Source of the DNA: Methanocaldococcus jannaschii DSM 2661
GTDB taxonomy: Archaea; AGJL01; Methanococci; Methanococcales; Methanocaldococcaceae
Direction of reading: 5' to 3'
DNA: 32,000 bases
NCBI RefSeq assembly: GCF_000091665.1
Contig: NC_000909.1
Span: 1,222,961 to 1,254,960, forward strand
In this document: piece after piece, positions 1-32,000 of the stretch
Position numbering within the stretch: position 1 is the stretch's first letter
Layout of the letters: the number at the start of each line of letters is the position of its first letter
Program-made: the position numbers and the translations under genes
Notes under the pieces: generated by a model
The model's database searches: none
Told to the model about the DNA's origin: nothing
The model's input: the letters and a program-made list of their open reading frames with translations, nothing else

Positions 1-94
1 GTTTTGTATAAACTAAATACCTTGCTGGTAATATAGCATCTGTATCTACGTTATTTCCAAACTTCCAAACTCTTCCCTTTATTATACTTCTCAT
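1..94 (-). CDS. Aconitase-family small subunit (3-isopropylmalate / homoaconitate dehydratase small subunit, LeuD/HacB type). Only the first 31 codons are present; the gene runs off the left edge.
   Basis: Reverse translation from the ATG at 94..92 gives MRSIIKGRVWKFGNNVDTDAILPARYLVYTK. This is the typical GxxWxFGxNxDTDxIxPxxYL N-terminus of LeuD-like proteins. A GGTGAA motif lies just upstream. Confidence 0.75.
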   Translation of the reverse strand, partial: MRSIIKGRVWKFGNNVDTDAILPARYLVYTK

Positions 95-217
95 TATTTC
101 ACCTTTTGAATATGATTAATGTAGATTATAACTAAAATAAAAAGTAAGTGAATAAATAAGTTTTGTTTTCTGTATTGTTTAATATGAAAATCTAAATATA
201 AGAAAATAGAAATAACA

Positions 218-757
218 TTAGTCAAACTTCTTTTTTAATGGCTCTAAATGTTTAACTAATGTATTTAATATCTTCTCCAATTCTTCCCTAAGGGCTTCTT
301 TTTCTATTCTATCTGATTTTATATATTTTCCTAAATCTTCAATATATGTTGTTGTTGCTATTATGTAGTTCAAATCATGATTTATTTTAACTTTTCCAAA
401 TATTGGAATTTTAAACATATTTTTAAAATCAGTTTGATACATAACTAAAACATCATTTGGTTCAACCAAGTCATTTTTAATTACTGCTTCAAATGTTAAA
501 ACTGACTGAGAACCAAGAATTTTTGACGCCATCCCCTCAATTTTTCTATCTACCGTAATCCTAAGTATGTGTAAGACCGGATGATTTACAAATTTGAAGG
601 TTAAGCTGTGAGAGCTTTCTGTTGGTGAGTTAATTTCTGTTAAAACAGCTCCATTTTTATACATAAAATTTATTAACTCACCAACGAATATCTCGTCAAT
701 GCTCTTAGTGTATTCTCTTGAATGAGTTATTTTTTTAGCTAAATCAAAAATTCCCAT
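218..757 (-). CDS. Hypothetical soluble protein, downstream member of a tandem paralog pair.
   Basis: 179-aa ORF. Its ATG directly follows the TAA of the upstream gene, with an AGGTGGA SD. It aligns to the upstream ORF: IDEIFVGELINFMYKNGAVL vs IDEVFLGAIITTLTDNGYVL, and ILNTLVKHLEPLKKK vs IISSLAKYLEIHKK. Confidence 0.7.
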   Translation of the reverse strand: MGIFDLAKKITHSREYTKSIDEIFVGELINFMYKNGAVLTEINSPTESSHSLTFKFVNHPVLHILRITVDRKIEGMASKILGSQSVLTFEAVIKNDLVEPNDVLVMYQTDFKNMFKIPIFGKVKINHDLNYIIATTTYIEDLGKYIKSDRIEKEALREELEKILNTLVKHLEPLKKKFD

Positions 758-1303
758 TTATTCCACCTTTTTATGAATTTCTAAATATTTAGCAAGAGAG
801 GATATTATTGCATTTATATCATTATTTAGTTTTTCCCAATCAATCGTTAGCGTGTCAAAGTCAATGTAATCGTTTATTAGCAAATAAGTTGCACAATTTA
901 CAAAAGTATAATAACCATCATACTCATATCTAATACTTCCAATGTTTGATAGCATTTGAGATAGGTATCCTTTTAATCCTAAACCAAATAAGGATGGTGG
1001 GATTCCTTTAATCATAACCCCATAAGAAAATTCAATAAACATCCTCGCCCCTATAACTTTGACATCTGTTAATGAGTGGGGAAGCACTTCAGCAACTATT
1101 TTTATTCTATCCCAGCTTTCTAAATGTTCAAACATAAAGTAATGGAAGTTTCCATTTGAAGCGATGTCCATTAAAACATATCCATTGTCAGTTAATGTTG
1201 TTATTATTGCCCCTAAAAAAACTTCATCAATATATGTTGCTTTATTTTCTTCATTTTTTAATTTCCAACCTTTTTTTATTAATTCTATAAACCTCTTATC
1301 CAT
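758..1303 (-). CDS. Hypothetical soluble protein, upstream member of the tandem paralog pair.
   Basis: The ORF-track start at 1315 is a GTG extension. The ATG at 1303 (MDKRFIELIKKG...) is preceded by GGTGAT with a 4-nt spacer. Paralogous to 218..757. Confidence 0.7.
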   Translation of the reverse strand: MDKRFIELIKKGWKLKNEENKATYIDEVFLGAIITTLTDNGYVLMDIASNGNFHYFMFEHLESWDRIKIVAEVLPHSLTDVKVIGARMFIEFSYGVMIKGIPPSLFGLGLKGYLSQMLSNIGSIRYEYDGYYTFVNCATYLLINDYIDFDTLTIDWEKLNNDINAIISSLAKYLEIHKKVE

Positions 1304-1496
1304 TAAAATCACCAATTGCCATAATAAAATTTTTAATACTTTAAACTATTTATAGAAATAATTTTAAAGTATTTATTAGGTATCCATTCAACTATATAAA
1401 AATTTCTACTGTATTCAGGTATATTGCTTAAAAATTTAAAATTTTATATTAGTTTTAAATATAAAAATTTGTATATTTAAATATATAGGTGAAAAT

Positions 1497-1970
1497 ATGA
1501 ATTTAATATTAACTCTACTCATAATTTTTGCCATAATTGGGCTTTTAATTTTAATTTTTGGAATTTGGCTGATAAAAAAACTTCTATTTCCAAAAAAGAA
1601 GCCAAAACCATATCAAGTTAGACATGGAAGCTCATCAAGTAAAAGAGGTTATGGAAGTCATGATGTTTATCATCACCATTATGTAACTAAAGATGTCTAT
1701 GTCCATGATTATGGCGATGACGACATTTATGATGAAAGAGGAAAAAAAGAGGGTGATAAAGATGATAGTTTAATAGATAAAGCCATTGCCTTTGGAGCTG
1801 GAGCAGTAACTGGTTATGGAGTAGCAGAATATGGTGAAGAGATTAAAGAAGAGGTTGAAGATATTGTAAAAGAGGGAGAAGATATAATTGATGATATTGT
1901 GGAAGAGGCAGAGGACTTTGTTGAAGATGTTGTTGATGACTTTGATAATGGAGGAGACGACGACTATTAA
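1497..1970 (+). CDS. Small membrane-anchored protein with a His/Tyr/Asp-rich middle and an extremely acidic C-terminal tail.
   Basis: It has an N-terminal TM helix ([24 protein letters not shown]), then an [21 protein letters not shown] segment, then a D/E-rich tail ([40 protein letters not shown]). An AGGTGA SD precedes the ATG and AT-rich TATA-like sequence lies upstream. Confidence 0.7.
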
Positions 1971-1986
1971 AGAGGAGGTGTTTTTT

Positions 1987-4900
1987 ATGAAAAAATTTGT
2001 TATTATTTTGACTATTTCGATTGCTGTCCTATTTGCTGGTTGTGTTTCAGAGGAAGGAAGTTATGAAGAGTCAAAAATATCTGAAAAATCTATATCATCA
2101 CCATTAGATATTGTTCCAAAATCATCTGAAAAAGTTGTATATACTAAAACAGAAGGATTTGTTGATTTATTGGGAGAGAATAGTGAAATAGTAAATGCAT
2201 ATAAGGAGTTAATTGGGAAGTATGGTTTAAGTGTGGATGATATTGAATACACAATCCAAGCAGACAATACTTATGTATTAAAGGGATATGGCTTAGATGA
2301 ATATAAATTCATGGACGAACTTGGCTTAGATTATAAAGAAGAAAAATATAATGGAGCAAATATGCTTATAAATGAAAATCACAATTATGCTGTTGCAAAA
2401 TACAAAAATTACCTTATTCATGGAAATACTGAAGATGTAAAAAGAGTTATAGACACAATAAAAGGGGACTATCCATCGATAACAGAGAAGAAGGAAATTA
2501 AGGACATGTTAAGTAAAGTAGATGACGATTATGTAATAGCAAATATCGGAAGAAATTATAAGGGGTATTATGGCGCTTTTATATACCTTAAGGGAAGAAA
2601 TGTAGAGTTTGATGTTGTTGCCGTATATAATGACGTAGATGATGCAAAAGAGCAGTATGAATATGTAAAAGAGGAATTAGAGGATGAATTAGATAATGGA
2701 AACATCAAAGATTACGATATAGATAGGGATGGCAATATAGTTGTAGCAAAGGTAATAATGAGTAAAGAGGAATTCTTAGGAGATTATGCTAACAAACTTG
2801 GTTTAAATTTTGGAAATGAAATAAAATACAATACTGAAAATGAATACAATACACAAACTAAAGAGAAAAGTGAATTTAACCACGATAATACCAACAAAGT
2901 TAATAAAAATATCAATCTTGAAGAGCCATATAATTTAATCCCAAATGTGTTTTGGGCGAGCTATGTGGATGTAGGAAAGTTTTCTAAAGTGGTGAAGGGA
3001 AAGGGCGTGTATGATGAGTTAAACAGTATATTAAAGTGCTATGGATTATCTCCAGATGATGTTGAGTTTTATATGAACTTAGAAACAGCCAATTTAATAA
3101 AAACAGATAAACTAACTGCTAAAGAATACTTAAAAAAATTGGGCTATAGTTACAATGAGGAATATTATGGTGGAGCTACTTTGTTAGTATATACTACAGA
3201 AGTATCTGATATGGTAGGCAAATTTGCAGCTACAAACTATAAAGGATATTTCATATTTGGATTAAAAGGAGGAGTTGAAAAAGTTATTGATGCTATAAAT
3301 GGAAAAAATAATTTGGTAACTGAAGATGAAAATATAAGAGAGATAATAAATGAAATGCCAAAAGGATATTTTGCATTCAAATTATACAATCAGTTTGATG
3401 CAGATGGAGGGGAATTTTATTATGATGAGGGAGATAAAATTGTAATTAAGGGACTTTGGATATGTATTGATGATGAATATGCTAAAAAAAGAAAATATAT
3501 TATAGAAAATGATTATGAAAACTATGGATATACAGATTATAATATTGAAGTGGATGGAAATAGAGTAACAACCACACTTACTATTGACAAAGATGAGTTT
3601 GGTGAGTATGATGGATACACTCTTGTAAGTTCTGATTGGATTGGATTGAAAAAACTTGAAAATTGTGAAAATGTAAATGAAGAAGAAGAAAACCAAATTA
3701 ATGAAGAGCAACAAACCAACGTAGAAAATGAACAACAGACCGAACAGCAGTTTGAAAATGAAGATAAAGAGACCAACACTTATGAATTACCTTTAACATG
3801 GAAAGAACTCGAAGTTGCAGGAATGGATGGAGTTATGTTCGACTTTGGAAATAAGAAAGTAACATTTGAAGATTGGAAATATAGCCCTTGTGAATTTAGA
3901 AATCCAATAATTATAGATGGAAATAAAATATGGTGTTTTGGATTTAGTGGAGGAGAGTATGGATATTTCACATATAACGATAATATGGGATTCGATGCCG
4001 ATGTTGATGACATAATTTTAATAGAAATGCCTTACAATGTAAAAGCAGTATGTGATGACTTTTATGGAGCGGGGTGGTTTATAGAGGATGATAATGGAAA
4101 GTTGCATCATGTAATATTTGACTGTCCAAAAGAAACAATAATGGATAAAACAGGAAATGTTGAAATTGATTTAGCTAAAATTAAAAAAGATGTTGTGGTA
4201 GCAAATGTGGATGTTGATGAATTGATGGCTGGAGCAGAGGATAATAAAAATAATTACAAAATAGTTATTGGTTGGAAAGGAAATAAACTTTACTTAATTA
4301 CTATGGAGAAAGATAAGTTTGAAGATTGGGCTTATAACAGTAAATATGAAGATGGATTTGATGAACCATTCCCACCTGTGCAAATTAAGGAGTTTGAGTT
4401 TAATGGTAATATAATAGATGCAAGAAGTGATTTTAGGAATTATATAATAGTGGCAACAGAAAATGGGCTTTATATAATAACTGTTTATAAAAGAGAGCCA
4501 GATGAGTTTAAAATAACTGACTCTTTAAAAACAAATATTGAATGTTATGCTTTTGATACAGGTTCTGGATTATTGGTATATTATGATGGAAGTAAGGTAT
4601 ATTATACAGATATAAAAATTAAATCTGAATCAGATAATTCGGATATTTACTATATTGCAAGAAACTATGAAGGTGGCTTAAATATTGATGGAGTTACTGG
4701 ATTGTCAATATGTCATAACTACAATTGGCTTGGGACACAAGTGGAAGTGGCTGGAGATGGATGGATAAAAACCTACAATATAGAGTTTGAAGCTAAAAAA
4801 GATGCAGAAGGGAACTCTGTATATGACGAAAATGGAAATTCAATATATATAGTTAAATTCGAGCCAAAAAATGTATATTACGATGAAATTTATGATAAAT

Positions 4901-5034
4901 ATTATAGCATAAGTGTCCCATTTGCTGGAAAGTATATTTATAGAGGAGATAGTGGGGATTCAAAAAATGGACGTGTAGAGTTTAGGGTTTATACAACAAA
5001 CAACAAGCTCTATCTATTTGGAACTAATTGGTAA
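1987..5034 (+). CDS. Large secreted lipoprotein (~1015 aa) with two tandem ~245-aa repeat modules, a Q/E/N-rich linker and a beta-rich C-terminal domain.
   Basis: The start is re-placed at ATG 1987 (MKKFVIILTISIAVLFAGC, a lipobox-like FAGC) behind a GGAGGTG SD; the track start at 1888 overlaps the previous gene. The internal repeat spans 2101..2820 vs 2930..3653, e.g. YKELIGKYGLSVDDIEY / LNSILKCYGLSPDDVEF and DVKRVIDTIKGD / GVEKVIDAINGK. The linker NEEEENQINEEQQTNVENEQQTEQQFENEDKE lies at about 3654..3779. Confidence 0.8.
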   Translation: MKKFVIILTISIAVLFAGCVSEEGSYEESKISEKSISSPLDIVPKSSEKVVYTKTEGFVDLLGENSEIVNAYKELIGKYGLSVDDIEYTIQADNTYVLKGYGLDEYKFMDELGLDYKEEKYNGANMLINENHNYAVAKYKNYLIHGNTEDVKRVIDTIKGDYPSITEKKEIKDMLSKVDDDYVIANIGRNYKGYYGAFIYLKGRNVEFDVVAVYNDVDDAKEQYEYVKEELEDELDNGNIKDYDIDRDGNIVVAKVIMSKEEFLGDYANKLGLNFGNEIKYNTENEYNTQTKEKSEFNHDNTNKVNKNINLEEPYNLIPNVFWASYVDVGKFSKVVKGKGVYDELNSILKCYGLSPDDVEFYMNLETANLIKTDKLTAKEYLKKLGYSYNEEYYGGATLLVYTTEVSDMVGKFAATNYKGYFIFGLKGGVEKVIDAINGKNNLVTEDENIREIINEMPKGYFAFKLYNQFDADGGEFYYDEGDKIVIKGLWICIDDEYAKKRKYIIENDYENYGYTDYNIEVDGNRVTTTLTIDKDEFGEYDGYTLVSSDWIGLKKLENCENVNEEEENQINEEQQTNVENEQQTEQQFENEDKETNTYELPLTWKELEVAGMDGVMFDFGNKKVTFEDWKYSPCEFRNPIIIDGNKIWCFGFSGGEYGYFTYNDNMGFDADVDDIILIEMPYNVKAVCDDFYGAGWFIEDDNGKLHHVIFDCPKETIMDKTGNVEIDLAKIKKDVVVANVDVDELMAGAEDNKNNYKIVIGWKGNKLYLITMEKDKFEDWAYNSKYEDGFDEPFPPVQIKEFEFNGNIIDARSDFRNYIIVATENGLYIITVYKREPDEFKITDSLKTNIECYAFDTGSGLLVYYDGSKVYYTDIKIKSESDNSDIYYIARNYEGGLNIDGVTGLSICHNYNWLGTQVEVAGDGWIKTYNIEFEAKKDAEGNSVYDENGNSIYIVKFEPKNVYYDEIYDKYYSISVPFAGKYIYRGDSGDSKNGRVEFRVYTTNNKLYLFGTNW

Positions 5035-5050
5035 TAAAATACATATGTAA

Positions 5051-5056
5051 TTTTTT
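5051..5056 (+). terminator. Oligo-T tract downstream of the lipoprotein gene, a possible archaeal intrinsic termination signal.
   Basis: A T6 run lies 17 nt after the TAA at 5032..5034. Archaeal RNAP terminates at oligo-T stretches. Confidence 0.3.
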
Positions 5057-5094
5057 GCAAACATTTTAAAATACATAATGTAGTGATGAATACT

Positions 5095-5335
5095 GTTTCC
5101 CGTTTCCATAGCTTACCATAGCATTTAATAACTTACTATACGAATCGGTAAGCTATGGAAATGGGTTGTCCTCAGCCCATAGCTTCATCGGGAGCACCAT
5201 TCCCTTCACTATGAGTTCATCAGACTTAGGACTGAACAGATACAGCCCCAAAATCCAAACTTCGTTAATATTTAGTATCAACATTTCGTCTCGAAGGCAA
5301 AGCCTCCTCATTAACATTATGATATAACAATACAT
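5095..5335. repeat. GC-elevated hairpin-rich noncoding block. It is either a structured ncRNA candidate or a copy of the hairpin-element family seen in bioB, bioA and the ATPase gene.
   Basis: A 19-bp stem pairs 5099..5117 (CCCGTTTCCATAGCTTACC) with 5147..5165 (GGTAAGCTATGGAAATGGG), with one G-T pair and a 29-nt loop. There is a third CCATAGCTT copy at 5178. GAAGGCAAAGCCTCC at 5293..5307 resembles the AGAGGCAAAGCCTCT hairpin at 26410..26424. GC content is clearly above the flanking AT-rich spacer. Confidence 0.55.
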
Positions 5336-5433
5336 ATTACTATTTTAATAAAAAAACAATATTTATATTGTGATATTGTTTATGAGATTGTTAAGTTAAG
5401 TTTTTATTAAATATTGATAAAAAATAATAAACT

Positions 5434-5745
5434 ATGAGGCTCACGATAGAAGTTATAAAGGAGAGAATCGTAGAGAGGAAGCTTTTTAAAAGGAATAGGA
5501 ATCGATAGAGGTTAAAATCTTAGCAGGGCTTTTATACTACCTCGGATTATCATTGAGGAAAGTGGTTTATCCCCCTCCAAATTCGAAGATATAAGTCACG
5601 AATCGATTAGAATTTATTATCATAAGATTAAAGAGGTTTTAAATAGATTTCCAAGTAATAGTAAATTCGATACGGTTGTTAGTTGGATAAAAAGCTTCAT
5701 GATGTTCTATAATTGGGTGAAATCACTAACTTGACAACCTCGGTG
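5434..5745 (+). mobile_element. Decayed, internally deleted IS6/IS240-like transposase remnant (pseudogene fragments in three frames).
   Basis: Frame pieces read [54 protein letters not shown] and [54 protein letters not shown]. The first pieces match an HTH segment (LYxxGLSLRxV ... vShxxIxxwxxK). The last matches the extreme C-terminal FxxfYNxvR/K motif of DDE transposases. The catalytic core is missing. Confidence 0.5.
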
Positions 5746-5750
5746 ATAGA

Positions 5751-6809
5751 ATGAGGAAGATTATTTTAATATTTTTTATATTTTTAATACTCCAAAATAT
5801 CTACGCTTATGAAAAAATCTATGATGTTAATCATGTTTGCTACTACACATTAACATCTGTTGAACTTCAAAAATTTGTAAAAACTGCAGAGATTATAACC
5901 CCCTTAAACGCAGATAACAAAACAACAATTACAAAAGATACAATATTAGTTGGCAATCCAGAAGAAAATCCTTTAACAAAAAAATACATTGGATTCTTTA
6001 AAATAAAAATAAATAAAACCTTTCCAGGAAAAAATAAAGGGATTATTGAAAAACAGATAATAAATGGACATACAGTCATTCTATTAGCTGGTTCTGATAT
6101 ACAGGGAACTTATGCATCAATAATAACATTTGCTAATCTAAACGACATTCCAGAAAACCCAATTATATGTGAAACCTCAAACAAAGTTAATATTTACAGC
6201 ACGTCTCTTAATAGTGAATATTTTAGAGACTTTATTGAAAAAAATATATTAACACCAAAAGAAATTGAAAAAGTTAAATCCCTATCTTATAAATTAAAAG
6301 GAAAGGATAAAAAGGCTACTATTGAAAATATAGCAAAGTGGGTAGCAAACAACATAAAGTATGATTATGATAAGTGTAAAAAAATAGAAAGTGGAAAATT
6401 TAGCTGGGATGAGTACAATACCCCATCAGAAACGGTAAAAACAAAAAAAGGAGTTTGTTTAGATTACGCCACATTAACCTCCGCTCTATTGCTAAATGAT
6501 AATATAATCCCTTATATGTTAGATGTTGCTTTATATAATACCTCATCATTAAAAATCTCATCCTATCATGCTTCAGTTGCTGTGAAAATAGATAATACAT
6601 ACTTTGTTATAGACCAACAGCCATATTTGATTCCAATTAACGAATATACTGCCCAAACATTTGAAGACAATTTGAGAATCGCCAGCATTGTAATGTTTAG
6701 AGTTGTAAAAGAAAGGGATGGCATAAAATTAATAAAAGAAAAAGAAGTTCCAGGAATTGCAATATATGGGGATTTAATAAACCTCTTAGAAATGAGATTT
6801 AATAACTAA
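5751..6809 (+). CDS. Secreted transglutaminase-like (papain-fold Cys-His-Asp) superfamily protein.
   Basis: It has a signal peptide (MRKIILIFFIFLILQNIYAY). The core motif KKGVCLDYATLTSALL (G-x-C-x-D-[YF]-A) is followed by SSYHASVAVKIDNTYFVIDQQ, which supplies the His and Asp. The 3' end overlaps the convergent peptidase gene by 24 nt. Confidence 0.7.
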   Translation: MRKIILIFFIFLILQNIYAYEKIYDVNHVCYYTLTSVELQKFVKTAEIITPLNADNKTTITKDTILVGNPEENPLTKKYIGFFKIKINKTFPGKNKGIIEKQIINGHTVILLAGSDIQGTYASIITFANLNDIPENPIICETSNKVNIYSTSLNSEYFRDFIEKNILTPKEIEKVKSLSYKLKGKDKKATIENIAKWVANNIKYDYDKCKKIESGKFSWDEYNTPSETVKTKKGVCLDYATLTSALLLNDNIIPYMLDVALYNTSSLKISSYHASVAVKIDNTYFVIDQQPYLIPINEYTAQTFEDNLRIASIVMFRVVKERDGIKLIKEKEVPGIAIYGDLINLLEMRFNN

Positions 6810-7550
6810 TTCTATTACTTTAAAAATCAACGGAAAAGGAGAGACAATATACAAAATATAAGAAAGACATATGAAAACCAAAAAAGGGAGTTGAGGAGTA
6901 ACCCAAACTTTTCCTTTGTATGTTTTTTTCTCTTCCTTTTCTTCATTTATATTGGGAATTAAGGAAAGGTTTTCATCATCCCCCATAATGGTCTCAAATT
7001 TTTTAACTTTGTCTATATCTTTTTTTAAAGCTATAAACAATAATGGTAAATTCTTTAACTTTAATCTTTTATGATTTCCATTTTTTAGGTTTATTAATAA
7101 GATAAATATACAGTAGGGGATGACAAAAAGTATTGCATTTAAAAAAATAATGAAGGTAAAGAACATCCCTTTTAAATAACTCAGCCCCATTAAAAATTTA
7201 CAATCTCCTCCTCCCATAAAATTAAGGTAGTATAAAAAAATTCCAATCAAATAAAATACTAAAAAAGATAACGCAAAGTATGATTTAAACAAAATAAATG
7301 ACAATAAAAATAAAAACACTCCAATATAAACTAACTTATTAAACTTTTCATATCTAACAGATAGGGTAATAAATAAAACAGCAAAAATCTCAATAAAAAA
7401 TAGTAATAAACTTTTATTATATAGGAGATGAATAAAAACTCCTACCCAGAGCATAGATATCCATAAAAAGTCAGTAACCTCTCTTTTTCTCCAATCCTCA
7501 ACTGCCCCATATATTGAGCAAATCAACCCATATAAATAACCCAAATCCAT
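6786..7550 (-). CDS. Archaeal A24-family prepilin/preflagellin peptidase (EppA/FlaK-like).
   Basis: Polytopic membrane protein. The first acidic motif is near the N-terminus (AVEDWRKREVTD) and a second GxGD-type motif (NFMGGGDCKFLMGLS) follows. It is the last gene of the pilus-like operon. Confidence 0.8.
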   Translation of the reverse strand: MDLGYLYGLICSIYGAVEDWRKREVTDFLWISMLWVGVFIHLLYNKSLLLFFIEIFAVLFITLSVRYEKFNKLVYIGVFLFLLSFILFKSYFALSFLVFYLIGIFLYYLNFMGGGDCKFLMGLSYLKGMFFTFIIFLNAILFVIPYCIFILLINLKNGNHKRLKLKNLPLLFIALKKDIDKVKKFETIMGDDENLSLIPNINEEKEEKKTYKGKVWVTPQLPFLVFICLSYILYIVSPFPLIFKVIELVIKSHF

Positions 7551-7562
7551 ACTTCCACCAAA

Positions 7563-8102
7563 TTAATTAATGTTCCAGCTTTGATATTCAAAAGAATTAT
7601 TTAAAGATGAATAAAACATCCTTGGAGTCGTTATAAAAATATCTGTCAAAACAAATCCCTTAGAAGATATTCCTTTTTGTGGATTAAAAATTGTTATGTT
7701 GTGATTAAAATCTTCATCATGCAAAGAAACATAAAGCATTGGTGAATTACCATAAATGACATTGAAATAGCTATTTTTGCAGGATTCATTTAGGATGAGA
7801 TAAGAAGTGTCACTAAAATTGTTTATACTCTCATTAAGATTATAGTTAAGAATTACATCTGAATAGTTATTTAACAACTCAACTTCAATTGGCGAAGTTG
7901 TATCATTAAAGACAAAATTACCGCTTTCATTAATTGTTATAGTATAGTTTTTATATGAACTTTTAACATATAATATTCCAGAAAAGCTTCCATTCATTGA
8001 CATGTTTATATATGTTACATTCTCAGAGTTATTGTAATATCCACTTGTATTTATAAAGGATACATTTTCTGCCAATGAGTTGTTAAAAACATCCTTTGCC
8101 AT
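7563..8102 (-). CDS. N-glycosylation-sequon-rich extracellular domain protein, probably the C-terminal part of the upstream prepilin-like gene.
   Basis: 179 aa with 16 N-x-S/T sequons by my count. It has no signal peptide or TM and no SD before its ATG. It overlaps 8051..8704 by 52 nt in another frame. Confidence 0.55.
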   Translation of the reverse strand: MAKDVFNNSLAENVSFINTSGYYNNSENVTYINMSMNGSFSGILYVKSSYKNYTITINESGNFVFNDTTSPIEVELLNNYSDVILNYNLNESINNFSDTSYLILNESCKNSYFNVIYGNSPMLYVSLHDEDFNHNITIFNPQKGISSKGFVLTDIFITTPRMFYSSLNNSFEYQSWNIN

Positions 8103-8704
8103 AATAAATATAGCAAAATCCCTTCTTTTGATACATTTAAGATATAATAATATAACGATTTTTCATTGGAATTATTATAAATGGTTTCATTAAGTATCAA
8201 ATTTCCAAATCTATCATAAACAAATACATTAACATAACTTCCAGTTATATTAAAACTCCCAGTAACTGAGCCATTTTCAGAGATATTTAACAATAGATTC
8301 TTGCTGAATACATAATTTGATACGTTTAAACTTCCGTTAAATGCCCCTCCAAATCCATAATTTGATATGTTATAAGAAAAATTTCCATTGTATAGTGAAA
8401 AATTGAATGTTAAGTTTTTTGCCTCATATCTTATATTAGAAAATATTATTTTTTTGTAATTAATTTCAATGCCTTCATCTTTATAATTATTTTTTAGCAT
8501 GTCTAAATTTTTACTTAAATTTGAGTTTGAAGTTAAAGAGTTTATTAAACAGCTTTCTATAGAGTTTTTGACATCTTTCATTTTAAATACTGTTAAATAA
8601 GAGCCATCAGAAGTATAGGAGTTAAAACCAAGTAAGAAAAACAATATTAATCCAATGGATAAAATAACTCCACCAATAATAAAAAACTGCCCTCTTTTAT
8701 TCAT
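8051..8704 (-). CDS. Prepilin-like protein with a class III (type IV pilin-like) signal peptide.
   Basis: The ATG at 8704 forms an ATGA overlap with the upstream stop. The N-terminus MNKRGQ/FFIIGGVILSIGLILFFLLGF has a short basic leader, G-Q, then a hydrophobic helix. The remainder is rich in sequons. The last ~25 codons (LLYLLWQRMFLTTHWQKMYPL) look non-native. Confidence 0.7.
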   Translation of the reverse strand: MNKRGQFFIIGGVILSIGLILFFLLGFNSYTSDGSYLTVFKMKDVKNSIESCLINSLTSNSNLSKNLDMLKNNYKDEGIEINYKKIIFSNIRYEAKNLTFNFSLYNGNFSYNISNYGFGGAFNGSLNVSNYVFSKNLLLNISENGSVTGSFNITGSYVNVFVYDRFGNLILNETIYNNSNEKSLYYYILNVSKEGILLYLLWQRMFLTTHWQKMYPL

Positions 8705-9066
8705 CTCCACCATAATATCAACCTTAACTTATAAAAATTTACTGAGGTGTTATTCTCAAATATAAAATTTCTCTCAACAACAACTCCATTTTTTGCATCA
8801 GAATAAATTAAATTCCCATTTTTGTAAATCTCAAATCCATAACCTACATTACTTGGCAGTTCAATTTTTTTGTAGAGGGAGGAGATATTTTCAAAATCCC
8901 CCTCCTCAATATGTGCAGAGTATAATGCATTATATCCAATAAATTCTAAAGAAAGATTATAATCAAAATTCTGGGACATTACCAAATAAGAAAAAACTAA
9001 TATAACCATAATACCTGCAATTGTAGCTTCTAAGATTCTAATAAACCCTTTATTGTTAAGTATCAT
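8701..9066 (-). CDS. Small prepilin-like protein.
   Basis: The N-terminus MILNNKG/FIRILEATIAGIMVILVFSYLV has a basic leader, Gly, then a hydrophobic helix with a Glu near +5/+6. ATGA overlap with the upstream gene. Confidence 0.65.
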   Translation of the reverse strand: MILNNKGFIRILEATIAGIMVILVFSYLVMSQNFDYNLSLEFIGYNALYSAHIEEGDFENISSLYKKIELPSNVGYGFEIYKNGNLIYSDAKNGVVVERNFIFENNTSVNFYKLRLILWWR

Positions 9067-9617
9067 CTTCCCACTTCTAAAATGCCGTAGTATTTGAGAG
9101 TTATGTTTTCATTTTTATCAACTATATAGAACGGAACTTCAAACAACTTATTACAACTAATACCTTGGAATTCCCTATAGTTGATAGAATAGTTTTTTGG
9201 ATATATTATCTCAATATCCCCATACTCTCCTTTTTTGTATTTTGCAGAAATATTATAATGCCCTATAATTCTTAAAAACTCATGATTTTTTGTTATAATG
9301 AATTCATCCTTAGAAGGGGAGTATGCAATAATGTATGAGCCATTCAAGTTTTCAAGATACTTTATTAACTCTCTACTTTCAGATGTGTCTTTGAATACAA
9401 ATCCCTCAATAACATATCCTATTTTATTAACTTTAAAATTAAAAATTAAATCTCCCTTTGAAATTGAATAATTATATTTTAAATCATTATAATACATTAA
9501 AAACTCTTTTTTAGCTTCTTCAATATCATAAACACTATGTAAATTAACGGTTTCAGATATAACATAGACACATACAATTAAAAACATGGCTGTTGCAAGT
9601 AAATAGTCCAATTCCAT
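9063..9617 (-). CDS. N-terminally membrane-anchored hypothetical protein of the pilus-like operon.
   Basis: A single N-terminal hydrophobic helix (LLATAMFLIVCVYVI) is followed by a beta-rich ectodomain. The gene is tightly packed between the TadC-like and pilin-like genes. Confidence 0.55.
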   Translation of the reverse strand: MELDYLLATAMFLIVCVYVISETVNLHSVYDIEEAKKEFLMYYNDLKYNYSISKGDLIFNFKVNKIGYVIEGFVFKDTSESRELIKYLENLNGSYIIAYSPSKDEFIITKNHEFLRIIGHYNISAKYKKGEYGDIEIIYPKNYSINYREFQGISCNKLFEVPFYIVDKNENITLKYYGILEVGR

Positions 9618-9620
9618 TTA

Positions 9621-11408
9621 TTATCCCCCAATGTAAAATTTAAACAGCATATATCCAACAATCAACATTAGTAATATATGCTTTATTCCAGCAATAATCG
9701 ACCTCTCAGTAAGTATTCCTAAAGAAGCTCCAGAGAATATGGAATATATCAAAATTCCTTGGAATAAATAGTTTTTATAAAATTCAACACTCAAACCATG
9801 AATATTTTTTAATAATGTTGGCAGGAGGGAATGAACCATAATGTACGATGTCCCAATGTACAGGAAAAATGAGAGATAGATGACAACCACATATATAAAC
9901 TGCCTTGCACTTATCTCCCTTTTCATTTCACTTAACTTGTATGCATGAACCGTAACTGAGGTTAAGATATCCTTTACATCCCCACCAGAGACGGCACATT
10001 CTTTTAATATTGAGGCGATTCTTTTTGCAATTAAAGATTTTTCTGTTCTTTCTAAATCGGCAAATACTTCATTCACAGGCCTTCCCCAAGACATCTGAAT
10101 AGCCATTTTTTTAACAATTTTTGTTAAAGGCCCATAGTTCGTTCTTGCACAGACCTGCATCGCTCTAATTATATCCATACCACTTCTCACAGCCATGGTT
10201 AAATCATTTAAAAATATAGGGTAGTATCTCTCCTTTTGATTTTCAATAATAAAATGCCAATAGCTTGTTAAAATAAAAGGAAGTATAAGAAACAAAATTC
10301 CAAACATTAAGAAATCAGTTCCATGGAACTTAAAAATTGATTTTCTAATGAAAAACAACATAAAAGAAATTATAGAAAGCATCCAAAAAAACAAAGTAAT
10401 AAAATGAACTGGTTTCCATTTAAATTTCATTTTTATGCCTTCTATCTCTGGTTCATCAAATTCTTTTAAAACATCTAATAAAGAAACATTTAATTTGAAG
10501 TCTTTTGGTAGTATTCCATAAACCAATCCCATAAAAATTATTGATGCTATTGGAACCCATAAATAAAAGGTCAGTGGAAGTAGCTTTGGGTCTCCAAAAA
10601 GTGATGCGGTTTGTAAAATTGCACTAATGGATGAAGCTACAGGAACTGTCATAACAACAAAAAGAGGAATCATACCACATGCTATTACATAAAACTCAGA
10701 CAGTATCTCAACTTTTTCAATAGCTTCAAATAATTCCAACTTTCTATCTTCCATCAATCGTTCATATATTTCATGAAAAATGTTTTTCATCTCAGCCCCA
10801 ACTATTAAAGAGGCTACTATATTATAATAAACTGAAGACAGCTTTTTACTTGGTGTTATCCTTGCTCTTCTTAAAAATGTTGTTATAATGTCATAATTGA
10901 ATACCTTCGTATCCTTAACTATTTCTTTTGCCTCTTTACTCATCCCTCCATAAATATCCTCTTTTGATAGAGAAGTAAATATCTCCACTACAGGAATGTT
11001 TGCTGAAGATAAGGCAGAGATAAAGGCAAACGCATAAGGTAAATTCTCATCTATACTTTTAGCCTTTTCTTCAGCTAAGACATAAGGATATAAGACCCCA
11101 ATAAGAATAACAATAAAAATCCCTCCAATAAGCCCAAAAATTGCATAGAATATATTAAATACTATTAAAAAAATTATGAAGATAATTAACCCTAATATTA
11201 TAGATGTTAAAAATACTACAGGCAGATATGTGGAAGAAACTGCATTCATACCTGCTTTTAATAAAATTTCATCAAATTTCTCATCCTCTATTTTAAAAAG
11301 TTTCATAGCCAATTTATAATACCTTAACTTTAAATTGGCAAAAAAATCCAATTCAATCACCTTTATGATATTCTTTATACTCACATATCTTTTTAACAAA
11401 TTCTTCAA
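9621..11408 (-). CDS. TadC/FlaJ/PilC-like polytopic membrane platform protein (T2SSF-type).
   Basis: ~580-595 aa with about 9 TM helices separating two helical cytoplasmic segments. It lies immediately downstream of the secretion ATPase. The real start may be the TTG at 11351 (GGTGAT plus 4 nt, just after the ATPase stop) or the ATG near 11306, rather than 11408. Confidence 0.7.
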   Translation of the reverse strand: MKNLLKRYVSIKNIIKVIELDFFANLKLRYYKLAMKLFKIEDEKFDEILLKAGMNAVSSTYLPVVFLTSIILGLIIFIIFLIVFNIFYAIFGLIGGIFIVILIGVLYPYVLAEEKAKSIDENLPYAFAFISALSSANIPVVEIFTSLSKEDIYGGMSKEAKEIVKDTKVFNYDIITTFLRRARITPSKKLSSVYYNIVASLIVGAEMKNIFHEIYERLMEDRKLELFEAIEKVEILSEFYVIACGMIPLFVVMTVPVASSISAILQTASLFGDPKLLPLTFYLWVPIASIIFMGLVYGILPKDFKLNVSLLDVLKEFDEPEIEGIKMKFKWKPVHFITLFFWMLSIISFMLFFIRKSIFKFHGTDFLMFGILFLILPFILTSYWHFIIENQKERYYPIFLNDLTMAVRSGMDIIRAMQVCARTNYGPLTKIVKKMAIQMSWGRPVNEVFADLERTEKSLIAKRIASILKECAVSGGDVKDILTSVTVHAYKLSEMKREISARQFIYVVVIYLSFFLYIGTSYIMVHSLLPTLLKNIHGLSVEFYKNYLFQGILIYSIFSGASLGILTERSIIAGIKHILLMLIVGYMLFKFYIGG

Positions 11409-12938
11409 AATTTGGTTTTGTTTTACATAAATTCCTCAAAAATTCTGCTCTACTATGAAGTTCATTAATAATCTCTTTTTCTGAAATTCCAATGAACTCA
11501 GCTATTCTTCTTAACAAATAACTTTCTCCAGAAAATTCAAATGTATCATCTTCAGGATTCCACCTAAAAACATCATGTAATATAATATCATCAATTTTTG
11601 GGTCGTATTCAACAATCTCAGTTATACTCTTAGTTCTTCTAACAAATCTTCCTTTATAAATCAATCTAACCTGCATACATATGGCATTTAGTTGTTCAAG
11701 CATAATCTTTGGAATGTTCATTGGTTCAGCATTCAACCTCCTTATAACTGCCTCTGGGGATTTTGCGTGTATCGTTGATAACGCCAAATGTCCTGTAGTT
11801 ATTGCTTGAAATAATATCTTCGCCTCCTCACCTCTAACCTCTCCAACAATTAAATAATCTGGTCTTTGCCTTAAAGCCGCTTTTAATAAATCCATCATAG
11901 TTATTTCATATTCTTCTCCACCGAATCCACTTCTTGTAGTTCCAGCAATCCAGTTTTCATGATACAACCTAATTTCTGGAGTATCCTCAATAGATACGAT
12001 TTTCATTTGAGGAGGGATGAAAAGAGAGAATGCATTTAAAAGGGTGGTTTTTCCAGTAGCTACCTCTCCAGCAACCATAATAGAATTTTTATATTCAATG
12101 AGTAACCAAAGATATGCAAGCATCTCTGGAGAAATACTCCCATATCTTATTAAATCTGTTGGCAATATAGGAGTGTGTGTGAATTTTCTTATTGTAAATG
12201 TTGAACCATATCTGAGATATCCCTTCCAAGGGTTACATTTAGCCTGCTACCATCTGGGAGAGAACCATCCACTATTGGATTAGCCAATGTTAAAGATTTT
12301 CCACACCTTTGGGCTAAGGATATACAAAACGAGTCTAATTCTTCATCAGTTTCAAATTTTATATTTGTCTTTAAATGTTCGTATTTTCTATGAAACACAT
12401 ACACTGGCTTTCCAACACCTGTGCAACTGATATCCTCCAAATTCTCATCTTTCATAAGAGCATCTATTTTCCCATATCCAATGAGGTATTTAATTAAAAA
12501 GTAAATTAACTTATGTCTTGTTACATCATCCAATGTTAATTTTAAATCGTCAAAAATTTCTTTAATTTTTTCTTTTAAATAATCCTCCAACTTTTCTTTG
12601 TCTATTTCTTCAACTGGAACATCCAATAATGCCTGAACAACTTTTCTTAGTTTTAAAAATAGTTTTATCTCTTCTTTTGTTAGAATTGGCTCAATAACAA
12701 TATACTTTTTTGTTTTTTCTACATTATCATAACCAATTATAATCTCCGCCATACCAATCGTCATTTTTTCATAAATTTCAAGATTTTTAATTTCTTCATA
12801 AATCTCTTTTAAAGCATCCAAATAACTTTCATTTTCCTCTCTATCCTTTTTTACATTTTTGTCTAATTTAAAAATTTTTTTAATGTCTATATTTTTGTTA
12901 AAATTAAAATTTTCACCAAATATTTTCTTTATTACCAT
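11353..12938 (-). pseudogene. Type II/IV secretion-system ATPase (FlaI/TadA/VirB11-like) split into two ORFs by a single-nucleotide frameshift near 12207..12220.
   Basis: The upstream ORF ends ...PDGSRLNVTLGRDISDMVQHLQ*. The next frame reads YGSTFTIRKFTHTPILPTDLIRYGSISPEMLAYLWLLIEYKNSIMVAGEVATGKTTLLNAF, with Walker A GEVATGKTT, Walker B DYLIVGEVRGEEA and His box TGHLALSTIHA. The ATG at 12938 follows GAGTGAT plus 4 nt. Confidence 0.85.
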
Positions 12939-12943
12939 AAATA

Positions 12944-13315
12944 TCACTCTATATAAATCATATAGGTGTTATTGACCTTTTTACATGAGATTTTAGAAAT
13001 GTCAGAAATCTCATTTTTAAAGAATCTAATGTTGTTATTAAACTTATGAACATAGGTTTTATTTTGGAAAATTATTGTAAATGAATTATTTTCAAATATG
13101 ACCTTGCAATTTAGGTTTATTTTTTTGTAGAGAGTTATATTCCCCTCATTTGCTAAAACTACTGCATTCATAACTTCTGAAGTTATTTCCCTATCAACCT
13201 TGTCAATATACCTATATTTTCCAATTTCAATTAATTCAGAGTAAATTGTAGAGGTAAATATAATAACCAAAAATGAAACTGCCATAAGAAGAATGGATTT
13301 TGCAATAATATGCAT
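12944..13315 (-). CDS. Small N-terminally anchored protein, a possible minor pilin-like component.
   Basis: The N-terminus is MHIIAKSILLMAVSFLVIIFTSTIY. The stop overlaps the ATPase start region and the gene is packed within the operon. Confidence 0.5.
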   Translation of the reverse strand: MHIIAKSILLMAVSFLVIIFTSTIYSELIEIGKYRYIDKVDREITSEVMNAVVLANEGNITLYKKINLNCKVIFENNSFTIIFQNKTYVHKFNNNIRFFKNEISDISKISCKKVNNTYMIYIE

Positions 13316-13317
13316 AT

Positions 13318-13815
13318 TTATCCCATCAATAAGCTATAAACATAAACCTTTGAGTTATTAACATAGAAATGCCTCAAATTATCGGAGTAGTTTATTGTTA
13401 TATTTCCTCCAAACTCATAAATTGATAGATTTGTATATTTGATATAATAAACATTTGGACATTGAGCGGAGATGTTGTAGATAAAGATATATAATGTTCC
13501 TTTTTCAAGATAAACATCATAATCAATTCCTTCAATGGTTGTGATATTGAATGATACATACTTTGTCCCATTAGAAATTTTAACATTATTTTCTTTTAAA
13601 GTAATCTTAGTTTCATCAAATGTCCTTTCTGAATCTACACCACTGTATATTACATCATTTATTAGATTTTTTATAATTTCTATACGATTTTTTTCTTTTT
13701 CTTTTGAAACCTGATTTAAAGTGGTGTCTATTATGTTAATTCCCCATTCATAGGCAATAATTGATAATGCAAAGATTGTAGTTAAAACTAAAAGAGTAGA
13801 TAGATATGTATTCAT
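13318..13815 (-). CDS. N-terminally anchored pilin-like or pilus-associated protein.
   Basis: The N-terminus [24 protein letters not shown] resembles the hydrophobic core of archaeal pilins, but no clear [KR]G cleavage motif is present. ATGA overlap with the upstream gene. Confidence 0.5.
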
Positions 13816-14750
13816 TTTCTTCCCCTTTTACTCAAATAAATAGCCAATCCTATTATCCCAAAACCTATAATAATTCCAATAAAGCTTAATAAATAATTAC
13901 TCATGAATTTCGTAGAGTTTTCAGAGATTTTATTATTTTCTAATATTATTATATCATCAATTGTCGAATTATAAAGTTTTACATACAAATACGGCTCTTT
14001 TAAATAGGCAGTTTTATTTGAAACAAAAACATTATATTTTCTATCAAATGTAAATGTCCCTTTTGGGTTTTTGATAGTGTAAGATGTCCTATTTTCTGTA
14101 ATTGATGTAACATTTGCTACTGCATATCCATAAAATTCTGAACTATTGAAGAACTTTGTATAATAAATATTACAAATTGAGGAGACATTATCTAAATAAA
14201 TCAAACTTATAACTTTTTTATCTGTTTTATTATACTCTAAGATATATTTTCCATTCGTCTCAGCCAATTTATTTTCCGCCACTATGATTATTTTCACATT
14301 ATTTGGTGGAATCCTCATTCTAATTGGTCCTCCAAGGGAGCCAACATAATCTTCAATTTGAGGAATCGTTATGTTTATTGTGTAATTTATTTTATCAACA
14401 CTAAAATTGTAGTAGAATATAAGAGAATTTGAAGAGTTTCTATATAGTAAATTAGAATAGTTGTATCCATATATTTTCTCATACAAAATAATTCCAGCGG
14501 ATTTTATGTGATATGGATTGTTTGTCCCATTTATTACATCTTTAACATAGGCAGTATTGTTTTTTACAATAATATATAGAATTTCGTTGTAGTTTATATT
14601 ACTGTAGATTATATTATTGTGAGAAATATTTGAACTTGAGATGTTTTTAGAGGTTGTGTTTGAAATATCTGAAATATTCTCAGCATAAGTAAAATAAACA
14701 GAGAATAATCCAAAAATACATAAAATTAACAAATAAATTGCCTTTTTCAT
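13812..14750 (-). CDS. Type I membrane or surface glycoprotein candidate (signal peptide plus C-terminal TM anchor).
   Basis: It has the signal peptide [23 protein letters not shown] and the C-terminal anchor [27 protein letters not shown]-x-S/T sequons are dense, e.g. [20 protein letters not shown]. Confidence 0.65.
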
Positions 14751-14762
14751 ACTATCACCTTT

Positions 14763-15485
14763 TTAACTAATTTCAAATGTTATTTTTTTCTCTACGTCTC
14801 CATATTTCGTTGAAGCAATGATTTCAAATATTATTGTATTTGGAACTTTTGTATTATTTATTAGGATGTAATAATTTATATCTGTTTTAGAATTCCCCTT
14901 CAATAAAAAACTCTCTGTTGGACAATTTAAATCAATTAAATCAAGCAAATTTGAAGTATTCAATGCGTTTCCATTAGAAGCAGCAGCATAGAATAGTTTT
15001 CCATTTTCATCATAAAATTTCATTGAGGAATAATACACTGTTCCATTAAAATAAACATATTGTCCGCTATAATTGTAAGGGTTTTCATCTCTATCCAACA
15101 ATAAATTGTTACTGCTATCATCTATATTTACTGATGCCCAGGAAACATTTGGAGTTAAGCAGTATATTCTTGTATTTACATTTAAATCTTCATCAATATT
15201 GTTTATAAATTCTAATTTTATTGTTTGAATAAATCGCTCCTCTGGGTTATTTGTTATCCGGGAATCTCCATTTAAATCAAGATTTGTAAAATAGTATGTT
15301 TCAATTGTAGAAATTTCAATAGGTTTTATGATATTCCCTATCGATGACTTTATTGTTGGGGTTATTTTTTCGGTAGTGTCGCTAAATACCTTGTTACTCC
15401 AAGCGTAATAAGCTGCACCGATGACAATTGCAGTTCCTATTAATAATAACATTGTAATTATTAGGGACATTCCCGACTTGTTCAT
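14763..15485 (-). CDS. Archaeal type IV pilin-like protein, first gene of the operon and a candidate major subunit.
   Basis: The N-terminus MNKSG/MSLIITMLLLIGTAIVIGAAYYAW has a short basic leader ending in Gly and then the flagellin/pilin-type hydrophobic helix. A GGTGAA SD lies upstream. Confidence 0.7.
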   Translation of the reverse strand: MNKSGMSLIITMLLLIGTAIVIGAAYYAWSNKVFSDTTEKITPTIKSSIGNIIKPIEISTIETYYFTNLDLNGDSRITNNPEERFIQTIKLEFINNIDEDLNVNTRIYCLTPNVSWASVNIDDSSNNLLLDRDENPYNYSGQYVYFNGTVYYSSMKFYDENGKLFYAAASNGNALNTSNLLDLIDLNCPTESFLLKGNSKTDINYYILINNTKVPNTIIFEIIASTKYGDVEKKITFEIS

Positions 15486-15698
15486 TAAACTTCACCATTA
15501 AGTTTATGTAAGTGTTTATGTATATGGGCAATAAAGTAAATTTTATGATATTTAAGATTATCTTAACTATAAAAAATTTATTAATTATTTGATTATTGTA
15601 GTATGATATTTTAAATATAAATGCGGTATTATGGCATATATATTTAAACATTATTATTACATAGCACATTACAATATATAAAATTAGGTGTCACATTT
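15486..15698. promoter_or_regulatory. Divergent intergenic promoter region between the pilus-like operon (-) and the surface-protein genes (+).
   Basis: A 213-bp very AT-rich spacer with several TATA-like boxes, e.g. CAATATATAAAA about 20-30 nt before the + gene SD TAGGTG. I could not map the exact boxes or transcription start sites. Confidence 0.4.
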
Positions 15699-17357
15699 AT
15701 GAAATTCAAATATATCGTATTATTATTTGCACTGTCTTTAGCATTAATCACAGTTAATGGCTTAGAGATAAAGGATATTGATTACAGCGATAGCTCGCAA
15801 TATCTAATAATAACAGTAAGTAATCCAGATAATAACATTAATGCAAATATATCAATAATTGGATATATAGACAACAAAATAGATACGCAAGTGGAGATGT
15901 TTAATTACTCAATCCCAAAATATTCTCTAATGTTTATTAGAAAGAAGATGGTGTTTAATGAAAAAGGAGTTCATACAGTATTTGTAACAATAAAAAGTAA
16001 TAATATAACCTATACTTTTTATAAAAAAATAAATATAACCTATGCATATAACAGCAAAGTTCCAGTTCCTGAAGAAGAAGTAACTAAAAAGATAGAGATA
16101 GAGGGTTTAGAGTTTGAAATATGTCCCTACCCATATCCTCCTTTTTACGATTTTGTATATGTAACTATAAGAAACAACGATTATGTTCCTCACTATGTTA
16201 ATATTTCATTTACGGCATCTTTACAAGGAACTTATTACATCATTAAAGACAACAAAATAATAAAATCAAATCCTCCGTCAAATGGCTTAATAATAAAATC
16301 TTGGACGCCTAACGTTTATGTTCCTCCAAAATCCAAAATTATAATTCCCATAAAAGTTAATTTTTACTATTCTGGAAAATACACGATAACAGTAAAGGCA
16401 GTTAGTGATAATCATTATTCAACTGAAAAAACAGTTAAAGGTAATACTGTAATTTTAAAATCTCTATTTGGAGATGAGATAAAGGTCTATAATGTAGAAA
16501 TAGCTTGCCCACTGTATGTATATAATGTTAGATGTGAGGATGAATATGGGGACTATGCATATTCAAACTGGTTTGATGTTGATGTGAATAATACAGTTGA
16601 TTATGATGTTTATGGAACTCTACAGGTATTTCTATGTAAAAAAGAGGGAGATAATTATCTCATATTAAATAATAAAACAATAAATAAATACTTTTTAGCA
16701 AAAGAATTTAATGATGGATACTCAATTCCAGTTAAACTTAATACATCAGCGTTAAACCCTTATGATGAAAATTTCACAATATTTGTGTTATGTAAAACTG
16801 GAAATATGGAAAGTTTTTATTATAAAACATTTACTAAGCCAATAAAGATAAATAGTTTAGAAGTAAAGAATTATCCAGAACATTACTATTTTGTTGATGA
16901 AAGCATATTCTATGATGTTTATGTTAATGTAACAAATAACTTAAATAAAAAGATATATGCGAATATATCGATAAAGGATATTTATAATAAAACCTACTCA
17001 AAAGAAGTGGAGCTTAACAAAAGTTGCGTAAATATTATTAAATTTAGTGGATTAAAAATTAATGCAAAAGATTTATCTCACGATGGAAAAATTAAACTCA
17101 AATTTATAGTTACTGCTATAACTCCACCTTATGAAAAATACTACATCATTAAGAAAAATATAAGTATAAATTTATCTTTAATTCCAACTCCACCAGTTTA
17201 TCTATGCAGTAACTTAAATGATGAGATATTTGTTGGATATCCTCAAAATTTATCTTTTAGCTTAAAGAAAGTCGTTGGAAGATGCGTTGAGACAAGAGTA
17301 TATATAACAGTCCCAGACGATATTAAAAAATATACTATTTTGAAGAGAAGTATTTAA
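15699..17357 (+). CDS. Secreted multi-domain beta-sandwich (CARDB/adhesin-like) repeat protein.
   Basis: It has the signal peptide [22 protein letters not shown] recurrent ~100-aa pattern is present (I-x-I/V...Y-x-V-x-V-x-N...N-x-S), e.g. [39 protein letters not shown] and [21 protein letters not shown]. Many sequons. Confidence 0.65.
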
Positions 17358-17448
17358 AAATTGGAACAATGGAAGAGATTCCTGTAAATATAAAAACGCT
17401 ATTTTTAAAGGAATACACGGCCCTATCTACATACACGTTGCTACAAAT

Positions 17449-18162
17449 ATGGGAGTTAGAGAGTGTGTAGTAACAAGGATTATTAAATCAAGACCAATAA
17501 TTGCTTGTGAGGATGTATATCTGCACAATTACACTGTCTTTATAAAAATAAGAAATAGAACGCAGGGATTTGTGAAGTATGAGCCAATTGTTGGATATCC
17601 TGTTAATGTTACAGTTTCTCTAAAAAGTGCTGTTCCAGATTTAAAAGATATAGAAATCTGGGCTTCTGCAATGGATGAAAATGGCAGATTAATAAACTGT
17701 AGTAAAAAGAAAACCATCGATATTTACGGAAATTATAGAAAAGTTAATCTTGAAATTTTATTCAATGACTCATTAGAGGGATATTTAATAATATATGCTA
17801 AAACTGGGGAGGCAGTTATTCCTCTATATTATAAACCAATTATGGTCACCTATCCGGTAGTATTTGGTTTAGAATACAATCCTTCAGACCCTTGGGCAAA
17901 TCTAACACTATCTCATAATTATCAAGTTCCTATAAAGGTTAATGCTACAATAGGTAAATATTCCAAAATAATAACAATCTACCCATATAAAGAGACAAAA
18001 GTTCCGTTTTATGTTGGGAAAGATAGAAACAATATAACTGTAAGCATTGAACTACTTAATAATATATCAACGATAAAAAAATTCAAAAAAACATTTTATT
18101 TCAAAAAATTAAATAAAATTAAAACTTCTATTAATGAAACAGTAGTTAACAAATATAATTAA
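17449..18162 (+). CDS. Continuation-like beta-sandwich repeat protein, possibly the 3' portion of 15699..17357 separated from it by frame changes.
   Basis: It shows the same domain pattern ([33 protein letters not shown]). It has no signal peptide and no SD before the ATG. All three frames are open in turn across 17327..17450. Confidence 0.5.
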
Positions 18163-18208
18163 TATAACAAACGAAACTAAAATATACAACCAAACTGAAA
18201 AAGGAAAA

Positions 18209-18904
18209 ATGACAAATAAAACCAGAAAGGAAACAAATGAAATTAAAAATAATATCACCCTACCACCAAATATTAAAACTGAGGTAAATAGAACTAGTAA
18301 ATATGATTTTACAAATCTCTCTAAAGATTTAGAAATAGTATATGCTCTTATAAAAATTACAGGTTTCGATGAATATCTACCATTTAATATTGAAAACTTA
18401 AATAAAATATTCATTAAAGAAAAAATATCGCCCTACCCATATTTGCTAAATTTAATAAAGGATTTAATAATCCTATTCGTTATTGGATTGATTATAACAA
18501 TAATCGGCTTATTAATGTATGAACCAACACGTCCAAAGGTAATATCTATAATTGCATCCATTCTCTATAAATTAAAAATTAAAGAAAAACCTAAACCTAA
18601 GAAAAAAGAAACCATAAAACTACCAAAACCTCCAAAAATCTATATATCTGATGTAATTTATTCATTAGGGGACACAGTAAGAATTGAAATATCTTCTGAG
18701 ATAGATATTGGCAATAATTTGTATATACTATCCCCAACAAATAAAAAATACAAAATAGAATTAATAAAAACTGGAAAAAATAAATACCTTGGATTATTCA
18801 AAATACCAGAGAATGAAGTTCCAGGGCAATATTTCATTATATATAAACCAGAAAACTTATCAATTGGAGGGTTTTTAGTAGTAGATATTAAAAAGGAGAT
18901 GTAA
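18209..18904 (+). CDS. Membrane protein with a central TM helix and a C-terminal small beta-sandwich domain.
   Basis: It has the TM segment LIILFVIGLIITIIGLLMY, then a lysine/proline-rich spacer KIKEKPKPKKKETIKLPKPPK, then ISDVIYSLGDTVRIEISS...VPGQYFIIYKPENL. A T7 run at 18914..18920 follows the stop. Confidence 0.55.
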   Translation: MTNKTRKETNEIKNNITLPPNIKTEVNRTSKYDFTNLSKDLEIVYALIKITGFDEYLPFNIENLNKIFIKEKISPYPYLLNLIKDLIILFVIGLIITIIGLLMYEPTRPKVISIIASILYKLKIKEKPKPKKKETIKLPKPPKIYISDVIYSLGDTVRIEISSEIDIGNNLYILSPTNKKYKIELIKTGKNKYLGLFKIPENEVPGQYFIIYKPENLSIGGFLVVDIKKEM

Positions 18905-19011
18905 TTTATTCTATTTTTTTCAAATCAATAAAATTTATTGAAGAAGGTTTGAACACCTCCAAAGGAAGGCGTTTATTAGTGCGTTAGTTATCTAAGAAGT
19001 TTGAAAGACAC

Positions 19012-19869
19012 TTATAATTTAGCATCCAATTTTATTCTTTTAATTGCCCTTCTATCTGCCCAGCATTGAATACAAATTCCTACAGGTAAAGAAGCTGTAT
19101 GGCATCCAGCAATCTCAATAAAAACATCTAAAGCAGTTATATCCCCTCCTAAACCCATTGCTCCAATTCCTAAGCTATTTATTTTTTCTAACAACTCTTT
19201 TTCAAGATTAGCTATTTCTTTATCCCTATGTCTCTCTCCTATTTTTCTTAGCAGTGCTTTTTTAGCTAATTTTAATGCTACATCAGCAGTTCCCCCAATG
19301 CCTATTCCAACAACTATTGGAGGACATGGCTTTCCTCCAGCATTTGCAATTGTTTCTAAAACAAAGTTTTTTATCCCCTCTATTCCATCAGAGGGCTTTA
19401 ACATCTTTAAAGCACTCATGTTTTCGCTTCCTGCCCCTTTTGGAAATGCAATTATCTCAATCTCTCTATCTAAGCTTTCATCAAACTCAATATTTATGAA
19501 TGGGGAATTTAAGCCAACATTTGTTTTAAAATTCTCTCTTGTTAAAGGATGAACTACATTAGGTCTTAAAGGAACCTCTTCCGTTGCTTTTTTTACTCCT
19601 TCTTTTATTTCTTCAATGATTTTCATTATTTCTGATGAATTTATATTCTTTCCAATTTTCAAAAATACTATTGGGACACCAGTATCTTGACATAGAGGAA
19701 CTTGCGTTTCTTCAGCTATTTTGTTATTTTCTATGATTGCTTTTAATGTGTTTTTTGATATTTCACTACTTTCTTTTTTATATGCTTCTTCTAAAGCATT
19801 TTTTACATCTTCTGGTAGATAAATAGCTGCCTCTCTAAATAATTCAACAACAACATCGGAGATTTTCAT
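19012..19869 (-). CDS. fumA: Class I (Fe-S) fumarate hydratase alpha subunit / tartrate dehydratase alpha-type subunit.
   Basis: 285 aa carrying the family motifs PLCQDTGVPIVFLKIG and GGKPCPPIVVGIGIGGTAD, plus the C-terminal Cys pair (CHTASLPVGICIQC). Confidence 0.85.
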   Translation of the reverse strand: MKISDVVVELFREAAIYLPEDVKNALEEAYKKESSEISKNTLKAIIENNKIAEETQVPLCQDTGVPIVFLKIGKNINSSEIMKIIEEIKEGVKKATEEVPLRPNVVHPLTRENFKTNVGLNSPFINIEFDESLDREIEIIAFPKGAGSENMSALKMLKPSDGIEGIKNFVLETIANAGGKPCPPIVVGIGIGGTADVALKLAKKALLRKIGERHRDKEIANLEKELLEKINSLGIGAMGLGGDITALDVFIEIAGCHTASLPVGICIQCWADRRAIKRIKLDAKL

Positions 19870-19878
19870 TCTTTCACC

Positions 19879-20535
19879 TCAAATTCTCTTTAAAAGCTCC
19901 TTTGGATAATGCAATAAAGTATTTTCCAACTCTTTATTGGTTAATCCTGCCCCTAAACCAACCTTTTTTGCAAACTCATCATCTATTAAATCCTCTGGAG
20001 CATGGGTGTCAGTATTTATCAAAGTTTTTAATCCAAACTCCCTTGCTATATTAGCCACATAGCCGTTAGTTATGTTATGTCCTCTCCTTGAAGTTATCTC
20101 AACAAATATATCATTCTCCTTCAAATTTTCAGCAGTTTCTTTATCAATAAAGCCAGGATGGGCTAAGATATCAACATCCTCAGATATTGAGGCATAGTAA
20201 TTAGTTTTTTCCTCAACTGGCTCAACTACCGTCTCCCCATGAACAACGACAATCTCAGCCCCTAAGTCTTTAGCTTTTTTAGCCATCTTTGGTATAGATT
20301 TTGGTGGGATGTGGGTTAGCTCAACACCAACAATAACTATGATATCATCCCAGTATTTTTTTAGCTCTTCCTTAGCGATTGTTGTTTTTTCTATAAGCTC
20401 TTTGTAGTTACTAAAATCAGCATGGTCTGTTATAGCTATAGCCCTATGTTTTAAGACCCTTGCCCTTCTAACTAATTCAGCAGGAATTAGCTCTCCATCA
20501 CTAAAAACCGTATGCGTATGAAAATCAAATCTCAA
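19879..20535 (-). CDS. PHP-domain metal-dependent phosphoesterase.
   Basis: It has the N-terminal MRFDFHTHTVFSDGEL (HxH motif), then ITDHADF, VVHGE and NTDTHAPEDL, the typical PHP metal ligands. Confidence 0.8.
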   Translation of the reverse strand: MRFDFHTHTVFSDGELIPAELVRRARVLKHRAIAITDHADFSNYKELIEKTTIAKEELKKYWDDIIVIVGVELTHIPPKSIPKMAKKAKDLGAEIVVVHGETVVEPVEEKTNYYASISEDVDILAHPGFIDKETAENLKENDIFVEITSRRGHNITNGYVANIAREFGLKTLINTDTHAPEDLIDDEFAKKVGLGAGLTNKELENTLLHYPKELLKRI

Positions 20536-20549
20536 AATATCACCTCATT

Positions 20550-21617
20550 TTATAAACTGTGGAAATCAGCAATCATCTTTAAATCATCCTCTAAACATCT
20601 TCCCTTTGTAGTTAAATAATTCCCAACCATTAATCCGTCTAAGACCATTAAGGCATAAGATTGGAAGTCTCTTAAGTTGTATATTCTCCCACCAGCCAAT
20701 CTAATCTCTGCATAAGGCATAATTATTTTATATAACGCTATCAATTTCAAAGCATCTGAGACACTTATTGGCTTAATCTCTCCATTTTTTATTTTTTCAT
20801 AAGCTTTAGTTCCTTCAATTGGATGTAAAATATTTATTGGAACGCTATCAACCCCTAACTCTTTAAGTTCAAAAGCCATCTTTATTCTCTCCTCTACGCT
20901 CTCTCCAAGTCCAAATATTCCACCACTACAAACCTCTAAGTCAAGTTTTTTTGCCTCTTTTATAACTTTTACTTTATCTTCATAGCTATGAGTTGAACAG
21001 ATATTTTTAAAGTAGTTTTTTGATGCCTCTAAGTTATTGTGAATCCTAACGTCCAATTTTTTTAGTTCTTTTAATTTTTCTCTATCCAATAAACCCAAAG
21101 AACAGCACACTTTTAAATTTGTTTCTTCCTTTATAAGCTCTATAGCTTCAACAATTTCAATGAATTCATCATCATTAATTTTTTTGCCACTTGTTACTAT
21201 ACTGAATCTCTCTACCCATAGGGGAAACCCCCTATTGGGATACCCCACGTCCATTAAGTTGGGGCTTTCAGCCCCAATTAATGTCCCACGTTCTATGGAT
21301 GAGGAAATTTTAGAACATTCATCGATGATTTTTTTAGCATACTCTAAAATCTCCTTTTTAGATTTTAATGGATATATTGGGATGTTGCATTTACTATAAA
21401 TTGATTGAGAGCAGAAAATACAATCCTCTTTGCATTTTCCACTTTTTGCATTTATTATAGCACATAATTTAATTTTGCTATTATTTTTTATCCTATTTTT
21501 TATTTTAAAAGCCAAATATAACAAATCTATAGCACTGAAGTTATTATATAAATAGAGGGCATCATCAAAATCTATTTTGTTCTTTAGAGATTTTTTTAAA
21601 AAAGTTTCAATCTCCAT
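20550..21617 (-). CDS. bioB: Biotin synthase (radical SAM) carrying a ~30-35 codon in-frame insertion.
   Basis: It has the CKEDCIFCSQS CxxxCxxC motif, FSIVTSGKK and GLMVGNYLTTKG. The start is re-placed at ATG 21617 (MEIETFL) behind GGTGAT plus 4 nt. The segment SSSIERGTLIGAESPNLMDVGYPNRGFPLWVE sits between the AKK... helix and the conserved (R)FSIVTSG strand, where I recall BioB proteins as contiguous. Confidence 0.9.
   Translation of the reverse strand: MEIETFLKKSLKNKIDFDDALYLYNNFSAIDLLYLAFKIKNRIKNNSKIKLCAIINAKSGKCKEDCIFCSQSIYSKCNIPIYPLKSKKEILEYAKKIIDECSKISSSIERGTLIGAESPNLMDVGYPNRGFPLWVERFSIVTSGKKINDDEFIEIVEAIELIKEETNLKVCCSLGLLDREKLKELKKLDVRIHNNLEASKNYFKNICSTHSYEDKVKVIKEAKKLDLEVCSGGIFGLGESVEERIKMAFELKELGVDSVPINILHPIEGTKAYEKIKNGEIKPISVSDALKLIALYKIIMPYAEIRLAGGRIYNLRDFQSYALMVLDGLMVGNYLTTKGRCLEDDLKMIADFHSL
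21205..21300 (-). repeat. GC-rich two-hairpin element embedded in frame in bioB (modules X and Y).
   Basis: Hairpin X spans 21215..21239 (CCCATAGGGG AAA CCCCCTATTGGG). Hairpin Y spans 21252..21283 (CATTAAGTTGGGGCT TTC AGCCCCAATTAATG). ACGTGGG direct repeats flank Y. GC content is far above the surrounding coding sequence. Confidence 0.7.
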
Positions 21618-21676
21618 AAAAATCACCCTATATACAATAAATAAACATTAACTTTTAAAATTTATTGGTGATTGTT
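21618..21676. promoter_or_regulatory. Compact divergent bioB / bioW promoter region with mirror-image SD sites.
   Basis: 59 bp lie between the two start codons. GGTGAT SD motifs occur on both strands (21622..21627 and 21667..21672). TATA-like CCTATATACAATAAA and TTTTAAAATTTA lie between them, each about 25-45 nt from the opposite-side start. Confidence 0.4.
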
Positions 21677-22378
21677 ATGTATAGTATAAAGATGAGGGCA
21701 TCGAAGAATGGAAAACACATCTCTGGAGCTGAGAGAATTGTAAATAAAGATGAGATTGAAGAGACTGTTAAGGAGCTTGTAAGAAGGGCTTTAACTCATG
21801 AAAATGGAACTCCAGACTTTATAAATATAAAGATTGAAGAGATTAAAGAAGAGATAACATACATTAACCACTTGCCAATAAAAACAATACACTGTAAAGA
21901 TAAAGAAGAGGCAAGAGAAACGGCAAAGAAAATATTAAGAAATGAAGGCATCCCAGATAGCGTTATAGATTATGCTTATGAGATTATTGATAAAGGGGGA
22001 ATGAGAGGAGCAGCAATTTTAAATTTAAAGGGAGAGAGGTTAGAGCCAGATAAGGAGAGAGGAGTTAGAGTTAAAAACATAGATACAACAAAGGAATTGA
22101 AAGAGAAGATTTTAAAAGAAAATTTAGGGACAGAAAGAACTGTCGATGCCATTGCCATAGCATCTAAGGTTATTCATTTGGGAGTTATTGCAGAACTCTG
22201 CACATCGGATAATAAAAGCTACACAACTGGCTATGTAGCAACTAAAAAGGGATACTTTAGAATTACAAATTTAAAAAAAGAGGGAGAAAGTGGAGGAAGG
22301 GTATTTTTTGTTAAAGATGATGTTGATATAGAGGATTTAATCAACAAATTAGAAAACAAACCATTTATTATAAAATAA
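21677..22378 (+). CDS. bioW: 6-carboxyhexanoate-CoA ligase (pimeloyl-CoA synthetase).
   Basis: [22 protein letters not shown] is the characteristic BioW N-terminus (RMRA...HISGAER). The start is re-placed at ATG 21677 behind GGTGAT. It is located in the bio cluster. Confidence 0.85.
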
Positions 22379-22390
22379 AAAGGGATTTTT

Positions 22391-23509
22391 ATGTTTAGGG
22401 AGAAATTAAGAAGAGAGATTGAAATTATAAAGAACAACGGATTATATAGATTTTTAAGGAAAAAAGATGATGGAGTTTTAGATTTCTCTTCAAATGATTA
22501 TCTATGCCTATCAAAGCATCCAGAGGTTATTGAAGCAGTTAAAGAAGGGCTAAAATATGGGGCTGGTTCAACCGGCTCAAGATTAACTTCTGGAAATATA
22601 AACCATCAAAGATTGGAGGAGAAGATAGCTGAATTTAAAGAGACGGAGAGGACTTTAGTTTATTCATCCGGCTATGCAACGAATGTTGGAGTTATCTCTG
22701 CATTGTGCAAAAAAGGAGATTTAATTTTGAGTGATAAGCTTAATCATGCCTCTATCATTGATGGTTGCAAGTTGAGTAAAGCAGATGTTTTAATTTACAA
22801 TCATTGCGATGTTGAGCATTTAACCAACTTAATTGAAGAGAATTGGGGGAAATATAACAACCTCTTTATTGTAACTGATGGAGTTTTTAGTATGGATGGG
22901 GATATAGCTCCTTTGAGGGATTTAAAGAAGATAGCTGATGAATTTAATGCCATTTTAATTATTGATGACGCACACGGCACTGGAGTTTTAGGAGATGGGA
23001 GAGGAACATTAAAGCACTTTAATTTAAAACCTTCTGACAACATAGTGCAAATTGGAACTTTATCTAAAGCAATTGGTGGTTTAGGAGGCTTTGTCTGTGG
23101 AATTGAGGAGGTTGTAGAGTATTTAATAAACACTTCGAGGAGTTTTATATTCTCAACTGCTCTACCTCCTCATGTAGTTGAGGGTTGCATTAAGGCCTTT
23201 GAGATTATTGAAAAAACAGATATAGTTAAAAAGCTTCAAAAAAACATAAAAATAGCAAATAAAGTTTTTAAAAAATATGAATTTATTAAAGAAGATAACT
23301 TAACTCCAATCTATCCATTTATTTTTAAAGAAAAAACCATGGAAATAGCAGAACATTTAATAAAAAATAATATCTTTTGTGTAGGAATTAGATATCCAAC
23401 TGTTCCTAAGGGATTGGAGAGGATAAGGGTTAGCATAAATGTTGGGCATGAAAAAGAGGATTTTGAACTGTTGTGTGAGAGGATTAAAGAGGTTTATAGT
23501 AGTGACTGA
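22391..23509 (+). CDS. bioF: 8-amino-7-oxononanoate synthase (PLP-dependent).
   Basis: It has FSSNDYLCLS, DDAHGTGVLG and the PLP-lysine motif GTLSKAIGGLGGF. 372 aa, located in the bio cluster. Confidence 0.9.
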   Translation: MFREKLRREIEIIKNNGLYRFLRKKDDGVLDFSSNDYLCLSKHPEVIEAVKEGLKYGAGSTGSRLTSGNINHQRLEEKIAEFKETERTLVYSSGYATNVGVISALCKKGDLILSDKLNHASIIDGCKLSKADVLIYNHCDVEHLTNLIEENWGKYNNLFIVTDGVFSMDGDIAPLRDLKKIADEFNAILIIDDAHGTGVLGDGRGTLKHFNLKPSDNIVQIGTLSKAIGGLGGFVCGIEEVVEYLINTSRSFIFSTALPPHVVEGCIKAFEIIEKTDIVKKLQKNIKIANKVFKKYEFIKEDNLTPIYPFIFKEKTMEIAEHLIKNNIFCVGIRYPTVPKGLERIRVSINVGHEKEDFELLCERIKEVYSSD

Positions 23510-23525
23510 TATTTCTCTTTTTTAG

Positions 23526-24299
<774 letters not shown>

Positions 24300-24304
24300 A
24301 TAAA

Positions 24305-25690
24305 ATGAACATTGATAAAAATTTACTTGAAAAATGGGATAAAGAATATATTTGGCATCCATACACACAGATGAAAGAATATAGAGAATCAAAAAACTTG
24401 ATTATTGAGAGAGGAGAGGGCAATTATTTAATTGACATTTATGGAAATAAGTATTTGGATGCTGTTTCATCTATATGGTGTAATCTATTTGGACATAGTA
24501 GAAAGGAGATAATTGAAGCAATAAAAAATCAAGCTGATAAAATCTGCCATTCAACACTTTTAGGCTGTGGAAACGTCCCATCAATTTTATTGGCAAAAAA
24601 ATTGGTGGATATAACTCCAAAGCATTTAACAAAGGTATTTTACTCTGAAGATGGAGCAGAGGCAGTTGAAATAGCAATTAAAATGGCTTATCAATATTAT
24701 GTTTTAAGAGGAGATAAGGGAAGAACTAAATTTATTTCAGTTAAAGAAGGCTATCATGGGGACACTGTTGGAGCAATGAGTGTTGGGGGGAGTGAATTAT
24801 TCCATGGGGTTTTTAAGCCTTTATTGTTTAAAGGCTATCATGCAAATCCTCCTTACTGCTACAGATGCAAATACCACAACTTTAAAGATACTGATGAGAG
24901 AAATGAAAAAGGTTGTGAAATGGAATGTTTAAATGAGATGATTAGTTTAATTGAAAAACATGCTGAGGAAGTATTTTGTGTTATCCTTGAAGGAGGAATT
25001 ATGGGTTCTGCTGGAATGATTCCATATCCAGATGGATATATTGAAGGAGTTGCAAAGGCATGTAAGGAGAATGATGTAATCTTTATCCTCGATGAGGTAG
25101 CTACTGGATTTGGAAGAACTGGGAAGATGTTTTTCTGTGATAATGAAGAGCTAAAAAAGTTGGAGAAGCCAGATATCCTTTGTCTTGGAAAGGGATTAAC
25201 TGGAGGCTATTTGCCATTAGCGGCAACTCTAACAACTGATGAAATCTATAACCAATTCTTAGGAGAGTTTGGAGAGAGTAAGCAACTCTATCATGGTCAT
25301 ACATACACTGGAAACCAACTTCTATGCTCTGCTGCATTAGCAACATTAGAGATTTTTGAGAAGGAGAATGTGATAGAGAATATCCAACCAAAAATAAAGC
25401 TCTTCCATAAAGAATTAAGGAAATTAAAGGAACTTGAGCATGTTGGAGATGTTAGAGGAAGGGGTTTTATGGTCGGAATAGAGCTTGTAAAAGATAAAGA
25501 GACTAAAGAACCCTACCCTTACGGTTATAAAGCTGGCTACAGAGTTGCTGAAAAGCTGTTAGAAAAAGGTATCTACATGAGACCAATTGGTAATGTTATT
25601 ATCTTAGTCCCACCATTGTCAATAACTGAGAAAGAGATTATTTATCTATGCGATGCGTTGTATGAAGCTATAAAGGAAGCTGACCTGTAA
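24305..25690 (+). CDS. bioA: Adenosylmethionine-8-amino-7-oxononanoate aminotransferase (class III aminotransferase).
   Basis: It has HGHSRKEI, YHGDT, DEVATGFGRTGKMF and the LGKGLTGGYLPL PLP-Lys region. The ATG at 24305 follows a GAGGTGA SD that overlaps the bioD stop. Confidence 0.9.
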   Translation: MNIDKNLLEKWDKEYIWHPYTQMKEYRESKNLIIERGEGNYLIDIYGNKYLDAVSSIWCNLFGHSRKEIIEAIKNQADKICHSTLLGCGNVPSILLAKKLVDITPKHLTKVFYSEDGAEAVEIAIKMAYQYYVLRGDKGRTKFISVKEGYHGDTVGAMSVGGSELFHGVFKPLLFKGYHANPPYCYRCKYHNFKDTDERNEKGCEMECLNEMISLIEKHAEEVFCVILEGGIMGSAGMIPYPDGYIEGVAKACKENDVIFILDEVATGFGRTGKMFFCDNEELKKLEKPDILCLGKGLTGGYLPLAATLTTDEIYNQFLGEFGESKQLYHGHTYTGNQLLCSAALATLEIFEKENVIENIQPKIKLFHKELRKLKELEHVGDVRGRGFMVGIELVKDKETKEPYPYGYKAGYRVAEKLLEKGIYMRPIGNVIILVPPLSITEKEIIYLCDALYEAIKEADL

Positions 25691-25869
25691 TAATGGACAT
25701 TAATTAGGGCTGAAAGCCCTAACTTATAACCAATTATCAAAGCTAAATTATCTAATTAAGGAATATTTAGAAGCCCAAAGGGCTTCTATAAGTGCCTTAT
25801 TTAATTATAAAACTTTGATAATTGGTTAAATGGACGAGTTTTAATGAAACTTTTTCTAAAAGTTTCGAG
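25691..25869 (+). repeat. Composite hairpin element starting immediately after the bioA stop codon: module Y interrupted by a ~100-nt palindromic module, followed by a 9-bp-stem hairpin.
   Basis: Module Y spans 25701..25726 (TTAATTAGGGCT GAA AGCCCTAACTTA). The inner module has perfect 16-bp terminal inverted repeats, TAACCAATTATCAAAG at 25727..25742 and CTTTGATAATTGGTTA at 25813..25828. Its central hairpin TAGAAGCCC AAA GGGCTTCTA spans 25768..25788. GAAACTTTT TCT AAAAGTTTC lies at 25846..25866. Confidence 0.7.
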
Positions 25870-25923
25870 GAGATTATTTATCTATATGATTCCTTATATG
25901 ATGCTATAAAGGAAGCCGACTAG
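25870..25923 (+). other. Orphan duplicate of the last 17 codons of bioA.
   Basis: GAGATTATTTATCTATATGATTCCTTATATGATGCTATAAAGGAAGCCGACTAG (EIIYLYDSLYDAIKEAD*) compares with bioA 25634..25690 (EIIYLCDALYEAIKEADL*). By my alignment 44 of 51 nt are identical. Confidence 0.75.
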
Positions 25924-25952
25924 TAAATAATGAATAGTTATTTTCTATTATT

Positions 25953-27134
25953 TTATAACACCTTCTTTATAGCATTCCAAACTAAAAAACTCTGAGGCTT
26001 TAAAATCCCTTCTATTGGATTTAAGAATAAGATATTTCTTTTAATTAAAAACTCTCTAATTTTTTTAGGTATTTTTATATCCTCTATTTCATAATCTTCT
26101 TTAAATAATTTTAATGCATCAACAACTTTTTTATAAAGTTCCTCATCTTCTTCTTTAACATCCTCTAAGAAATATTTTAACTTTTGAGTAGCATCCTTAA
26201 GCATAAAATCTAAAATATCGTTTAAATTTTCATATCTCAACTTATCAATAACTTTTATTATTAAAACTGGTTTTCCCCCTACATAATTATAGATTAACTC
26301 TTTATCTTCATTAGTTAAGCTCATGTTATTCTCTTTAGCCAAAAAATCCATAAATTTTAAGGCAGTTTCCTTATCAAAATCATCCACTAAGATATATTCA
26401 CCTCGCATAGAGGCAAAGCCTCTATTGCTATACTCCAGAGCGGGGTTGCCAAAGGCAACCCCACTTTCTATCTGGGGGAGTATACCAATAGAGGGGGCGT
26501 AGCCCCCTCTATGGTCATCCACCAAAATATAATCAACTCTATCCTCCAACATTGCTTCATTATAAACTCTCTCTATGAATAAGCTATCTGAACTTAGGCA
26601 GAAAACGTGGCATAGGTGTTTATGCTTGGTTAGAGATACAAAGTAATTAAATAGCTCATAGATTAAGAATCCATTAATTTTCATGTCTCCAATCTTTTGA
26701 AGTTCATCAATAATAATTATTGGTTGCTTTCCTTCTCTTTTAATGTCCATTAAAACATTGGTTATATATCTAAAAACATTTTTAGTTGTTTTCTTTTTAA
26801 AAATCTCGTTTAGAGTATTTTTTGGTATGGGAATGCCATACAATGAAGGTAAGTCATTGATAATTGCCTTAATTACTTCTATAGGGCTTTTATCTCCTTC
26901 ATATTCCTCAAACAAAACTTCAATGAAATCATCGTATTTAGAGATAAAAATCTCCCTCAAATCAAAATAAAACACAATGTATTTATTTTTATCTAATCTA
27001 TTGTTAATAATCTCATTTATTAAGGCAGTTTTTCCACTATTTATGGAGCCATAGATGAAATAAATCAAATTTGGTTCTCCTTCTATAATAGATAAGATTT
27101 TATGAATTTCTTTCTCTCTATTGAAGAATTTCAT
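25953..27134 (-). CDS. Archaeal ATPase family protein (PF01637-like AAA/STAND-type NTPase) carrying a 45-codon in-frame insertion.
   Basis: [10 protein letters not shown]...[16 protein letters not shown] is Walker A and [10 protein letters not shown] is Walker B. The start is re-placed at ATG 27134 behind GGTGAT plus 4 nt. The inserted segment is [45 protein letters not shown]. Confidence 0.8.
26403..26513 (-). repeat. GC-rich three-hairpin element embedded in frame in the ATPase gene.
   Basis: The hairpins span 26405..26428 (GCATAGAGGC AAA GCCTCTATTGC), 26430..26483 (ATACTCC...GGGGTTGCC AAA GGCAACCCC...GGGGGAGTAT) and 26485..26514 (CCAATAGAGGGGGC GTA GCCCCCTCTATGG). Imperfect 24-bp direct repeats flank it at 26379..26402 and 26514..26537. 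Confidence 0.75.
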
Positions 27135-27180
27135 AAAAATCACCAAAATTCCCATTATAAAATGAGAATATATAGTAAAT

Positions 27181-27687
27181 TTAATCCTTAATAATTCTCC
27201 TCAAATTAATTGATAACAATGAGCTAATCTTATTAATTTGCTCCTCAGAAATCTCAATTTTTTTCTGTAACAATTTTGATATATCAATCTCTATATATTC
27301 TTCACCAACATCTCTTGGATGTATTGGAGATATTTCATTAAACACAGAAAAAACTGGGCAGAAGTCATGGCAATATAGGCAATATACACATTTTTCTGGA
27401 TTAATTTTTGGTATTTTATCTTTAACATAGTTATCTGTTATTTTAACGGGCTCAATTGGAATCATCTCAATTGCCTTAGTTGGGCAGACGTTGGCACATC
27501 CCTCACAACCAATGCAGAGTTCTTCAATAACGGTTTTTGGAATCTTAACAGTTCCAGTTAGTATAGCGTTTCTCATCTCTAAGCTTGTGTATCTTCCAGA
27601 CCCAAAGATAATTCTCTCCAAATTTTCATATATCCCGGTTAAAAATATCTTGGCAAAGTTCTTTAGTTCAGCCAACTCAATCACCAA
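27181..27687 (-). CDS. 2x[4Fe-4S] ferredoxin-domain protein.
   Basis: It has two CxxCxxCxxxCP motifs ([12 protein letters not shown] and [12 protein letters not shown]) and lies directly downstream of the polyferredoxin. The start is uncertain: GTG at 27687, or the in-frame TTG at 27678 behind GGTGAT plus 4 nt. Confidence 0.8.
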
Positions 27688-27691
27688 AATT

Positions 27692-29182
27692 TTATTCTTT
27701 CACTTTCCATTTTCTATGTAGATATATCGCTTTAGTTGGGCAAATATTGTAGCAAGCTCCACAGAACTCACATCTCTCTTTATCAATAACTCCATAATCA
27801 ATGCAATTATTTGGGCAGACCTTGTTGCAGAGACCACACTTTATACAGAAGTCCATATCAGTTCTAATAAATGAGTTTTCTCTATCAACAACCTTTTTAT
27901 AGCCAGTTGTGTTTGGAATCACATCTCTTGGGCAGTGAATAGCACATGTTTCACAAGCTATGCAATTATCAGTAAATAAAACCTCTCCATTACTTCTGTC
28001 TATTATTATAGCGTCTCTTGGACATACATTTGAGCATGTTCCACAGAGTATGCAGTTTTCATCTTTAATTTTCTCCAATTTAACTGTTGTTATTGATATT
28101 GCTTCTTCTGGACAGTTATTTATACAAATTTCACATAGAGAGCAGCCTCCAACAACTCTATCATCTACAGGACTTTCGCAGGAGTAAAGTTTATTATTGC
28201 CCATAGATGCCTTTGGCATCAAATTTCCTTTATGGATGTATAATCTGCGAAAGTCCTGTTTAATTCTTCTAACATCGTTAGGGCAGATTTTAACGCATTC
28301 CATACATTTCCAACAAACATCTGGGCTGTAATATAGATGTCCATTCTCAAACCTTAAAGCTCCACTTGGGCAGTGTTCAGCACACAACCCACAATTTATA
28401 CAATAACTTGTTGGTTGGGATGTTTTATCTTCCTTAACTTTAATAACTTTAAAGTTTTCAACTTTTAAAGCATCGTTAGGGCAGATTTCAACACATTTTA
28501 AACAGAGAATGCATTTATTATAATCTACTTCTCCATCTTTAATGGCATCTTTTGGGCAGTTCTCTCCACACAAATTGCAGGATGTGCATGCATCTATAGA
28601 ATCTGGGACTATAGTATCTCTTGGACATAAATAAGAGCATCTTAAGCATCCAACGCATTTATCTCTATCAATTTTAATAGATTTCCTTTCTACTTTTTCA
28701 ACAACTTTTCCTGGTTTTTCTTCAGCTCTAAATAATTTAACTTTCATAAGATTCTCTAAAACTTTTAAGTATCTCTCTGCTAAGCCTTCTCTCTTTGTGT
28801 TTAACAATTCATAAGAGCTAACTCTTGCATTGTAAGGGCAAACCTCAACACAGACGCCACACATTGAGCAAATTCCCATTGGGAATTTTTTTCCATCTTT
28901 CTCTACAATCTTTATAATTCCAATTGGGCAGACGTTGGCACATATACCGCAACCGTTACATCTCCTTCTATCTACATAATAGCCTCCAAACTCATTCCTC
29001 TTAATTGCCTTGTTTGGGCAGTTTCTTGCACACTCTCCGCATGTTAAACAGCTAAAACTTTTATTATTTAATAAAAATATTGCATCTGTTGGACAAGCTT
29101 CCATACACTTGGATGTTTGTGAGAAAGGACAGGATTGGCATTTCTCCTCTACCCTACATTCATCTAATATAGTTATAATCAT
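27692..29182 (-). CDS. Polyferredoxin (13 canonical CxxCxxCxxxCP motifs plus one degenerate N-terminal motif).
   Basis: I counted the motifs in the translation: [144 protein letters not shown] and [12 protein letters not shown]. The start is re-placed at ATG 29182 behind GGAGGAAGG. Confidence 0.9.
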
Positions 29183-29193
29183 CCTTCCTCCCC

Positions 29194-29652
29194 TCAAATT
29201 TGTTTTAAGCCATATTTCTCTTTTAAAAAGTCTTTAATTACTTCCAACACATTTTCAGCATCTTTTAAACATTCTTCAGCATCTTCTTTAGTATATTCTT
29301 CCAATGGATTCCAAAGTTCTCCAAAATACGGTTCTGGATACCTTGGCATAACCCAATGTTCTTCTAAGCTTTCTATTTTTGGTATTAGATTTAGTAATTT
29401 CTCTTTCCATGAATCCTCAATTTTCATCTCGTAGATGACATTCCTAAACACTCCTGAAACTACATGTCTTCTGAAAATAATTCCATTTAAAATTAAAACT
29501 GCTTTTACAGCTTTTTCAACACATTGTTGGGAGTGATAGACTGAATCTGGATAGTGATTTGTTTTTAGTAGAACTTTTGCCACTTCTAAATCCTCTTCCG
29601 CCCTTTTTATGAATAGCTTAGCATACTTTATATTAAATCCGCTATCTTCCAT
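29194..29652 (-). CDS. HEPN-domain protein, the putative toxin partner of the adjacent nucleotidyltransferase.
   Basis: 152-aa all-helical protein with an N-terminal ...[12 protein letters not shown]... helix and the C-terminal [12 protein letters not shown] signature typical of archaeal HEPN proteins. It overlaps the MNT gene by 25 nt. Confidence 0.75.
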
Positions 29653-30071
29653 TCTTTCTCCTCATCGATAAATATTGGCTTTATTCTTTTAATAATCGGT
29701 TTTATTCTCTCAAGGTAATTTTTCCAGAAGTTATCTCTATCATATATTATTTTATATCCAGTTAAAATACCACAAATCAACGGATTTATACTCTTCAGTG
29801 ATAAATCCCTTGGCTCTACCAATATTGGAGAAATGTTAATCCCATATCTATAAATAAACTCTAATACTATGTCCCTTAAAACTTTATGTCTGTCAATCCT
29901 TCTTTTTGGTAAATTTTTAGCAATAACTAATAAATCAACATCTGAATACTCCACAGCAGTGCCTCTTGCATAAGAACCAAATAAAATAATTGAAATTAAA
30001 TCATCTCCAAATTTTTGTTTGCATTTTTGTAGAAATTCATCTAAAATATTATTCAACATTTTTTCATCCAT
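29628..30071 (-). CDS. Minimal nucleotidyltransferase (MNT/MntA-like, Pol-beta superfamily), the putative antitoxin.
   Basis: It has the GSYARGTAVEYSDVDLLV motif (GSxxRGxxxxxSDxDLxV) and a GGTGAA SD before the ATG. Confidence 0.85.
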   Translation of the reverse strand: MDEKMLNNILDEFLQKCKQKFGDDLISIILFGSYARGTAVEYSDVDLLVIAKNLPKRRIDRHKVLRDIVLEFIYRYGINISPILVEPRDLSLKSINPLICGILTGYKIIYDRDNFWKNYLERIKPIIKRIKPIFIDEEKEWKIADLI

Positions 30072-30083
30072 TATTTCACCAAA

Positions 30084-30335
30084 TTAAATCATTTTCCCTC
30101 CAAATAACCTGTTTCCAATAATTATTCCAATTACTGCAGATAGATAAGAGCAAGATAAAGGAAGTAAGTCATAGTATGGAAATGCCTTTAAGAAATAAGC
30201 TATAACTACAGTTAAAATTAAGTATCCAAAAATATTTCCTATTTTATGCCTATACTTAGCTCCCATCAACACTCCAAACAAAAATGCAAGAATTGAAGGA
30301 TAATATAAATAGTTTGATAATATTGCATCAAGCAT
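30084..30335 (-). CDS. Small integral membrane protein (about 3 TM helices).
   Basis: An 83-aa hydrophobic ORF packed between the MnhB-like gene and the TA pair. Confidence 0.55.
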   Translation of the reverse strand: MLDAILSNYLYYPSILAFLFGVLMGAKYRHKIGNIFGYLILTVVIAYFLKAFPYYDLLPLSCSYLSAVIGIIIGNRLFGGKMI

Positions 30336-30356
30336 TTAAATCACCATTATTCCAAT

Positions 30357-31145
30357 TTATTCCAATTTCTCCTCAGATTTGCTAATTTTTTCAATAATAA
30401 CCTTTTCACAAGACAGTAAGAATGCAGCAGTAGATAACCCTGCTAAAACCTTTAATCCAACTGCAATGTTTAGATATGGAATGATTCCAGCTGTTATGAT
30501 TTCTTTTGGAGCTGGAAAGATAGTAAAGCCATTAATTTCTGTGAAGTTGAATAAATAATATCCTCCAATAAACATTCCAGCAACACCAAGTAATAGATAA
30601 CCTAAAGCTCCCAATGCCTCCAACTTCTCCAAAAATTTATGGTCAAACCATAATGGGCTGTTAGAACCAAAGGCTATAACTGATAGTATAAATGCAGCAG
30701 CAATTAGAGCTCCTCCTTGAAACCCTCCTCCTGGTGTTATATGCCCTCCTAACACAGTTATAATTCCCAATGCAACCATTAAAACACTCATAGGAAATGC
30801 CAAAAACTTAATTATTGGTGTATATTCTCCCCAACCTTGAAGTGTTATGTAATCATCTGACTCTGGAGCGTGAAATAACTCTTTTAGATAGGTGTTATCA
30901 TATAATGATTTCCCAAACACAATCCAAGAGACCATAACGGCAACAACTAAGACCAAACACTCTCCCAAGGTATCATAAGCCCTCCAGTCAAATATTACAG
31001 CACACACATAGTTTGGGATTATATAGTGAGTGAGATAAACTTCATTAACTCCTGGACTAATCTGCATGTGTGCTAAACTATATAATACAGATGCCCCAAA
31101 TACAAAGAAGGATATGGCAACAGCTAAATCTCTTTTAGAGTTCAT
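30357..31145 (-). CDS. MnhB/MrpB-domain integral membrane subunit (Mrp antiporter / energy-converting hydrogenase membrane module).
   Basis: Polytopic protein with the conserved GHITPGGGFQGGALIAAAFIL motif characteristic of the MnhB domain. Confidence 0.7.
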   Translation of the reverse strand: MNSKRDLAVAISFFVFGASVLYSLAHMQISPGVNEVYLTHYIIPNYVCAVIFDWRAYDTLGECLVLVVAVMVSWIVFGKSLYDNTYLKELFHAPESDDYITLQGWGEYTPIIKFLAFPMSVLMVALGIITVLGGHITPGGGFQGGALIAAAFILSVIAFGSNSPLWFDHKFLEKLEALGALGYLLLGVAGMFIGGYYLFNFTEINGFTIFPAPKEIITAGIIPYLNIAVGLKVLAGLSTAAFLLSCEKVIIEKISKSEEKLE

Positions 31146-31146
31146 T

Positions 31147-31473
31147 TTACCACCTTGTTGTCATATAGATGCAGAATGCAATTGCCCCCAAGAATATGGA
31201 GAGCCAAAACAACTGGTAGTTTATGGCATTTGAGTTCTCTTCCTTAAACTTAAAGATTAAAGGAGACACTGACAGAGAGAAAGCTAATGCAGCTAAACCA
31301 AACAAAGTCATCAAAGTTTTTCCATAAACTCTCCCAATAATCAAAGCTCCAAATATAAACAATAAATAGAGAGTAAATTCTCCAGTATAAACTGCTCCAA
31401 CTGTGATTCCATCCCCATGCTCTTCTTTATCCAACTTTTTTTGAAAGTCATTATAATCCATAAAATCCACCAA
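31147..31473 (-). CDS. Small integral membrane subunit, function unknown.
   Basis: It has three predicted TM helices. A 1-nt gap separates it from the downstream MnhB-like gene. The start may be the internal ATG at 31461. Confidence 0.5.
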   Translation of the reverse strand: MVDFMDYNDFQKKLDKEEHGDGITVGAVYTGEFTLYLLFIFGALIIGRVYGKTLMTLFGLAALAFSLSVSPLIFKFKEENSNAINYQLFWLSIFLGAIAFCIYMTTRW

Positions 31474-31490
31474 AAATTAAGTTATTTTGT

Positions 31491-32000
31491 CTATTTTAAA
31501 TAATAATTAACCCCTAACTCCTTTGCATAGTCCCAGAGATAGTTTGTTACAATGTCTGGATAGAGACCAATTATTATGCATAGAGCAGTTAATACAAACA
31601 AGCTAAAGACAGCAAGTTTAGGAACTTCCTTGTTTTGATACTCTTTCAGAGTTTCTTCATCAACTGGTTTTAAGTAAATTAAATAGAATGCCTTCATCAT
31701 TGAGACAAACGTCCCTATACTAACAATAATCATTATTATAGCTATTTCTGGCATATTCACTTGCATAGCTGCTTGGGCAAGCATCCACTTACTCTGAAAT
31801 CCGTTAAATGGTGGAATTCCACTAATCGCAAGCTTTGCACATAAAACCATAAATGCCACAGAGGGCATTAGAGGCAATAAACCTCCCAACTTATGCAAAT
31901 TACTTCCTCTCTTACAGCTTACAATATACGCCCCCAAAAACAAGGCAGATTTATAAATAACGTGATTTATAGCGTGGAAGATACCAGCAACAATTCCTAA
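31491..32000 (-). CDS. C-terminal part of a NuoL/M/N / MrpD-type proton-antiporter-like membrane subunit. The gene continues off the right edge.
   Basis: The frame stays open to position 32000 upstream of the track start. It reads LGIVAGIFHAINHVIYKSALFLGAYIV...GGLLPLMP...GIPPFNGFQSKW, the typical H-x-x-N-H-x-x-x-K and GxPPxxGFxxK motifs. Confidence 0.8.
   Translation of the reverse strand, partial: LGIVAGIFHAINHVIYKSALFLGAYIVSCKRGSNLHKLGGLLPLMPSVAFMVLCAKLAISGIPPFNGFQSKWMLAQAAMQVNMPEIAIIMIIVSIGTFVSMMKAFYLIYLKPVDEETLKEYQNKEVPKLAVFSLFVLTALCIIIGLYPDIVTNYLWDYAKELGVNYYLK

Follow-up and report, generated by a model that had tools for sequence, protein, structure and literature searches.

The closest described relative of the locus studied here is an unusual putative type IV pili-like system reported in Methanocaldococcus jannaschii by Makarova et al. 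(2014; PMC4158269, section 12, Fig. 9a). It was described as containing pilin or flagellin-like proteins, a FlaJ-like protein and a FlaK-like A24 peptidase, without FlaF, FlaG, FlaH or pilins of the M. maripaludis type, and was treated as confined to a narrow methanococcal group, most of its proteins being common to few methanococci only. In Table S2 of Makarova, Koonin and Albers (2016; PMC4858521) the orthologous ATPases from M. fervens, FS406-22 and M. vulcanius carry the label Clade_2, while M. jannaschii is scored as lacking Clade 2 and is given a separate archaellum-clade ATPase. In the tree of the same study the M. fervens ortholog groups with nanoarchaeal ATPases, and the archaellum clade is the sister of this group (support 0.74 and 0.51). 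We have analyzed a stretch of 32,000 nucleotides (the window) of M. jannaschii DSM 2661, a deep-sea methanogen, that contains a minus-strand operon (6786-15485, MJ1282.1 to MJ1291). Going by the published description, which carries no locus tags, this operon is almost certainly the system of 2014. An earlier note on this DNA had presented it as a machine with no recognisable characterised counterpart; actually, the system is ordinary in kind, had already been catalogued by comparative genomics in 2014, and its orthologous ATPases are listed in PMC4858521. Apart from this operon, the only loci of this kind in M. jannaschii are those of the archaellum and of the Epd type. The searchable literature yielded no experimental work on MJ1282.1-MJ1291, be it on a filament, a transcript or a processed protein.

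Three products of the operon are an ATPase, a platform protein and an A24 peptidase; the other seven are secreted or anchored at the N-terminus. There are ten genes and not the twelve counted before, since artefactual frameshifts in the reference sequence have divided two genes into pairs. The reference is one base short at 12212, where the ATPase is split into ORFs of 252 and 270 aa (528 aa when restored), and at 8119, where ORFs of 220 and 179 aa correspond to a single pilin-like protein of 383 aa. Both are undercalls in short homopolymers of two to four bases, and the extra bases are present in four independent Logan assemblies of the same strain that are 99.94-99.96% identical to the window (one contig occurs in 16 samples). 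The two genes are also unbroken in M. lauensis, in a Methanococci MAG and in a Methanocaldococcus-like contig, L010. Besides, the neighbouring divergent gene carries three further single-base differences from the re-assemblies, indicating sequence errors in the reference. The split of the ATPase is apparently the reason why M. jannaschii was scored as devoid of Clade 2. Some assemblies (e.g., L002) have a frameshift in the platform protein gene, at an A5 run (10783); with disrupted genes in the reference and in some assemblies, the system may be dispensable in culture.

The junctions between genes range from -32 to +12 nt and most gene starts are preceded by GGTGA-like ribosome-binding sites; the genes are tightly packed and coupled in translation, with two true ATGA overlaps (MJ1290/MJ1289 and MJ1285/MJ1284). 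The position of each gene in the order is shared with at least three further genomes of Methanocaldococcaceae (42-92% identity), and the array is far beyond chance. The structural proteins had been thought largely lineage-specific. We have found, however, that eight of the genes form a core whose order recurs in high-GC MAGs of Candidatus Alkanophagales, and by sequence comparison the operon type extends past the Methanocaldococcus lineage. The conservation of this order across a GC divide (28% in Methanocaldococcus versus 50-58% in Alkanophagales) points to a functional module kept under selection. At the sequence level the homology is firm for MJ1291 and MJ1289, probable for the MJ1283 + MJ1282.2 protein, and weak or absent for MJ1285, MJ1284 and MJ1288.1.

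The machinery was named correctly from the start, since the FlaI/TadA-like ATPase, the TadC/FlaJ-like platform and the operon's own A24 peptidase match the Pfam families T2SSE, T2SSF and Peptidase_A24. For the assembly ATPase (MJ1287 + MJ1288, 11353-12938), the T2SSE match in the window is confined to the C-terminal ORF (11353-12165). The protein has a Walker A (GEVATGKT, 291), a Walker B (LIVGEVRG, 363), a His box (383) and an FTIRKF motif (248). Compared with solved relatives it scored 399 bits with Archaeoglobus fulgidus GspE (2OAP), 310 with Sulfolobus acidocaldarius FlaI and 157 with CpaF; its best NCBIfam model was FlaI, at 438.8 for a cut-off of 550. The platform protein (MJ1286, 9621-11384) is a fused, polytopic TadC/FlaJ-type protein of 562-587 aa (the length varies with the start codon), whose ORF (9621-11408) matches T2SSF over two stretches (E=6e-27) and falls far under the cut-offs of the UpsF and ArlJ models. 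It is 79-92% identical among Methanocaldococcus and is encoded by two separate genes in the Alkanophagales loci. The last gene (MJ1282.1, 6786-7550) encodes the operon's dedicated A24 prepilin peptidase, 254 aa long and of the FlaK-like short form (Peptidase_A24, E=3.8e-13; Arc_PepC_II, 27.2 bits, under its cut-off; FlaK equivalog model, 81.8 versus a cut-off of 330), with Asp19 (VEDWRKRE) and Asp116 (GGGD) as candidate catalytic residues. Its orthologs are found in three of four Methanocaldococcus-type loci and are missing from L010 and the Alkanophagales loci.

The first gene, MJ1291 (14763-15485), encodes a pilin-like protein of 240 aa with the class III-type N-terminus MNKSG/MSLIITMLLLIG, in which G5, S7 and L8 are invariant across 14 homologs. 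The AF2 model (pLDDT 79) consists of a helix (3-41) and an all-beta head (56-239). Foldseek retrieved with it only generic Ig-like/macroglobulin sandwiches, and no solved pilin or archaellin was among the matches. MJ1291 was below threshold on all pilin models (UpsA N-terminus, E=0.007; Pilin_N unmatched), and the family is rare, with nine matches among 1.84 billion representatives. The gene that opens the Alkanophagales loci is a clear homolog of MJ1291 (HMM E=1.4e-31; hhalign 99.5%). Being the first gene and the best conserved accessory protein, with a predicted helix and Ig-like beta head, MJ1291 is most likely the main filament subunit. At 240 aa it is large for an archaeal major pilin. 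The true major pilin could have its gene at another locus, as EpdE or PilA do.

The second product, MJ1290 (13812-14750; 312 aa), corresponds to the product noticed before for its signal peptide and C-terminal anchor. It has a Sec-type signal peptide, a C-terminal transmembrane segment (hydrophobic stretches at 1-24 and 282-309), a basic tail (KRGRK) and 19 N-glycosylation sequons (6.1 per 100 aa), without any match in Pfam or NCBIfam; it is confined to the Methanocaldococcus loci, with no counterpart in Alkanophagales loci or L010. MJ1289 (13318-13815; 165 aa) is pilin-like and leaderless. Its Met1 falls opposite the +1 residue of the homolog from Alkanophagales (MFRAEG/VSQVVSALLL; HMM E=7e-7; hhalign 92%, residues 6-148 against 12-167), an upstream in-frame start codon is impossible, and all four Methanocaldococcus orthologs start with MN(T/I)Y. 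The single-sequence AF2 model was poor (pLDDT 48) and gave only an N-terminal helix followed by strands. MJ1288.1 (12944-13315; 123 aa), 47-67% identical across Methanocaldococcus loci, has a hydrophobic N-terminal helix anchor with a possible short leader (MHIIAKS/ILLM). The Alkanophagales gene at its position matches DUF7266 just under the cut-off (E=3.9e-6), and neither HMM nor hhalign detected similarity between the two.

Downstream of the platform protein gene, MJ1285 (9063-9617; 184 aa) has an N-terminal helix anchor (MELDYLLATAMFLIV) without the canonical class III motif, and its best match is the syntenic Alkanophagales gene, a weak one (E=0.014). MJ1284 (8701-9066), a small pilin-like protein of 121 aa with the motif MILNNKG/FIRILEA, also has the syntenic Alkanophagales gene as its best, weak match (E=0.002). 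That gene matches DUF7288 under the cut-off (E=5.8e-5) and ends in VTWWRR, where MJ1284 has a conserved C-terminal LILWWR. The restored 383-aa product of MJ1283 + MJ1282.2 (7563-8713) is a pilin-like glycoprotein with the motif MVEMNKRGQ/FFIIGG and 29 sequons (7.6 per 100 aa). Its orthologs are unbroken, at 385 aa, and the gene closing the Alkanophagales core is its homolog (HMM E=4.4e-7; hhalign 72%). Canonical class III motifs are therefore present in three proteins (MJ1291, MJ1284 and MJ1283 + MJ1282.2) and possibly in a fourth (MJ1288.1); the N-termini quoted in the earlier note (MNKSG/MSLIITMLLLIG, MNKRGQ/FFIIGG and MILNNKG/FIRILEATIAG) were all found. None of the accessory proteins reached the threshold of any curated family, as that note had anticipated. 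The seven secreted or anchored products have 2.5-7.6 sequons per 100 aa versus 0.2-0.8 in the ATPase, the platform protein and the peptidase, a contrast that fits extracellular glycoproteins.

The operon is flanked upstream by an AT-rich divergent intergenic region (15486-15698), presumed from its sequence to hold the promoter; the start of MJ1291 has a GGTGA ribosome-binding site 7 nt ahead of it. On the plus strand follows a gene for a large secreted protein (15699-18904), about 1068 aa, broken into three ORFs in the window, which is short of bases at 17334 and 17416; the Logan gene call gives 1068 aa, and the 1019-aa ortholog of M. lauensis is collinear with the three ORFs, in three frames. 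No Pfam domain was found in it. The gene likewise adjoins the operon in M. lauensis, and its product is a possible accessory component or cargo. At the other end, the convergent MJ1282 (5751-6809, plus strand), which shares 24 nt with the 3' end of the peptidase gene, codes for a secreted transglutaminase-like protein (DUF553, E=2.9e-48) with a weak S-layer-like match (S_layer_C, E=4e-6). In Methanococci, transglutaminase-family surface peptidases have been associated with T4P loci (Makarova et al., 2016; PMC4858521).

Taking together gene content, catalytic and signal motifs, synteny and the predicted fold of MJ1291, we consider it probable that with these ten genes M. jannaschii has a third system for assembling type IV pilus-like filaments, different from the archaellum and from the Epd pili (Clade 1). 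The in-silico accounts in PMC4158269 and PMC4858521 are consistent with this reading. The pilin-like proteins would enter the membrane via their N-terminal hydrophobic helix, and the FlaK-like aspartyl peptidase would cut their short basic leaders, in MJ1291 after G5, in MJ1284 after G7 and in the MJ1283 + MJ1282.2 protein after G8 or Q9. A hexameric ATPase of the FlaI/GspE family would dock on the fused platform, and ATP use would lift subunits from the membrane and stack them by their N-terminal helices into a surface filament, with MJ1291 as its putative main subunit. The five smaller helix-anchored proteins (MJ1289, MJ1288.1, MJ1285, MJ1284 and MJ1283 + MJ1282.2) may act as minor pilins that prime, tip or anchor the base of the filament. 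MJ1290 would be a type I membrane glycoprotein, an addition specific to this lineage. N-glycosylation of the exposed parts is probable, and in hydrothermal habitats the predicted filament would probably let the organism adhere to surfaces or other cells.

The presence of six or seven different helix-anchored proteins with no obvious small major pilin could also fit a short pseudopilus or surface-assembly device that places or releases surface proteins, as the pseudopilus of type II secretion or the Sulfolobus bindosome. The divergent gene for the large secreted protein in M. jannaschii and M. lauensis goes in the same direction, as do secondary matches to the NCBIfam bindosome models BasE and BasF. 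The candidate cargo would be that 1068-aa protein or MJ1290. However, these scores are far from the cut-offs (BasE 201 versus 1000, BasF 24 versus 1300), the locus encodes no substrate-binding proteins with class III signals, and both the large secreted protein and MJ1290 are missing from the L010 and Alkanophagales loci, which keep the core; we find this reading rather unlikely. It is quite improbable that the operon makes a divergent archaellum-related rotary or motility filament with an ATPase of the lineage closest to FlaI. The best NCBIfam model and the FlaK-like peptidase would agree with it, and so would the sister position of the M. fervens ortholog and the nanoarchaeal ATPases, but the FlaI score is under the equivalog cut-off, the tree position corresponds to a long, weakly supported branch, the best solved relative is the non-archaellar GspE, and the 2016 table gives M. 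jannaschii a separate archaellum-clade ATPase. Neither Pfam nor NCBIfam detected FlaH, FlaF, FlaG, FlaC/D/E, FlaX or archaellin families; the claim that the operon lacks archaellum-specific genes was right.

The frameshifts in the ATPase and in MJ1283 + MJ1282.2, together with the one at the A5 run of the platform gene in some assemblies, might be taken for a decaying, non-functional locus. We give very little credit to this, since the two window frameshifts are homopolymer undercalls of a single base, absent from the four same-strain assemblies and from all orthologs, the three differences in the neighbouring gene point to reference errors, and the catalytic motifs are all intact. Natural transformation in some methanogens is supported by type IV-like pili, which would speak for a pilus for DNA uptake or cell-to-cell transfer. 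Yet neither the operon nor its flanks contain genes for DNA-binding, translocase or nuclease components, and the sequence holds no pointer specific to DNA, making such a role highly improbable.

With a filament of its own kind as the favoured reading, the operon can be set against the systems already known. To the account of 2014 our analysis adds the homologous core in Alkanophagales and the corrected count of ten genes. Among the euryarchaeal Clade 2 pili (the H. volcanii PilB3-C3/PilA adhesion pili, the PilB4-type loci, which have pilin sets of their own, and A. fulgidus GspE), to which it is linked by the Clade_2 assignment of the ortholog ATPases, by afGspE as best solved relative and by Alkanophagales counterparts near the thresholds of DUF7266 and DUF7288, the PilB4-type loci share an ATPase and a TadC accompanied by a cluster of several class III pilin-like genes. 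It differs in that MJ1291 has no Pilin_N/PilA-family match, in its fused TadC and its own peptidase, and in the ortholog ATPase, which forms an isolated long branch beside Nanoarchaeota, outside the Clade 2 subgroups (PMC4858521 tree). The archaellum (FlaI/ArlI, FlaJ/ArlJ, FlaK/PibD) has a homologous ATPase, platform and peptidase and class III signal peptides on its subunits, but all three machinery proteins of the operon are under the equivalog cut-offs and the archaellum-specific partners are missing. The Epd pili of M. maripaludis (Clade 1; EpdA-E, EppA, two TadC genes) come from the same order and also have several minor pilins near the machinery. Their ATPase, however, belongs to a different clade, their peptidase is the 9-TM EppA instead of the FlaK-like short form, and their loci include a pair of TadC genes, DUF2341 adhesins and a MinD/FleN ATPase, all absent here. 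The bacterial Tad/Flp systems resemble the operon in combining an ATPase and a TadB/C-like platform with a dedicated A24-type peptidase and with pseudopilins, but the ATPase is much closer to afGspE than to CpaF, secretin, TadZ, TadD and TadG are lacking, and the operon is archaeal in every component.

The pilus-like genes of Methanocaldococcus jannaschii DSM 2661 form a compact array on the minus strand at positions 6786-15485 (MJ1291 to MJ1282.1 in transcription order), with gene junctions of -32 to +12 nt and GGTGA-like ribosome-binding sites upstream of most starts. True ATGA overlaps are found at two junctions, MJ1290/MJ1289 and MJ1285/MJ1284. The GC content of the operon is 27.8%, in a window of ~30%, and it is flanked by biotin-synthesis and fumarate hydratase genes on one side and by secreted proteins that could not be annotated on the other. 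The earlier note had described one tightly packed operon of twelve genes. The array and its tight junctions are real, but the genes are ten, since the ATPase (MJ1288 plus MJ1287) and the pair MJ1283 plus MJ1282.2, each split in the reference, are intact in re-assemblies and in orthologs. In four independent Logan assemblies from this strain (identity to the window 99.94-99.96%; one of the contigs occurred in 16 samples) there is one additional base at 12212, another at 8119 and two more in a neighbouring gene (17334 and 17416). At all four places the reference undercalls a homopolymer of two to four bases. In the window, the frameshift at the ATPase ORF junction interrupts the motif ...GRDIS(R)YGSTFTIRKF... 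and the T2SSE match is restricted to the downstream 270-aa ORF. Restoring the bases yields one 528-aa ATPase and one 383-aa MJ1283/MJ1282.2 protein, so that the corrected gene models are intact genes rather than fragments, and the orthologs of both are single genes in M. lauensis, in a Methanococci MAG (L005) and in a Methanocaldococcus-like contig (L010). A pseudogene reading of the two split genes was rejected on account of their integrity in the four assemblies and in all orthologs and of the homopolymer undercalls. A fifth frame difference, between 18162 and 18209, was deduced from frame arithmetic and from the M. lauensis ortholog, which aligns collinearly; this brings the frame errors to five over some 11 kb (8119 to about 18200). 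Three genes are broken by reference undercalls, i.e., the ATPase, MJ1283/MJ1282.2 and a large secreted protein upstream of the operon. Besides, an A5/T5 run at 10783, inside the platform gene MJ1286, is one base shorter in some Logan assemblies (e.g., L002, from ERR9765778), which leaves pieces of 209 and 377 aa (fragments P0177 and P0178, on several contigs); either certain cultures carry a real loss-of-function variant or the assemblies are wrong here.

Pfam searches confirmed the core components, with T2SSE, T2SSF (two stretches) and Peptidase_A24 above threshold; no other operon product reached any Pfam threshold. The ATPase (T2SSE, E=1.3e-31) belongs to the VirB11/FlaI family of secretion ATPases and has all its nucleotide-binding motifs (Walker A GEVATGKT, Walker B LIVGEVRG and the His box). 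Among solved structures its best relative is the GspE of A. fulgidus (2OAP, 399 bits), followed by the FlaI of S. acidocaldarius (310 bits) and CpaF (157 bits). The platform protein is encoded by a single fused gene of the TadC/FlaJ type, polytopic, with multiple hydrophobic segments and two T2SSF stretches (E=6e-27). The last gene, MJ1282.1, encodes a FlaK-like protein of 254 aa that scores 50.2 bits against Peptidase_A24 (cut-off 26.5) and is a predicted A24 prepilin peptidase, with Asp19 and Asp116 (in a GGGD motif) as candidate catalytic aspartates.

The remaining seven products are predicted to be secreted or N-terminally anchored. The N-termini quoted in the earlier note are all present in the operon ORFs. 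Taking as class III signal peptide a short basic leader, G/A/S at -1 and a hydrophobic helix of about 20 residues, three proteins are predicted to be cleaved substrates, all with ortholog-conserved N-termini: MJ1291 (MNKSG/MSLI...), MJ1284 (MILNNKG/FIRILEA...) and MJ1283/MJ1282.2 (MVEMNKRGQ/FFIIGG...). MJ1288.1 may have a short KS/ leader. Two others depart from this pattern: MJ1285 has an N-terminal helix without the canonical motif, and MJ1289 (13318-13815) begins with a Met1 that corresponds to the +1 residue of the mature Alkanophagales homolog (L011:7004-7555, leader MFRAEG/VSQVV...). The leader is missing in all four Methanocaldococcus proteins. As the start falls at the +1 of the homolog and an upstream start codon is impossible, MJ1289 is a leaderless pilin-like protein for which a prepilin peptidase would not be needed. 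MJ1290 combines a Sec-type signal peptide with a C-terminal anchor. The density of N-X-S/T sequons was 2.5-7.6 per 100 aa in these seven proteins and 0.2-0.8 in the ATPase, platform protein and peptidase, which fits extracellular N-glycoproteins by analogy with the known pilins and archaellins of Methanococcales. In an AlphaFold2 model of MJ1291 (built on 14 aligned sequences, pLDDT 79), an N-terminal helix (residues 3-41) precedes an all-beta head (56-239). Foldseek matched this model in the PDB to generic Ig-like/macroglobulin sandwiches only (TM-scores 0.3-0.37) and to no solved pilin or archaellin, and a sequence search of the PDB with the MJ1291 profile gave nothing meaningful. The single-sequence model of MJ1289 (pLDDT 48) was unusable past the N-terminal helix.

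Close relatives of the ATPase (76-94% identity) were found only in Methanocaldococcus; beyond this genus identity was 53% or less. The nearest outgroup, at 53%, is a protein (P0007) present in two loci, L011 and L012, that belong with L015 and L016 to an Alkanophagales-type group (GC 50-58%, one member annotated as Candidatus Alkanophagales). L011, L012 and L015 have the same gene order, with proteins of 255, 183 and 135 aa, the ATPase, two TadC and proteins of 203, 131 and 358 aa; the shorter contig L016 holds the beginning of it. When profiles made from four Methanocaldococcus-type loci were compared with 11 proteins of this group, the syntenic partner was the top match for every accessory gene. 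The E-values, relative to the 11-protein set, were 1.4e-31 for MJ1291, 7e-7 for MJ1289, 4.4e-7 for MJ1283/MJ1282.2, 0.002 for MJ1284 and 0.014 for MJ1285, and not significant for MJ1288.1 (0.76). With hhalign the probabilities were 99.5% (MJ1291), 92% (MJ1289) and 72% (MJ1283/MJ1282.2), and not significant for MJ1285, MJ1284 and MJ1288.1. Neither MJ1290 nor the peptidase has a counterpart in the Alkanophagales loci. MJ1291 belongs to a rare family, for which an exhaustive profile search over 1.84 billion representatives gave nine proteins at E<=0.001 (six at E<=1e-10), and word-based searches recovered Methanocaldococcus and Alkanophagales-like proteins only. A metagenome scan added four contigs, all of them Alkanophagales-like. 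A scan of genome contigs with the ATPase returned only four loci, of which one (L005) was syntenic; M. jannaschii itself was not among the four. Bathyarchaeota (L013) and Thermoplasmata (L014) have ATPases of ~50% identity, which are part of plain loci with two TadC genes that share no accessory gene with the operon, so a similar ATPase does not by itself imply the accessory genes. Judging from these comparisons, the structural proteins are fast-evolving and sparsely distributed, yet an eight-gene core is conserved in two unrelated thermophilic lineages. Calling them largely lineage-specific was therefore an overstatement, and a module common to an unrelated archaeal order offers comparative leverage on the roles of the subunits. 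Two of the Alkanophagales loci also code for a protein of 530-602 aa (L011:1269-3077 and L015:183-1775) with a true archaeal Pilin_N N-terminus (MFKKDKG/LSPVIAVLLMVAITV...). It is located upstream of the core, with a CbiMNQO-type transporter cluster in between, and is a possible large pilin or adhesin of the same machine.

Two neighbours of the operon also encode secreted proteins. The gene at 15699-18904 (plus strand), transcribed divergently, is read in the reference as three consecutive ORFs in three frames that are fragments of one gene, for a protein of ~1068 aa that starts with a Sec-type signal peptide and lacks both a C-terminal anchor and any Pfam domain. Its M. lauensis ortholog (1019 aa) occupies the corresponding place, and the protein may be an adhesin or cargo tied to the pilus-like system. 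On the other side, MJ1282 (5751-6809, plus strand), convergent with the peptidase gene and overlapping it by 24 nt, encodes a secreted transglutaminase-like protein (DUF553, E=2.9e-48, and a weak match to an S-layer domain). Transglutaminase-family surface peptidases accompany type IV pilus loci in Methanococci (Makarova et al., 2016; PMC4858521). Further away, a 1048-aa protein (1888-5034, plus strand) with an internal lipoprotein-like start (MKKFVIILTISIAVLFAGC...) and three small ORFs near it (218-1970), all without Pfam match, make up with the operon an island of ~19 kb of unannotatable genes. The neighbourhoods of the operon differ among M. jannaschii, M. lauensis and L010, and the Clade 2 ATPase was absent from M. 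infernus and Methanotorris in the 2016 census (PMC4858521), both of which point to patchy retention or relocation. An origin in a mobile element was rejected, with no tRNA gene in the window and no integrase match among the flanking ORFs scanned. Any transfer must be old, since the Alkanophagales homologs are fully adapted to 50-58% GC.

The best-supported reading of the operon is a type IV pilus-like filament machine. By analogy with what is known of archaeal type IV pili, the pilin-like proteins would be anchored by their N-terminal helices, MJ1282.1 would remove the leaders of MJ1291, MJ1284 and MJ1283/MJ1282.2, and an ATPase hexamer on the MJ1286 platform would polymerise the subunits into a glycosylated filament. 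MJ1291 is the likely main subunit, MJ1289, MJ1288.1, MJ1285, MJ1284 and MJ1283/MJ1282.2 may be minor pilins or base components, and an adhesive function would follow the same analogy. The earlier description as a surface-filament machine was right in kind and overstated in lineage specificity and novelty. The same genes might instead build a short pseudopilus or surface-display device, which we consider unlikely. An archaellum-like filament for motility is very improbable, although FlaI is the best NCBIfam model for the ATPase; Pfam and NCBIfam detected no archaellum-specific family. We give still less credit to a pilus for DNA uptake, and as little to a decaying locus, against which stand the ATPase and MJ1283/MJ1282.2 genes, intact in four independent assemblies and all orthologs. 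More speculative than the filament machine as such, and rather doubtful in our judgement, is that it represents an old separate lineage common to Methanocaldococcus and the alkane-oxidising Alkanophagales, with its ATPase beside the archaellum motor, an unusual pilin with an Ig-like head (MJ1291) and some leaderless minor subunits (MJ1289) bypassing the prepilin peptidase. If true, archaeal filaments would gain a new structural class, and the machine might shed light on how pili gave rise to the archaellum.

M. jannaschii is a model hyperthermophilic methanogen that carries three type IV pilus-like machines, of which, to our knowledge, the archaellum alone has been studied in this organism. 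Learning what the third one makes would broaden the inventory of archaeal surface filaments and of the means of attachment at hydrothermal vents. Our literature search found no paper on MJ1282 to MJ1293 in a pilus context. Section 12 of Makarova et al. (2014; PMC4158269) describes "an unusual putative secretory system" in M. jannaschii, common to a few methanococci, with pilins, a FlaJ-like protein and a FlaK-like A24 peptidase and, in that account, without FlaF, FlaG, FlaH or pilins of the M. maripaludis type. Matched by this description, which gives no locus tags, it is almost certainly the present operon, because M. jannaschii otherwise has only archaellum and Epd-type loci. The novelty claimed earlier was thus overstated: the locus has already been predicted in silico (PMC4158269, PMC4858521).

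Bacterial Tad/Flp pili have a CpaF/TadA-type ATPase, TadB paired with TadC, the RcpA secretin, TadZ and a Flp pilin. Compared with them, the operon has an ATPase unlike CpaF (157 bits vs. 399 for the A. fulgidus GspE) that misses the cut-off of the TadA-family NCBIfam model (158.7 vs. 373), and no secretin, TadZ or Flp family was detected by Pfam among its products. In pili of the Epd type (Clade 1), the peptidase is the 9-TM EppA, TadC is encoded by two separate genes and the ATPase belongs to Clade 1; DUF2341 adhesins are a further feature (PMC4858521). The operon, in contrast, has a 254-aa FlaK-like peptidase with Arc_PepC_II, one fused TadC and no DUF2341, and the orthologous ATPases are listed outside Clade 1 (PMC4858521). 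As for the archaellum, the ATPase scores 438.8 bits on the FlaI model, below the equivalog cut-off of 550, and is therefore not a FlaI/ArlI equivalog. In agreement with the earlier note, Pfam and NCBIfam scans of the ten products gave no match to FlaH, FlaF, FlaG, FlaC/D/E (or FlaX) or archaellins. The orthologs in Table S2 of the 2016 census are classed as Clade_2, outside the archaellum clade (PMC4858521). In the published tree the M. fervens ATPase is a long branch that joins nanoarchaeal ATPases weakly (0.51), and this pair is the sister of the archaellum clade (support 0.74; PMC4858521), which makes the Clade 2 placement tentative.

Clade 2 pili are recognised by a major pilin of the PilA family (Pilin_N, PF07790) or by the arCOG03926/arCOG02911 pilin set. 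No operon product matched Pilin_N at E<0.1. The links to Clade 2 pilins are indirect, through the Alkanophagales counterparts of MJ1288.1 and MJ1284, with matches just under threshold to DUF7266 and DUF7288, for which a literature search found no relevant paper. Table S2, which covers "complete" ATPases only, lists one Clade_2 ATPase each in M. fervens, FS406-22 and M. vulcanius and none in M. jannaschii (PMC4858521). We recovered the TadC orthologs of FS406-22 and M. vulcanius and the MJ1291 orthologs of FS406-22 and M. fervens, which indicates that these Clade_2 entries are the ATPase of this operon; that of M. jannaschii was evidently missed because the reference gene is split. The best solved relative of the operon ATPase, the A. 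fulgidus GspE, is grouped with the Clade 2 systems.

Follow-up and report, generated by a model that had tools for sequence, protein, structure and literature searches.

Within the window, by which we mean the whole 32-kb stretch of Methanocaldococcus jannaschii DNA analysed here, the biotin synthase gene bioB accommodates a block of hairpin-forming sequence inside its open reading frame (Table 1). The residues that the first-pass annotation had quoted as extra, AKKIIDECSKISSSIERGTLIGAESPNLMDVGYPNRGFPLWVERFSIVTSG, are confirmed in the 358-amino acid translation, and the 15 nt exchanged for the block correspond to the FDG(V/I)(I/V) codons of ‘empty’ alleles. By orthologue alignment the net gain is 102 nt, or 34 codons, in frame and stop-free, in agreement with the 30–35 or so codons proposed earlier; the encoded peptide includes GTLIGAESPNLMDVGYPNR. 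For a random stretch of 34 codons at the composition of the insert, the probability of an open frame is 0.06.

Table 1. Coordinates, in window numbering, of bioB, its inserted block and related elements
Feature	Position	Strand	Remarks
bioB (biotin synthase)	20550..21626	minus	radical SAM and BATS domains; 358 aa; 100% identical to M. jannaschii BioB
117-nt block (IIDECSKISSSIERGTLIGAESPNLMDVGYPNRGFPLWV)	21213..21329	minus	in place of 15 ancestral nt; defined by aligning DNA and protein to orthologues that lack the insert
Locus-specific left part (TCTAAAATTTCCTCATCCATAGAACGTGGGAC)	21283..21314	minus	outer-stem pairing with right end
Hairpin module A (ATTAATTGGGGCTGAAAGCCCCAACTTAAT)	21253..21282	minus	most conserved multi-copy module
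Linker GGACGTGGGGTAT joining A to B	21240..21252	minus	as ATGGAYGTSGGGTAT in other A+B copies
Hairpin module B (CCCAATAGGGGGTTTCCCCTATGGG)	21215..21239	minus	conserved CAATAG/CTATG outer stem
Left copy of 62-nt direct duplication (bioA 3′ end) beside intergenic element	25634..25695	plus
Intergenic family locus, directly 3′ of bioA stop codon	25695..25869	plus	module A at 25699-25726
Nested palindrome of ~100 nt in intergenic locus	25727-25828	plus	16-nt terminal inverted repeats
Palindrome GTTTTAATGAAACTTTTTCTAAAAGTTTC in intergenic locus	25838-25866	plus
Right (relic) copy of duplicated bioA 3′ end	25870..25932	plus	84% identical to left copy
Target-site duplication, 3′ copy (GAATATATCTTAGTGGATGA, encoding YILVDD)	26380..26399	minus
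Second in-frame insertion, 115-nt three-hairpin element	26400..26514	minus	in archaeal ATPase gene; encodes 39 residues
Target-site duplication, 5′ copy (GATTATATTTTGGTGGATGA, encoding YILVDD)	26515..26534	minus

Architecture of the bioB insert

Inverted repeats are found at both of the positions where hairpins had been proposed (21215..21239 and 21252..21283): one of 10 nt (90%; 21215-21224/21229-21238) and one of 12 nt (21252-21263/21272-21283), the latter containing a perfectly paired 8-bp core (21259-21277). Outside these lies a third inverted repeat (17 nt, 71%; 21205-21221/21293-21309), which takes in host codons, GAGAGATT, that are present in empty alleles too. The GC-rich patch described in the first-pass annotation is equally real, amounting to 49% GC within a 30% GC genome, with a GC fraction of 0.49 in 21200-21299 against 0.26–0.30 on both flanks. 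Folded as RNA, the insert reaches -46.1 kcal/mol, compared with -32.1 +/- 3.75 for shuffled sequences (z = -3.7; 0/200 shuffles as good); folded as DNA, its z-score against shuffles is -3.4. No Rfam family matches anywhere in the 32-kb window.

The insert is modular. Its left 41 nt are found at bioB only, the left part giving no repeat elsewhere in 440 kb of related DNA, while the inner stem of module B is variable, yet keeps its complementarity across the family. The weak direct repeats (encoding SSIERG and FSIVTSG) said to flank the patch do not hold up: when the 32 nt on the left side of the hairpins are aligned locally with the 32 nt directly on their right side, the best score is indistinguishable from shuffles (p = 0.41), giving no sign of a target duplication at bioB. 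A decayed duplication, in which AAAAAAATCATCGATGA would be related to the downstream AAAAAAATTAATGATGA (p = 0.05), was also considered, then set aside as low complexity, the positions being inconsistent.

Searches with the insert outside its own family returned little. The peptide gave no candidates in a word-indexed protein database and, against 1.84 billion representatives, 16 weak matches, all to bacterial beta-propeller repeat proteins sharing a motif, ‘G(V/L)PLWTNRY’, that resembles the ‘GFPLWVER’ of the insert; we judge these to be chance. Plasmid, phage and IMG/VR collections contained no copy of the element, and thus pointed to no mobile vector for it.

Related elements in the window and beyond

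A second copy of the 19-nt hairpin core is present in the window, where the chance expectation is none, and module A likewise has a second copy there (32 nt, 94% identity); perfect GC-rich hairpins are confined to three loci of the 32 kb. Further afield, module A occurs in 62 metagenome stretches and at no fewer than eight Methanocaldococcus MAG loci, these last among the matches listed for a contig scan with the loose query TTRGGGCTNNNAGCCCYAA, which also returned bacterial terminator-like matches. For module B we see at least nine different inner stems, all of them complementary, with a mean of 3.2 inner pairs versus 0.41 in shuffles; the stems were counted directly, as the MAFFT alignment is not structure-aware. 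Both modules are multi-copy, as expected from the earlier claim that the hairpins are repeated DNA, and the bioB insert is a genuine in-frame copy, of ~100 bases, of a multi-copy GC-rich hairpin repeat.

Many family copies are located at the trailer ends of CRISPR arrays, flanked by a variant repeat on one side and a truncated one on the other, in a recurrent order that places module A next to the former and module B next to the latter. Copies within coding regions are rare (2/135 hairpin clusters examined). A copy at locus L174 was considered as a coding insertion and rejected, since the spanning open reading frame is a spurious 5′ extension of the downstream gene.

The archaeal ATPase gene (25953-27155), whose product is 100% identical to the M. 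jannaschii protein, has its PF01637 domain split in two by the three-hairpin element. The YILVDD site duplicated on either side of the element is single-copy in all of the ATPase homologues aligned (9/9), and the gene has gained 45 codons with no stop. The 20-nt target duplication is proven, and the ATPase insertion, of the same family as the bioB insert, is an independent case of the in-frame behaviour seen at bioB. Target duplications of 19–63 nt are found at 10/14 distinct non-CRISPR loci, where they typically span the first or last codons of a gene, such that the host gene survives. The ATPase insertion and the 19–63-nt duplications may both be new findings.

Distribution, conservation and probable translation of the bioB insert

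Among the BioB sequences aligned, the extra residues are missing from the nearest relatives (FS406-22, M. bathoardescens, M. fervens and the sister MAG L121), from strain 10A and from every other Methanococcales or bacterial protein, so that no homologous segment is carried by the BioB of unrelated lineages. Empty alleles, outgroups included, have FDG(V/I)(I/V)E-like residues in its place. The insert is present in L008 and L168, with junctions identical to those of M. jannaschii, and in decayed form in L122 and L123, the junctions being common to all occupied alleles; according to an identity matrix, the insert-bearing lineages number three and are non-sister.

In the M. lauensis group the same loop of BioB carries a 12-residue expansion; we examined this as a possible related insert, and find it to be AT-rich slippage of AAAATTGAAA, unrelated to the hairpins.

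A patchy presence in three non-sister lineages could in principle reflect a segment ancestral to the genus that has repeatedly been lost and, with the same loop expanded by unrelated residues in the M. lauensis group, local slippage might be proposed as the origin in place of a mobile repeat. We regard either as highly improbable: repeated loss would have to be so precise as to rebuild the FDG(V/I)(I/V)E residues common to empty alleles and distant outgroups, and a local origin for the inserted sequence is at odds with the dozens of unrelated loci that carry these modules, A and B.

Between M. jannaschii and L008 the insert differs at 3/110 nt, against 14.3% in the rest of bioB (p = 1.5e-4); its dS of 0.12 is some six-fold below the 0.71 of the rest of the gene (p about 6e-4), and no other 110-nt stretch across 8.4 kb of synteny is as conserved. 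This exceeds what is expected of a neutral passenger, and needs either recent transfer of the allele or selection at the nucleotide level. In the latter case the hairpin block would itself be a selected nucleic-acid element—a thermostable mRNA structure tuning the translation or stability of bioB, or a protein-binding site in DNA or RNA, common to it and the CRISPR-trailer copies—and its translation incidental; besides the low divergence, the maintenance of family stems through differing complementary sequences and the conservation of the same module pair at numerous CRISPR array trailers speak for such a role. We nonetheless think it improbable, as most close relatives are without the insert and outgroups never had one, bioB persists in L122 where the structure has decayed, Rfam offers no matching family, and recent allele transfer accounts for the low dS equally well. 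We infer that the occupied allele has spread between lineages by homologous recombination. Informative sites were used in an attempt to define the recombination tract; what resembles M. jannaschii in L008 is a run made up almost wholly of the junction differences, and no tract was delimited. The unusually low synonymous divergence that the insert shows between lineages may also be a new finding.

L122 no longer has the hairpins (MFE -28.1 versus -23.1 +/- 3.5 for shuffles; GC 0.33), with the length of the insert unchanged and its frame open despite their loss; dN/dS between M. jannaschii and L122 is ~0.40 within the insert, as against 0.10 in the remainder of bioB. Because this lineage keeps both length and open frame though its hairpins have decayed, comparison of the sequences leads us to favour translation of the insert over removal from the RNA or inactivation of the gene; a stop-free, constant-length and frame-preserving insert in three lineages points to a constraint that translation alone would demand.

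Excision from the transcript, whether as a bulge-helix-bulge (BHB) intron-like segment acted on by the archaeal splicing endonuclease or through some other RNA processing, would yield a protein without the segment. The ends of the insert do pair in a long outer stem, and archaeal BHB introns in protein-coding genes are known from Crenarchaeota, a precedent for such an event; strict helix-bulge-helix-bulge-helix candidates in the region, however, number 13, compared with 15.1 on average in shuffled sequence, with none at the insert boundaries and none positioned to restore the ancestral junction. Given also that the minimum-free-energy structure is without a pair of 3-nt bulges, and that the stop-free frame and constant length extend to structure-less L122 among the three lineages, we find excision extremely unlikely.

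In an AlphaFold2 model of the protein (mean pLDDT 87, pTM 0.88), confidence falls below 50 for residues 114–133 only. Foldseek aligns the model to Veillonella parvula BioB (8vdw) with a TM-score of 0.91 (target-normalised), and the phmmer alignment to this protein is interrupted at query residues 100–140, where the solved chain has six residues. As modelled, the barrel is intact and the insert is a loop of low confidence that follows helix 1 and precedes strand 2; the suggestion that it might fall in a surface loop is thus borne out at the level of prediction. A 34-residue insertion could disrupt a TIM-barrel enzyme, in which event bioB would be a pseudogene in the making and its open frame a leftover; we give this as little credence as excision. 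The frame is unbroken over 358 codons, every residue found invariant among the aligned BioB proteins is retained (the CxxxCxxC cysteines included), dN/dS outside the insert is ~0.10 in both comparisons, the adjoining bioW-bioF-bioD-bioA cluster is wholly intact, and the model puts the insert in an alpha-to-beta loop on the side of the barrel that points away from the active site. M. jannaschii also grows without added vitamins. We infer both that the insert is translated and that the enzyme is active.

We consider it highly likely, then, that bioB carries an old, tolerated and translated insertion of a non-autonomous GC-rich hairpin repeat built from modules A and B, whose family is multi-copy in Methanocaldococcus genomes. 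The element would have entered where bioB encodes the short loop that joins helix 1 to strand 2 in the radical-SAM barrel, with a length by chance divisible by three and the single stop-free frame of module A in use, and would for these reasons be transcribed and translated along with bioB. Its product would be a poorly ordered excursion of ~34 residues on the barrel face away from the Fe-S/SAM site, leaving BioB functional and being of no use to it. Insertion presumably took place by the same mechanism as for the copies with 20–63-nt target duplications; with no duplication at bioB, and the left 41 nt unique, both the boundaries and the mode of insertion are less sure.

More tentatively, and with a likelihood well below even in our view, the hairpin modules may constitute a still-active mobile family with an unusual mode of integration that duplicates 19–63 nt, the bioB allele having moved between Methanocaldococcus lineages. 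The conserved arrangement at CRISPR array trailer ends would be the ‘home’ of such a family; integration might proceed through cuts staggered over a wide distance, made by an enzyme resembling a CRISPR integrase, or through template switching at hairpins during replication; and short-patch recombination of the bioB allele would give rise to both the patchy distribution and the six-fold lower synonymous divergence.

Comparison with known systems

Classical MITEs, such as the SM elements of Sulfolobus and the Correia elements of Neisseria, are similarly short, non-autonomous and multi-copy, with inverted-repeat structure, and the nested palindrome of the intergenic locus resembles a true MITE, with its 16-nt terminal inverted repeats and TTA/TA target. 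The bioB element, on the other hand, has no convincing terminal inverted repeats of its own, its outer stem using host sequence, and no target duplication that is short and of fixed length. Plasmid, phage and viral collections yielded no cognate IS with a transposase, and duplications of 19–63 nt lie beyond the range that we know of for DDE transposases.

Integration of CRISPR spacers by Cas1-Cas2, including ectopic (‘neo-CRISPR’) events, also generates a long target duplication (the repeat, ~30 nt), and many family copies lie between variant and truncated repeats at trailer ends. The duplications of the family are however variable (19–63 nt) rather than fixed at a 30-nt repeat, what is inserted comes from a family of recurring sequences (30–175 nt) and does not consist of unique spacers, and bioB is without a detectable duplication.

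The Rickettsia palindromic elements (RPEs), reportedly described by Ogata et al. (2000; Science 290:347), and their Wolbachia equivalents are palindromic repeats of ~100–150 nt found in frame in housekeeping genes, where they are translated as surface loops that leave the fold unbroken. The resemblance to RPEs pointed out in the first-pass annotation stands, in that the insert is absent from orthologues, lies in a predicted loop and leaves the modelled fold intact, and it does so as an analogy only: RPEs are bacterial, whereas the bioB element is archaeal and made from different GC-rich modules, with no sequence relationship claimed. RPEs are also found in many genes per genome, compared with two coding copies among the 135 hairpin clusters here, and the bioB family is modular, combining hairpins A, B and others variously, with many copies at CRISPR trailers. 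In parallel with RPEs, hairpin insertion would represent a route to new protein sequence, selfish repeats being able to enter essential enzymes of a hyperthermophilic archaeon and to be tolerated there as new surface loops.

The closest precedent comes from M. jannaschii itself. The annotation had supposed that no archaeal equivalent was established; judging by the papers that cite it, Suyama, Lathe & Bork (2005; FEBS Lett 579:5281) described palindromic repeats fused into protein-coding genes of this organism, and the kind of element is for that reason already known. The bioB insert family very probably corresponds to these ‘MJRE’ palindromic elements: the organism is the same, and both are palindromic, ~100 nt long, multi-copy and mostly intergenic, with few coding copies that keep the frame, as seen for bioB (34 codons) and the ATPase gene (45 codons). 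The bioB insert, at 102 nt net and with two hairpins plus an outer stem, likewise combines a length of ~100 nt with strong secondary structure. The 2005 study is said to have distinguished MJRE1-3, with ~141 elements per 1.66-Mb genome and three coding cases; the ~3 loci per 32 kb seen here are compatible with that density. Modules A and B together may be ‘MJRE2’, and bioB, which we take to be MJ1296, may be among the three coding genes; literature searches for MJRE2 and for MJ1296 each found no paper.

To our knowledge, no sister genomes existed in 2005. The 2005 study cannot, or may not, cover which species have the insert and which lack it, its decayed form, the low dS, target duplications of such length or the CRISPR-trailer copies. 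The general point was made for the M. jannaschii genome at that time, and the bioB case mainly confirms it and, by way of the sister genomes, dates it. The long target duplications, the anchoring at CRISPR trailers and the spread of an allele between species may matter more, if not already described, and together they offer a tangible way into the question of how such elements move.

The hairpin block in bioB and its relatives

The codons between helix 1 and strand 2 of the biotin synthase gene bioB are, as the first-pass annotation had read them, a GC-rich double hairpin carried in frame (117 nt, 21213..21329; see Table). GC content here reaches 0.49, against 0.26-0.30 in the surroundings, and beyond its inverted repeats the segment folds markedly better than its shuffled counterparts both as RNA (z -3.7; 0/200 shuffles equally good) and as DNA (z -3.4).

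Much of this insert is composed of two multi-copy hairpins, modules A (21253..21282; ATTAATTGGGGCTGAAAGCCCCAACTTAAT) and B (21215..21239), and further copies of the hairpin sequence exist: module A occurs once more in the window (25699-25726; 32 nt, 94%), a specific 23-nt pattern matches 62 stretches in hydrothermal metagenomes, and a looser genome scan returns at least eight loci from two Methanocaldococcus MAGs among the matches listed. Reading the sequence directly, we see that a single forward frame of module A is open, stops interrupting the other two, and that bioB uses this open frame. Module B, a CCAATAG-GC stem-loop-CTATGG unit seen in both orientations, has at least nine different inner stems in which complementarity is kept (mean 3.2 inner Watson-Crick pairs vs 0.41, maximum 0.96, in 2000 shuffles). 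The left 41 nt of the insert do not recur within 440 kb of related DNA; plasmid, phage and IMG/VR collections hold no copy of the element, and no Rfam family matches it. Within the 32-kb window, perfect GC-rich hairpins are confined to three loci: an ATPase gene, the spacer 3' of bioA, and bioB itself.

Table. Positions of the hairpin elements, their host genes and related loci (window coordinates unless an L-numbered related locus is named)
Feature	Position	Strand	Remarks
bioB ORF	20550..21626	minus	358-residue biotin synthase, includes insert peptide
bioB block, hairpin 1	21215-21239		
bioB block, hairpin 2	21252-21283		perfect 8-bp core at 21259-21277
bioB block, outer imperfect inverted repeat	21205-21221/21293-21309		17 nt
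bioA 3'-end duplication	25634-25695 and 25870-25932		62 nt, 84% identical; brackets intergenic composite after bioA stop codon
ATPase gene	25953-27155	minus	archaeal ATPase; PF01637 split in two
In-frame three-hairpin element, same family, in ATPase gene	26400-26514	minus	115 nt; adds 45 residues
bioB loop expansion, M. lauensis	L187 10275-10345		built from AAAATTGAAA-like repeats; independent of hairpin insert
A+B at leader-distal CRISPR array end	L045 1400-1600; L051 2440-2720; L074 920-1230; L081 100-300; L069 150-480		
Duplication-flanked non-CRISPR copies	L179, L162, L154, L163, L145, L170, L139, L151, L161, L160		

Occupied and empty alleles of bioB

BioB of the window is 100% identical to the M. 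jannaschii protein, and the ATPase encoded nearby likewise matches an M. jannaschii protein at 100% identity; the window is thus M. jannaschii DNA. In an alignment of 21 BioB proteins the insert is found in three only, namely the window protein, P0002 (88% identical) and P0007 (73% identical). It is missing from BioB of FS406-22, M. bathoardescens, strain 10A, M. fervens and the MAG protein P0006, and equally from the more distant Methanocaldococcus species, other Methanococcales and bacteria in the same alignment. At the DNA level, 117 nt stand in place of the 15 nt of empty alleles (TTTGATGGAGTGATT, encoding FDGVI), a net gain of 102 nt or 34 codons, with junctions identical across all occupied alleles. 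Outgroup residues at this site (YDGIV, LDGKV) are similar to those of the empty alleles, which we therefore take to represent the ancestral state.

In the M. lauensis group this loop of BioB has grown independently by 12 residues, through AT-rich slippage unrelated to the hairpin insert; the helix-1/strand-2 loop is thereby shown to tolerate changes in length, for which it is a general hot spot.

Occupancy is patchy: the insert is present in L008 and absent from its sister L121, present in M. jannaschii and absent from FS406-22, and present again in the distant L122. The shared junctions make a single origin likely, and the ancestral look of the empty alleles makes precise, repeated loss unlikely. 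Computed without the insert, bioB nucleotide identity to M. jannaschii is 87.3% for FS406-22, 86.0% for L008 and 75.2% for L122, with L008 and L121 sharing 91.0%. Between M. jannaschii and L008 the insert differs at just 3/110 nt, compared with 14.3% in the rest of bioB (p = 1.5e-4), and dS is 0.12 vs 0.71 elsewhere in the gene (p about 6e-4); the insert is also the most conserved 110-nt stretch of 8.4 kb of synteny, a score of 107/110 being reached by 0.5% of windows. Against L122, dS is again lower in the insert, but not significantly so (0.80 vs 1.59). Most simply, short-patch homologous recombination would have carried the occupied allele between lineages; an informative-site test delimited no recombination tract, and the low divergence of the insert may alternatively reflect selection on its nucleotide sequence.

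Probable translation of the insert

In the L122/L123 lineage the insert hairpins have decayed (MFE -28.1 vs -23.1 +/- 3.5 for shuffles, GC 0.33; M. jannaschii, for comparison, -47.4 vs -31.6 +/- 4.0), yet the length is unchanged and the frame open, with dN/dS against M. jannaschii of ~0.40 in the insert and 0.10 in the remaining bioB. A random sequence with the same composition would stay open over 34 codons with a probability of 0.06. Taken together, the kept length, open frame and dN/dS in this hairpin-decayed lineage have, in our reading, translation as their sole explanation. Strict bulge-helix-bulge candidates occur at chance level (13 vs 15.1), none of them at the insert boundaries. Archaeal transcription termination is linked to oligo-T signals, and since the longest T run read on the coding strand of the insert is at most three, no such signal would be expected.

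An AlphaFold2 model of M. jannaschii BioB (mean pLDDT 87, pTM 0.88) falls below a pLDDT of 50 solely at residues 114-133, with a helix (90-110) and a strand (138-146) flanking the insert. The model superposes on V. parvula BioB 8vdw with a TM-score of 0.91; when the two sequences are aligned, query residues 100-140 form a break that six residues span in the solved chain of 8vdw. The insert site, as modelled, is an alpha-to-beta loop; in TIM barrels such loops are found on the side of the barrel that faces away from the catalytic site. The protein keeps every residue that is invariant in the BioB alignment, and the adjoining bioW-bioF-bioD-bioA cluster is intact. From sequence and model, the insert would most likely be a tolerated, translated passenger.

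Target duplications, CRISPR array ends and known elements

At the bioB insert, no flanking duplication exceeds chance (p = 0.41). The ATPase element is bounded by GATTATATTTTGGTGGATGA and GAATATATCTTAGTGGATGA, a 20-nt target duplication encoding YILVDD...YILVDD (p = 0.0015; span 26380-26534); in all nine aligned homologues, one of them 93% identical, YILVDD occurs once and the insert is missing; L168 shows the empty site, and the three-hairpin composite recurs in L069. Locus-specific direct duplications of 19-63 nt (z up to 28) flank 10 of the 14 distinct non-CRISPR loci; duplications of this length are, to our knowledge, beyond the range of DDE transposases. The duplicated stretch usually comprises a start codon and ribosome-binding site, or the last codons and stop, so that one intact gene end survives beside a relic copy.

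The composite after the bioA stop codon (25634-25932) consists of module A, a nested palindrome and a third palindrome; the site is empty in FS406-22 and holds no more than a truncated module A in the sister MAG (L168 1620-1660). The nested palindrome (~100 nt, 25727-25828) is bounded by 16-nt terminal inverted repeats (TAACCAATTATCAAAG...CTTTGATAATTGGTTA), has a GC hairpin at its centre and is also seen at L051 2573-2674 and many metagenome loci. Its insertion point, between CTTA and ATGGA on module A's 3' side, is repeatedly the same; the palindrome resembles a classical MITE that has TTA/TA as its target and is specific for another repeat. The biotin cluster of FS406-22 (L124 1509-4028) is ordered differently from that of M. 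jannaschii, adjoins a Piwi-domain (Argonaute) gene and has a 442-residue ATPase_2/DUF234 gene between bioD and bioF. Elsewhere in the window, direct repeats of 27-48 nt form several families at 27467-29033 (e.g. TTGGGCAGACGTTGGCACA...), with spacings from tens to hundreds of nt; they resemble the repeated units of a ferredoxin-like gene that code for cysteine motifs.

Most A+B copies in MAG and metagenome loci are found at one end of a CRISPR array, with a variant repeat (GTTAAAATCAGACCTCTTGGAGGTTAAAG) on one side and a normal repeat, truncated at its 5' end, on the other; a conserved leader of ~350 nt occupies the opposite end of the array, and A+B therefore marks the trailer. The pair is conserved there in the loci listed in the Table and in about 25 metagenome loci. 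In L074, a cas2-like ORF (MYVIIVYDVNVSRVNK...) begins about 80 nt beyond the A+B pair.

M. jannaschii reportedly has 141 palindromic repetitive elements in three groups (MJRE1-3), three MJRE2 copies being inside coding regions; bioB is presumably among those three genes. Our literature search matched no paper to 'MJRE2' or 'MJ1296'. [quoted passage not shown] This kind of element is thus already known, and for the M. jannaschii genome itself; the bioB insert is genuine, and an ordinary explanation accounts for it within a class that is published, though obscure. Should the CRISPR-trailer association and the long target duplications prove undescribed, they could matter more than the bioB case. 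The analogy drawn in the first-pass annotation with Rickettsia palindromic elements (RPEs) is apt for how the element behaves; the likeness is one of behaviour, and we claim no membership of that family.

What the first reader, a model, noticed from the sequence alone, without database searches (positions are those of the whole stretch)
21205..26514. Hairpin modules are shared between the three gene-associated copies, show compensatory stem changes, and are read in the same frame and orientation
Module X, on the gene-sense strand, reads CCCAATAGGGGG TTT CCCCTATGGG in bioB and GCAATAGAGGC TTT GCCTCTATGC in the ATPase gene. The flanks CAATAG / CTATG and a bulged T are conserved. The stem core is swapped (GGGG/CCCC versus AGGC/GCCT) while pairing is kept. 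Both copies are translated as N-R-G-F. Module Y reads ACATTAATTGGGGCT GAA AGCCCCAACTTAATG in bioB and ACATTAATTAGGGCT GAA AGCCCTAACTTAT after bioA. A G-to-A change is matched by the paired C-to-T, and the same bulge is present. In the bioA copy, module Y is itself interrupted by a palindromic module with perfect 16-bp inverted repeats, so the elements are modular and nested. Short direct repeats flank the modules (ACGTGGG in bioB, AATGGAC after bioA). All three copies lie in the sense orientation of their host gene. Covariation plus orientation bias suggests selection on a folded transcript or single-stranded DNA form, not just junk palindromes.
Basis: seen in the sequence. Interest (0 to 1): 0.8.

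Follow-up and report, generated by a model that had tools for sequence, protein, structure and literature searches.

The report
Mobile hairpin-mosaic repeats inside archaeal genes
The three hairpin clusters are copies of a family of small GC-rich palindromic repeat elements of Methanocaldococcus jannaschii, already described in 2005, that have inserted into or next to genes; their stems co-vary because the repeat family keeps its hairpins, not because the host genes need them, but they insert in an unusual way, duplicating 20-60 bases of the target.

Summary
The sequences are there as quoted. The window is Methanocaldococcus jannaschii (bio operon plus the MJ1301-type ATPase).

The three copies belong to one superfamily of mosaic elements built from hairpin modules: Y, X in both orientations, V, Z and a MITE-like palindrome P. 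Relatives show that they are insertions:
- BioB carries 34 extra residues.
- The ATPase carries 45 extra residues.
- A close relative has the empty ATPase site.

Compensatory stem variation is real. In 57 further Y copies from vent metagenomes, all four unconstrained stem pairs show double changes. X stems change in sequence and length yet stay complementary.

- Only one sense frame of each element is open, so the shared frame is forced.
- Orientation is mixed over about 13 independent loci.
- The orthologous bioB insert in a more distant relative has lost its hairpins while keeping the frame.

This matches the palindromic MJRE repeats "with coding potential" of Suyama et al. 2005, so the finding is already known.

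Two things look less ordinary. Insertions are flanked by long, variable duplications of the target (19-62+ nt). The same units cap the trailer ends of at least 20 CRISPR arrays.

The parts
21216..21329 (-). In-frame 114-nt insertion in bioB. 38 codons, IIDECSKISSSIERGTLIGAESPNLMDVGYPNRGFPLW, replace FDGI of relatives. It consists of an AT-rich leader plus a Y-X mosaic unit.
   Evidence: Protein alignment A1. The empty site is seen in Methanocaldococcus sp. FS406-22 (L122). The same insert is present in L125, L058 and L123.
21253..21285 (-). Module Y hairpin in bioB: GACATTAATTGGGGCTGAAAGCCCCAACTTAAT.
   Evidence: Covariance model R1 gives 60.8 bits on the - strand against 19.7 bits on the + strand.
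21215..21239 (-). Module X hairpin in bioB (CCCAATAGGGGG TTT CCCCTATGGG), translated as P-N-R-G-F-P-L-W.
25696..25728 (+). Module Y hairpin, starting 6 nt after the bioA stop codon.
   Evidence: R1 gives 55.4 bits. The stem pair G-C becomes A-T relative to the bioB copy.
25727..25828 (.). Module P: a 102-nt AT-rich palindrome with 16-bp perfect terminal inverted repeats and a central GC hairpin. It is MITE-like and nested at the Y/linker junction.
   Evidence: I1. Fold energy -39.5 kcal/mol, z -8.3. The same junction, AACTTA|TAACC...GGTTA|AATGGA, recurs in 20 or more metagenome contigs.
25829..25869 (+). Linker AATGGAC plus module Z hairpin (GAAACTTTT TCT AAAAGTTTC, 25846-25866). This is the 3' part of the Y-P-Z mosaic.
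   Evidence: I10. 95% identical to the Y-Z element at L128 4234-4271.
25634..25695 (+). Upstream copy of the duplicated target. This is the functional 3' end of bioA.
   Evidence: Local alignment to 25870-25932 scores 74; 0 of 500 shuffles reach it.
25870..25932 (+). Downstream, decaying copy of the duplicated bioA 3' end.
   Evidence: The relative L058 lacks 216 nt here.
26405..26514 (-). 110-nt palindromic mosaic (X reversed, middle hairpin, X forward) inserted in frame in the ATPase gene. With the duplication it adds 45 residues.
   Evidence: Protein alignment A2. Fold energy -67.1 kcal/mol, z -6.8. Absent from L058.
26380..26404 (-). Target duplication, copy 2, encoding RGEYILVDD.
   Evidence: 21 of 25 bases identical to 26515-26539. 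L058 has the target once.
26515..26539 (-). Target duplication, copy 1, encoding RVDYILVDD.
   Evidence: All 12 homologues have YILVDD once.

Best explanation
The three loci carry members of one superfamily of small, non-coding, non-autonomous repeat elements of Methanocaldococcus. The elements are mosaics assembled from GC-rich hairpin modules: Y at the 5' end, X at the 3' end, and X-reversed, V, Z and the MITE-like palindrome P nested between them. They are most probably the MJRE palindromic repeats described for M. jannaschii in 2005.

Shown:
- They are insertions. Relatives have empty sites.
- They land in and around genes, and insertion goes with a long, variable direct duplication of the target (19-62+ nt).

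Inferred:
- Because of this duplication, an insertion near a gene end leaves one intact copy of the gene end and one decaying copy.
- Copies inside coding sequence survive only if total length and frame keep the gene open and the peptide lands in a tolerant loop.
- That is why the bioB and ATPase copies are in frame and share N-R-G-F.
- Stem complementarity is kept at the level of the family. Either the unknown insertion or copying machinery acts on the folded single strand, or the arms template each other.
- Once resident in a host gene, a copy is free to decay.
For: Identity of the window: an exact protein match to M. jannaschii assemblies.

Insertions relative to orthologues.

Mosaic architecture, seen in 61 Y-containing copies: Y-X, Y-P-X, Y-Xr-V-Z-X, Y-Z, Y-P-Z.

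Covariation.

Only one open sense frame per element.

Intragenic copies are rare. There are 2 independent events among 49 X hairpins in about 450 kb.

The BioB insert maps to a low-confidence loop, pLDDT 45-69, between helix 87-107 and strand 135-143 of an otherwise confident model.

Decay in the orthologue L123: insert nt identity 0.66 against 0.76 for the rest of the gene, and the hairpin energy is lost.

Long flanking target duplications occur in about 11 independent events. All those listed gave 0 of 200 shuffles. One event is a perfect 36-nt repeat (L177). Another is a tRNA 3' end (L163).

No Rfam family matches the modules.

Literature: archaeal repeats fused in frame into protein genes, citing Suyama et al. 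2005 (PMC2229807; PMC2996958).
Against: - No mobilising enzyme or autonomous partner was found. The insertion mechanism is inferred only from its footprints.
- The bioB insert has no detectable target duplication.
- Between M. jannaschii and its nearest relatives (L058, L125) the bioB insert is more conserved than the gene: 3 differences in 114 nt, all synonymous, with an identity peak at 21217-21336. That could mean a nucleotide-level constraint.
- All three Y copies in 67 kb of M. jannaschii DNA are sense to the affected gene.
- Every CRISPR-trailer copy is sense to the array.
- Membership in MJRE1-3 could not be checked against the published consensus, because the paper is not held.
Confidence: 0.75

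Rival explanations
1. The hairpins are host-selected RNA elements. They would act as 3'-end, terminator or stabiliser structures, or as processing sites, on transcripts.
For: - Y lies just after the stop codons of bioA and of an ATPase paralogue (L128), and supplies the stop codon of the latter.
- At least 20 CRISPR arrays end in Y-X mosaics, all sense to the pre-crRNA.
- Stems co-vary.
- The bioB insert is unusually conserved against close relatives.
Against: - Orientation relative to the affected gene is mixed over independent loci, and several copies sit at 5' ends, antisense.
- The Y hairpins are not followed by T runs.
- The orthologous copies in L123 (bioB) and L058 (after bioA) have decayed.
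- One array ends without a mosaic.
- An RNA function does not explain the intragenic copies or the flanking target duplications.
Confidence: 0.15
2. Complementarity is kept without selection, by copying. The two arms template each other (repair or snap-back synthesis in the hairpin or cruciform), or resident copies are overwritten by gene conversion from the many other copies (concerted evolution).
For: - X stems differ by symmetric length changes, for example GGC/GCC, AGGGGC/GCCCCT and AGGGGGC/GCCCCCT. These are hard to reach by paired point mutations.
- The bioB copy differs at only about 3 of 70 positions from CRISPR-trailer copies.
- The bioB copy is more conserved than its host gene in lineages that carry many copies.
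Against: - There is no direct evidence for conversion tracts.
- Y variants with three flipped pairs (GCCC/GGGC, GCTC/GAGC) keep an unchanged loop, which fits selection on pairing equally well.
Confidence: 0.3
3. The insertions are made by the CRISPR adaptation integrase (Cas1-Cas2) or a casposase-like enzyme acting off-target. This would explain both the long duplications and the CRISPR-trailer location.
For: - Long target duplications are the hallmark of Cas1-type integration.
- The units sit between a variant repeat and a final repeat in many arrays. In L146, L166 and L147 they are flanked by 19-41-nt duplications of repeat-like sequence.
Against: - Duplication length runs from 19 to 62+ nt, not the 30-nt repeat length.
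- Inserts are 70-225 nt, not the 35-45 nt of a spacer.
- They lie at the trailer end, not the leader end.
- Spacing of the two integration sites is set by the repeat in Pyrococcus furiosus Cas1-Cas2 (PMC6698737, title and abstract).
Confidence: 0.07
4. The hairpins are chance or decaying palindromes with no family relationship.
For: None beyond the decay seen in single orthologous copies.
Against: - 0 hits in shuffles.
- 57 further copies were found with a pattern that left the stem positions free.
- The module order is shared.
- Covariance model scores reach 55-61 bits.
Confidence: 0.01

Closest known systems
MJRE1-3 palindromic repetitive elements of Methanocaldococcus jannaschii (Suyama, Lathe & Bork, FEBS Lett 2005; 579:5281)
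   Same: Same organism. Short palindromic repeats, mostly extragenic, with a few copies in frame inside protein genes. From my memory of the abstract: 141 elements, and three MJRE2 copies in coding regions. The citing reviews confirm 'found fused into protein genes'.
   Different: I could not read the paper, so identity with MJRE2 is inferred. I do not know whether the mosaic module grammar, the long target duplications or the CRISPR-trailer location are in it. They are not in the abstract as I recall it.
Rickettsia palindromic elements (RPE; Ogata et al. 2000) and the Wolbachia analogues
   Same: Palindromic selfish repeats in an AT-rich genome, inserted in frame into housekeeping genes at non-structured positions (described in PMC2996958). 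The BioB insert here lies in a low-confidence loop.
   Different: The sequence is unrelated and the host is an archaeon. The elements here are mosaics of several small hairpins, and they carry long target duplications.
REP sequences / BIMEs (bacterial interspersed mosaic elements) of enterobacteria
   Same: Imperfect GC-rich palindromes with compensatory stem variation, combined in both orientations with other short motifs into mosaics, often at the 3' ends of genes.
   Different: REPs are tied to RAYT (Y1 transposase) genes and a conserved 5' GTAG, and do not make target duplications. Neither a RAYT nor GTAG was seen here (not searched systematically). REPs are extragenic.
MITEs
   Same: Module P has perfect 16-bp terminal inverted repeats, is AT-rich, is about 100 nt long and sits at a TA/TTA junction. 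All the elements are short and non-coding.
   Different: The Y...X mosaics lack a fixed short target duplication and consistent terminal inverted repeats. No parent IS is known.
Mobile GC clusters, double-hairpin elements and repetitive hairpin-forming elements of fungal and sponge mitochondria (e.g. PMC2800124)
   Same: GC-rich hairpins spreading in very AT-rich genomes. They are sometimes in frame in genes, are modular, and the mechanism is unknown.
   Different: Organellar, with unrelated sequence, and only short target duplications where any are known (from my own knowledge).
CRISPR spacer integration / casposon integration (Cas1 family)
   Same: The only well-known prokaryotic insertion reactions that duplicate tens of bases of target. 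The physical association with CRISPR arrays also matches.
   Different: The duplication length is variable, the inserts are too long, and they sit at the trailer end rather than the leader end.

Membership tests
MJRE (Suyama et al. 2005) | Short palindromic repeats, present in multiple copies in the M. jannaschii genome | tested here: met
   The window is M. jannaschii. About 8 elements of 3 sequence types occur in 67 kb. The folds are strongly non-random.
MJRE (Suyama et al. 2005) | Some copies lie in frame inside protein-coding genes without disrupting them | tested here: met
   The bioB and ATPase insertions.
MJRE (Suyama et al. 2005) | Sequence match to the published MJRE1/2/3 consensus or coordinates | not testable with these tools
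   The paper is not held. Only citing reviews were read.
MITE | Terminal inverted repeats | tested here: inconclusive
   Module P has 16-bp perfect terminal inverted repeats. The ATPase element has CATAGAGG/CCTCTATG ends (I4). The Y...X and Y...Z mosaics have none.
MITE | Short target-site duplication of fixed length | tested here: not met
   Flanking duplications of 19, 22, 25, 32, 36, 39, 41, 45-53 and 62 nt. Only P shows a TA/TTA-type junction.
MITE | A related autonomous IS with the same ends | not tested
   No genome-wide search was possible. There are no matches in the plasmid or phage collections.
REP/BIME | Mosaic combination of palindromic units in both orientations with other motifs | tested here: met
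   One search shows the architectures. X occurs forward and reversed within one element.
REP/BIME | Association with a RAYT (TnpA-REP) gene and a 5' GTAG | not tested
   No such gene was seen in the loci read. There was no systematic search.
Rickettsia-type palindromic elements (as a kind, not a sequence family) | In-frame insertion at a structurally tolerant position of a globular protein | tested here: met
   AlphaFold model of BioB. The hairpin-coded residues have pLDDT 45-69, between helix 87-107 and strand 135-143, against an overall pLDDT of 86.
Functional structured RNA (terminator / stabiliser / sRNA) | Pairing is kept at orthologous positions across species | tested here: not met
   The L123 bioB copy scores 30.5 bits and folds at -9.3 kcal/mol, z +0.6. 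The L058 copy after bioA scores 19.5 bits. Close relatives are too similar to be informative.
Functional structured RNA (terminator / stabiliser / sRNA) | Consistent orientation relative to transcription | tested here: not met
   About 7 sense to 6 antisense over independent non-CRISPR loci. The CRISPR-trailer copies are all sense but are not independent.
Functional structured RNA (terminator / stabiliser / sRNA) | Match to a curated RNA family | tested here: not met
   Rfam at gathering and E-value thresholds gives nothing for the modules.
Cas1-type integration product | Target duplication of repeat length and an insert of spacer length | tested here: not met
   The repeat is 30 nt and is matched as CRISPR-DR13. 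Duplications are 19-62 nt and inserts are 70-225 nt.

The most novel reading that the evidence does not exclude
The hairpin mosaics spread by an insertion mechanism not described for prokaryotic repeats. It duplicates a long and variable stretch of the target (19 to more than 60 nt), so that a gene end, a start codon or a tRNA 3' end is regenerated. The mechanism builds elements by nesting hairpins inside hairpins. The same units cap the trailer ends of most CRISPR arrays in these genomes.

The variable stagger fits three possibilities: target-primed copying, template switching, or capture of hairpin DNA at widely staggered breaks. It does not fit a DDE or Y1 transposase. It may link repeat spread to CRISPR array ends.
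Probability: 0.3. Interest if true: 0.7.

Novelty: already known. Interest (0 to 1): 0.4.

Why it matters
Its value is as a clean example of selfish hairpin DNA adding peptide loops to essential enzymes, here biotin synthase.

What would matter if confirmed is the mode of insertion. Long, variable target duplications that regenerate gene ends would explain how such elements colonise a gene-dense genome with little damage. They would also point to an unknown archaeal insertion or repair pathway. The regular presence of the same units at CRISPR trailers might bear on how pre-crRNA transcripts end, or on how arrays are duplicated.

Tried and rejected
1. The genome-contig scan with CAATAGNGGN{3,12}CCNCTATG was too loose. 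It returned 120 chance hits across bacteria, with only one relevant locus (L058).
2. The Suyama et al. 2005 paper is not in the library. A search for 'MJRE' found nothing relevant.
3. The M. jannaschii extrachromosomal element NC_001732 is not in the plasmid collection. The Y-X unit has no match in plasmids, phages or viral contigs.
4. Rfam finds nothing for the modules. The MIR1888 hit to palindrome P (25.6 bits against a gathering score of 72) is spurious.
5. I looked for a target duplication around the bioB insert and found none that is significant.
6. I recalled that Pyrobaculum C/D-box sRNA genes might move with gene-end duplications. The paper (PMC6009581) describes a MITE-like sRNA element and rearrangements but not that, so I dropped the comparison.
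7. The reading that Y is a separate insertion into the bioB X element, bounded by ACGTGGG, is rejected. Y-linker-X is the standard unit in 19 or more distinct copies.
8. The terminator reading is not backed by T runs after the Y hairpins.


Full report
**Where we are.** The window has 29.9% G+C. Its ATPase and BioB proteins match Methanocaldococcus jannaschii assemblies exactly. The region holds:
- bioB (20550-21626, - strand);
- bioW, bioF, bioD and bioA (21665-25690, + strand);
- an archaeal ATPase_2 family gene (25953-27155, - strand; PF01637/MJ1010-like).

**The observation.**
- The X pattern CAATAGRGG...CCYCTATG occurs twice in the window and never in 100 shuffles.
- A scan for perfect GC-rich hairpins finds them at these three loci and one other place.
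- Predicted folding is far better than for shuffled sequence: -40 kcal/mol, z -3.7 for bioB; -67.1, z -6.8 for the ATPase element; -39.5, z -8.3 for the nested palindrome.
- Both X copies are read as N-R-G-F.

Some details need correction.
- The ATPase element is a 110-nt palindrome as a whole (26405-26514). It has X in both orientations and a third, middle hairpin.
- The right-hand members of the 'short direct repeats' (ACGTGGG, AATGGAC) belong to a conserved linker, ATGGA(C/T)GTGGGGTAT, that follows Y in almost every family member.

**They are insertions.**
- BioB of M. jannaschii has 38 residues (IIDECSKISSSIERGTLIGAESPNLMDVGYPNRGFPLW) where FS406-22, M. bathoardescens, strain 10A, M. fervens, M. 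villosus, M. indicus, Methanothermococcus and Methanococcus have four (FDGI or similar). The empty site is visible in FS406-22 DNA (L122).
- The ATPase has 45 extra residues that none of 12 homologues has.
- A close relative (L058, a Methanocaldococcus MAG) has the bioB insert but lacks the ATPase insert. It also lacks 216 nt after bioA.

**One mosaic superfamily.** I scanned metagenome contigs with a Y pattern whose four inner stem positions on each arm were left free: ACATTAATTNNNNCTGAAAGNNNNAACTTA. This gave 57 further copies on 55 contigs from hydrothermal-vent samples. Annotating modules around every copy shows a grammar. Y is at the 5' end and X forward at the 3' end, with optional modules nested between. 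The observed types are:
- Y-X, about 75 nt. This is exactly the bioB insert.
- Y-P-X.
- Y-Xreversed-V-Z-X, 180-225 nt.
- Y-Z.
- Y-P-Z. This is the copy after bioA.

The window's ATPase element is the inner part of the long type. Its reversed X plus GATACTCCCC is about 90% identical to those copies.

P always sits at the same junction, AACTTA|TAACC...GGTTA|AATGGA. It has 16-bp perfect terminal repeats, so it looks like a MITE with a favoured target inside the mosaic.

Z itself carries further small hairpins nested in it in some copies.

In 67 kb of M. jannaschii DNA (window, L127, L128) there are about eight elements of three sequence types. That density is of the order of the 141 elements I recall from the 2005 abstract.

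**Covariation.**
- On the 12 distinct Y sequences, all four unconstrained pairs show changes on both sides (G-C to A-U, C-G, U-A). 93.6% of cells are paired, and no shuffle out of 500 reaches the observed covariation score. Sliding the partner columns destroys the signal.
- Two variants flip three consecutive pairs (GCCC/GGGC, GCTC/GAGC) with the loop unchanged.
- X inner stems come as GGC/GCC, AGGG/CCCT, AGGC/GCCT, GGGG(G)/CCCC(C), AGGGGC/GCCCCT and AGGGGGC/GCCCCCT. They are always complementary, even when the length changes.

**Why that does not show selection on the host transcripts.**

First, frame.
- The Y-X unit has one open frame in the sense direction, TLIGAESPNLMDVGYPNRGFPLW. The others are closed by TAA in CATTAA, TGA in GCTGAA and TAG in CAATAG.
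- The ATPase element has one open frame per strand.
- A surviving intragenic copy must use that frame, so the shared N-R-G-F is forced.

Second, orientation. I classified about 13 independent non-CRISPR loci by the gene that was hit.
- Sense: bioB, bioA, an ATPase 3' end, L136, L165, L162 and the PNP gene of L128.
- Antisense: the L157 type, the L150a/L139 type, L177, the tRNA of L163, and L173.

That is no bias. Intragenic copies are rare: 2 events among 49 X hairpins in about 450 kb.

Third, orthologous copies.
- A relative whose BioB is 73% identical (L123) has the same insert in the same frame.
- Its nucleotide identity in the insert (0.66; amino acids 0.45) is below that of the rest of the gene (0.76; 0.77).
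- Its fold energy is that of random sequence (-9.3 kcal/mol, z +0.6), and the Y model scores 30.5 bits instead of 60.8.
- The Y after bioA is also degraded in L058 (19.5 bits).

Fourth, the AlphaFold model of BioB (pLDDT 86) places the hairpin-coded residues in a low-confidence loop between helix 87-107 and strand 135-143. This is as expected for a tolerated passenger.

**A caveat.** Against the closest relatives (L125, L058) the insert differs at only 3 of 114 positions, all synonymous, while the rest of bioB is 86% identical. The identity profile peaks at 21217-21336. This may be a nucleotide-level constraint. It may be recent recombination. Or it may be overwriting by gene conversion from the many near-identical copies elsewhere; trailer copies differ from the bioB copy at about 3 of 70 positions. 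I cannot decide between these.

**Footprints of insertion.** Two of the window's copies are flanked by long direct duplications of the target.
- 25 nt around the ATPase element (26380-26404 and 26515-26539). The protein reads RVDYILVDD...RGEYILVDD, and L058 has the target once.
- 62 nt of the bioA 3' end (25634-25695 and 25870-25932).

The same holds elsewhere:

| Locus | What is duplicated | Length |
|---|---|---|
| ATPase paralogues (L128, L145, L150, L170) | 3' end of the gene | 45-53 nt |
| L150a | 5' end of a gene, including its start codon | 47 nt |
| L136 | 3' end of the upstream gene | 41 nt |
| L162 | region of the downstream gene's start codon | 39 nt |
| L177 | 5' end of a gene, including its start codon | 36 nt, perfect |
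| L163 | tRNA 3' end, leaving an intact tRNA | 32 nt |
| L157 | 5' end of a gene, including its start codon | 27 nt or more |
| PNP gene in L128 | 3' end of the gene | 22 nt |

The duplication regenerates the gene end, and in L128 the element supplies the new stop codon. This explains how insertions near gene termini are harmless.

A variable stagger of 19-62+ nt is unlike DDE or Y1 transposition. It is also unlike Cas1-type integration, where the spacing is set by the repeat. I infer an unconventional mechanism: target-primed copying, template switching, or capture at widely staggered breaks. Nothing here shows which.

**CRISPR trailers.** In about 36 of the 57 metagenome copies the mosaic lies at the downstream end of a CRISPR array.
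- The repeat is GTTAAAATCAGACCGTTTCGGTATGGAAAT, matched as Rfam CRISPR-DR13 on the same strand.
- The mosaic follows a variant repeat, GTTAAAATCAGACCTCTTGGAGGTTAAAGTTTAG, and is followed by one more repeat.
- A 315-nt leader conserved in 20 or more contigs lies on the other side of the arrays, so the mosaic end is the trailer end.
- At least 20 arrays with different last spacers have a mosaic. Orthologous trailers differ in mosaic type. One array ends without a mosaic.
- In L146, L166 and L147 the mosaic is flanked by 19-41-nt duplications of the repeat-like sequence.

Whether this is a favoured target, a shared ancestral trailer or a functional 3' cap of pre-crRNA is open.

**Comparison with what is known.** Two reviews state that archaeal repeats with open reading frames are fused into protein genes of M. 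jannaschii, citing Suyama, Lathe & Bork 2005. As I recall it, the abstract reports 141 palindromic elements in three groups and three MJRE2 copies inside coding regions. The window's copies are almost certainly among them, but the paper could not be read.
- In behaviour, the elements resemble Rickettsia palindromic elements (in-frame passengers).
- In architecture, they resemble REP/BIME mosaics.
- They fail the MITE criterion of a short, fixed target duplication.

**Verdict.** As a phenomenon the finding is already known. The long variable target duplications and the CRISPR-trailer location are the parts worth a specialist's second look.

Noticed in passing
window 25634-25695 / 25870-25932 and 26380-26404 / 26515-26539; also L128 4152-4196/4282-4326 and L177, L136, L150, L162, L163: Insertions of the hairpin mosaics are flanked by long, variable direct duplications of the target (19-62+ nt). 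These regenerate gene 3' ends, start codons or a tRNA 3' end. This is unlike the short fixed duplications of MITEs.
   Followed up: yes
L140 10975-11300 (-), L146 850-1115, L166 2505-2760, and about 30 other contigs among L129-L183: The same Y...X mosaics sit at the trailer end of at least 20 different CRISPR arrays, sense to the repeats. They lie between a conserved variant repeat (GTTAAAATCAGACCTCTTGGAGGTTAAAGTTTAG) and a final repeat. One array (L136 510-1600) ends without a mosaic.
   Followed up: partly
window 21217-21336 compared with L058 and L125: The bioB insert is the most conserved stretch of the gene between M. jannaschii and its closest relatives: 97% against 86% nt identity, with all differences synonymous. 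In the more distant L123 it is less conserved than the gene.
   Followed up: partly
window 18922-19000; L127 1190-1270; L128 1386-1466: A further intergenic repeat family of about 80 nt, centred on the hairpin TGAACGCCTTCC AAA GGAAGGCGTTCA. It is unrelated in sequence to X, Y and P, and may be another MJRE group.
   Followed up: no
L128 13109-13240: A mosaic made of X plus the V hairpin (ACACCTCC...GGAGGTGT) lies downstream of a PNP_UDP_1 gene, with a 22-nt duplication of that gene's 3' end.
   Followed up: partly
L145 300-560, L150 5349-5600, L139 803-960: Module Z (GATGAAAC...AAAAGTTTC) carries additional small hairpins nested inside it in some copies. Examples are GGAAAGC AGA AGCTTTCC and CGAAGC GTTA GCTTCG. 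The mosaics therefore seem to grow by hairpin-in-hairpin insertion.
   Followed up: no
proteins P0128 and P0194 (alignment A2, columns 109-123): Two ATPase paralogues from other Methanocaldococcus share a 15-residue insertion, EAKLRATKTEGFRLI, after KYDDF. The others lack it. It may be another in-frame repeat insertion.
   Followed up: no
L122 (Methanocaldococcus sp. FS406-22) 1509-4028 and 6209-7848: The syntenic bio locus of FS406-22 has a Piwi-domain (Argonaute-like) gene where M. jannaschii has the ATPase gene. It also has an ATPase_2/DUF234 gene inserted between bioD and bioF, so this neighbourhood is a variable spot.
   Followed up: no
L140 12300-12662 (-): The leader-proximal part of this array repeats the same two spacers two or three times. 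This is either an assembly artefact or a tandem duplication within the array.
   Followed up: no
window 29194-30071 (-): An adjacent nucleotidyltransferase (PF01909) and HEPN (PF05168) gene pair, of the toxin-antitoxin type, according to the Pfam labels of the matching contig L001.
   Followed up: no

What the first reader, a model, noticed from the sequence alone, without database searches (positions are those of the whole stretch)
25634..25923. Composite hairpin element abuts the bioA stop codon and is followed by a diverged duplicate of the bioA C-terminal coding segment
A ~180-nt hairpin-rich element starts immediately after bioA ends with CTG TAA TAA. A second copy of the last 17 bioA codons follows at 25870..25923 (EIIYLYDSLYDAIKEAD* versus EIIYLCDALYEAIKEADL*, 44 of 51 nt identical). 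Read in the bioA frame, the element begins W-T-L-I-R-A-E-S-P-N-L. This is the same peptide the related module encodes inside bioB (G-T-L-I-G-A-E-S-P-N-L). The picture fits an insertion into the 3' end of bioA accompanied by a ~55-bp duplication of the target, which preserved an intact C-terminus and stop upstream of the element. Alternatively the element may carry a replacement gene end. Either way the 'target duplication' is much longer than in the ATPase (24 bp) or bioB (~20 bp) copies, which argues against a fixed-length transposase staggered cut.
Basis: seen in the sequence. Interest (0 to 1): 0.75.

Follow-up and report, generated by a model that had tools for sequence, protein, structure and literature searches.

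The report
Duplicated bioA gene end flanking palindromic repeats
In Methanocaldococcus jannaschii, a nest of small hairpin-forming repeats sits just after the biotin gene bioA, between the working gene end and a decaying second copy of it; this is a real and fairly old insertion scar, but it is made of a kind of repeat that is already known.

Summary
The window is M. jannaschii DSM 2661. The last 19 codons of bioA, its stop codon and 8 nt of 3' flank occur twice: 25631-25695 and 25867-25932. The core is 48/57 identical; the alignment scores 74 against a maximum of 28 in 1000 shuffles.

Exactly between the two copies lie 171 nt of three hairpins (fold z = -9):
- Module A, which also occurs in-frame inside bioB.
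- Module B, a 102-nt MITE-like element nested inside A.
- Hairpin C.

The upstream copy is the functional gene end. The downstream copy is an untranslated relic (Cys->Tyr, Leu->stop).

Of 16 related loci, only one other has a second tail: metagenome contig L097. It has the same hairpin C/tail junction, but its relic is decayed, belongs to a different tail lineage, and is followed by a pAgo gene instead of the ATPase gene. The architecture is therefore old or recurrent, and it marks the edge of a swappable gene island.

The elements match the kind of palindromic repeats with coding potential published for this genome (Suyama et al. 2005). The long duplication appears not to have been described.

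The mechanism is unresolved. I favour a single insertion-plus-duplication event at a long staggered break or a template switch. Recombination that displaced the original gene end is the main rival.

The parts
24305..25690 (+). bioA (adenosylmethionine-8-amino-7-oxononanoate aminotransferase, MJ1300). The annotated 464-aa form starts at GTG 24296.
   Evidence: ORF list. The 464-aa translation is identical to AAB99307.1 of M. jannaschii DSM 2661. Pfam PF00202.
25631..25695 (+). Direct repeat 1 (T1): the last 19 codons of bioA, stop TAA, then TAATG. This is the functional gene end.
25696..25726 (+). Module A, left part and hairpin (GACATTAATTAGGGCTGAAAGCCCTAACTTA). It is the same module that lies in-frame in bioB.
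25727..25828 (+). Module B, a 102-nt palindromic MITE-like element. It has 16-nt perfect terminal inverted repeats (TAACCAATTATCAAAG) and is nested inside module A at ...ACTTA|...|AATGG. The bioB copy of A is uninterrupted at this point.
   Evidence: (I1, I2). It is present at the same site but inverted in L097.
25829..25837 (+). Module A, right end (AATGGACGA). It continues the A consensus ...AACTTAATGGACG seen in bioB.
   Evidence: Direct comparison.
25838..25866 (+). Module C. The hairpin GAAACTTTTTCTAAAAGTTTC occupies 25846-25866 and contains a T5 run. C directly abuts repeat 2.
   Evidence: The junction AAAAGTTTC|GA(G/A)GAGATTA is conserved in L097.
25867..25932 (+). Direct repeat 2 (T2): an untranslated relic of the bioA end. 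It carries TGC->TAT (Cys->Tyr), TTG->TAG (Leu->stop) and a 1-nt insertion after the stop.
   Evidence: No ORF covers it.
25933..25952 (.). 20-nt AT-rich spacer between T2 and the stop codon of the convergent ATPase gene.
25953..27155 (-). PF01637/MJ1010-like ATPase (MJ1301), the variable island gene downstream of bioA. It carries its own in-frame 114-nt nest of three GC-rich palindromic modules (26400-26513), flanked by 21-nt direct repeats at 26379-26399 and 26514-26534 (17/21 identical; DYILVDD / EYILVDD).
   Evidence: The insertion is absent from the L001 orthologue.
21216..21329 (-). In-frame 38-codon insertion in bioB. It holds the second copy of module A (21255-21281) plus a GC-rich palindromic module.
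   Evidence: It is shared with L001.

Best explanation
What it is. The 171 nt between 25696 and 25866 are a nest of small, non-coding, hairpin-forming repeats. They are of the kind already described for M. jannaschii as palindromic elements with coding potential. Three pieces are recognisable:
- Module A is a ~28-nt palindrome bracketed by GGAC.
- Module B is a 102-nt MITE-like element that later inserted into A. It has 16-nt terminal inverted repeats and only a 2-3-nt duplication.
- Hairpin C is all that is left of the original insert once A and B are set aside.

How it arose (inferred). The first insertion happened in an ancestor whose bioA was followed by ...TAATAATGAATAG... and the ATPase gene. 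It was accompanied in the same event by duplication of 65 nt of target: 19 codons, the stop codon and 8 nt of flank. I think this came from repair of a long staggered break, or from a microhomology-guided template switch, rather than from a transposase's fixed stagger. Short matches at both joints fit this (ATG|GA on the left, GAG|GAG on the right).

Consequences. The left copy contains the stop codon, so BioA stayed intact. The right copy became an untranslated relic.

Later history (inferred). The arrangement predates the split between M. jannaschii and the species of L097. In L097 the relic seems to have served as the left homology arm when the downstream island was exchanged (ATPase versus pAgo), and it was overwritten by the donor's tail up to the edge of homology.

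Shown: the repeat, the nested anatomy, the shared junction, the different tail lineages and the variable island. Inferred: the single-event origin, the break or template-switch mechanism, and the island-swap step.
For: 1. The repeats abut the hairpin block on both sides with no spare bases. The right edge of repeat 1 coincides with the left edge of module A as defined by its bioB copy. If a 65-nt tandem duplication had come first, about 85 non-essential positions would then have been open to insertion. That makes this placement unlikely under a two-step history.
2. T2 carries the post-stop TAAATAATG, which is found only downstream of T1-type tails. Element-free relatives have TAAAATTTT, TAATTTAAA, TAATTAAAT and the like. 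So in M. jannaschii T2 derives from the same local sequence as T1.
3. A second, independent case lies in the same window: a 114-nt nest of palindromic modules inside the ATPase gene, flanked by a 21-nt duplication and absent from the L001 orthologue. In L003 a 34-nt imperfect repeat (71%) brackets similar modules. The flank lengths of 21, 34 and 65 nt argue against a fixed stagger.
4. Module B shows what ordinary insertion looks like here: perfect 16-nt terminal inverted repeats and a TA/TTA-sized duplication. The long repeat therefore needs another cause.
5. The junction AAAAGTTTC|GA(G/A)GAGATTA and the nested position of B are shared with L097. Only these two of 16 loci have a second tail.
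6. L097's relic begins exactly at that junction and is colinear with the tail-spacer-pAgo arrangement of JH146 and FS406-22. It is of M10/lauensis type (z about 10), while L097's bioA body is 98-100% identical to L001.
7. The space between bioA and the Fer4 gene holds the ATPase, pAgo, Toprim plus a 689-aa gene, a radical-SAM-like gene, or nothing, depending on the genome.
Against: 1. No empty-site/filled-site pair exists for the bioA event itself, so a single-event origin is an inference from geometry.
2. T1 and T2 differ at 9 of 57 positions. T2 is closer to other lineages' tails than to T1: 6 differences from 28A and FS406-22 against 9 from T1 over the first 54 nt. That is also what a foreign, displaced gene end would look like.
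3. In L097 the two tails belong to clearly different lineages. This fits 'cassette brings its own gene end' at least as naturally as my overwrite step.
4. Other in-frame palindromic insertions in the ATPase family (EAKLRATKTEGFRLI in MJ1010 and relatives) and the bioB insertion show no long flanking repeat. Long duplications are therefore not a general signature of these elements.
5. The microhomologies at the joints are only 3-5 nt in AT-rich DNA.
6. L001 and L091, which I would read as deletion derivatives, diverge exactly in the loop of palindrome A. Four independent short-read assemblies also stop there, so those two states may be assembly artefacts.
Confidence: 0.45

Rival explanations
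1. Displaced gene end from recombination with foreign DNA. Palindromic elements already lay just after the bioA stop, as they do in 28A, 10A and M10. Then one of two things happened. Incoming DNA from a relative carrying '3' part of bioA - island - Fer4' joined illegitimately next to hairpin C and homologously in Fer4 (homology-facilitated illegitimate recombination). Or a small block 'tail + A + B + C' entered by a single crossover in the tail (Campbell-type), so that the element in effect carries a replacement gene end. On this reading T1 and T2 were never identical.
For: - The site is an island boundary with at least five different contents.
- The tail is a recombination hot spot: 91.7% identity in the last 60 nt against 98-100% in the gene body between L097 and L001.
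- In L097 the relic is of another tail lineage and is colinear with a complete tail-spacer-pAgo unit.
- M. jannaschii T2 is no closer to T1 than to other species' tails.
- Different palindromic elements abut the bioA stop in 28A, 10A and M10 without any duplication.
Against: - The identical hairpin C/tail junction in M. jannaschii and L097 would not be expected from two independent illegitimate joins.
- M. jannaschii T2 includes the post-stop TAAATAATG that is specific to T1-type haplotypes, so the donor would have to be a close, element-free sibling.
- The ATPase-internal 21-nt duplication cannot be explained this way.
- No circular or extrachromosomal copy was found (plasmid search negative).
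Confidence: 0.3
2. Two steps. A spontaneous 65-nt tandem duplication of the bioA end arose first; it was neutral because copy 1 keeps the stop codon. Palindromic modules were then inserted at the joint.
For: - Tandem duplications are common.
- The locus demonstrably accumulates nested insertions: B inside A, and a further ~45-nt insertion inside C in L097.
Against: - The insertion would have to hit the exact joint among about 85 permissive positions.
- No relative shows tails in tandem.
- No flanking microrepeat that would drive slippage is visible.
Confidence: 0.1
3. Remnant of a site-specific integrative element. An integrase-encoding element targeted the bioA 3' end as others target tRNA genes. 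The two tails are attL and attR, and the element has decayed to 171 nt.
For: The architecture (a gene 3' end duplicated as direct repeats around inserted DNA, with the gene kept intact) is exactly that of att-site duplications.
Against: - The neighbourhood holds no integrase or other recombinase gene; the genes present are the ATPase (PF01637) and Fer4 proteins.
- The content between the repeats is fully accounted for by small palindromic repeats.
- No third tail copy lies beyond the island.
- Integrase core sites are normally much more alike than 84%.
Confidence: 0.05

Closest known systems
[quoted passage not shown] Cited in PMC2229807 and PMC2996958; the paper itself is not held, so details are from my memory of the abstract.
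   Same: Same genome. Short hairpin-forming multicopy repeats, mostly intergenic, with a few inserted in-frame in genes without breaking them (here bioB and the ATPase MJ1301).
   Different: I could not compare with the published consensus sequences. As far as I know, that description does not report long flanking duplications of host sequence, nesting, or a duplicated gene end.
Rickettsia palindromic elements (RPE; Ogata et al. 2000, 2002, summarised in PMC10969869)
   Same: Palindromic repeats that insert in-frame into housekeeping genes and are tolerated as extra peptide loops. Their mobilising enzyme is unknown.
   Different: The bioA copy lies after the stop codon and is not translated. 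To my knowledge, a 65-nt duplication that regenerates a gene end is not a described RPE feature. The host here is an archaeon.
Prokaryotic MITEs (for example Correia/NEMIS, ERIC, Sulfolobus SM elements; review PMC10969869, PMC2229807)
   Same: Module B fits: about 100 nt, perfect 16-nt terminal inverted repeats, no ORF, and a 2-3-nt TA/TTA-like duplication.
   Different: MITE target duplications are short and of fixed length for a given transposase. The 65-nt and 21-nt repeats here are not. No partner insertion sequence was identified.
Gene-end duplication by integrative elements (tRNA/tmRNA-targeting genomic islands and archaeal integrated elements, whose attP carries a replacement 3' end)
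   Same: An intact gene end sits next to the gene, a displaced partial copy lies on the far side of the inserted DNA, and the site is a hot spot for variable islands.
   Different: No integrase. The insert is only 171 nt of repeats. The variable island lies outside the repeats, not between them.
Tandem duplication with templated or filler insertion at the joint (microhomology-mediated break-induced replication / fork stalling and template switching, or theta-mediated end joining in eukaryotes)
   Same: A duplication of variable length flanks a short inserted segment copied from elsewhere, with microhomology at the joints.
   Different: As far as I know, this has not been demonstrated in methanogens. 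The assignment rests on geometry only.

Membership tests
MJRE palindromic repeats of M. jannaschii | Palindromic sequence able to form a stable hairpin | tested here: met
   Fold z = -8.96, three hairpins; inverted repeats I1, I2 and I5.
MJRE palindromic repeats of M. jannaschii | Multicopy within the genome | tested here: inconclusive
   Module A has 2 copies in 32 kb, with 0 expected by chance. GC-rich modules occur in bioB and the ATPase gene and next to bioA in L003. B and C are single-copy in the window. The rest of the genome was not available. Four assemblies break inside A, as expected of a repeat or a palindrome.
MJRE palindromic repeats of M. jannaschii | Sequence similarity to the published MJRE1, MJRE2 or MJRE3 consensus | not testable with these tools
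   The paper is not held. Rfam has no such family and found nothing in the window.
MJRE palindromic repeats of M. jannaschii | Some copies inserted in-frame in coding genes without disrupting them | tested here: met
   bioB has a 38-residue insert and the ATPase a 45-residue insert. Both ORFs are intact, and orthologues lack the inserts.
MITE | Terminal inverted repeats, small size, no transposase ORF | tested here: met
   Module B has 16-nt perfect terminal inverted repeats, is 102 nt long and has no ORF.
MITE | Short target-site duplication of fixed length | tested here: inconclusive
   B has a TA/TTA-sized repeat, judged by comparison with the uninterrupted A in bioB; the reading is off by one base. 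The composite as a whole has 65-nt repeats, which does not meet this feature.
MITE | Related autonomous insertion sequence with matching ends | not tested
   None was seen in the window. The whole genome was not available.
Integrative element with att duplication of a gene 3' end | Integrase or recombinase gene between or beside the repeats | tested here: not met
   The only genes nearby are the ATPase (PF01637) and Fer4 proteins. The 171 nt between the repeats hold no ORF.
Integrative element with att duplication of a gene 3' end | The direct repeats flank the mobile island | tested here: not met
   The variable island (ATPase or pAgo) lies to the right of T2. There is no third tail copy.
Known structured RNA families (Rfam 15) | Match at or above the gathering score | tested here: not met
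   0 matches in the whole window.

The most novel reading that the evidence does not exclude
The relic tail is more than a scar. Palindromic repeats of this genus may insert through a break-repair or template-switch route that duplicates tens of bases of target. The resulting pseudo gene end would then act as a decoy homology arm. Defence-type islands downstream (pAgo, ATPase, Toprim) could be swapped by recombination in the decoy rather than in the essential bioA end, shielding the biosynthetic gene from island turnover.
Probability: 0.15. Interest if true: 0.65.

Novelty: new variant of a known kind. Interest (0 to 1): 0.42.

Why it matters
How the palindromic repeats of M. jannaschii move has, as far as I know, stayed unknown since they were described in 2005. 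This locus shows several features side by side:
- an ordinary MITE-like nested insertion with a 2-3-nt duplication;
- insertions bracketed by 21 to 65 nt of duplicated host DNA;
- in-place inversion of a palindrome between lineages;
- a gene that survived because the duplication regenerated its end.

The locus also marks the border of a hot spot where an Argonaute gene, an ATPase gene and other cassettes replace one another. That makes it a concrete place to test how island exchange and small repeats interact in a polyploid archaeon that now has genetic tools.

There is also a practical point. Short-read assemblies break in the loop of module A, so metagenomic 'empty sites' at such palindromes need caution.

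Tried and rejected
- Rfam scan of the whole window: nothing.
- Viral-contig scan for the module A palindrome: 23 hits, all self-complementary matches in unrelated viral contigs that I did not inspect further; uninformative.
- Plasmid collection searched with the 179-nt block: no match.
- Automatic scan for hairpin composites with flanking direct repeats across 19 loci. It found only 11 composites and failed to merge the bioA nest. The ATPase case came top (score 30, against a control 99th percentile of 27). Too underpowered to generalise.
- Reading L001 as an empty site: rejected. It keeps half of palindrome A. Its 19-nt orphan piece does not align significantly to hairpin C or to the M. jannaschii spacer (score 22 against a shuffle 95th percentile of 23). 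Its breakpoint coincides with assembly break points.
- Hairpin C as an inverted templated copy of bioA 25553-25568 (14/16 match, I4): about 0.7 such matches are expected by chance in 700 nt of AT-rich sequence by my own estimate, so I dropped it.
- The 11-nt perfect inverted repeat between T2 (25901-25911) and the ATPase 3' end (25965-75) as a sign of shared origin: the whole ATPase family ends in WNAIK, so the match to BioA's DAIK codons is most simply coincidence.
- Dating the duplication from the 84% identity: rejected, because the tail recombines between lineages.
- A recent transfer of the L097 pAgo from a JH146/FS406-22-like donor: rejected. It is only 87% identical to both, while they are 95% identical to each other.
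Full report
**Source and setting.** The window is Methanocaldococcus jannaschii DSM 2661. The 464-aa ORF at 24296-25690 is identical to AAB99307.1 (bioA, MJ1300), and the 393-aa product of 25956-27134 (-) is identical to an M. jannaschii ATP-binding protein. The bio genes run bioB (20550-21626, -), bioW, bioF, bioD, bioA (+). bioA converges on a PF01637/MJ1010-like ATPase gene (25953-27155, -), which is followed by Fer4 genes.

- The repeat finder gives 25634-25690 and 25870-25926 as a 57-nt direct repeat at 84% identity.
- A gapped local alignment extends it through the stop codon to 25695/25932. It scores 74, against a maximum of 28 in 1000 shuffles.
- Compared with relatives' tails, the repeat begins one codon earlier (GAG GAG ATT). 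The two copies are therefore 25631-25695 and 25867-25932.
- The downstream copy (T2) has Cys->Tyr and Leu->TAG changes and a 1-nt insertion after the stop. It lies in no ORF.

**Anatomy of the block between the copies.** The 171 nt at 25696-25866 fold into three separate hairpins with z = -8.96. They are not one element.
- *Module A.* GACATTAATTAGGGCTGAAAGCCCTAACTTA...AATGGACG recurs uninterrupted on the minus strand at 21255-21281. There it is read in-frame inside bioB as GTLIGAESPNLMD.
- *Module B.* In the bioA copy, A is split after ...ACTTA by 102 nt (25727-25828). This insert has 16-nt perfect terminal inverted repeats and an inner hairpin. It is an ordinary MITE-like nested insertion with only a TA/TTA-sized duplication.
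- *Hairpin C.* Once A and B are set aside, the original material between the repeats is about 35 nt. It contains the hairpin GAAACTTTTTCTAAAAGTTTC, which abuts T2 directly.
- The left repeat ends where A begins, as A is defined by its bioB copy.

**Relatives.** I compared 16 loci from Methanocaldococcus genomes and vent metagenomes.
- The interval between bioA and the Fer4 gene is a variable island:

| Content downstream of bioA | Genomes or contigs |
|---|---|
| nothing (2-40 nt) | L094, L098-L100 |
| palindromic elements only | 28A |
| the ATPase | M. jannaschii, L001 |
| a pAgo (Piwi) gene | FS406-22, JH146, L097 |
| Toprim plus a 689-aa gene | 10A |
| a radical-SAM-like gene (my reading of the sequence) | L093, L096 |

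- Different palindromic elements start right at the bioA stop in 28A, 10A and L003. In 10A and L003 they alter the last residues of BioA.
- Only M. jannaschii and L097 have a statistically supported second tail within 1 kb.

**L097 is the key comparison.**
- Its bioA body is 98-100% identical to L001.
- After the stop it has TAATAATG, module A, module B at the same nested site, A's right end, hairpin C (with one more ~45-nt insertion), and then the same junction AAAAGTTTC|GAAGAGATTA leading into a decayed tail.
- That relic matches M10/lauensis/L098-type tails (score 62-64 against a shuffle maximum of 40-44; z about 10) but not L097's own functional tail (z = 2.1).
- The relic continues colinearly into the spacer and pAgo gene, as in JH146 and FS406-22.
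- Module B is inverted relative to M. jannaschii (85% identity in reverse complement against 72% in the same orientation). The loop of A is flipped as well, GAAA against TTTT.
- The architecture is therefore older than the split between M. jannaschii and L097, or it is reproducible. What lies to the right of the junction has been exchanged.

**Why the 84% identity cannot date the event.**
- bioA is 86-90% identical between these species along its whole length.
- The last 60 nt differ by 8% between two contigs whose gene bodies are 98-100% identical.
- Tails fall into Asp-Ser, Asp-Ala and Asn-Ala types that do not follow the gene tree.
- T1 of M. jannaschii is Asp-Ala type and T2 is Asp-Ser type. 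T2 is nearest to the functional tail of L097.
- T2 also carries the post-stop TAAATAATG that is otherwise seen only after T1-type tails. In M. jannaschii, then, both copies derive from the same local sequence.

**Best explanation (confidence 0.45).**
1. An ancestor with tail-TAATAATG-AATAG...-ATPase suffered one event that inserted the primordial hairpin and duplicated 65 nt of target.
2. Later, A and B nested in.
3. In the L097 lineage, island exchange used the relic as its left homology arm and overwrote it up to the edge of homology.

The long repeat cannot come from a fixed transposase stagger. A second nest of three GC-rich palindromic modules inside the ATPase gene is flanked by a 21-nt repeat (17/21 identical) and is absent from the L001 orthologue. 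L003 shows a 34-nt imperfect repeat around similar modules. I therefore favour fill-in of a long staggered break or a microhomology-guided template switch. This step is inferred, not shown.

**Evidence against generality.**
- The bioB insertion replaces FDGI with 38 residues and has no real flanking repeat.
- Other in-frame inserts in the ATPase family have none either.

**Rivals.**
- Recombination with foreign DNA that displaced the resident gene end, or a small block that carries its own gene end (0.3). This fits the island border and the foreign relic in L097. It fits poorly with the identical junction in two lineages and with the ATPase-internal case.
- Tandem duplication first, insertion second (0.1). 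This needs a hit on the exact joint.
- A decayed integrase-borne element (0.05). There is no recombinase, and the island lies outside the repeats.

**Caveat on L001 and L091/L092.** These contigs keep only half of palindrome A and lack T2. They diverge from the M. jannaschii/L097 sequence exactly in the loop of A. Four independent short-read assemblies with an identical BioA end at or just before that loop. They may be real deletions at a hairpin or mis-joins. I do not rest any conclusion on them.

**Comparison with what is known.**
- Palindromic repeats with coding potential are published for this very genome (Suyama et al. 2005, cited in PMC2229807 and PMC2996958). I could not read that paper.
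- They parallel the Rickettsia palindromic elements (PMC10969869).
- Module B meets the MITE definition.
- I found no description of the following in the papers searched:
  - the 65-nt duplication that regenerates a gene end;
  - its conservation with a swapped island;
  - the nesting and in-place inversion of the modules.
- I rate it a new variant of a known kind, of moderate interest.

Noticed in passing
window 25953-27155 versus L087, L088, L097, L089, L002, L098: The slot between bioA and the Fer4 gene is a swappable island. It holds an MJ1010-like ATPase in M. jannaschii, a pAgo (Piwi) gene in FS406-22, JH146 and L097, Toprim plus a 689-aa gene in 10A, and nothing in 28A and L098-L100.
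   Followed up: partly
L097 (minus strand) versus window 25696-25828: Palindromic module B is inverted in place between lineages (85% identity in reverse complement against 72% in the same orientation). The loop of module A is also flipped (GAAA against TTTT). This suggests hairpin- or cruciform-mediated inversion.
   Followed up: partly
window 25901-25911 and 25965-25975; L001 7364-7460: An 11-nt perfect inverted repeat joins the T2 codons for DAIK to the ATPase codons for NAIK. In L001 both arms carry GCG instead of GCT, which is a compensatory-looking change. The ATPase family ends in WNAIK everywhere, so this may be coincidence. It could also be a shared 3'-end hairpin of the convergent genes.
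   Followed up: partly
L004 7360-7400; L089 4366-4506: In 16A and 10A the bioA tail ATAAAAGAAG pairs with CTTCTTTTAT just after the stop, forming a 10-bp hairpin that encloses the stop codon. In 10A a palindromic element sits in the loop, the stop is lost, and BioA gains 7 residues (IIGLSQR).
   Followed up: no
L082-L085 contig ends: Four independent short-read assemblies with a BioA identical to the window end 20-27 nt after the stop, at or just before the loop of palindrome A. Palindromes of this kind break assemblies and can create false 'empty sites'.
   Followed up: yes
window 21216-21329 (-); P0141, P0143, P0148: The bioB insertion is old and evolves as protein. A 73%-identical BioB (P0141) keeps a diverged version (TLIGSESSNFKKIKCFNMRSPLQ). 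M. lauensis-type BioB has a different, shorter insert at the same loop.
   Followed up: partly
ATPase family proteins P0262, P0298, P0299 (MJ1010), P0314, P0328, P0325: Other paralogues carry 15-16-residue in-frame inserts (EAKLRATKTEGFRLI; VLETFGFQNLCRFAPK) at other positions, with no visible flanking duplication.
   Followed up: no
window 5040-5750: A long non-coding stretch after the 1048-aa ORF holds a 19-nt, 95% inverted repeat (5099-5117 / 5147-5165) and relatively GC-rich segments. It could be an RNA gene or a mobile-element remnant. Rfam found nothing.
   Followed up: no
window 23568-23604: An 18-nt, 94% palindrome (AATGATAATTGTAATTAT / ATAATTACGATTATCATT) lies between bioF and the likely true start of bioD. 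It may be an operator-like site.
   Followed up: no
L003 3453-3594: A 34-nt imperfect direct repeat (71%) brackets palindromic modules between bioA and a downstream ATPase gene in the M10 MAG. This is another possible long flanking duplication.
   Followed up: partly

What the first reader, a model, noticed from the sequence alone, without database searches (positions are those of the whole stretch)
26379..26537. Three-hairpin element inserted in frame in the archaeal-ATPase gene, bracketed by a duplicated YILVDD-coding repeat
A 135-nt unit, exactly 45 codons, interrupts the NTPase gene. The core at 26403..26513 folds into three GC-rich hairpins. The two outer hairpins are the same CATAG-stem-loop-stem-CTATTG motif in opposite orientation, so the element ends behave like hairpin inverted repeats. 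It is bracketed by 24-bp direct repeats, 26379..26402 and 26514..26537, identical at 18 of 24 positions. These translate to GEYILVDD and VDYILVDD. Three of the six differences (ATC/ATT, TTA/TTG, GAT/GAC) are synonymous. The other three hit the first two codons, two of them non-synonymous (G/V, E/D) and the GGT/GTT codon carrying two changes. Both copies therefore look constrained at the protein level. A duplication this long is unusual for a DDE-transposase target-site duplication.
Basis: seen in the sequence. Interest (0 to 1): 0.75.

Follow-up and report, generated by a model that had tools for sequence, protein, structure and literature searches.

The report
Mobile hairpin repeat inside ATPase gene
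A 110-bp GC-rich palindromic repeat, a small non-coding mobile element found across Methanocaldococcus genomes, has landed in frame inside the M. jannaschii ATPase gene MJ1301 and duplicated 25 bp of its target; the kind of event is already known, but the long duplication proves typical of the family and is unusual.

Summary
The window is Methanocaldococcus jannaschii and the gene is MJ1301 (PF01637 ATPase). At 26405-26514 lies a 110-bp palindromic element, 54.5% GC in a 26% GC gene. It has three perfect hairpins: two inverted "CATAG-hairpin-CTATTG..ATAC.CC" end modules around a central hairpin. A 25-bp direct repeat flanks it (26380-26404 and 26515-26539, 21/25). Element plus repeat make 135 nt, or 45 codons, with no stop.

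None of 65 homologues has the segment. The syntenic orthologue in MAG 4571-419 carries a single copy of the repeat, an empty site. The scan found 60 more end-module copies in 48 other Methanocaldococcaceae loci. The same three-module composite recurs at 88% identity.

Long flanking duplications are the rule. Thirteen clean events have 17-53 bp, and a 57-bp one lies next door at the 3' end of bioA. Two more in-frame palindromic insertions sit in the window, in BioB (MJ1296) and polyferredoxin (MJ1303).

This matches the palindromic repeats "with coding potential" published for this genome (Suyama et al. 2005), which resemble Rickettsia RPEs, so the kind is known. The claim that both repeat copies are constrained as protein is not supported. 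The long, variable duplication and the persistently perfect hairpins remain unexplained.

The parts
25953..27155 (-). Host gene MJ1301 (UniProt Q58697), 'archaeal ATPase' PF01637 plus the MJ1010-like C-terminal domain PF21690. The ORF is 400 aa; RefSeq starts at 27134, giving 393 aa.
   Evidence: ORF list. Pfam E = 6e-73 and 6.8e-39. Exact match to M. jannaschii proteins AAB99326.1 and WP_064496782.1.
26405..26514 (.). The inserted element proper: 110 bp, palindromic, 54.5% GC in a 26% GC gene. Built as end module A, central module B, end module A'. Only one reading frame per orientation is open.
   Evidence: Boundaries from the filled/empty comparison with L001. Composition and frames. Composition profile.
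26406..26436 (+). End module A: CATAG-hairpin-CTATTGCTATACTCC, hairpin 26407-26425 with an 8-bp stem. Read on the gene strand as [10 protein letters not shown].
   Evidence: The scan found 60 more copies in 48 other Methanocaldococcaceae loci. Of all 63 copies counted, 55 have a perfect 8-11-bp stem.
26437..26476 (.). Central module B: AGAGCGGGGTTGCCAAAGGCAACCCCACTTTCTAT.., hairpin 26442-26462 with a 9-bp stem.
   Evidence: The same module follows module A in L013, L022/L074, L032 and L078.
26477..26513 (-). End module A' in inverted orientation, hairpin 26488-26512 with an 11-bp stem. Read on the gene strand as [12 protein letters not shown].
   Evidence: Inverted repeat 26419-26436 / 26477-26494 at 17/18.
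26515..26539 (-). Target duplication, copy upstream in the gene (GAGTTGATTATATTTTGGTGGATGA, ..VDYILVD.). No change since the duplication. Predicted to form strand beta-5 of the ATPase core.
   Evidence: AlphaFold strand at residues 200-204.
26380..26404 (-). Target duplication, copy downstream in the gene (GAGGTGAATATATCTTAGTGGATGA, ..GEYILVD.). It carries all 4 changes made since the duplication and lies mostly in the low-confidence loop.
   Evidence: pLDDT below 50 for residues 208-248.

Best explanation
The feature is a copy of a small, non-autonomous, palindromic mobile repeat of Methanocaldococcus. It belongs to the kind published for M. jannaschii as palindromic repetitive elements with coding potential (MJRE), which resemble Rickettsia palindromic elements.

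Shown:
- The 110-bp unit is built from modules that occur in many copies, and in many combinations, in related genomes.
- It entered MJ1301 in the M. jannaschii lineage. The syntenic orthologue and all 65 homologues lack it.
- Its arrival duplicated 25 bp of target. Element plus duplication add 135 nt.
- The palindrome is stop-free in only one frame per orientation, and that is the frame in use. The ATPase therefore stays intact with 45 extra residues.

Inferred:
- The insert survives because it lies at the end of core strand beta-5, before the helical lid. There it can loop out as a disordered surface loop, with the upstream copy of YILVDD serving as the strand.
- The hairpins are features of the element, needed for its own spread or upkeep as DNA or RNA. 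They are not features of the ATPase.
- The element was put in by a trans-acting activity, or a replication or repair pathway, that opens the target with a very wide and variable stagger of 17-57 nt. The CATAG-hairpin end is joined next to one copy of the duplication. Which enzyme does this is unknown.
For: Real and foreign:
- Three perfect hairpins, z = -5.8 (RNA) and -7.0 (DNA).
- GC 54.5% against 26% for the gene.
- The fold is predicted to persist at 85 C (-15.1 kcal/mol), while the median 110-nt window of the gene has no stable fold.

Lineage-specific:
- 0 of 65 homologues have residues in the insert columns.
- L001 keeps the same gene order (Fer4 gene, ATPase, bioA, D, F, W, B). Its ATPase is 354 aa with one copy of the 25-mer.
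- The same 400-aa protein is recorded on two contigs, with two protein accessions (AAB99326.1 and the third-party HII58975.1).

A repeat family:
- The end-module pattern gave 49 genomic stretches. All are Methanocaldococcaceae except one chance hit.
- 55 of 63 copies keep perfect stems of differing length and sequence.
- The same A-B-A' composite is in L013 at 88% identity over 102 bp.

Target duplication is the family rule:
- 26 of 55 end modules have flanking direct repeats, against 4% in a mismatched-flank control.
- 13 clean events have 17-53 bp. Three further filled/empty pairs confirm this.
- In the window, a 57-nt duplication of the bioA 3' end flanks the neighbouring intergenic array.

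Translated through:
- Three separate intragenic palindromic insertions in this window add 135, about 102 and 93 nt. All are multiples of 3 and stop-free.
- The end module is read in the same frame in MJ1301 (YSNRGF) and BioB (YPNRGF).

Location: AlphaFold (pLDDT 81.8) gives a strand at 200-204, a disordered stretch at 208-248 and a helix from 255.

Literature: the M. jannaschii elements are cited as repeats fused in frame into protein genes (PMC2229807; PMC2996958).
Against: - No autonomous partner or transposase was identified.
- The rest of the M. jannaschii chromosome was not returned by the genome scan, so copy number in the host genome was not measured here.
- The primary paper (Suyama, Lathe and Bork 2005) is not held. 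Identity with the published MJRE consensus, and whether this copy is one of the three coding-region elements reported there, rests on my recollection of its abstract.
- The duplication is only 84% identical, which suggests an old event. Yet all 28 stem pairs of the element are intact. A purely selfish, decaying insert does not explain this without ongoing selection or conversion.
- There are no transcript or peptide data.
- Only one truly syntenic empty site exists. The other 64 sequences are paralogues or more distant homologues.
Confidence: 0.8

Rival explanations
1. This was not transposition. The element is filler DNA copied from another array during repair of a break, or during a replication template switch. 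Such events create a tandem duplication of the target with the copied stretch at the junction. No dedicated transposase is involved.
For: - Duplications are long and differ between events, 17-57 bp. A fixed transposase geometry does not predict this.
- Inserts range from one module (46 bp) to seven-module arrays (316 bp). One end is fixed and the other variable, as expected if a variable stretch of an existing array is copied.
- No copies were found on plasmids, phages or viral contigs.
Against: - The end next to the duplication is the same CATAG hairpin within 0-7 nt in all 13 events. This was partly imposed by the search design.
- Complete palindromic A-X-A' units recur.
- Donor loci, and microhomology at the junctions, could not be examined.
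Confidence: 0.15
2. The segment is now a functional part of the protein, an exapted new loop. It is kept because the 45 residues, including the second YILVDD, matter for MJ1301 activity.
For: - The ORF is intact, although the duplication is diverged and so probably old.
- The YILVDD residues of the downstream copy are unchanged at the amino-acid level.
Against: - The segment is absent from all 65 homologues.
- It is predicted to be disordered, pLDDT below 50 over residues 208-248.
- Only 2 synonymous and 2 non-synonymous changes occurred, all in the downstream copy.
- The peptide is dictated by a DNA palindrome whose stems are perfect, which points to constraint on the nucleic acid.
- A peptide search of 1.84 billion representative proteins found nothing related.
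Confidence: 0.08
3. The 135 nt are removed or skipped, so the protein is ancestral in length. This could occur by an archaeal bulge-helix-bulge intron, or by ribosome bypassing with take-off and landing sites in the two repeat copies. The model is the GC-rich hairpin 'byps' of yeast mitochondria or T4 gene 60 (my own knowledge).
For: - Direct repeats lie at both borders, with very stable hairpins between them.
- Removal between equivalent points of the repeats would restore the ancestral frame exactly.
Against: - The flanks are direct repeats, not complementary, and the minimum-energy fold shows no bulge-helix-bulge motif.
- If the insert were removed there would be no reason for it to be a multiple of 3 and stop-free. 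Yet all three intragenic insertions in this window are both. For length alone the chance is about (1/3)^3.
Confidence: 0.03
4. The feature is an assembly artefact or a chance arrangement.
For: None found.
Against: - The identical protein is recorded on two contigs.
- No shuffle reaches the observed fold energy.
- Homologous modules and composites occur in independent genomes.
Confidence: 0.01

Closest known systems
MJRE1-3, palindromic repetitive elements with coding potential in M. jannaschii (Suyama, Lathe and Bork 2005, FEBS Lett 579:5281; cited in PMC2229807 and PMC2996958; details from my memory of the abstract)
   Same: - Same organism.
- About 100-bp palindromic repeats, mostly extragenic.
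- A few lie inside protein genes without breaking the frame.
   Different: I could not read the paper. So I could not check a sequence match to MJRE1, 2 or 3, or whether MJ1301 is one of the three published coding-region cases. To my knowledge the abstract does not mention three things seen here: the module mosaicism, the spread across other Methanocaldococcus species, and the 17-57-bp target duplications.
Rickettsia palindromic elements (RPE; Ogata et al. 2000, cited in PMC2996958)
   Same: - Selfish palindromic repeats inserted in frame into housekeeping genes.
- Readable in both orientations.
- Placed in surface loops of the proteins.
   Different: - Bacterial, with no sequence relation.
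- As far as I know, RPEs are not reported with long target duplications.
- The archaeal elements are mosaics of short GC-rich hairpin modules in an AT-rich hyperthermophile.
REP / BIME / REPIN elements mobilised by RAYT (TnpA-REP) tyrosine transposases (PMC3733652, PMC3116915, PMC3333891)
   Same: - Short GC-rich hairpins with a conserved head sequence.
- Arranged in inverted pairs and mosaic arrays, mostly intergenic.
   Different: - The REP head is GTAG or CGTC, here it is CATAG.
- IS200/IS605-type single-strand transposition makes no target duplication.
- No RAYT gene was looked for or found here.
[quoted passage not shown]
   Same: Small, non-coding, with terminal inverted repeats and a target duplication, multi-copy, and dependent on a function supplied in trans.
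   Different: - MITE duplications are short and fixed, 2-10 bp. Here they are 17-57 bp and variable.
- One end of the inserted unit varies.
- No parent insertion sequence is known.
Insertions with long, variable target duplication: IS1634/IS1549 (8-514 bp; family enriched in Euryarchaeota, PMC2266710), IS1630 (19-26 bp) and restriction-modification gene insertions (PMC2853133)
   Same: Long direct repeats of target DNA whose length differs from event to event. The mechanism is unexplained there too.
   Different: Those are kilobase-sized elements that carry genes. Here the inserts are 46-316 bp of hairpin modules with no gene. No IS1634-family transposase was linked to them in this work.

Membership tests
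MJRE (M. jannaschii palindromic repetitive elements) | Palindromic element of about 100 bp | tested here: met
   110 bp. Three hairpins plus outer inverted repeats at 17/18 and 8/8.
MJRE (M. jannaschii palindromic repetitive elements) | Multi-copy, dispersed, mostly extragenic in the genome | tested here: inconclusive
   The scan found 60 more end-module copies in 48 other Methanocaldococcaceae loci, and 3 related elements lie in the window. The M. jannaschii chromosome outside the window was not returned by the scan.
MJRE (M. jannaschii palindromic repetitive elements) | Sequence match to the published MJRE1, 2 or 3 consensus | not testable with these tools
   The paper is not held. No Rfam or other library holds these elements.
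MJRE (M. jannaschii palindromic repetitive elements) | Can sit in a coding region without disrupting the frame | tested here: met
   135 nt, stop-free, in frame. The same holds for BioB and MJ1303.
MITE | Terminal inverted repeats | tested here: met
   Modules A and A' in inverted orientation.
MITE | Short target-site duplication of fixed length, set by the parent transposase | tested here: not met
   25 bp here. Across events the range is 17-57 bp and variable.
MITE | A related autonomous insertion sequence with the same ends | not tested
   No search for a transposase gene flanked by A modules was made.
REP/REPIN-RAYT | Conserved GTAG or CGTC head next to the hairpin | tested here: not met
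   By design of the search pattern, the head is CATAG in all 63 copies. The published criterion is from PMC3733652.
REP/REPIN-RAYT | Insertion without target duplication (single-strand HUH mechanism) | tested here: not met
   Long duplications flank the elements.
Rickettsia palindromic elements | Membership of one of the Rickettsia RPE sequence families | not tested
   Different domain of life. The resemblance is functional only, and no RPE sequences were compared.
Archaeal bulge-helix-bulge intron | Two 3-nt bulges separated by a 4-bp helix at the splice sites | tested here: not met
   Absent from the minimum-energy and centroid folds. The flanks are direct repeats, not complementary. No dedicated BHB search was run.

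The most novel reading that the evidence does not exclude
The CATAG-hairpin elements of Methanocaldococcus spread by a route not described for archaeal small repeats. Each insertion duplicates a long stretch of target whose length varies between events (17-57 bp). One element end is fixed and the other varies. This resembles nick-primed copying with a variable second-strand cut, or a very widely staggered integrase. After insertion the hairpins are actively kept perfect while the flanking duplicated DNA decays.
Probability: 0.25. Interest if true: 0.65.

Novelty: already known. Interest (0 to 1): 0.4.

Why it matters
The feature itself is a textbook case of selfish palindromic DNA adding residues to a protein without breaking it. 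That was already reported for this genome, so the finding alone adds little.

Two side results may be worth a specialist's time.
- The target duplications of this element family are far longer and more variable than those of ordinary transposons. This points to an unidentified insertion pathway in hyperthermophilic archaea. It can now be tested, because several Methanocaldococcus genomes offer filled and empty sites.
- The hairpins stay perfect while neighbouring duplicated DNA diverges by 16%. In BioB the element is more conserved than the gene around it. This suggests selection or conversion acting on the nucleic-acid structure.

The long duplications also explain how such elements can land on the first or last codons of genes without killing them, since a complete copy of the gene end is regenerated.

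Tried and rejected
- **Rfam:** no family matched at gathering thresholds over the window. Only chance-level hits appeared at E up to 10 over the element. No tRNA or tmRNA was found.
- **Insert peptide searches:** the word-index search found nothing. The exhaustive HMMER search gave three weak hits in unrelated repeat proteins.
- **Plasmids, phages, viral contigs:** no copy of the element or its end module.
- **Metagenome scan with the central-module pattern:** 34 stretches, almost all unrelated terminator-like hairpins in GC-rich genomes. Only L074 and L078 were relevant.
- **Looking for more syntenic orthologues:** the nearest M. fervens homologue (P0005) is a paralogue at another locus. In strain FS406-22 the slot holds a Piwi/Argonaute gene instead. 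MJ1010 (P0044) could not be located.
- **A strict test for duplications directly abutting A..A' units:** only 3 of 21 were positive, because most units lie inside larger arrays. The looser flank scan and the filled/empty pairs were more informative.
- **Literature:** the primary MJRE paper and the archaeal insertion-sequence review are not held. The citing papers give only one-line descriptions.
- **A link to CRISPR spacer integration (Cas1):** considered because some A modules sit beside or inside CRISPR repeats. They lie at the degenerate trailer-end repeat, not at the leader. The duplication lengths do not match the 30- and 37-nt repeat lengths. It remains a speculation only.

Full report
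**Where we are.** The window is from the Methanocaldococcus jannaschii chromosome. The ORF at 25953..27155(-) is identical to MJ1301 (UniProt Q58697; RefSeq 393 aa from the ATG at 27134). It carries PF01637 (ATPase_2, E = 6e-73) and the MJ1010-like C-terminal domain PF21690. Its neighbours are the biotin operon (bioB MJ1296, bioW, bioF, bioD, bioA) on one side and a ferredoxin gene and polyferredoxin MJ1303 on the other.

**Checking the observation.** The sequence is as described.
- Three perfect GC-rich hairpins lie at 26407-26425, 26442-26462 and 26488-26512, with stems of 8, 9 and 11 bp and 3-nt loops.
- The 159-nt region folds far better than dinucleotide shuffles, both as RNA (-71.9 kcal/mol, z = -5.75) and as DNA (z = -6.96). 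None of 200 shuffles does as well.
- The outer hairpins belong to the same 31-37-nt module, CATAG-stem-loop-stem-CTATTG-NN-ATAC-NCC, in opposite orientations.
- Two further inverted repeats (26419-26436/26477-26494 at 17/18; 26406-13/26506-13 at 8/8) make the whole unit one palindrome centred near 26452.
- The flanking direct repeat is real, with a spacing of exactly 135 nt. The best register is 25 nt, 26380-26404 versus 26515-26539, at 21/25.
- GC is 54.5% in the element against 26% in the rest of the gene.
- At 85 C, near the organism's growth temperature (my own knowledge), the three-hairpin fold is still predicted (-15.1 kcal/mol). The median 110-nt window of the gene has no stable fold.

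**It is an insertion.**
- In alignments of 21 and then 65 homologues from Methanocaldococcus and Methanotorris, none has a residue in the 39 insert-specific columns.
- Locus L001 (MAG 4571-419, contig JAMOTQ010000015.1) has the same gene order as the window. Its ATPase (P0002, 354 aa, 87% DNA identity) reads ...AGAGTGGATTACATTTTGGTGGATGATTTTGATAAA... with one copy of the 25-mer. Both window copies align to it.
- The structure is therefore [25-bp copy][110-bp element 26405-26514][25-bp copy], and 110 + 25 = 135 nt = 45 codons.
- With L001 as outgroup, the two window copies share two derived bases. All four later changes lie in the copy downstream in the gene (26380-26404): two synonymous and two non-synonymous (V to G, D to E).
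- The GAC/GAT and AGA/CGA differences come from the terminal C of the element at each junction. They are not substitutions.

**It is a member of a repeat family.**
- A scan of 185,579 species genomes with the end-module pattern returned 49 stretches holding 61 matches. All were Methanocaldococcus or Methanocaldococcaceae (sp. 28A, sp. 16A, M. indicus and four MAGs) except one obvious chance hit.
- M. jannaschii itself was not returned although the window holds three matches. Its record is evidently not searchable there.
- Of the 63 module copies, 55 have a perfect stem of 8-11 bp with a 3-nt loop. Stem length, distal stem sequence and loop all vary, so the pairing is preserved through change. 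The pattern itself enforced 6 of the pairs.
- The modules are mosaic. Module A combines with at least five other recurring hairpin modules in different orders.
- The same A-B-A' composite as in MJ1301 occurs in L013 at 88% identity over 102 bp. A-B halves occur in L022/L074 and L032.
- No copy was found in plasmid, phage or viral collections. Rfam has nothing like it.
- The sampled regions of M. fervens (21 kb) and strain FS406-22 (42 kb) hold 0-1 GC-rich perfect hairpins each, against 7 in this 32-kb window. The family looks lineage-specific in abundance.

**The long duplication is the rule, not an oddity of this copy.**
- Filled/empty comparisons among the fetched loci gave three more events. 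Their duplications are about 33 bp (perfect), 26 bp perfect extending to about 40 bp, and 16-18 bp.
- A systematic scan found flanking direct repeats scoring 13 or more at 26 of 55 end modules, against 4% when flanks from different loci were paired. Some of these are CRISPR repeats or other repeat modules.
- Thirteen are clean, mostly unique-sequence duplications of 17, 21, 21, 21, 22, 23, 24, 25, 26, 33, 43, 44 and 53 bp. They bracket inserts of 46-316 bp, from one to about seven modules.
- In all of them a (C)CATAG hairpin lies within 0-7 nt of one copy, while the other end varies. The search started from A modules, so the first point is partly built in.
- Inside the window, the array just downstream of bioA (25691-25869) is bracketed by a 57-nt duplication of the last 57 nt of bioA, 25634-25690 versus 25870-25926, at 84% identity.
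- Several events duplicate a ribosome-binding site and start codon, or the last codons and stop. One complete gene end therefore survives.

**Why the gene survives.**
- The element is stop-free in only one of three frames in each orientation. Because it is a palindrome, this is the same HRG... frame both ways. That is the frame used.
- The end module is read in the same frame in BioB (YPNRGFPLW) as in MJ1301 (YSNRGFASM).
- An AlphaFold2 model built on 66 sequences (mean pLDDT 81.8, pTM 0.78) puts the upstream VDYIL (residues 200-204 of the 393-aa protein) into the last core strand. This follows the Walker B strand (137-143) and the sensor-1 strand (176-181).
- The model leaves residues 208-248 (the insert and the start of the second copy) at pLDDT below 50, and resumes with a helix at 255.
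- The insert is thus best read as a tolerated surface loop between the ATPase core and the helical domain.
- Three independent intragenic insertions in this window add 135, about 102 and 93 nt, all multiples of three and stop-free. This argues that they are translated rather than spliced or bypassed.

**What remains unexplained.**
- Mechanism. Ordinary DDE transposases give short, fixed duplications, and HUH single-strand transposases give none. Neither fits duplications of 17-57 bp that differ between events. Precedents for long variable duplications exist: IS1634/IS1549 (8-514 bp, a family enriched in Euryarchaeota, with no mechanistic model; PMC2266710), IS1630 (19-26 bp), and "insertion with long target duplication" of restriction-modification genes (PMC2853133). 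None was linked to these elements here. A replication or repair template switch that copies part of an existing array is a serious alternative.
- Upkeep of the hairpins. The MJ1301 duplication has diverged by 16%, and the bioA one also by 16%. Yet all 28 stem pairs of the element are intact. At the same rate, roughly 9 substitutions would be expected in 110 nt, about half of them in stems. In BioB the element is 97.6% identical between M. jannaschii and MAG 4571-419, while the rest of the gene is 84.8% identical. Only 5% of equal-sized windows are that conserved. Selection on the structure, or conversion between copies, seems to act.

**Comparison with what is known.**
- Palindromic repeats of about 100 bp were described for M. 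jannaschii by Suyama, Lathe and Bork (2005). From my memory of the abstract: 141 elements, three groups MJRE1-3, and three MJRE2 copies inside coding regions that keep the frame.
- Later papers cite that work as archaeal repeats fused in frame into protein genes, alongside the Rickettsia and Wolbachia palindromic elements (PMC2229807; PMC2996958).
- The paper itself is not held, so membership by sequence, and whether MJ1301 is one of the three, could not be verified.
- The feature works like an RPE or MJRE. It fails the defining tests for a classical MITE (short fixed duplication) and for REP/RAYT elements (GTAG/CGTC head, no duplication).

**Verdict.** The kind of element is already known for this genome, so the finding itself is of modest interest. 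The long, variable target duplications and the persistence of perfect hairpins deserve follow-up.

Noticed in passing
window 21217-21291, within gene 20550..21626(-): Biotin synthase BioB (MJ1296) carries a second in-frame hairpin element, built from end module A plus a TTGGGGCTTTCAGCCCCAA hairpin module. It lies within about 102 extra nt (34 aa). The segment is absent from BioB of FS406-22, M. bathoardescens, sp. 10A, M. fervens and M. villosus. It is present in MAG 4571-419, decayed in P0127 and shortened in M. lauensis. The element is 97.6% identical between the two species, against 84.8% for the rest of the gene.
   Followed up: partly
window 28167-28259, within gene 27692..29197(-): A third in-frame palindromic insertion lies in polyferredoxin MJ1303: 93 bp, or 31 codons. 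It has 15-bp perfect terminal inverted repeats (ACAGGACTTTCGCAG) and a central hairpin (GATGCCTTTGGCATC). It is absent from the FS406-22 orthologue, and the M. fervens and M. bathoardescens proteins are about 30-36 aa shorter. It has no long duplication and belongs to a different family. No other copy was found in the fetched loci.
   Followed up: partly
window 25634-25926: The last 57 nt of bioA, including its stop codon (25634-25690), are repeated at 25870-25926 at 84% identity. The two copies bracket a 179-bp intergenic array of hairpin modules. One module is split by a nested palindromic element with ends TAACCAATTATCAAAG / CTTTGATAATTGGTTA. The syntenic MAG locus L001 has a 45-bp spacer and a single copy.
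   Followed up: partly
window 18911-19014: A 104-bp intergenic insertion relative to strain FS406-22 (L052 12548-12556). It has a short duplication of about 6-9 bp (AATTTA..) and contains the hairpin AACACCTCCAAAGGAAGGCGTT.
   Followed up: no
L052 1509-4028 (Methanocaldococcus sp. FS406-22): In FS406-22 the slot between bioA and the ferredoxin gene, where M. jannaschii has MJ1301, holds an 839-aa Piwi-domain (Argonaute-like) gene. A different PF01637/DUF234 ATPase sits between bioD and bioF. The slot looks like a variable island of the defence-island type.
   Followed up: no
L053 10001-11173 (FS406-22 paralogue P0074); also MJ1010 (P0044) and P0071 in alignment A1: Other members of the same ATPase family carry short in-frame inserts. 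One is the 15 aa EAKLRATKTEGFRLI, encoded by two small hairpins (TCGAAGCGAAGCTTCGA and ACGAAAACCGAAGGTTTTCGT), at 44% GC against 27% for the gene. In-frame hairpin insertions recur in this family.
   Followed up: partly
L004, L033, L035, L045, L048: End modules abut or split the terminal, degenerate CRISPR repeat of arrays with the 37-nt repeat GTTTCCATCCTTGTTTTAATGGACTAACTATTCAAAC. In L045 a 46-bp one-module insert is bracketed by a perfect 21-bp duplication of part of the repeat.
   Followed up: partly
L022 100-260 and L074 around 7260-7560: An A-B half element sits at the 3' end of a 227-aa iron-sulfur protein gene, with a 43-bp duplication of the gene's last codons. The reading frame now ends at a stop just after the upstream copy.
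   Followed up: partly
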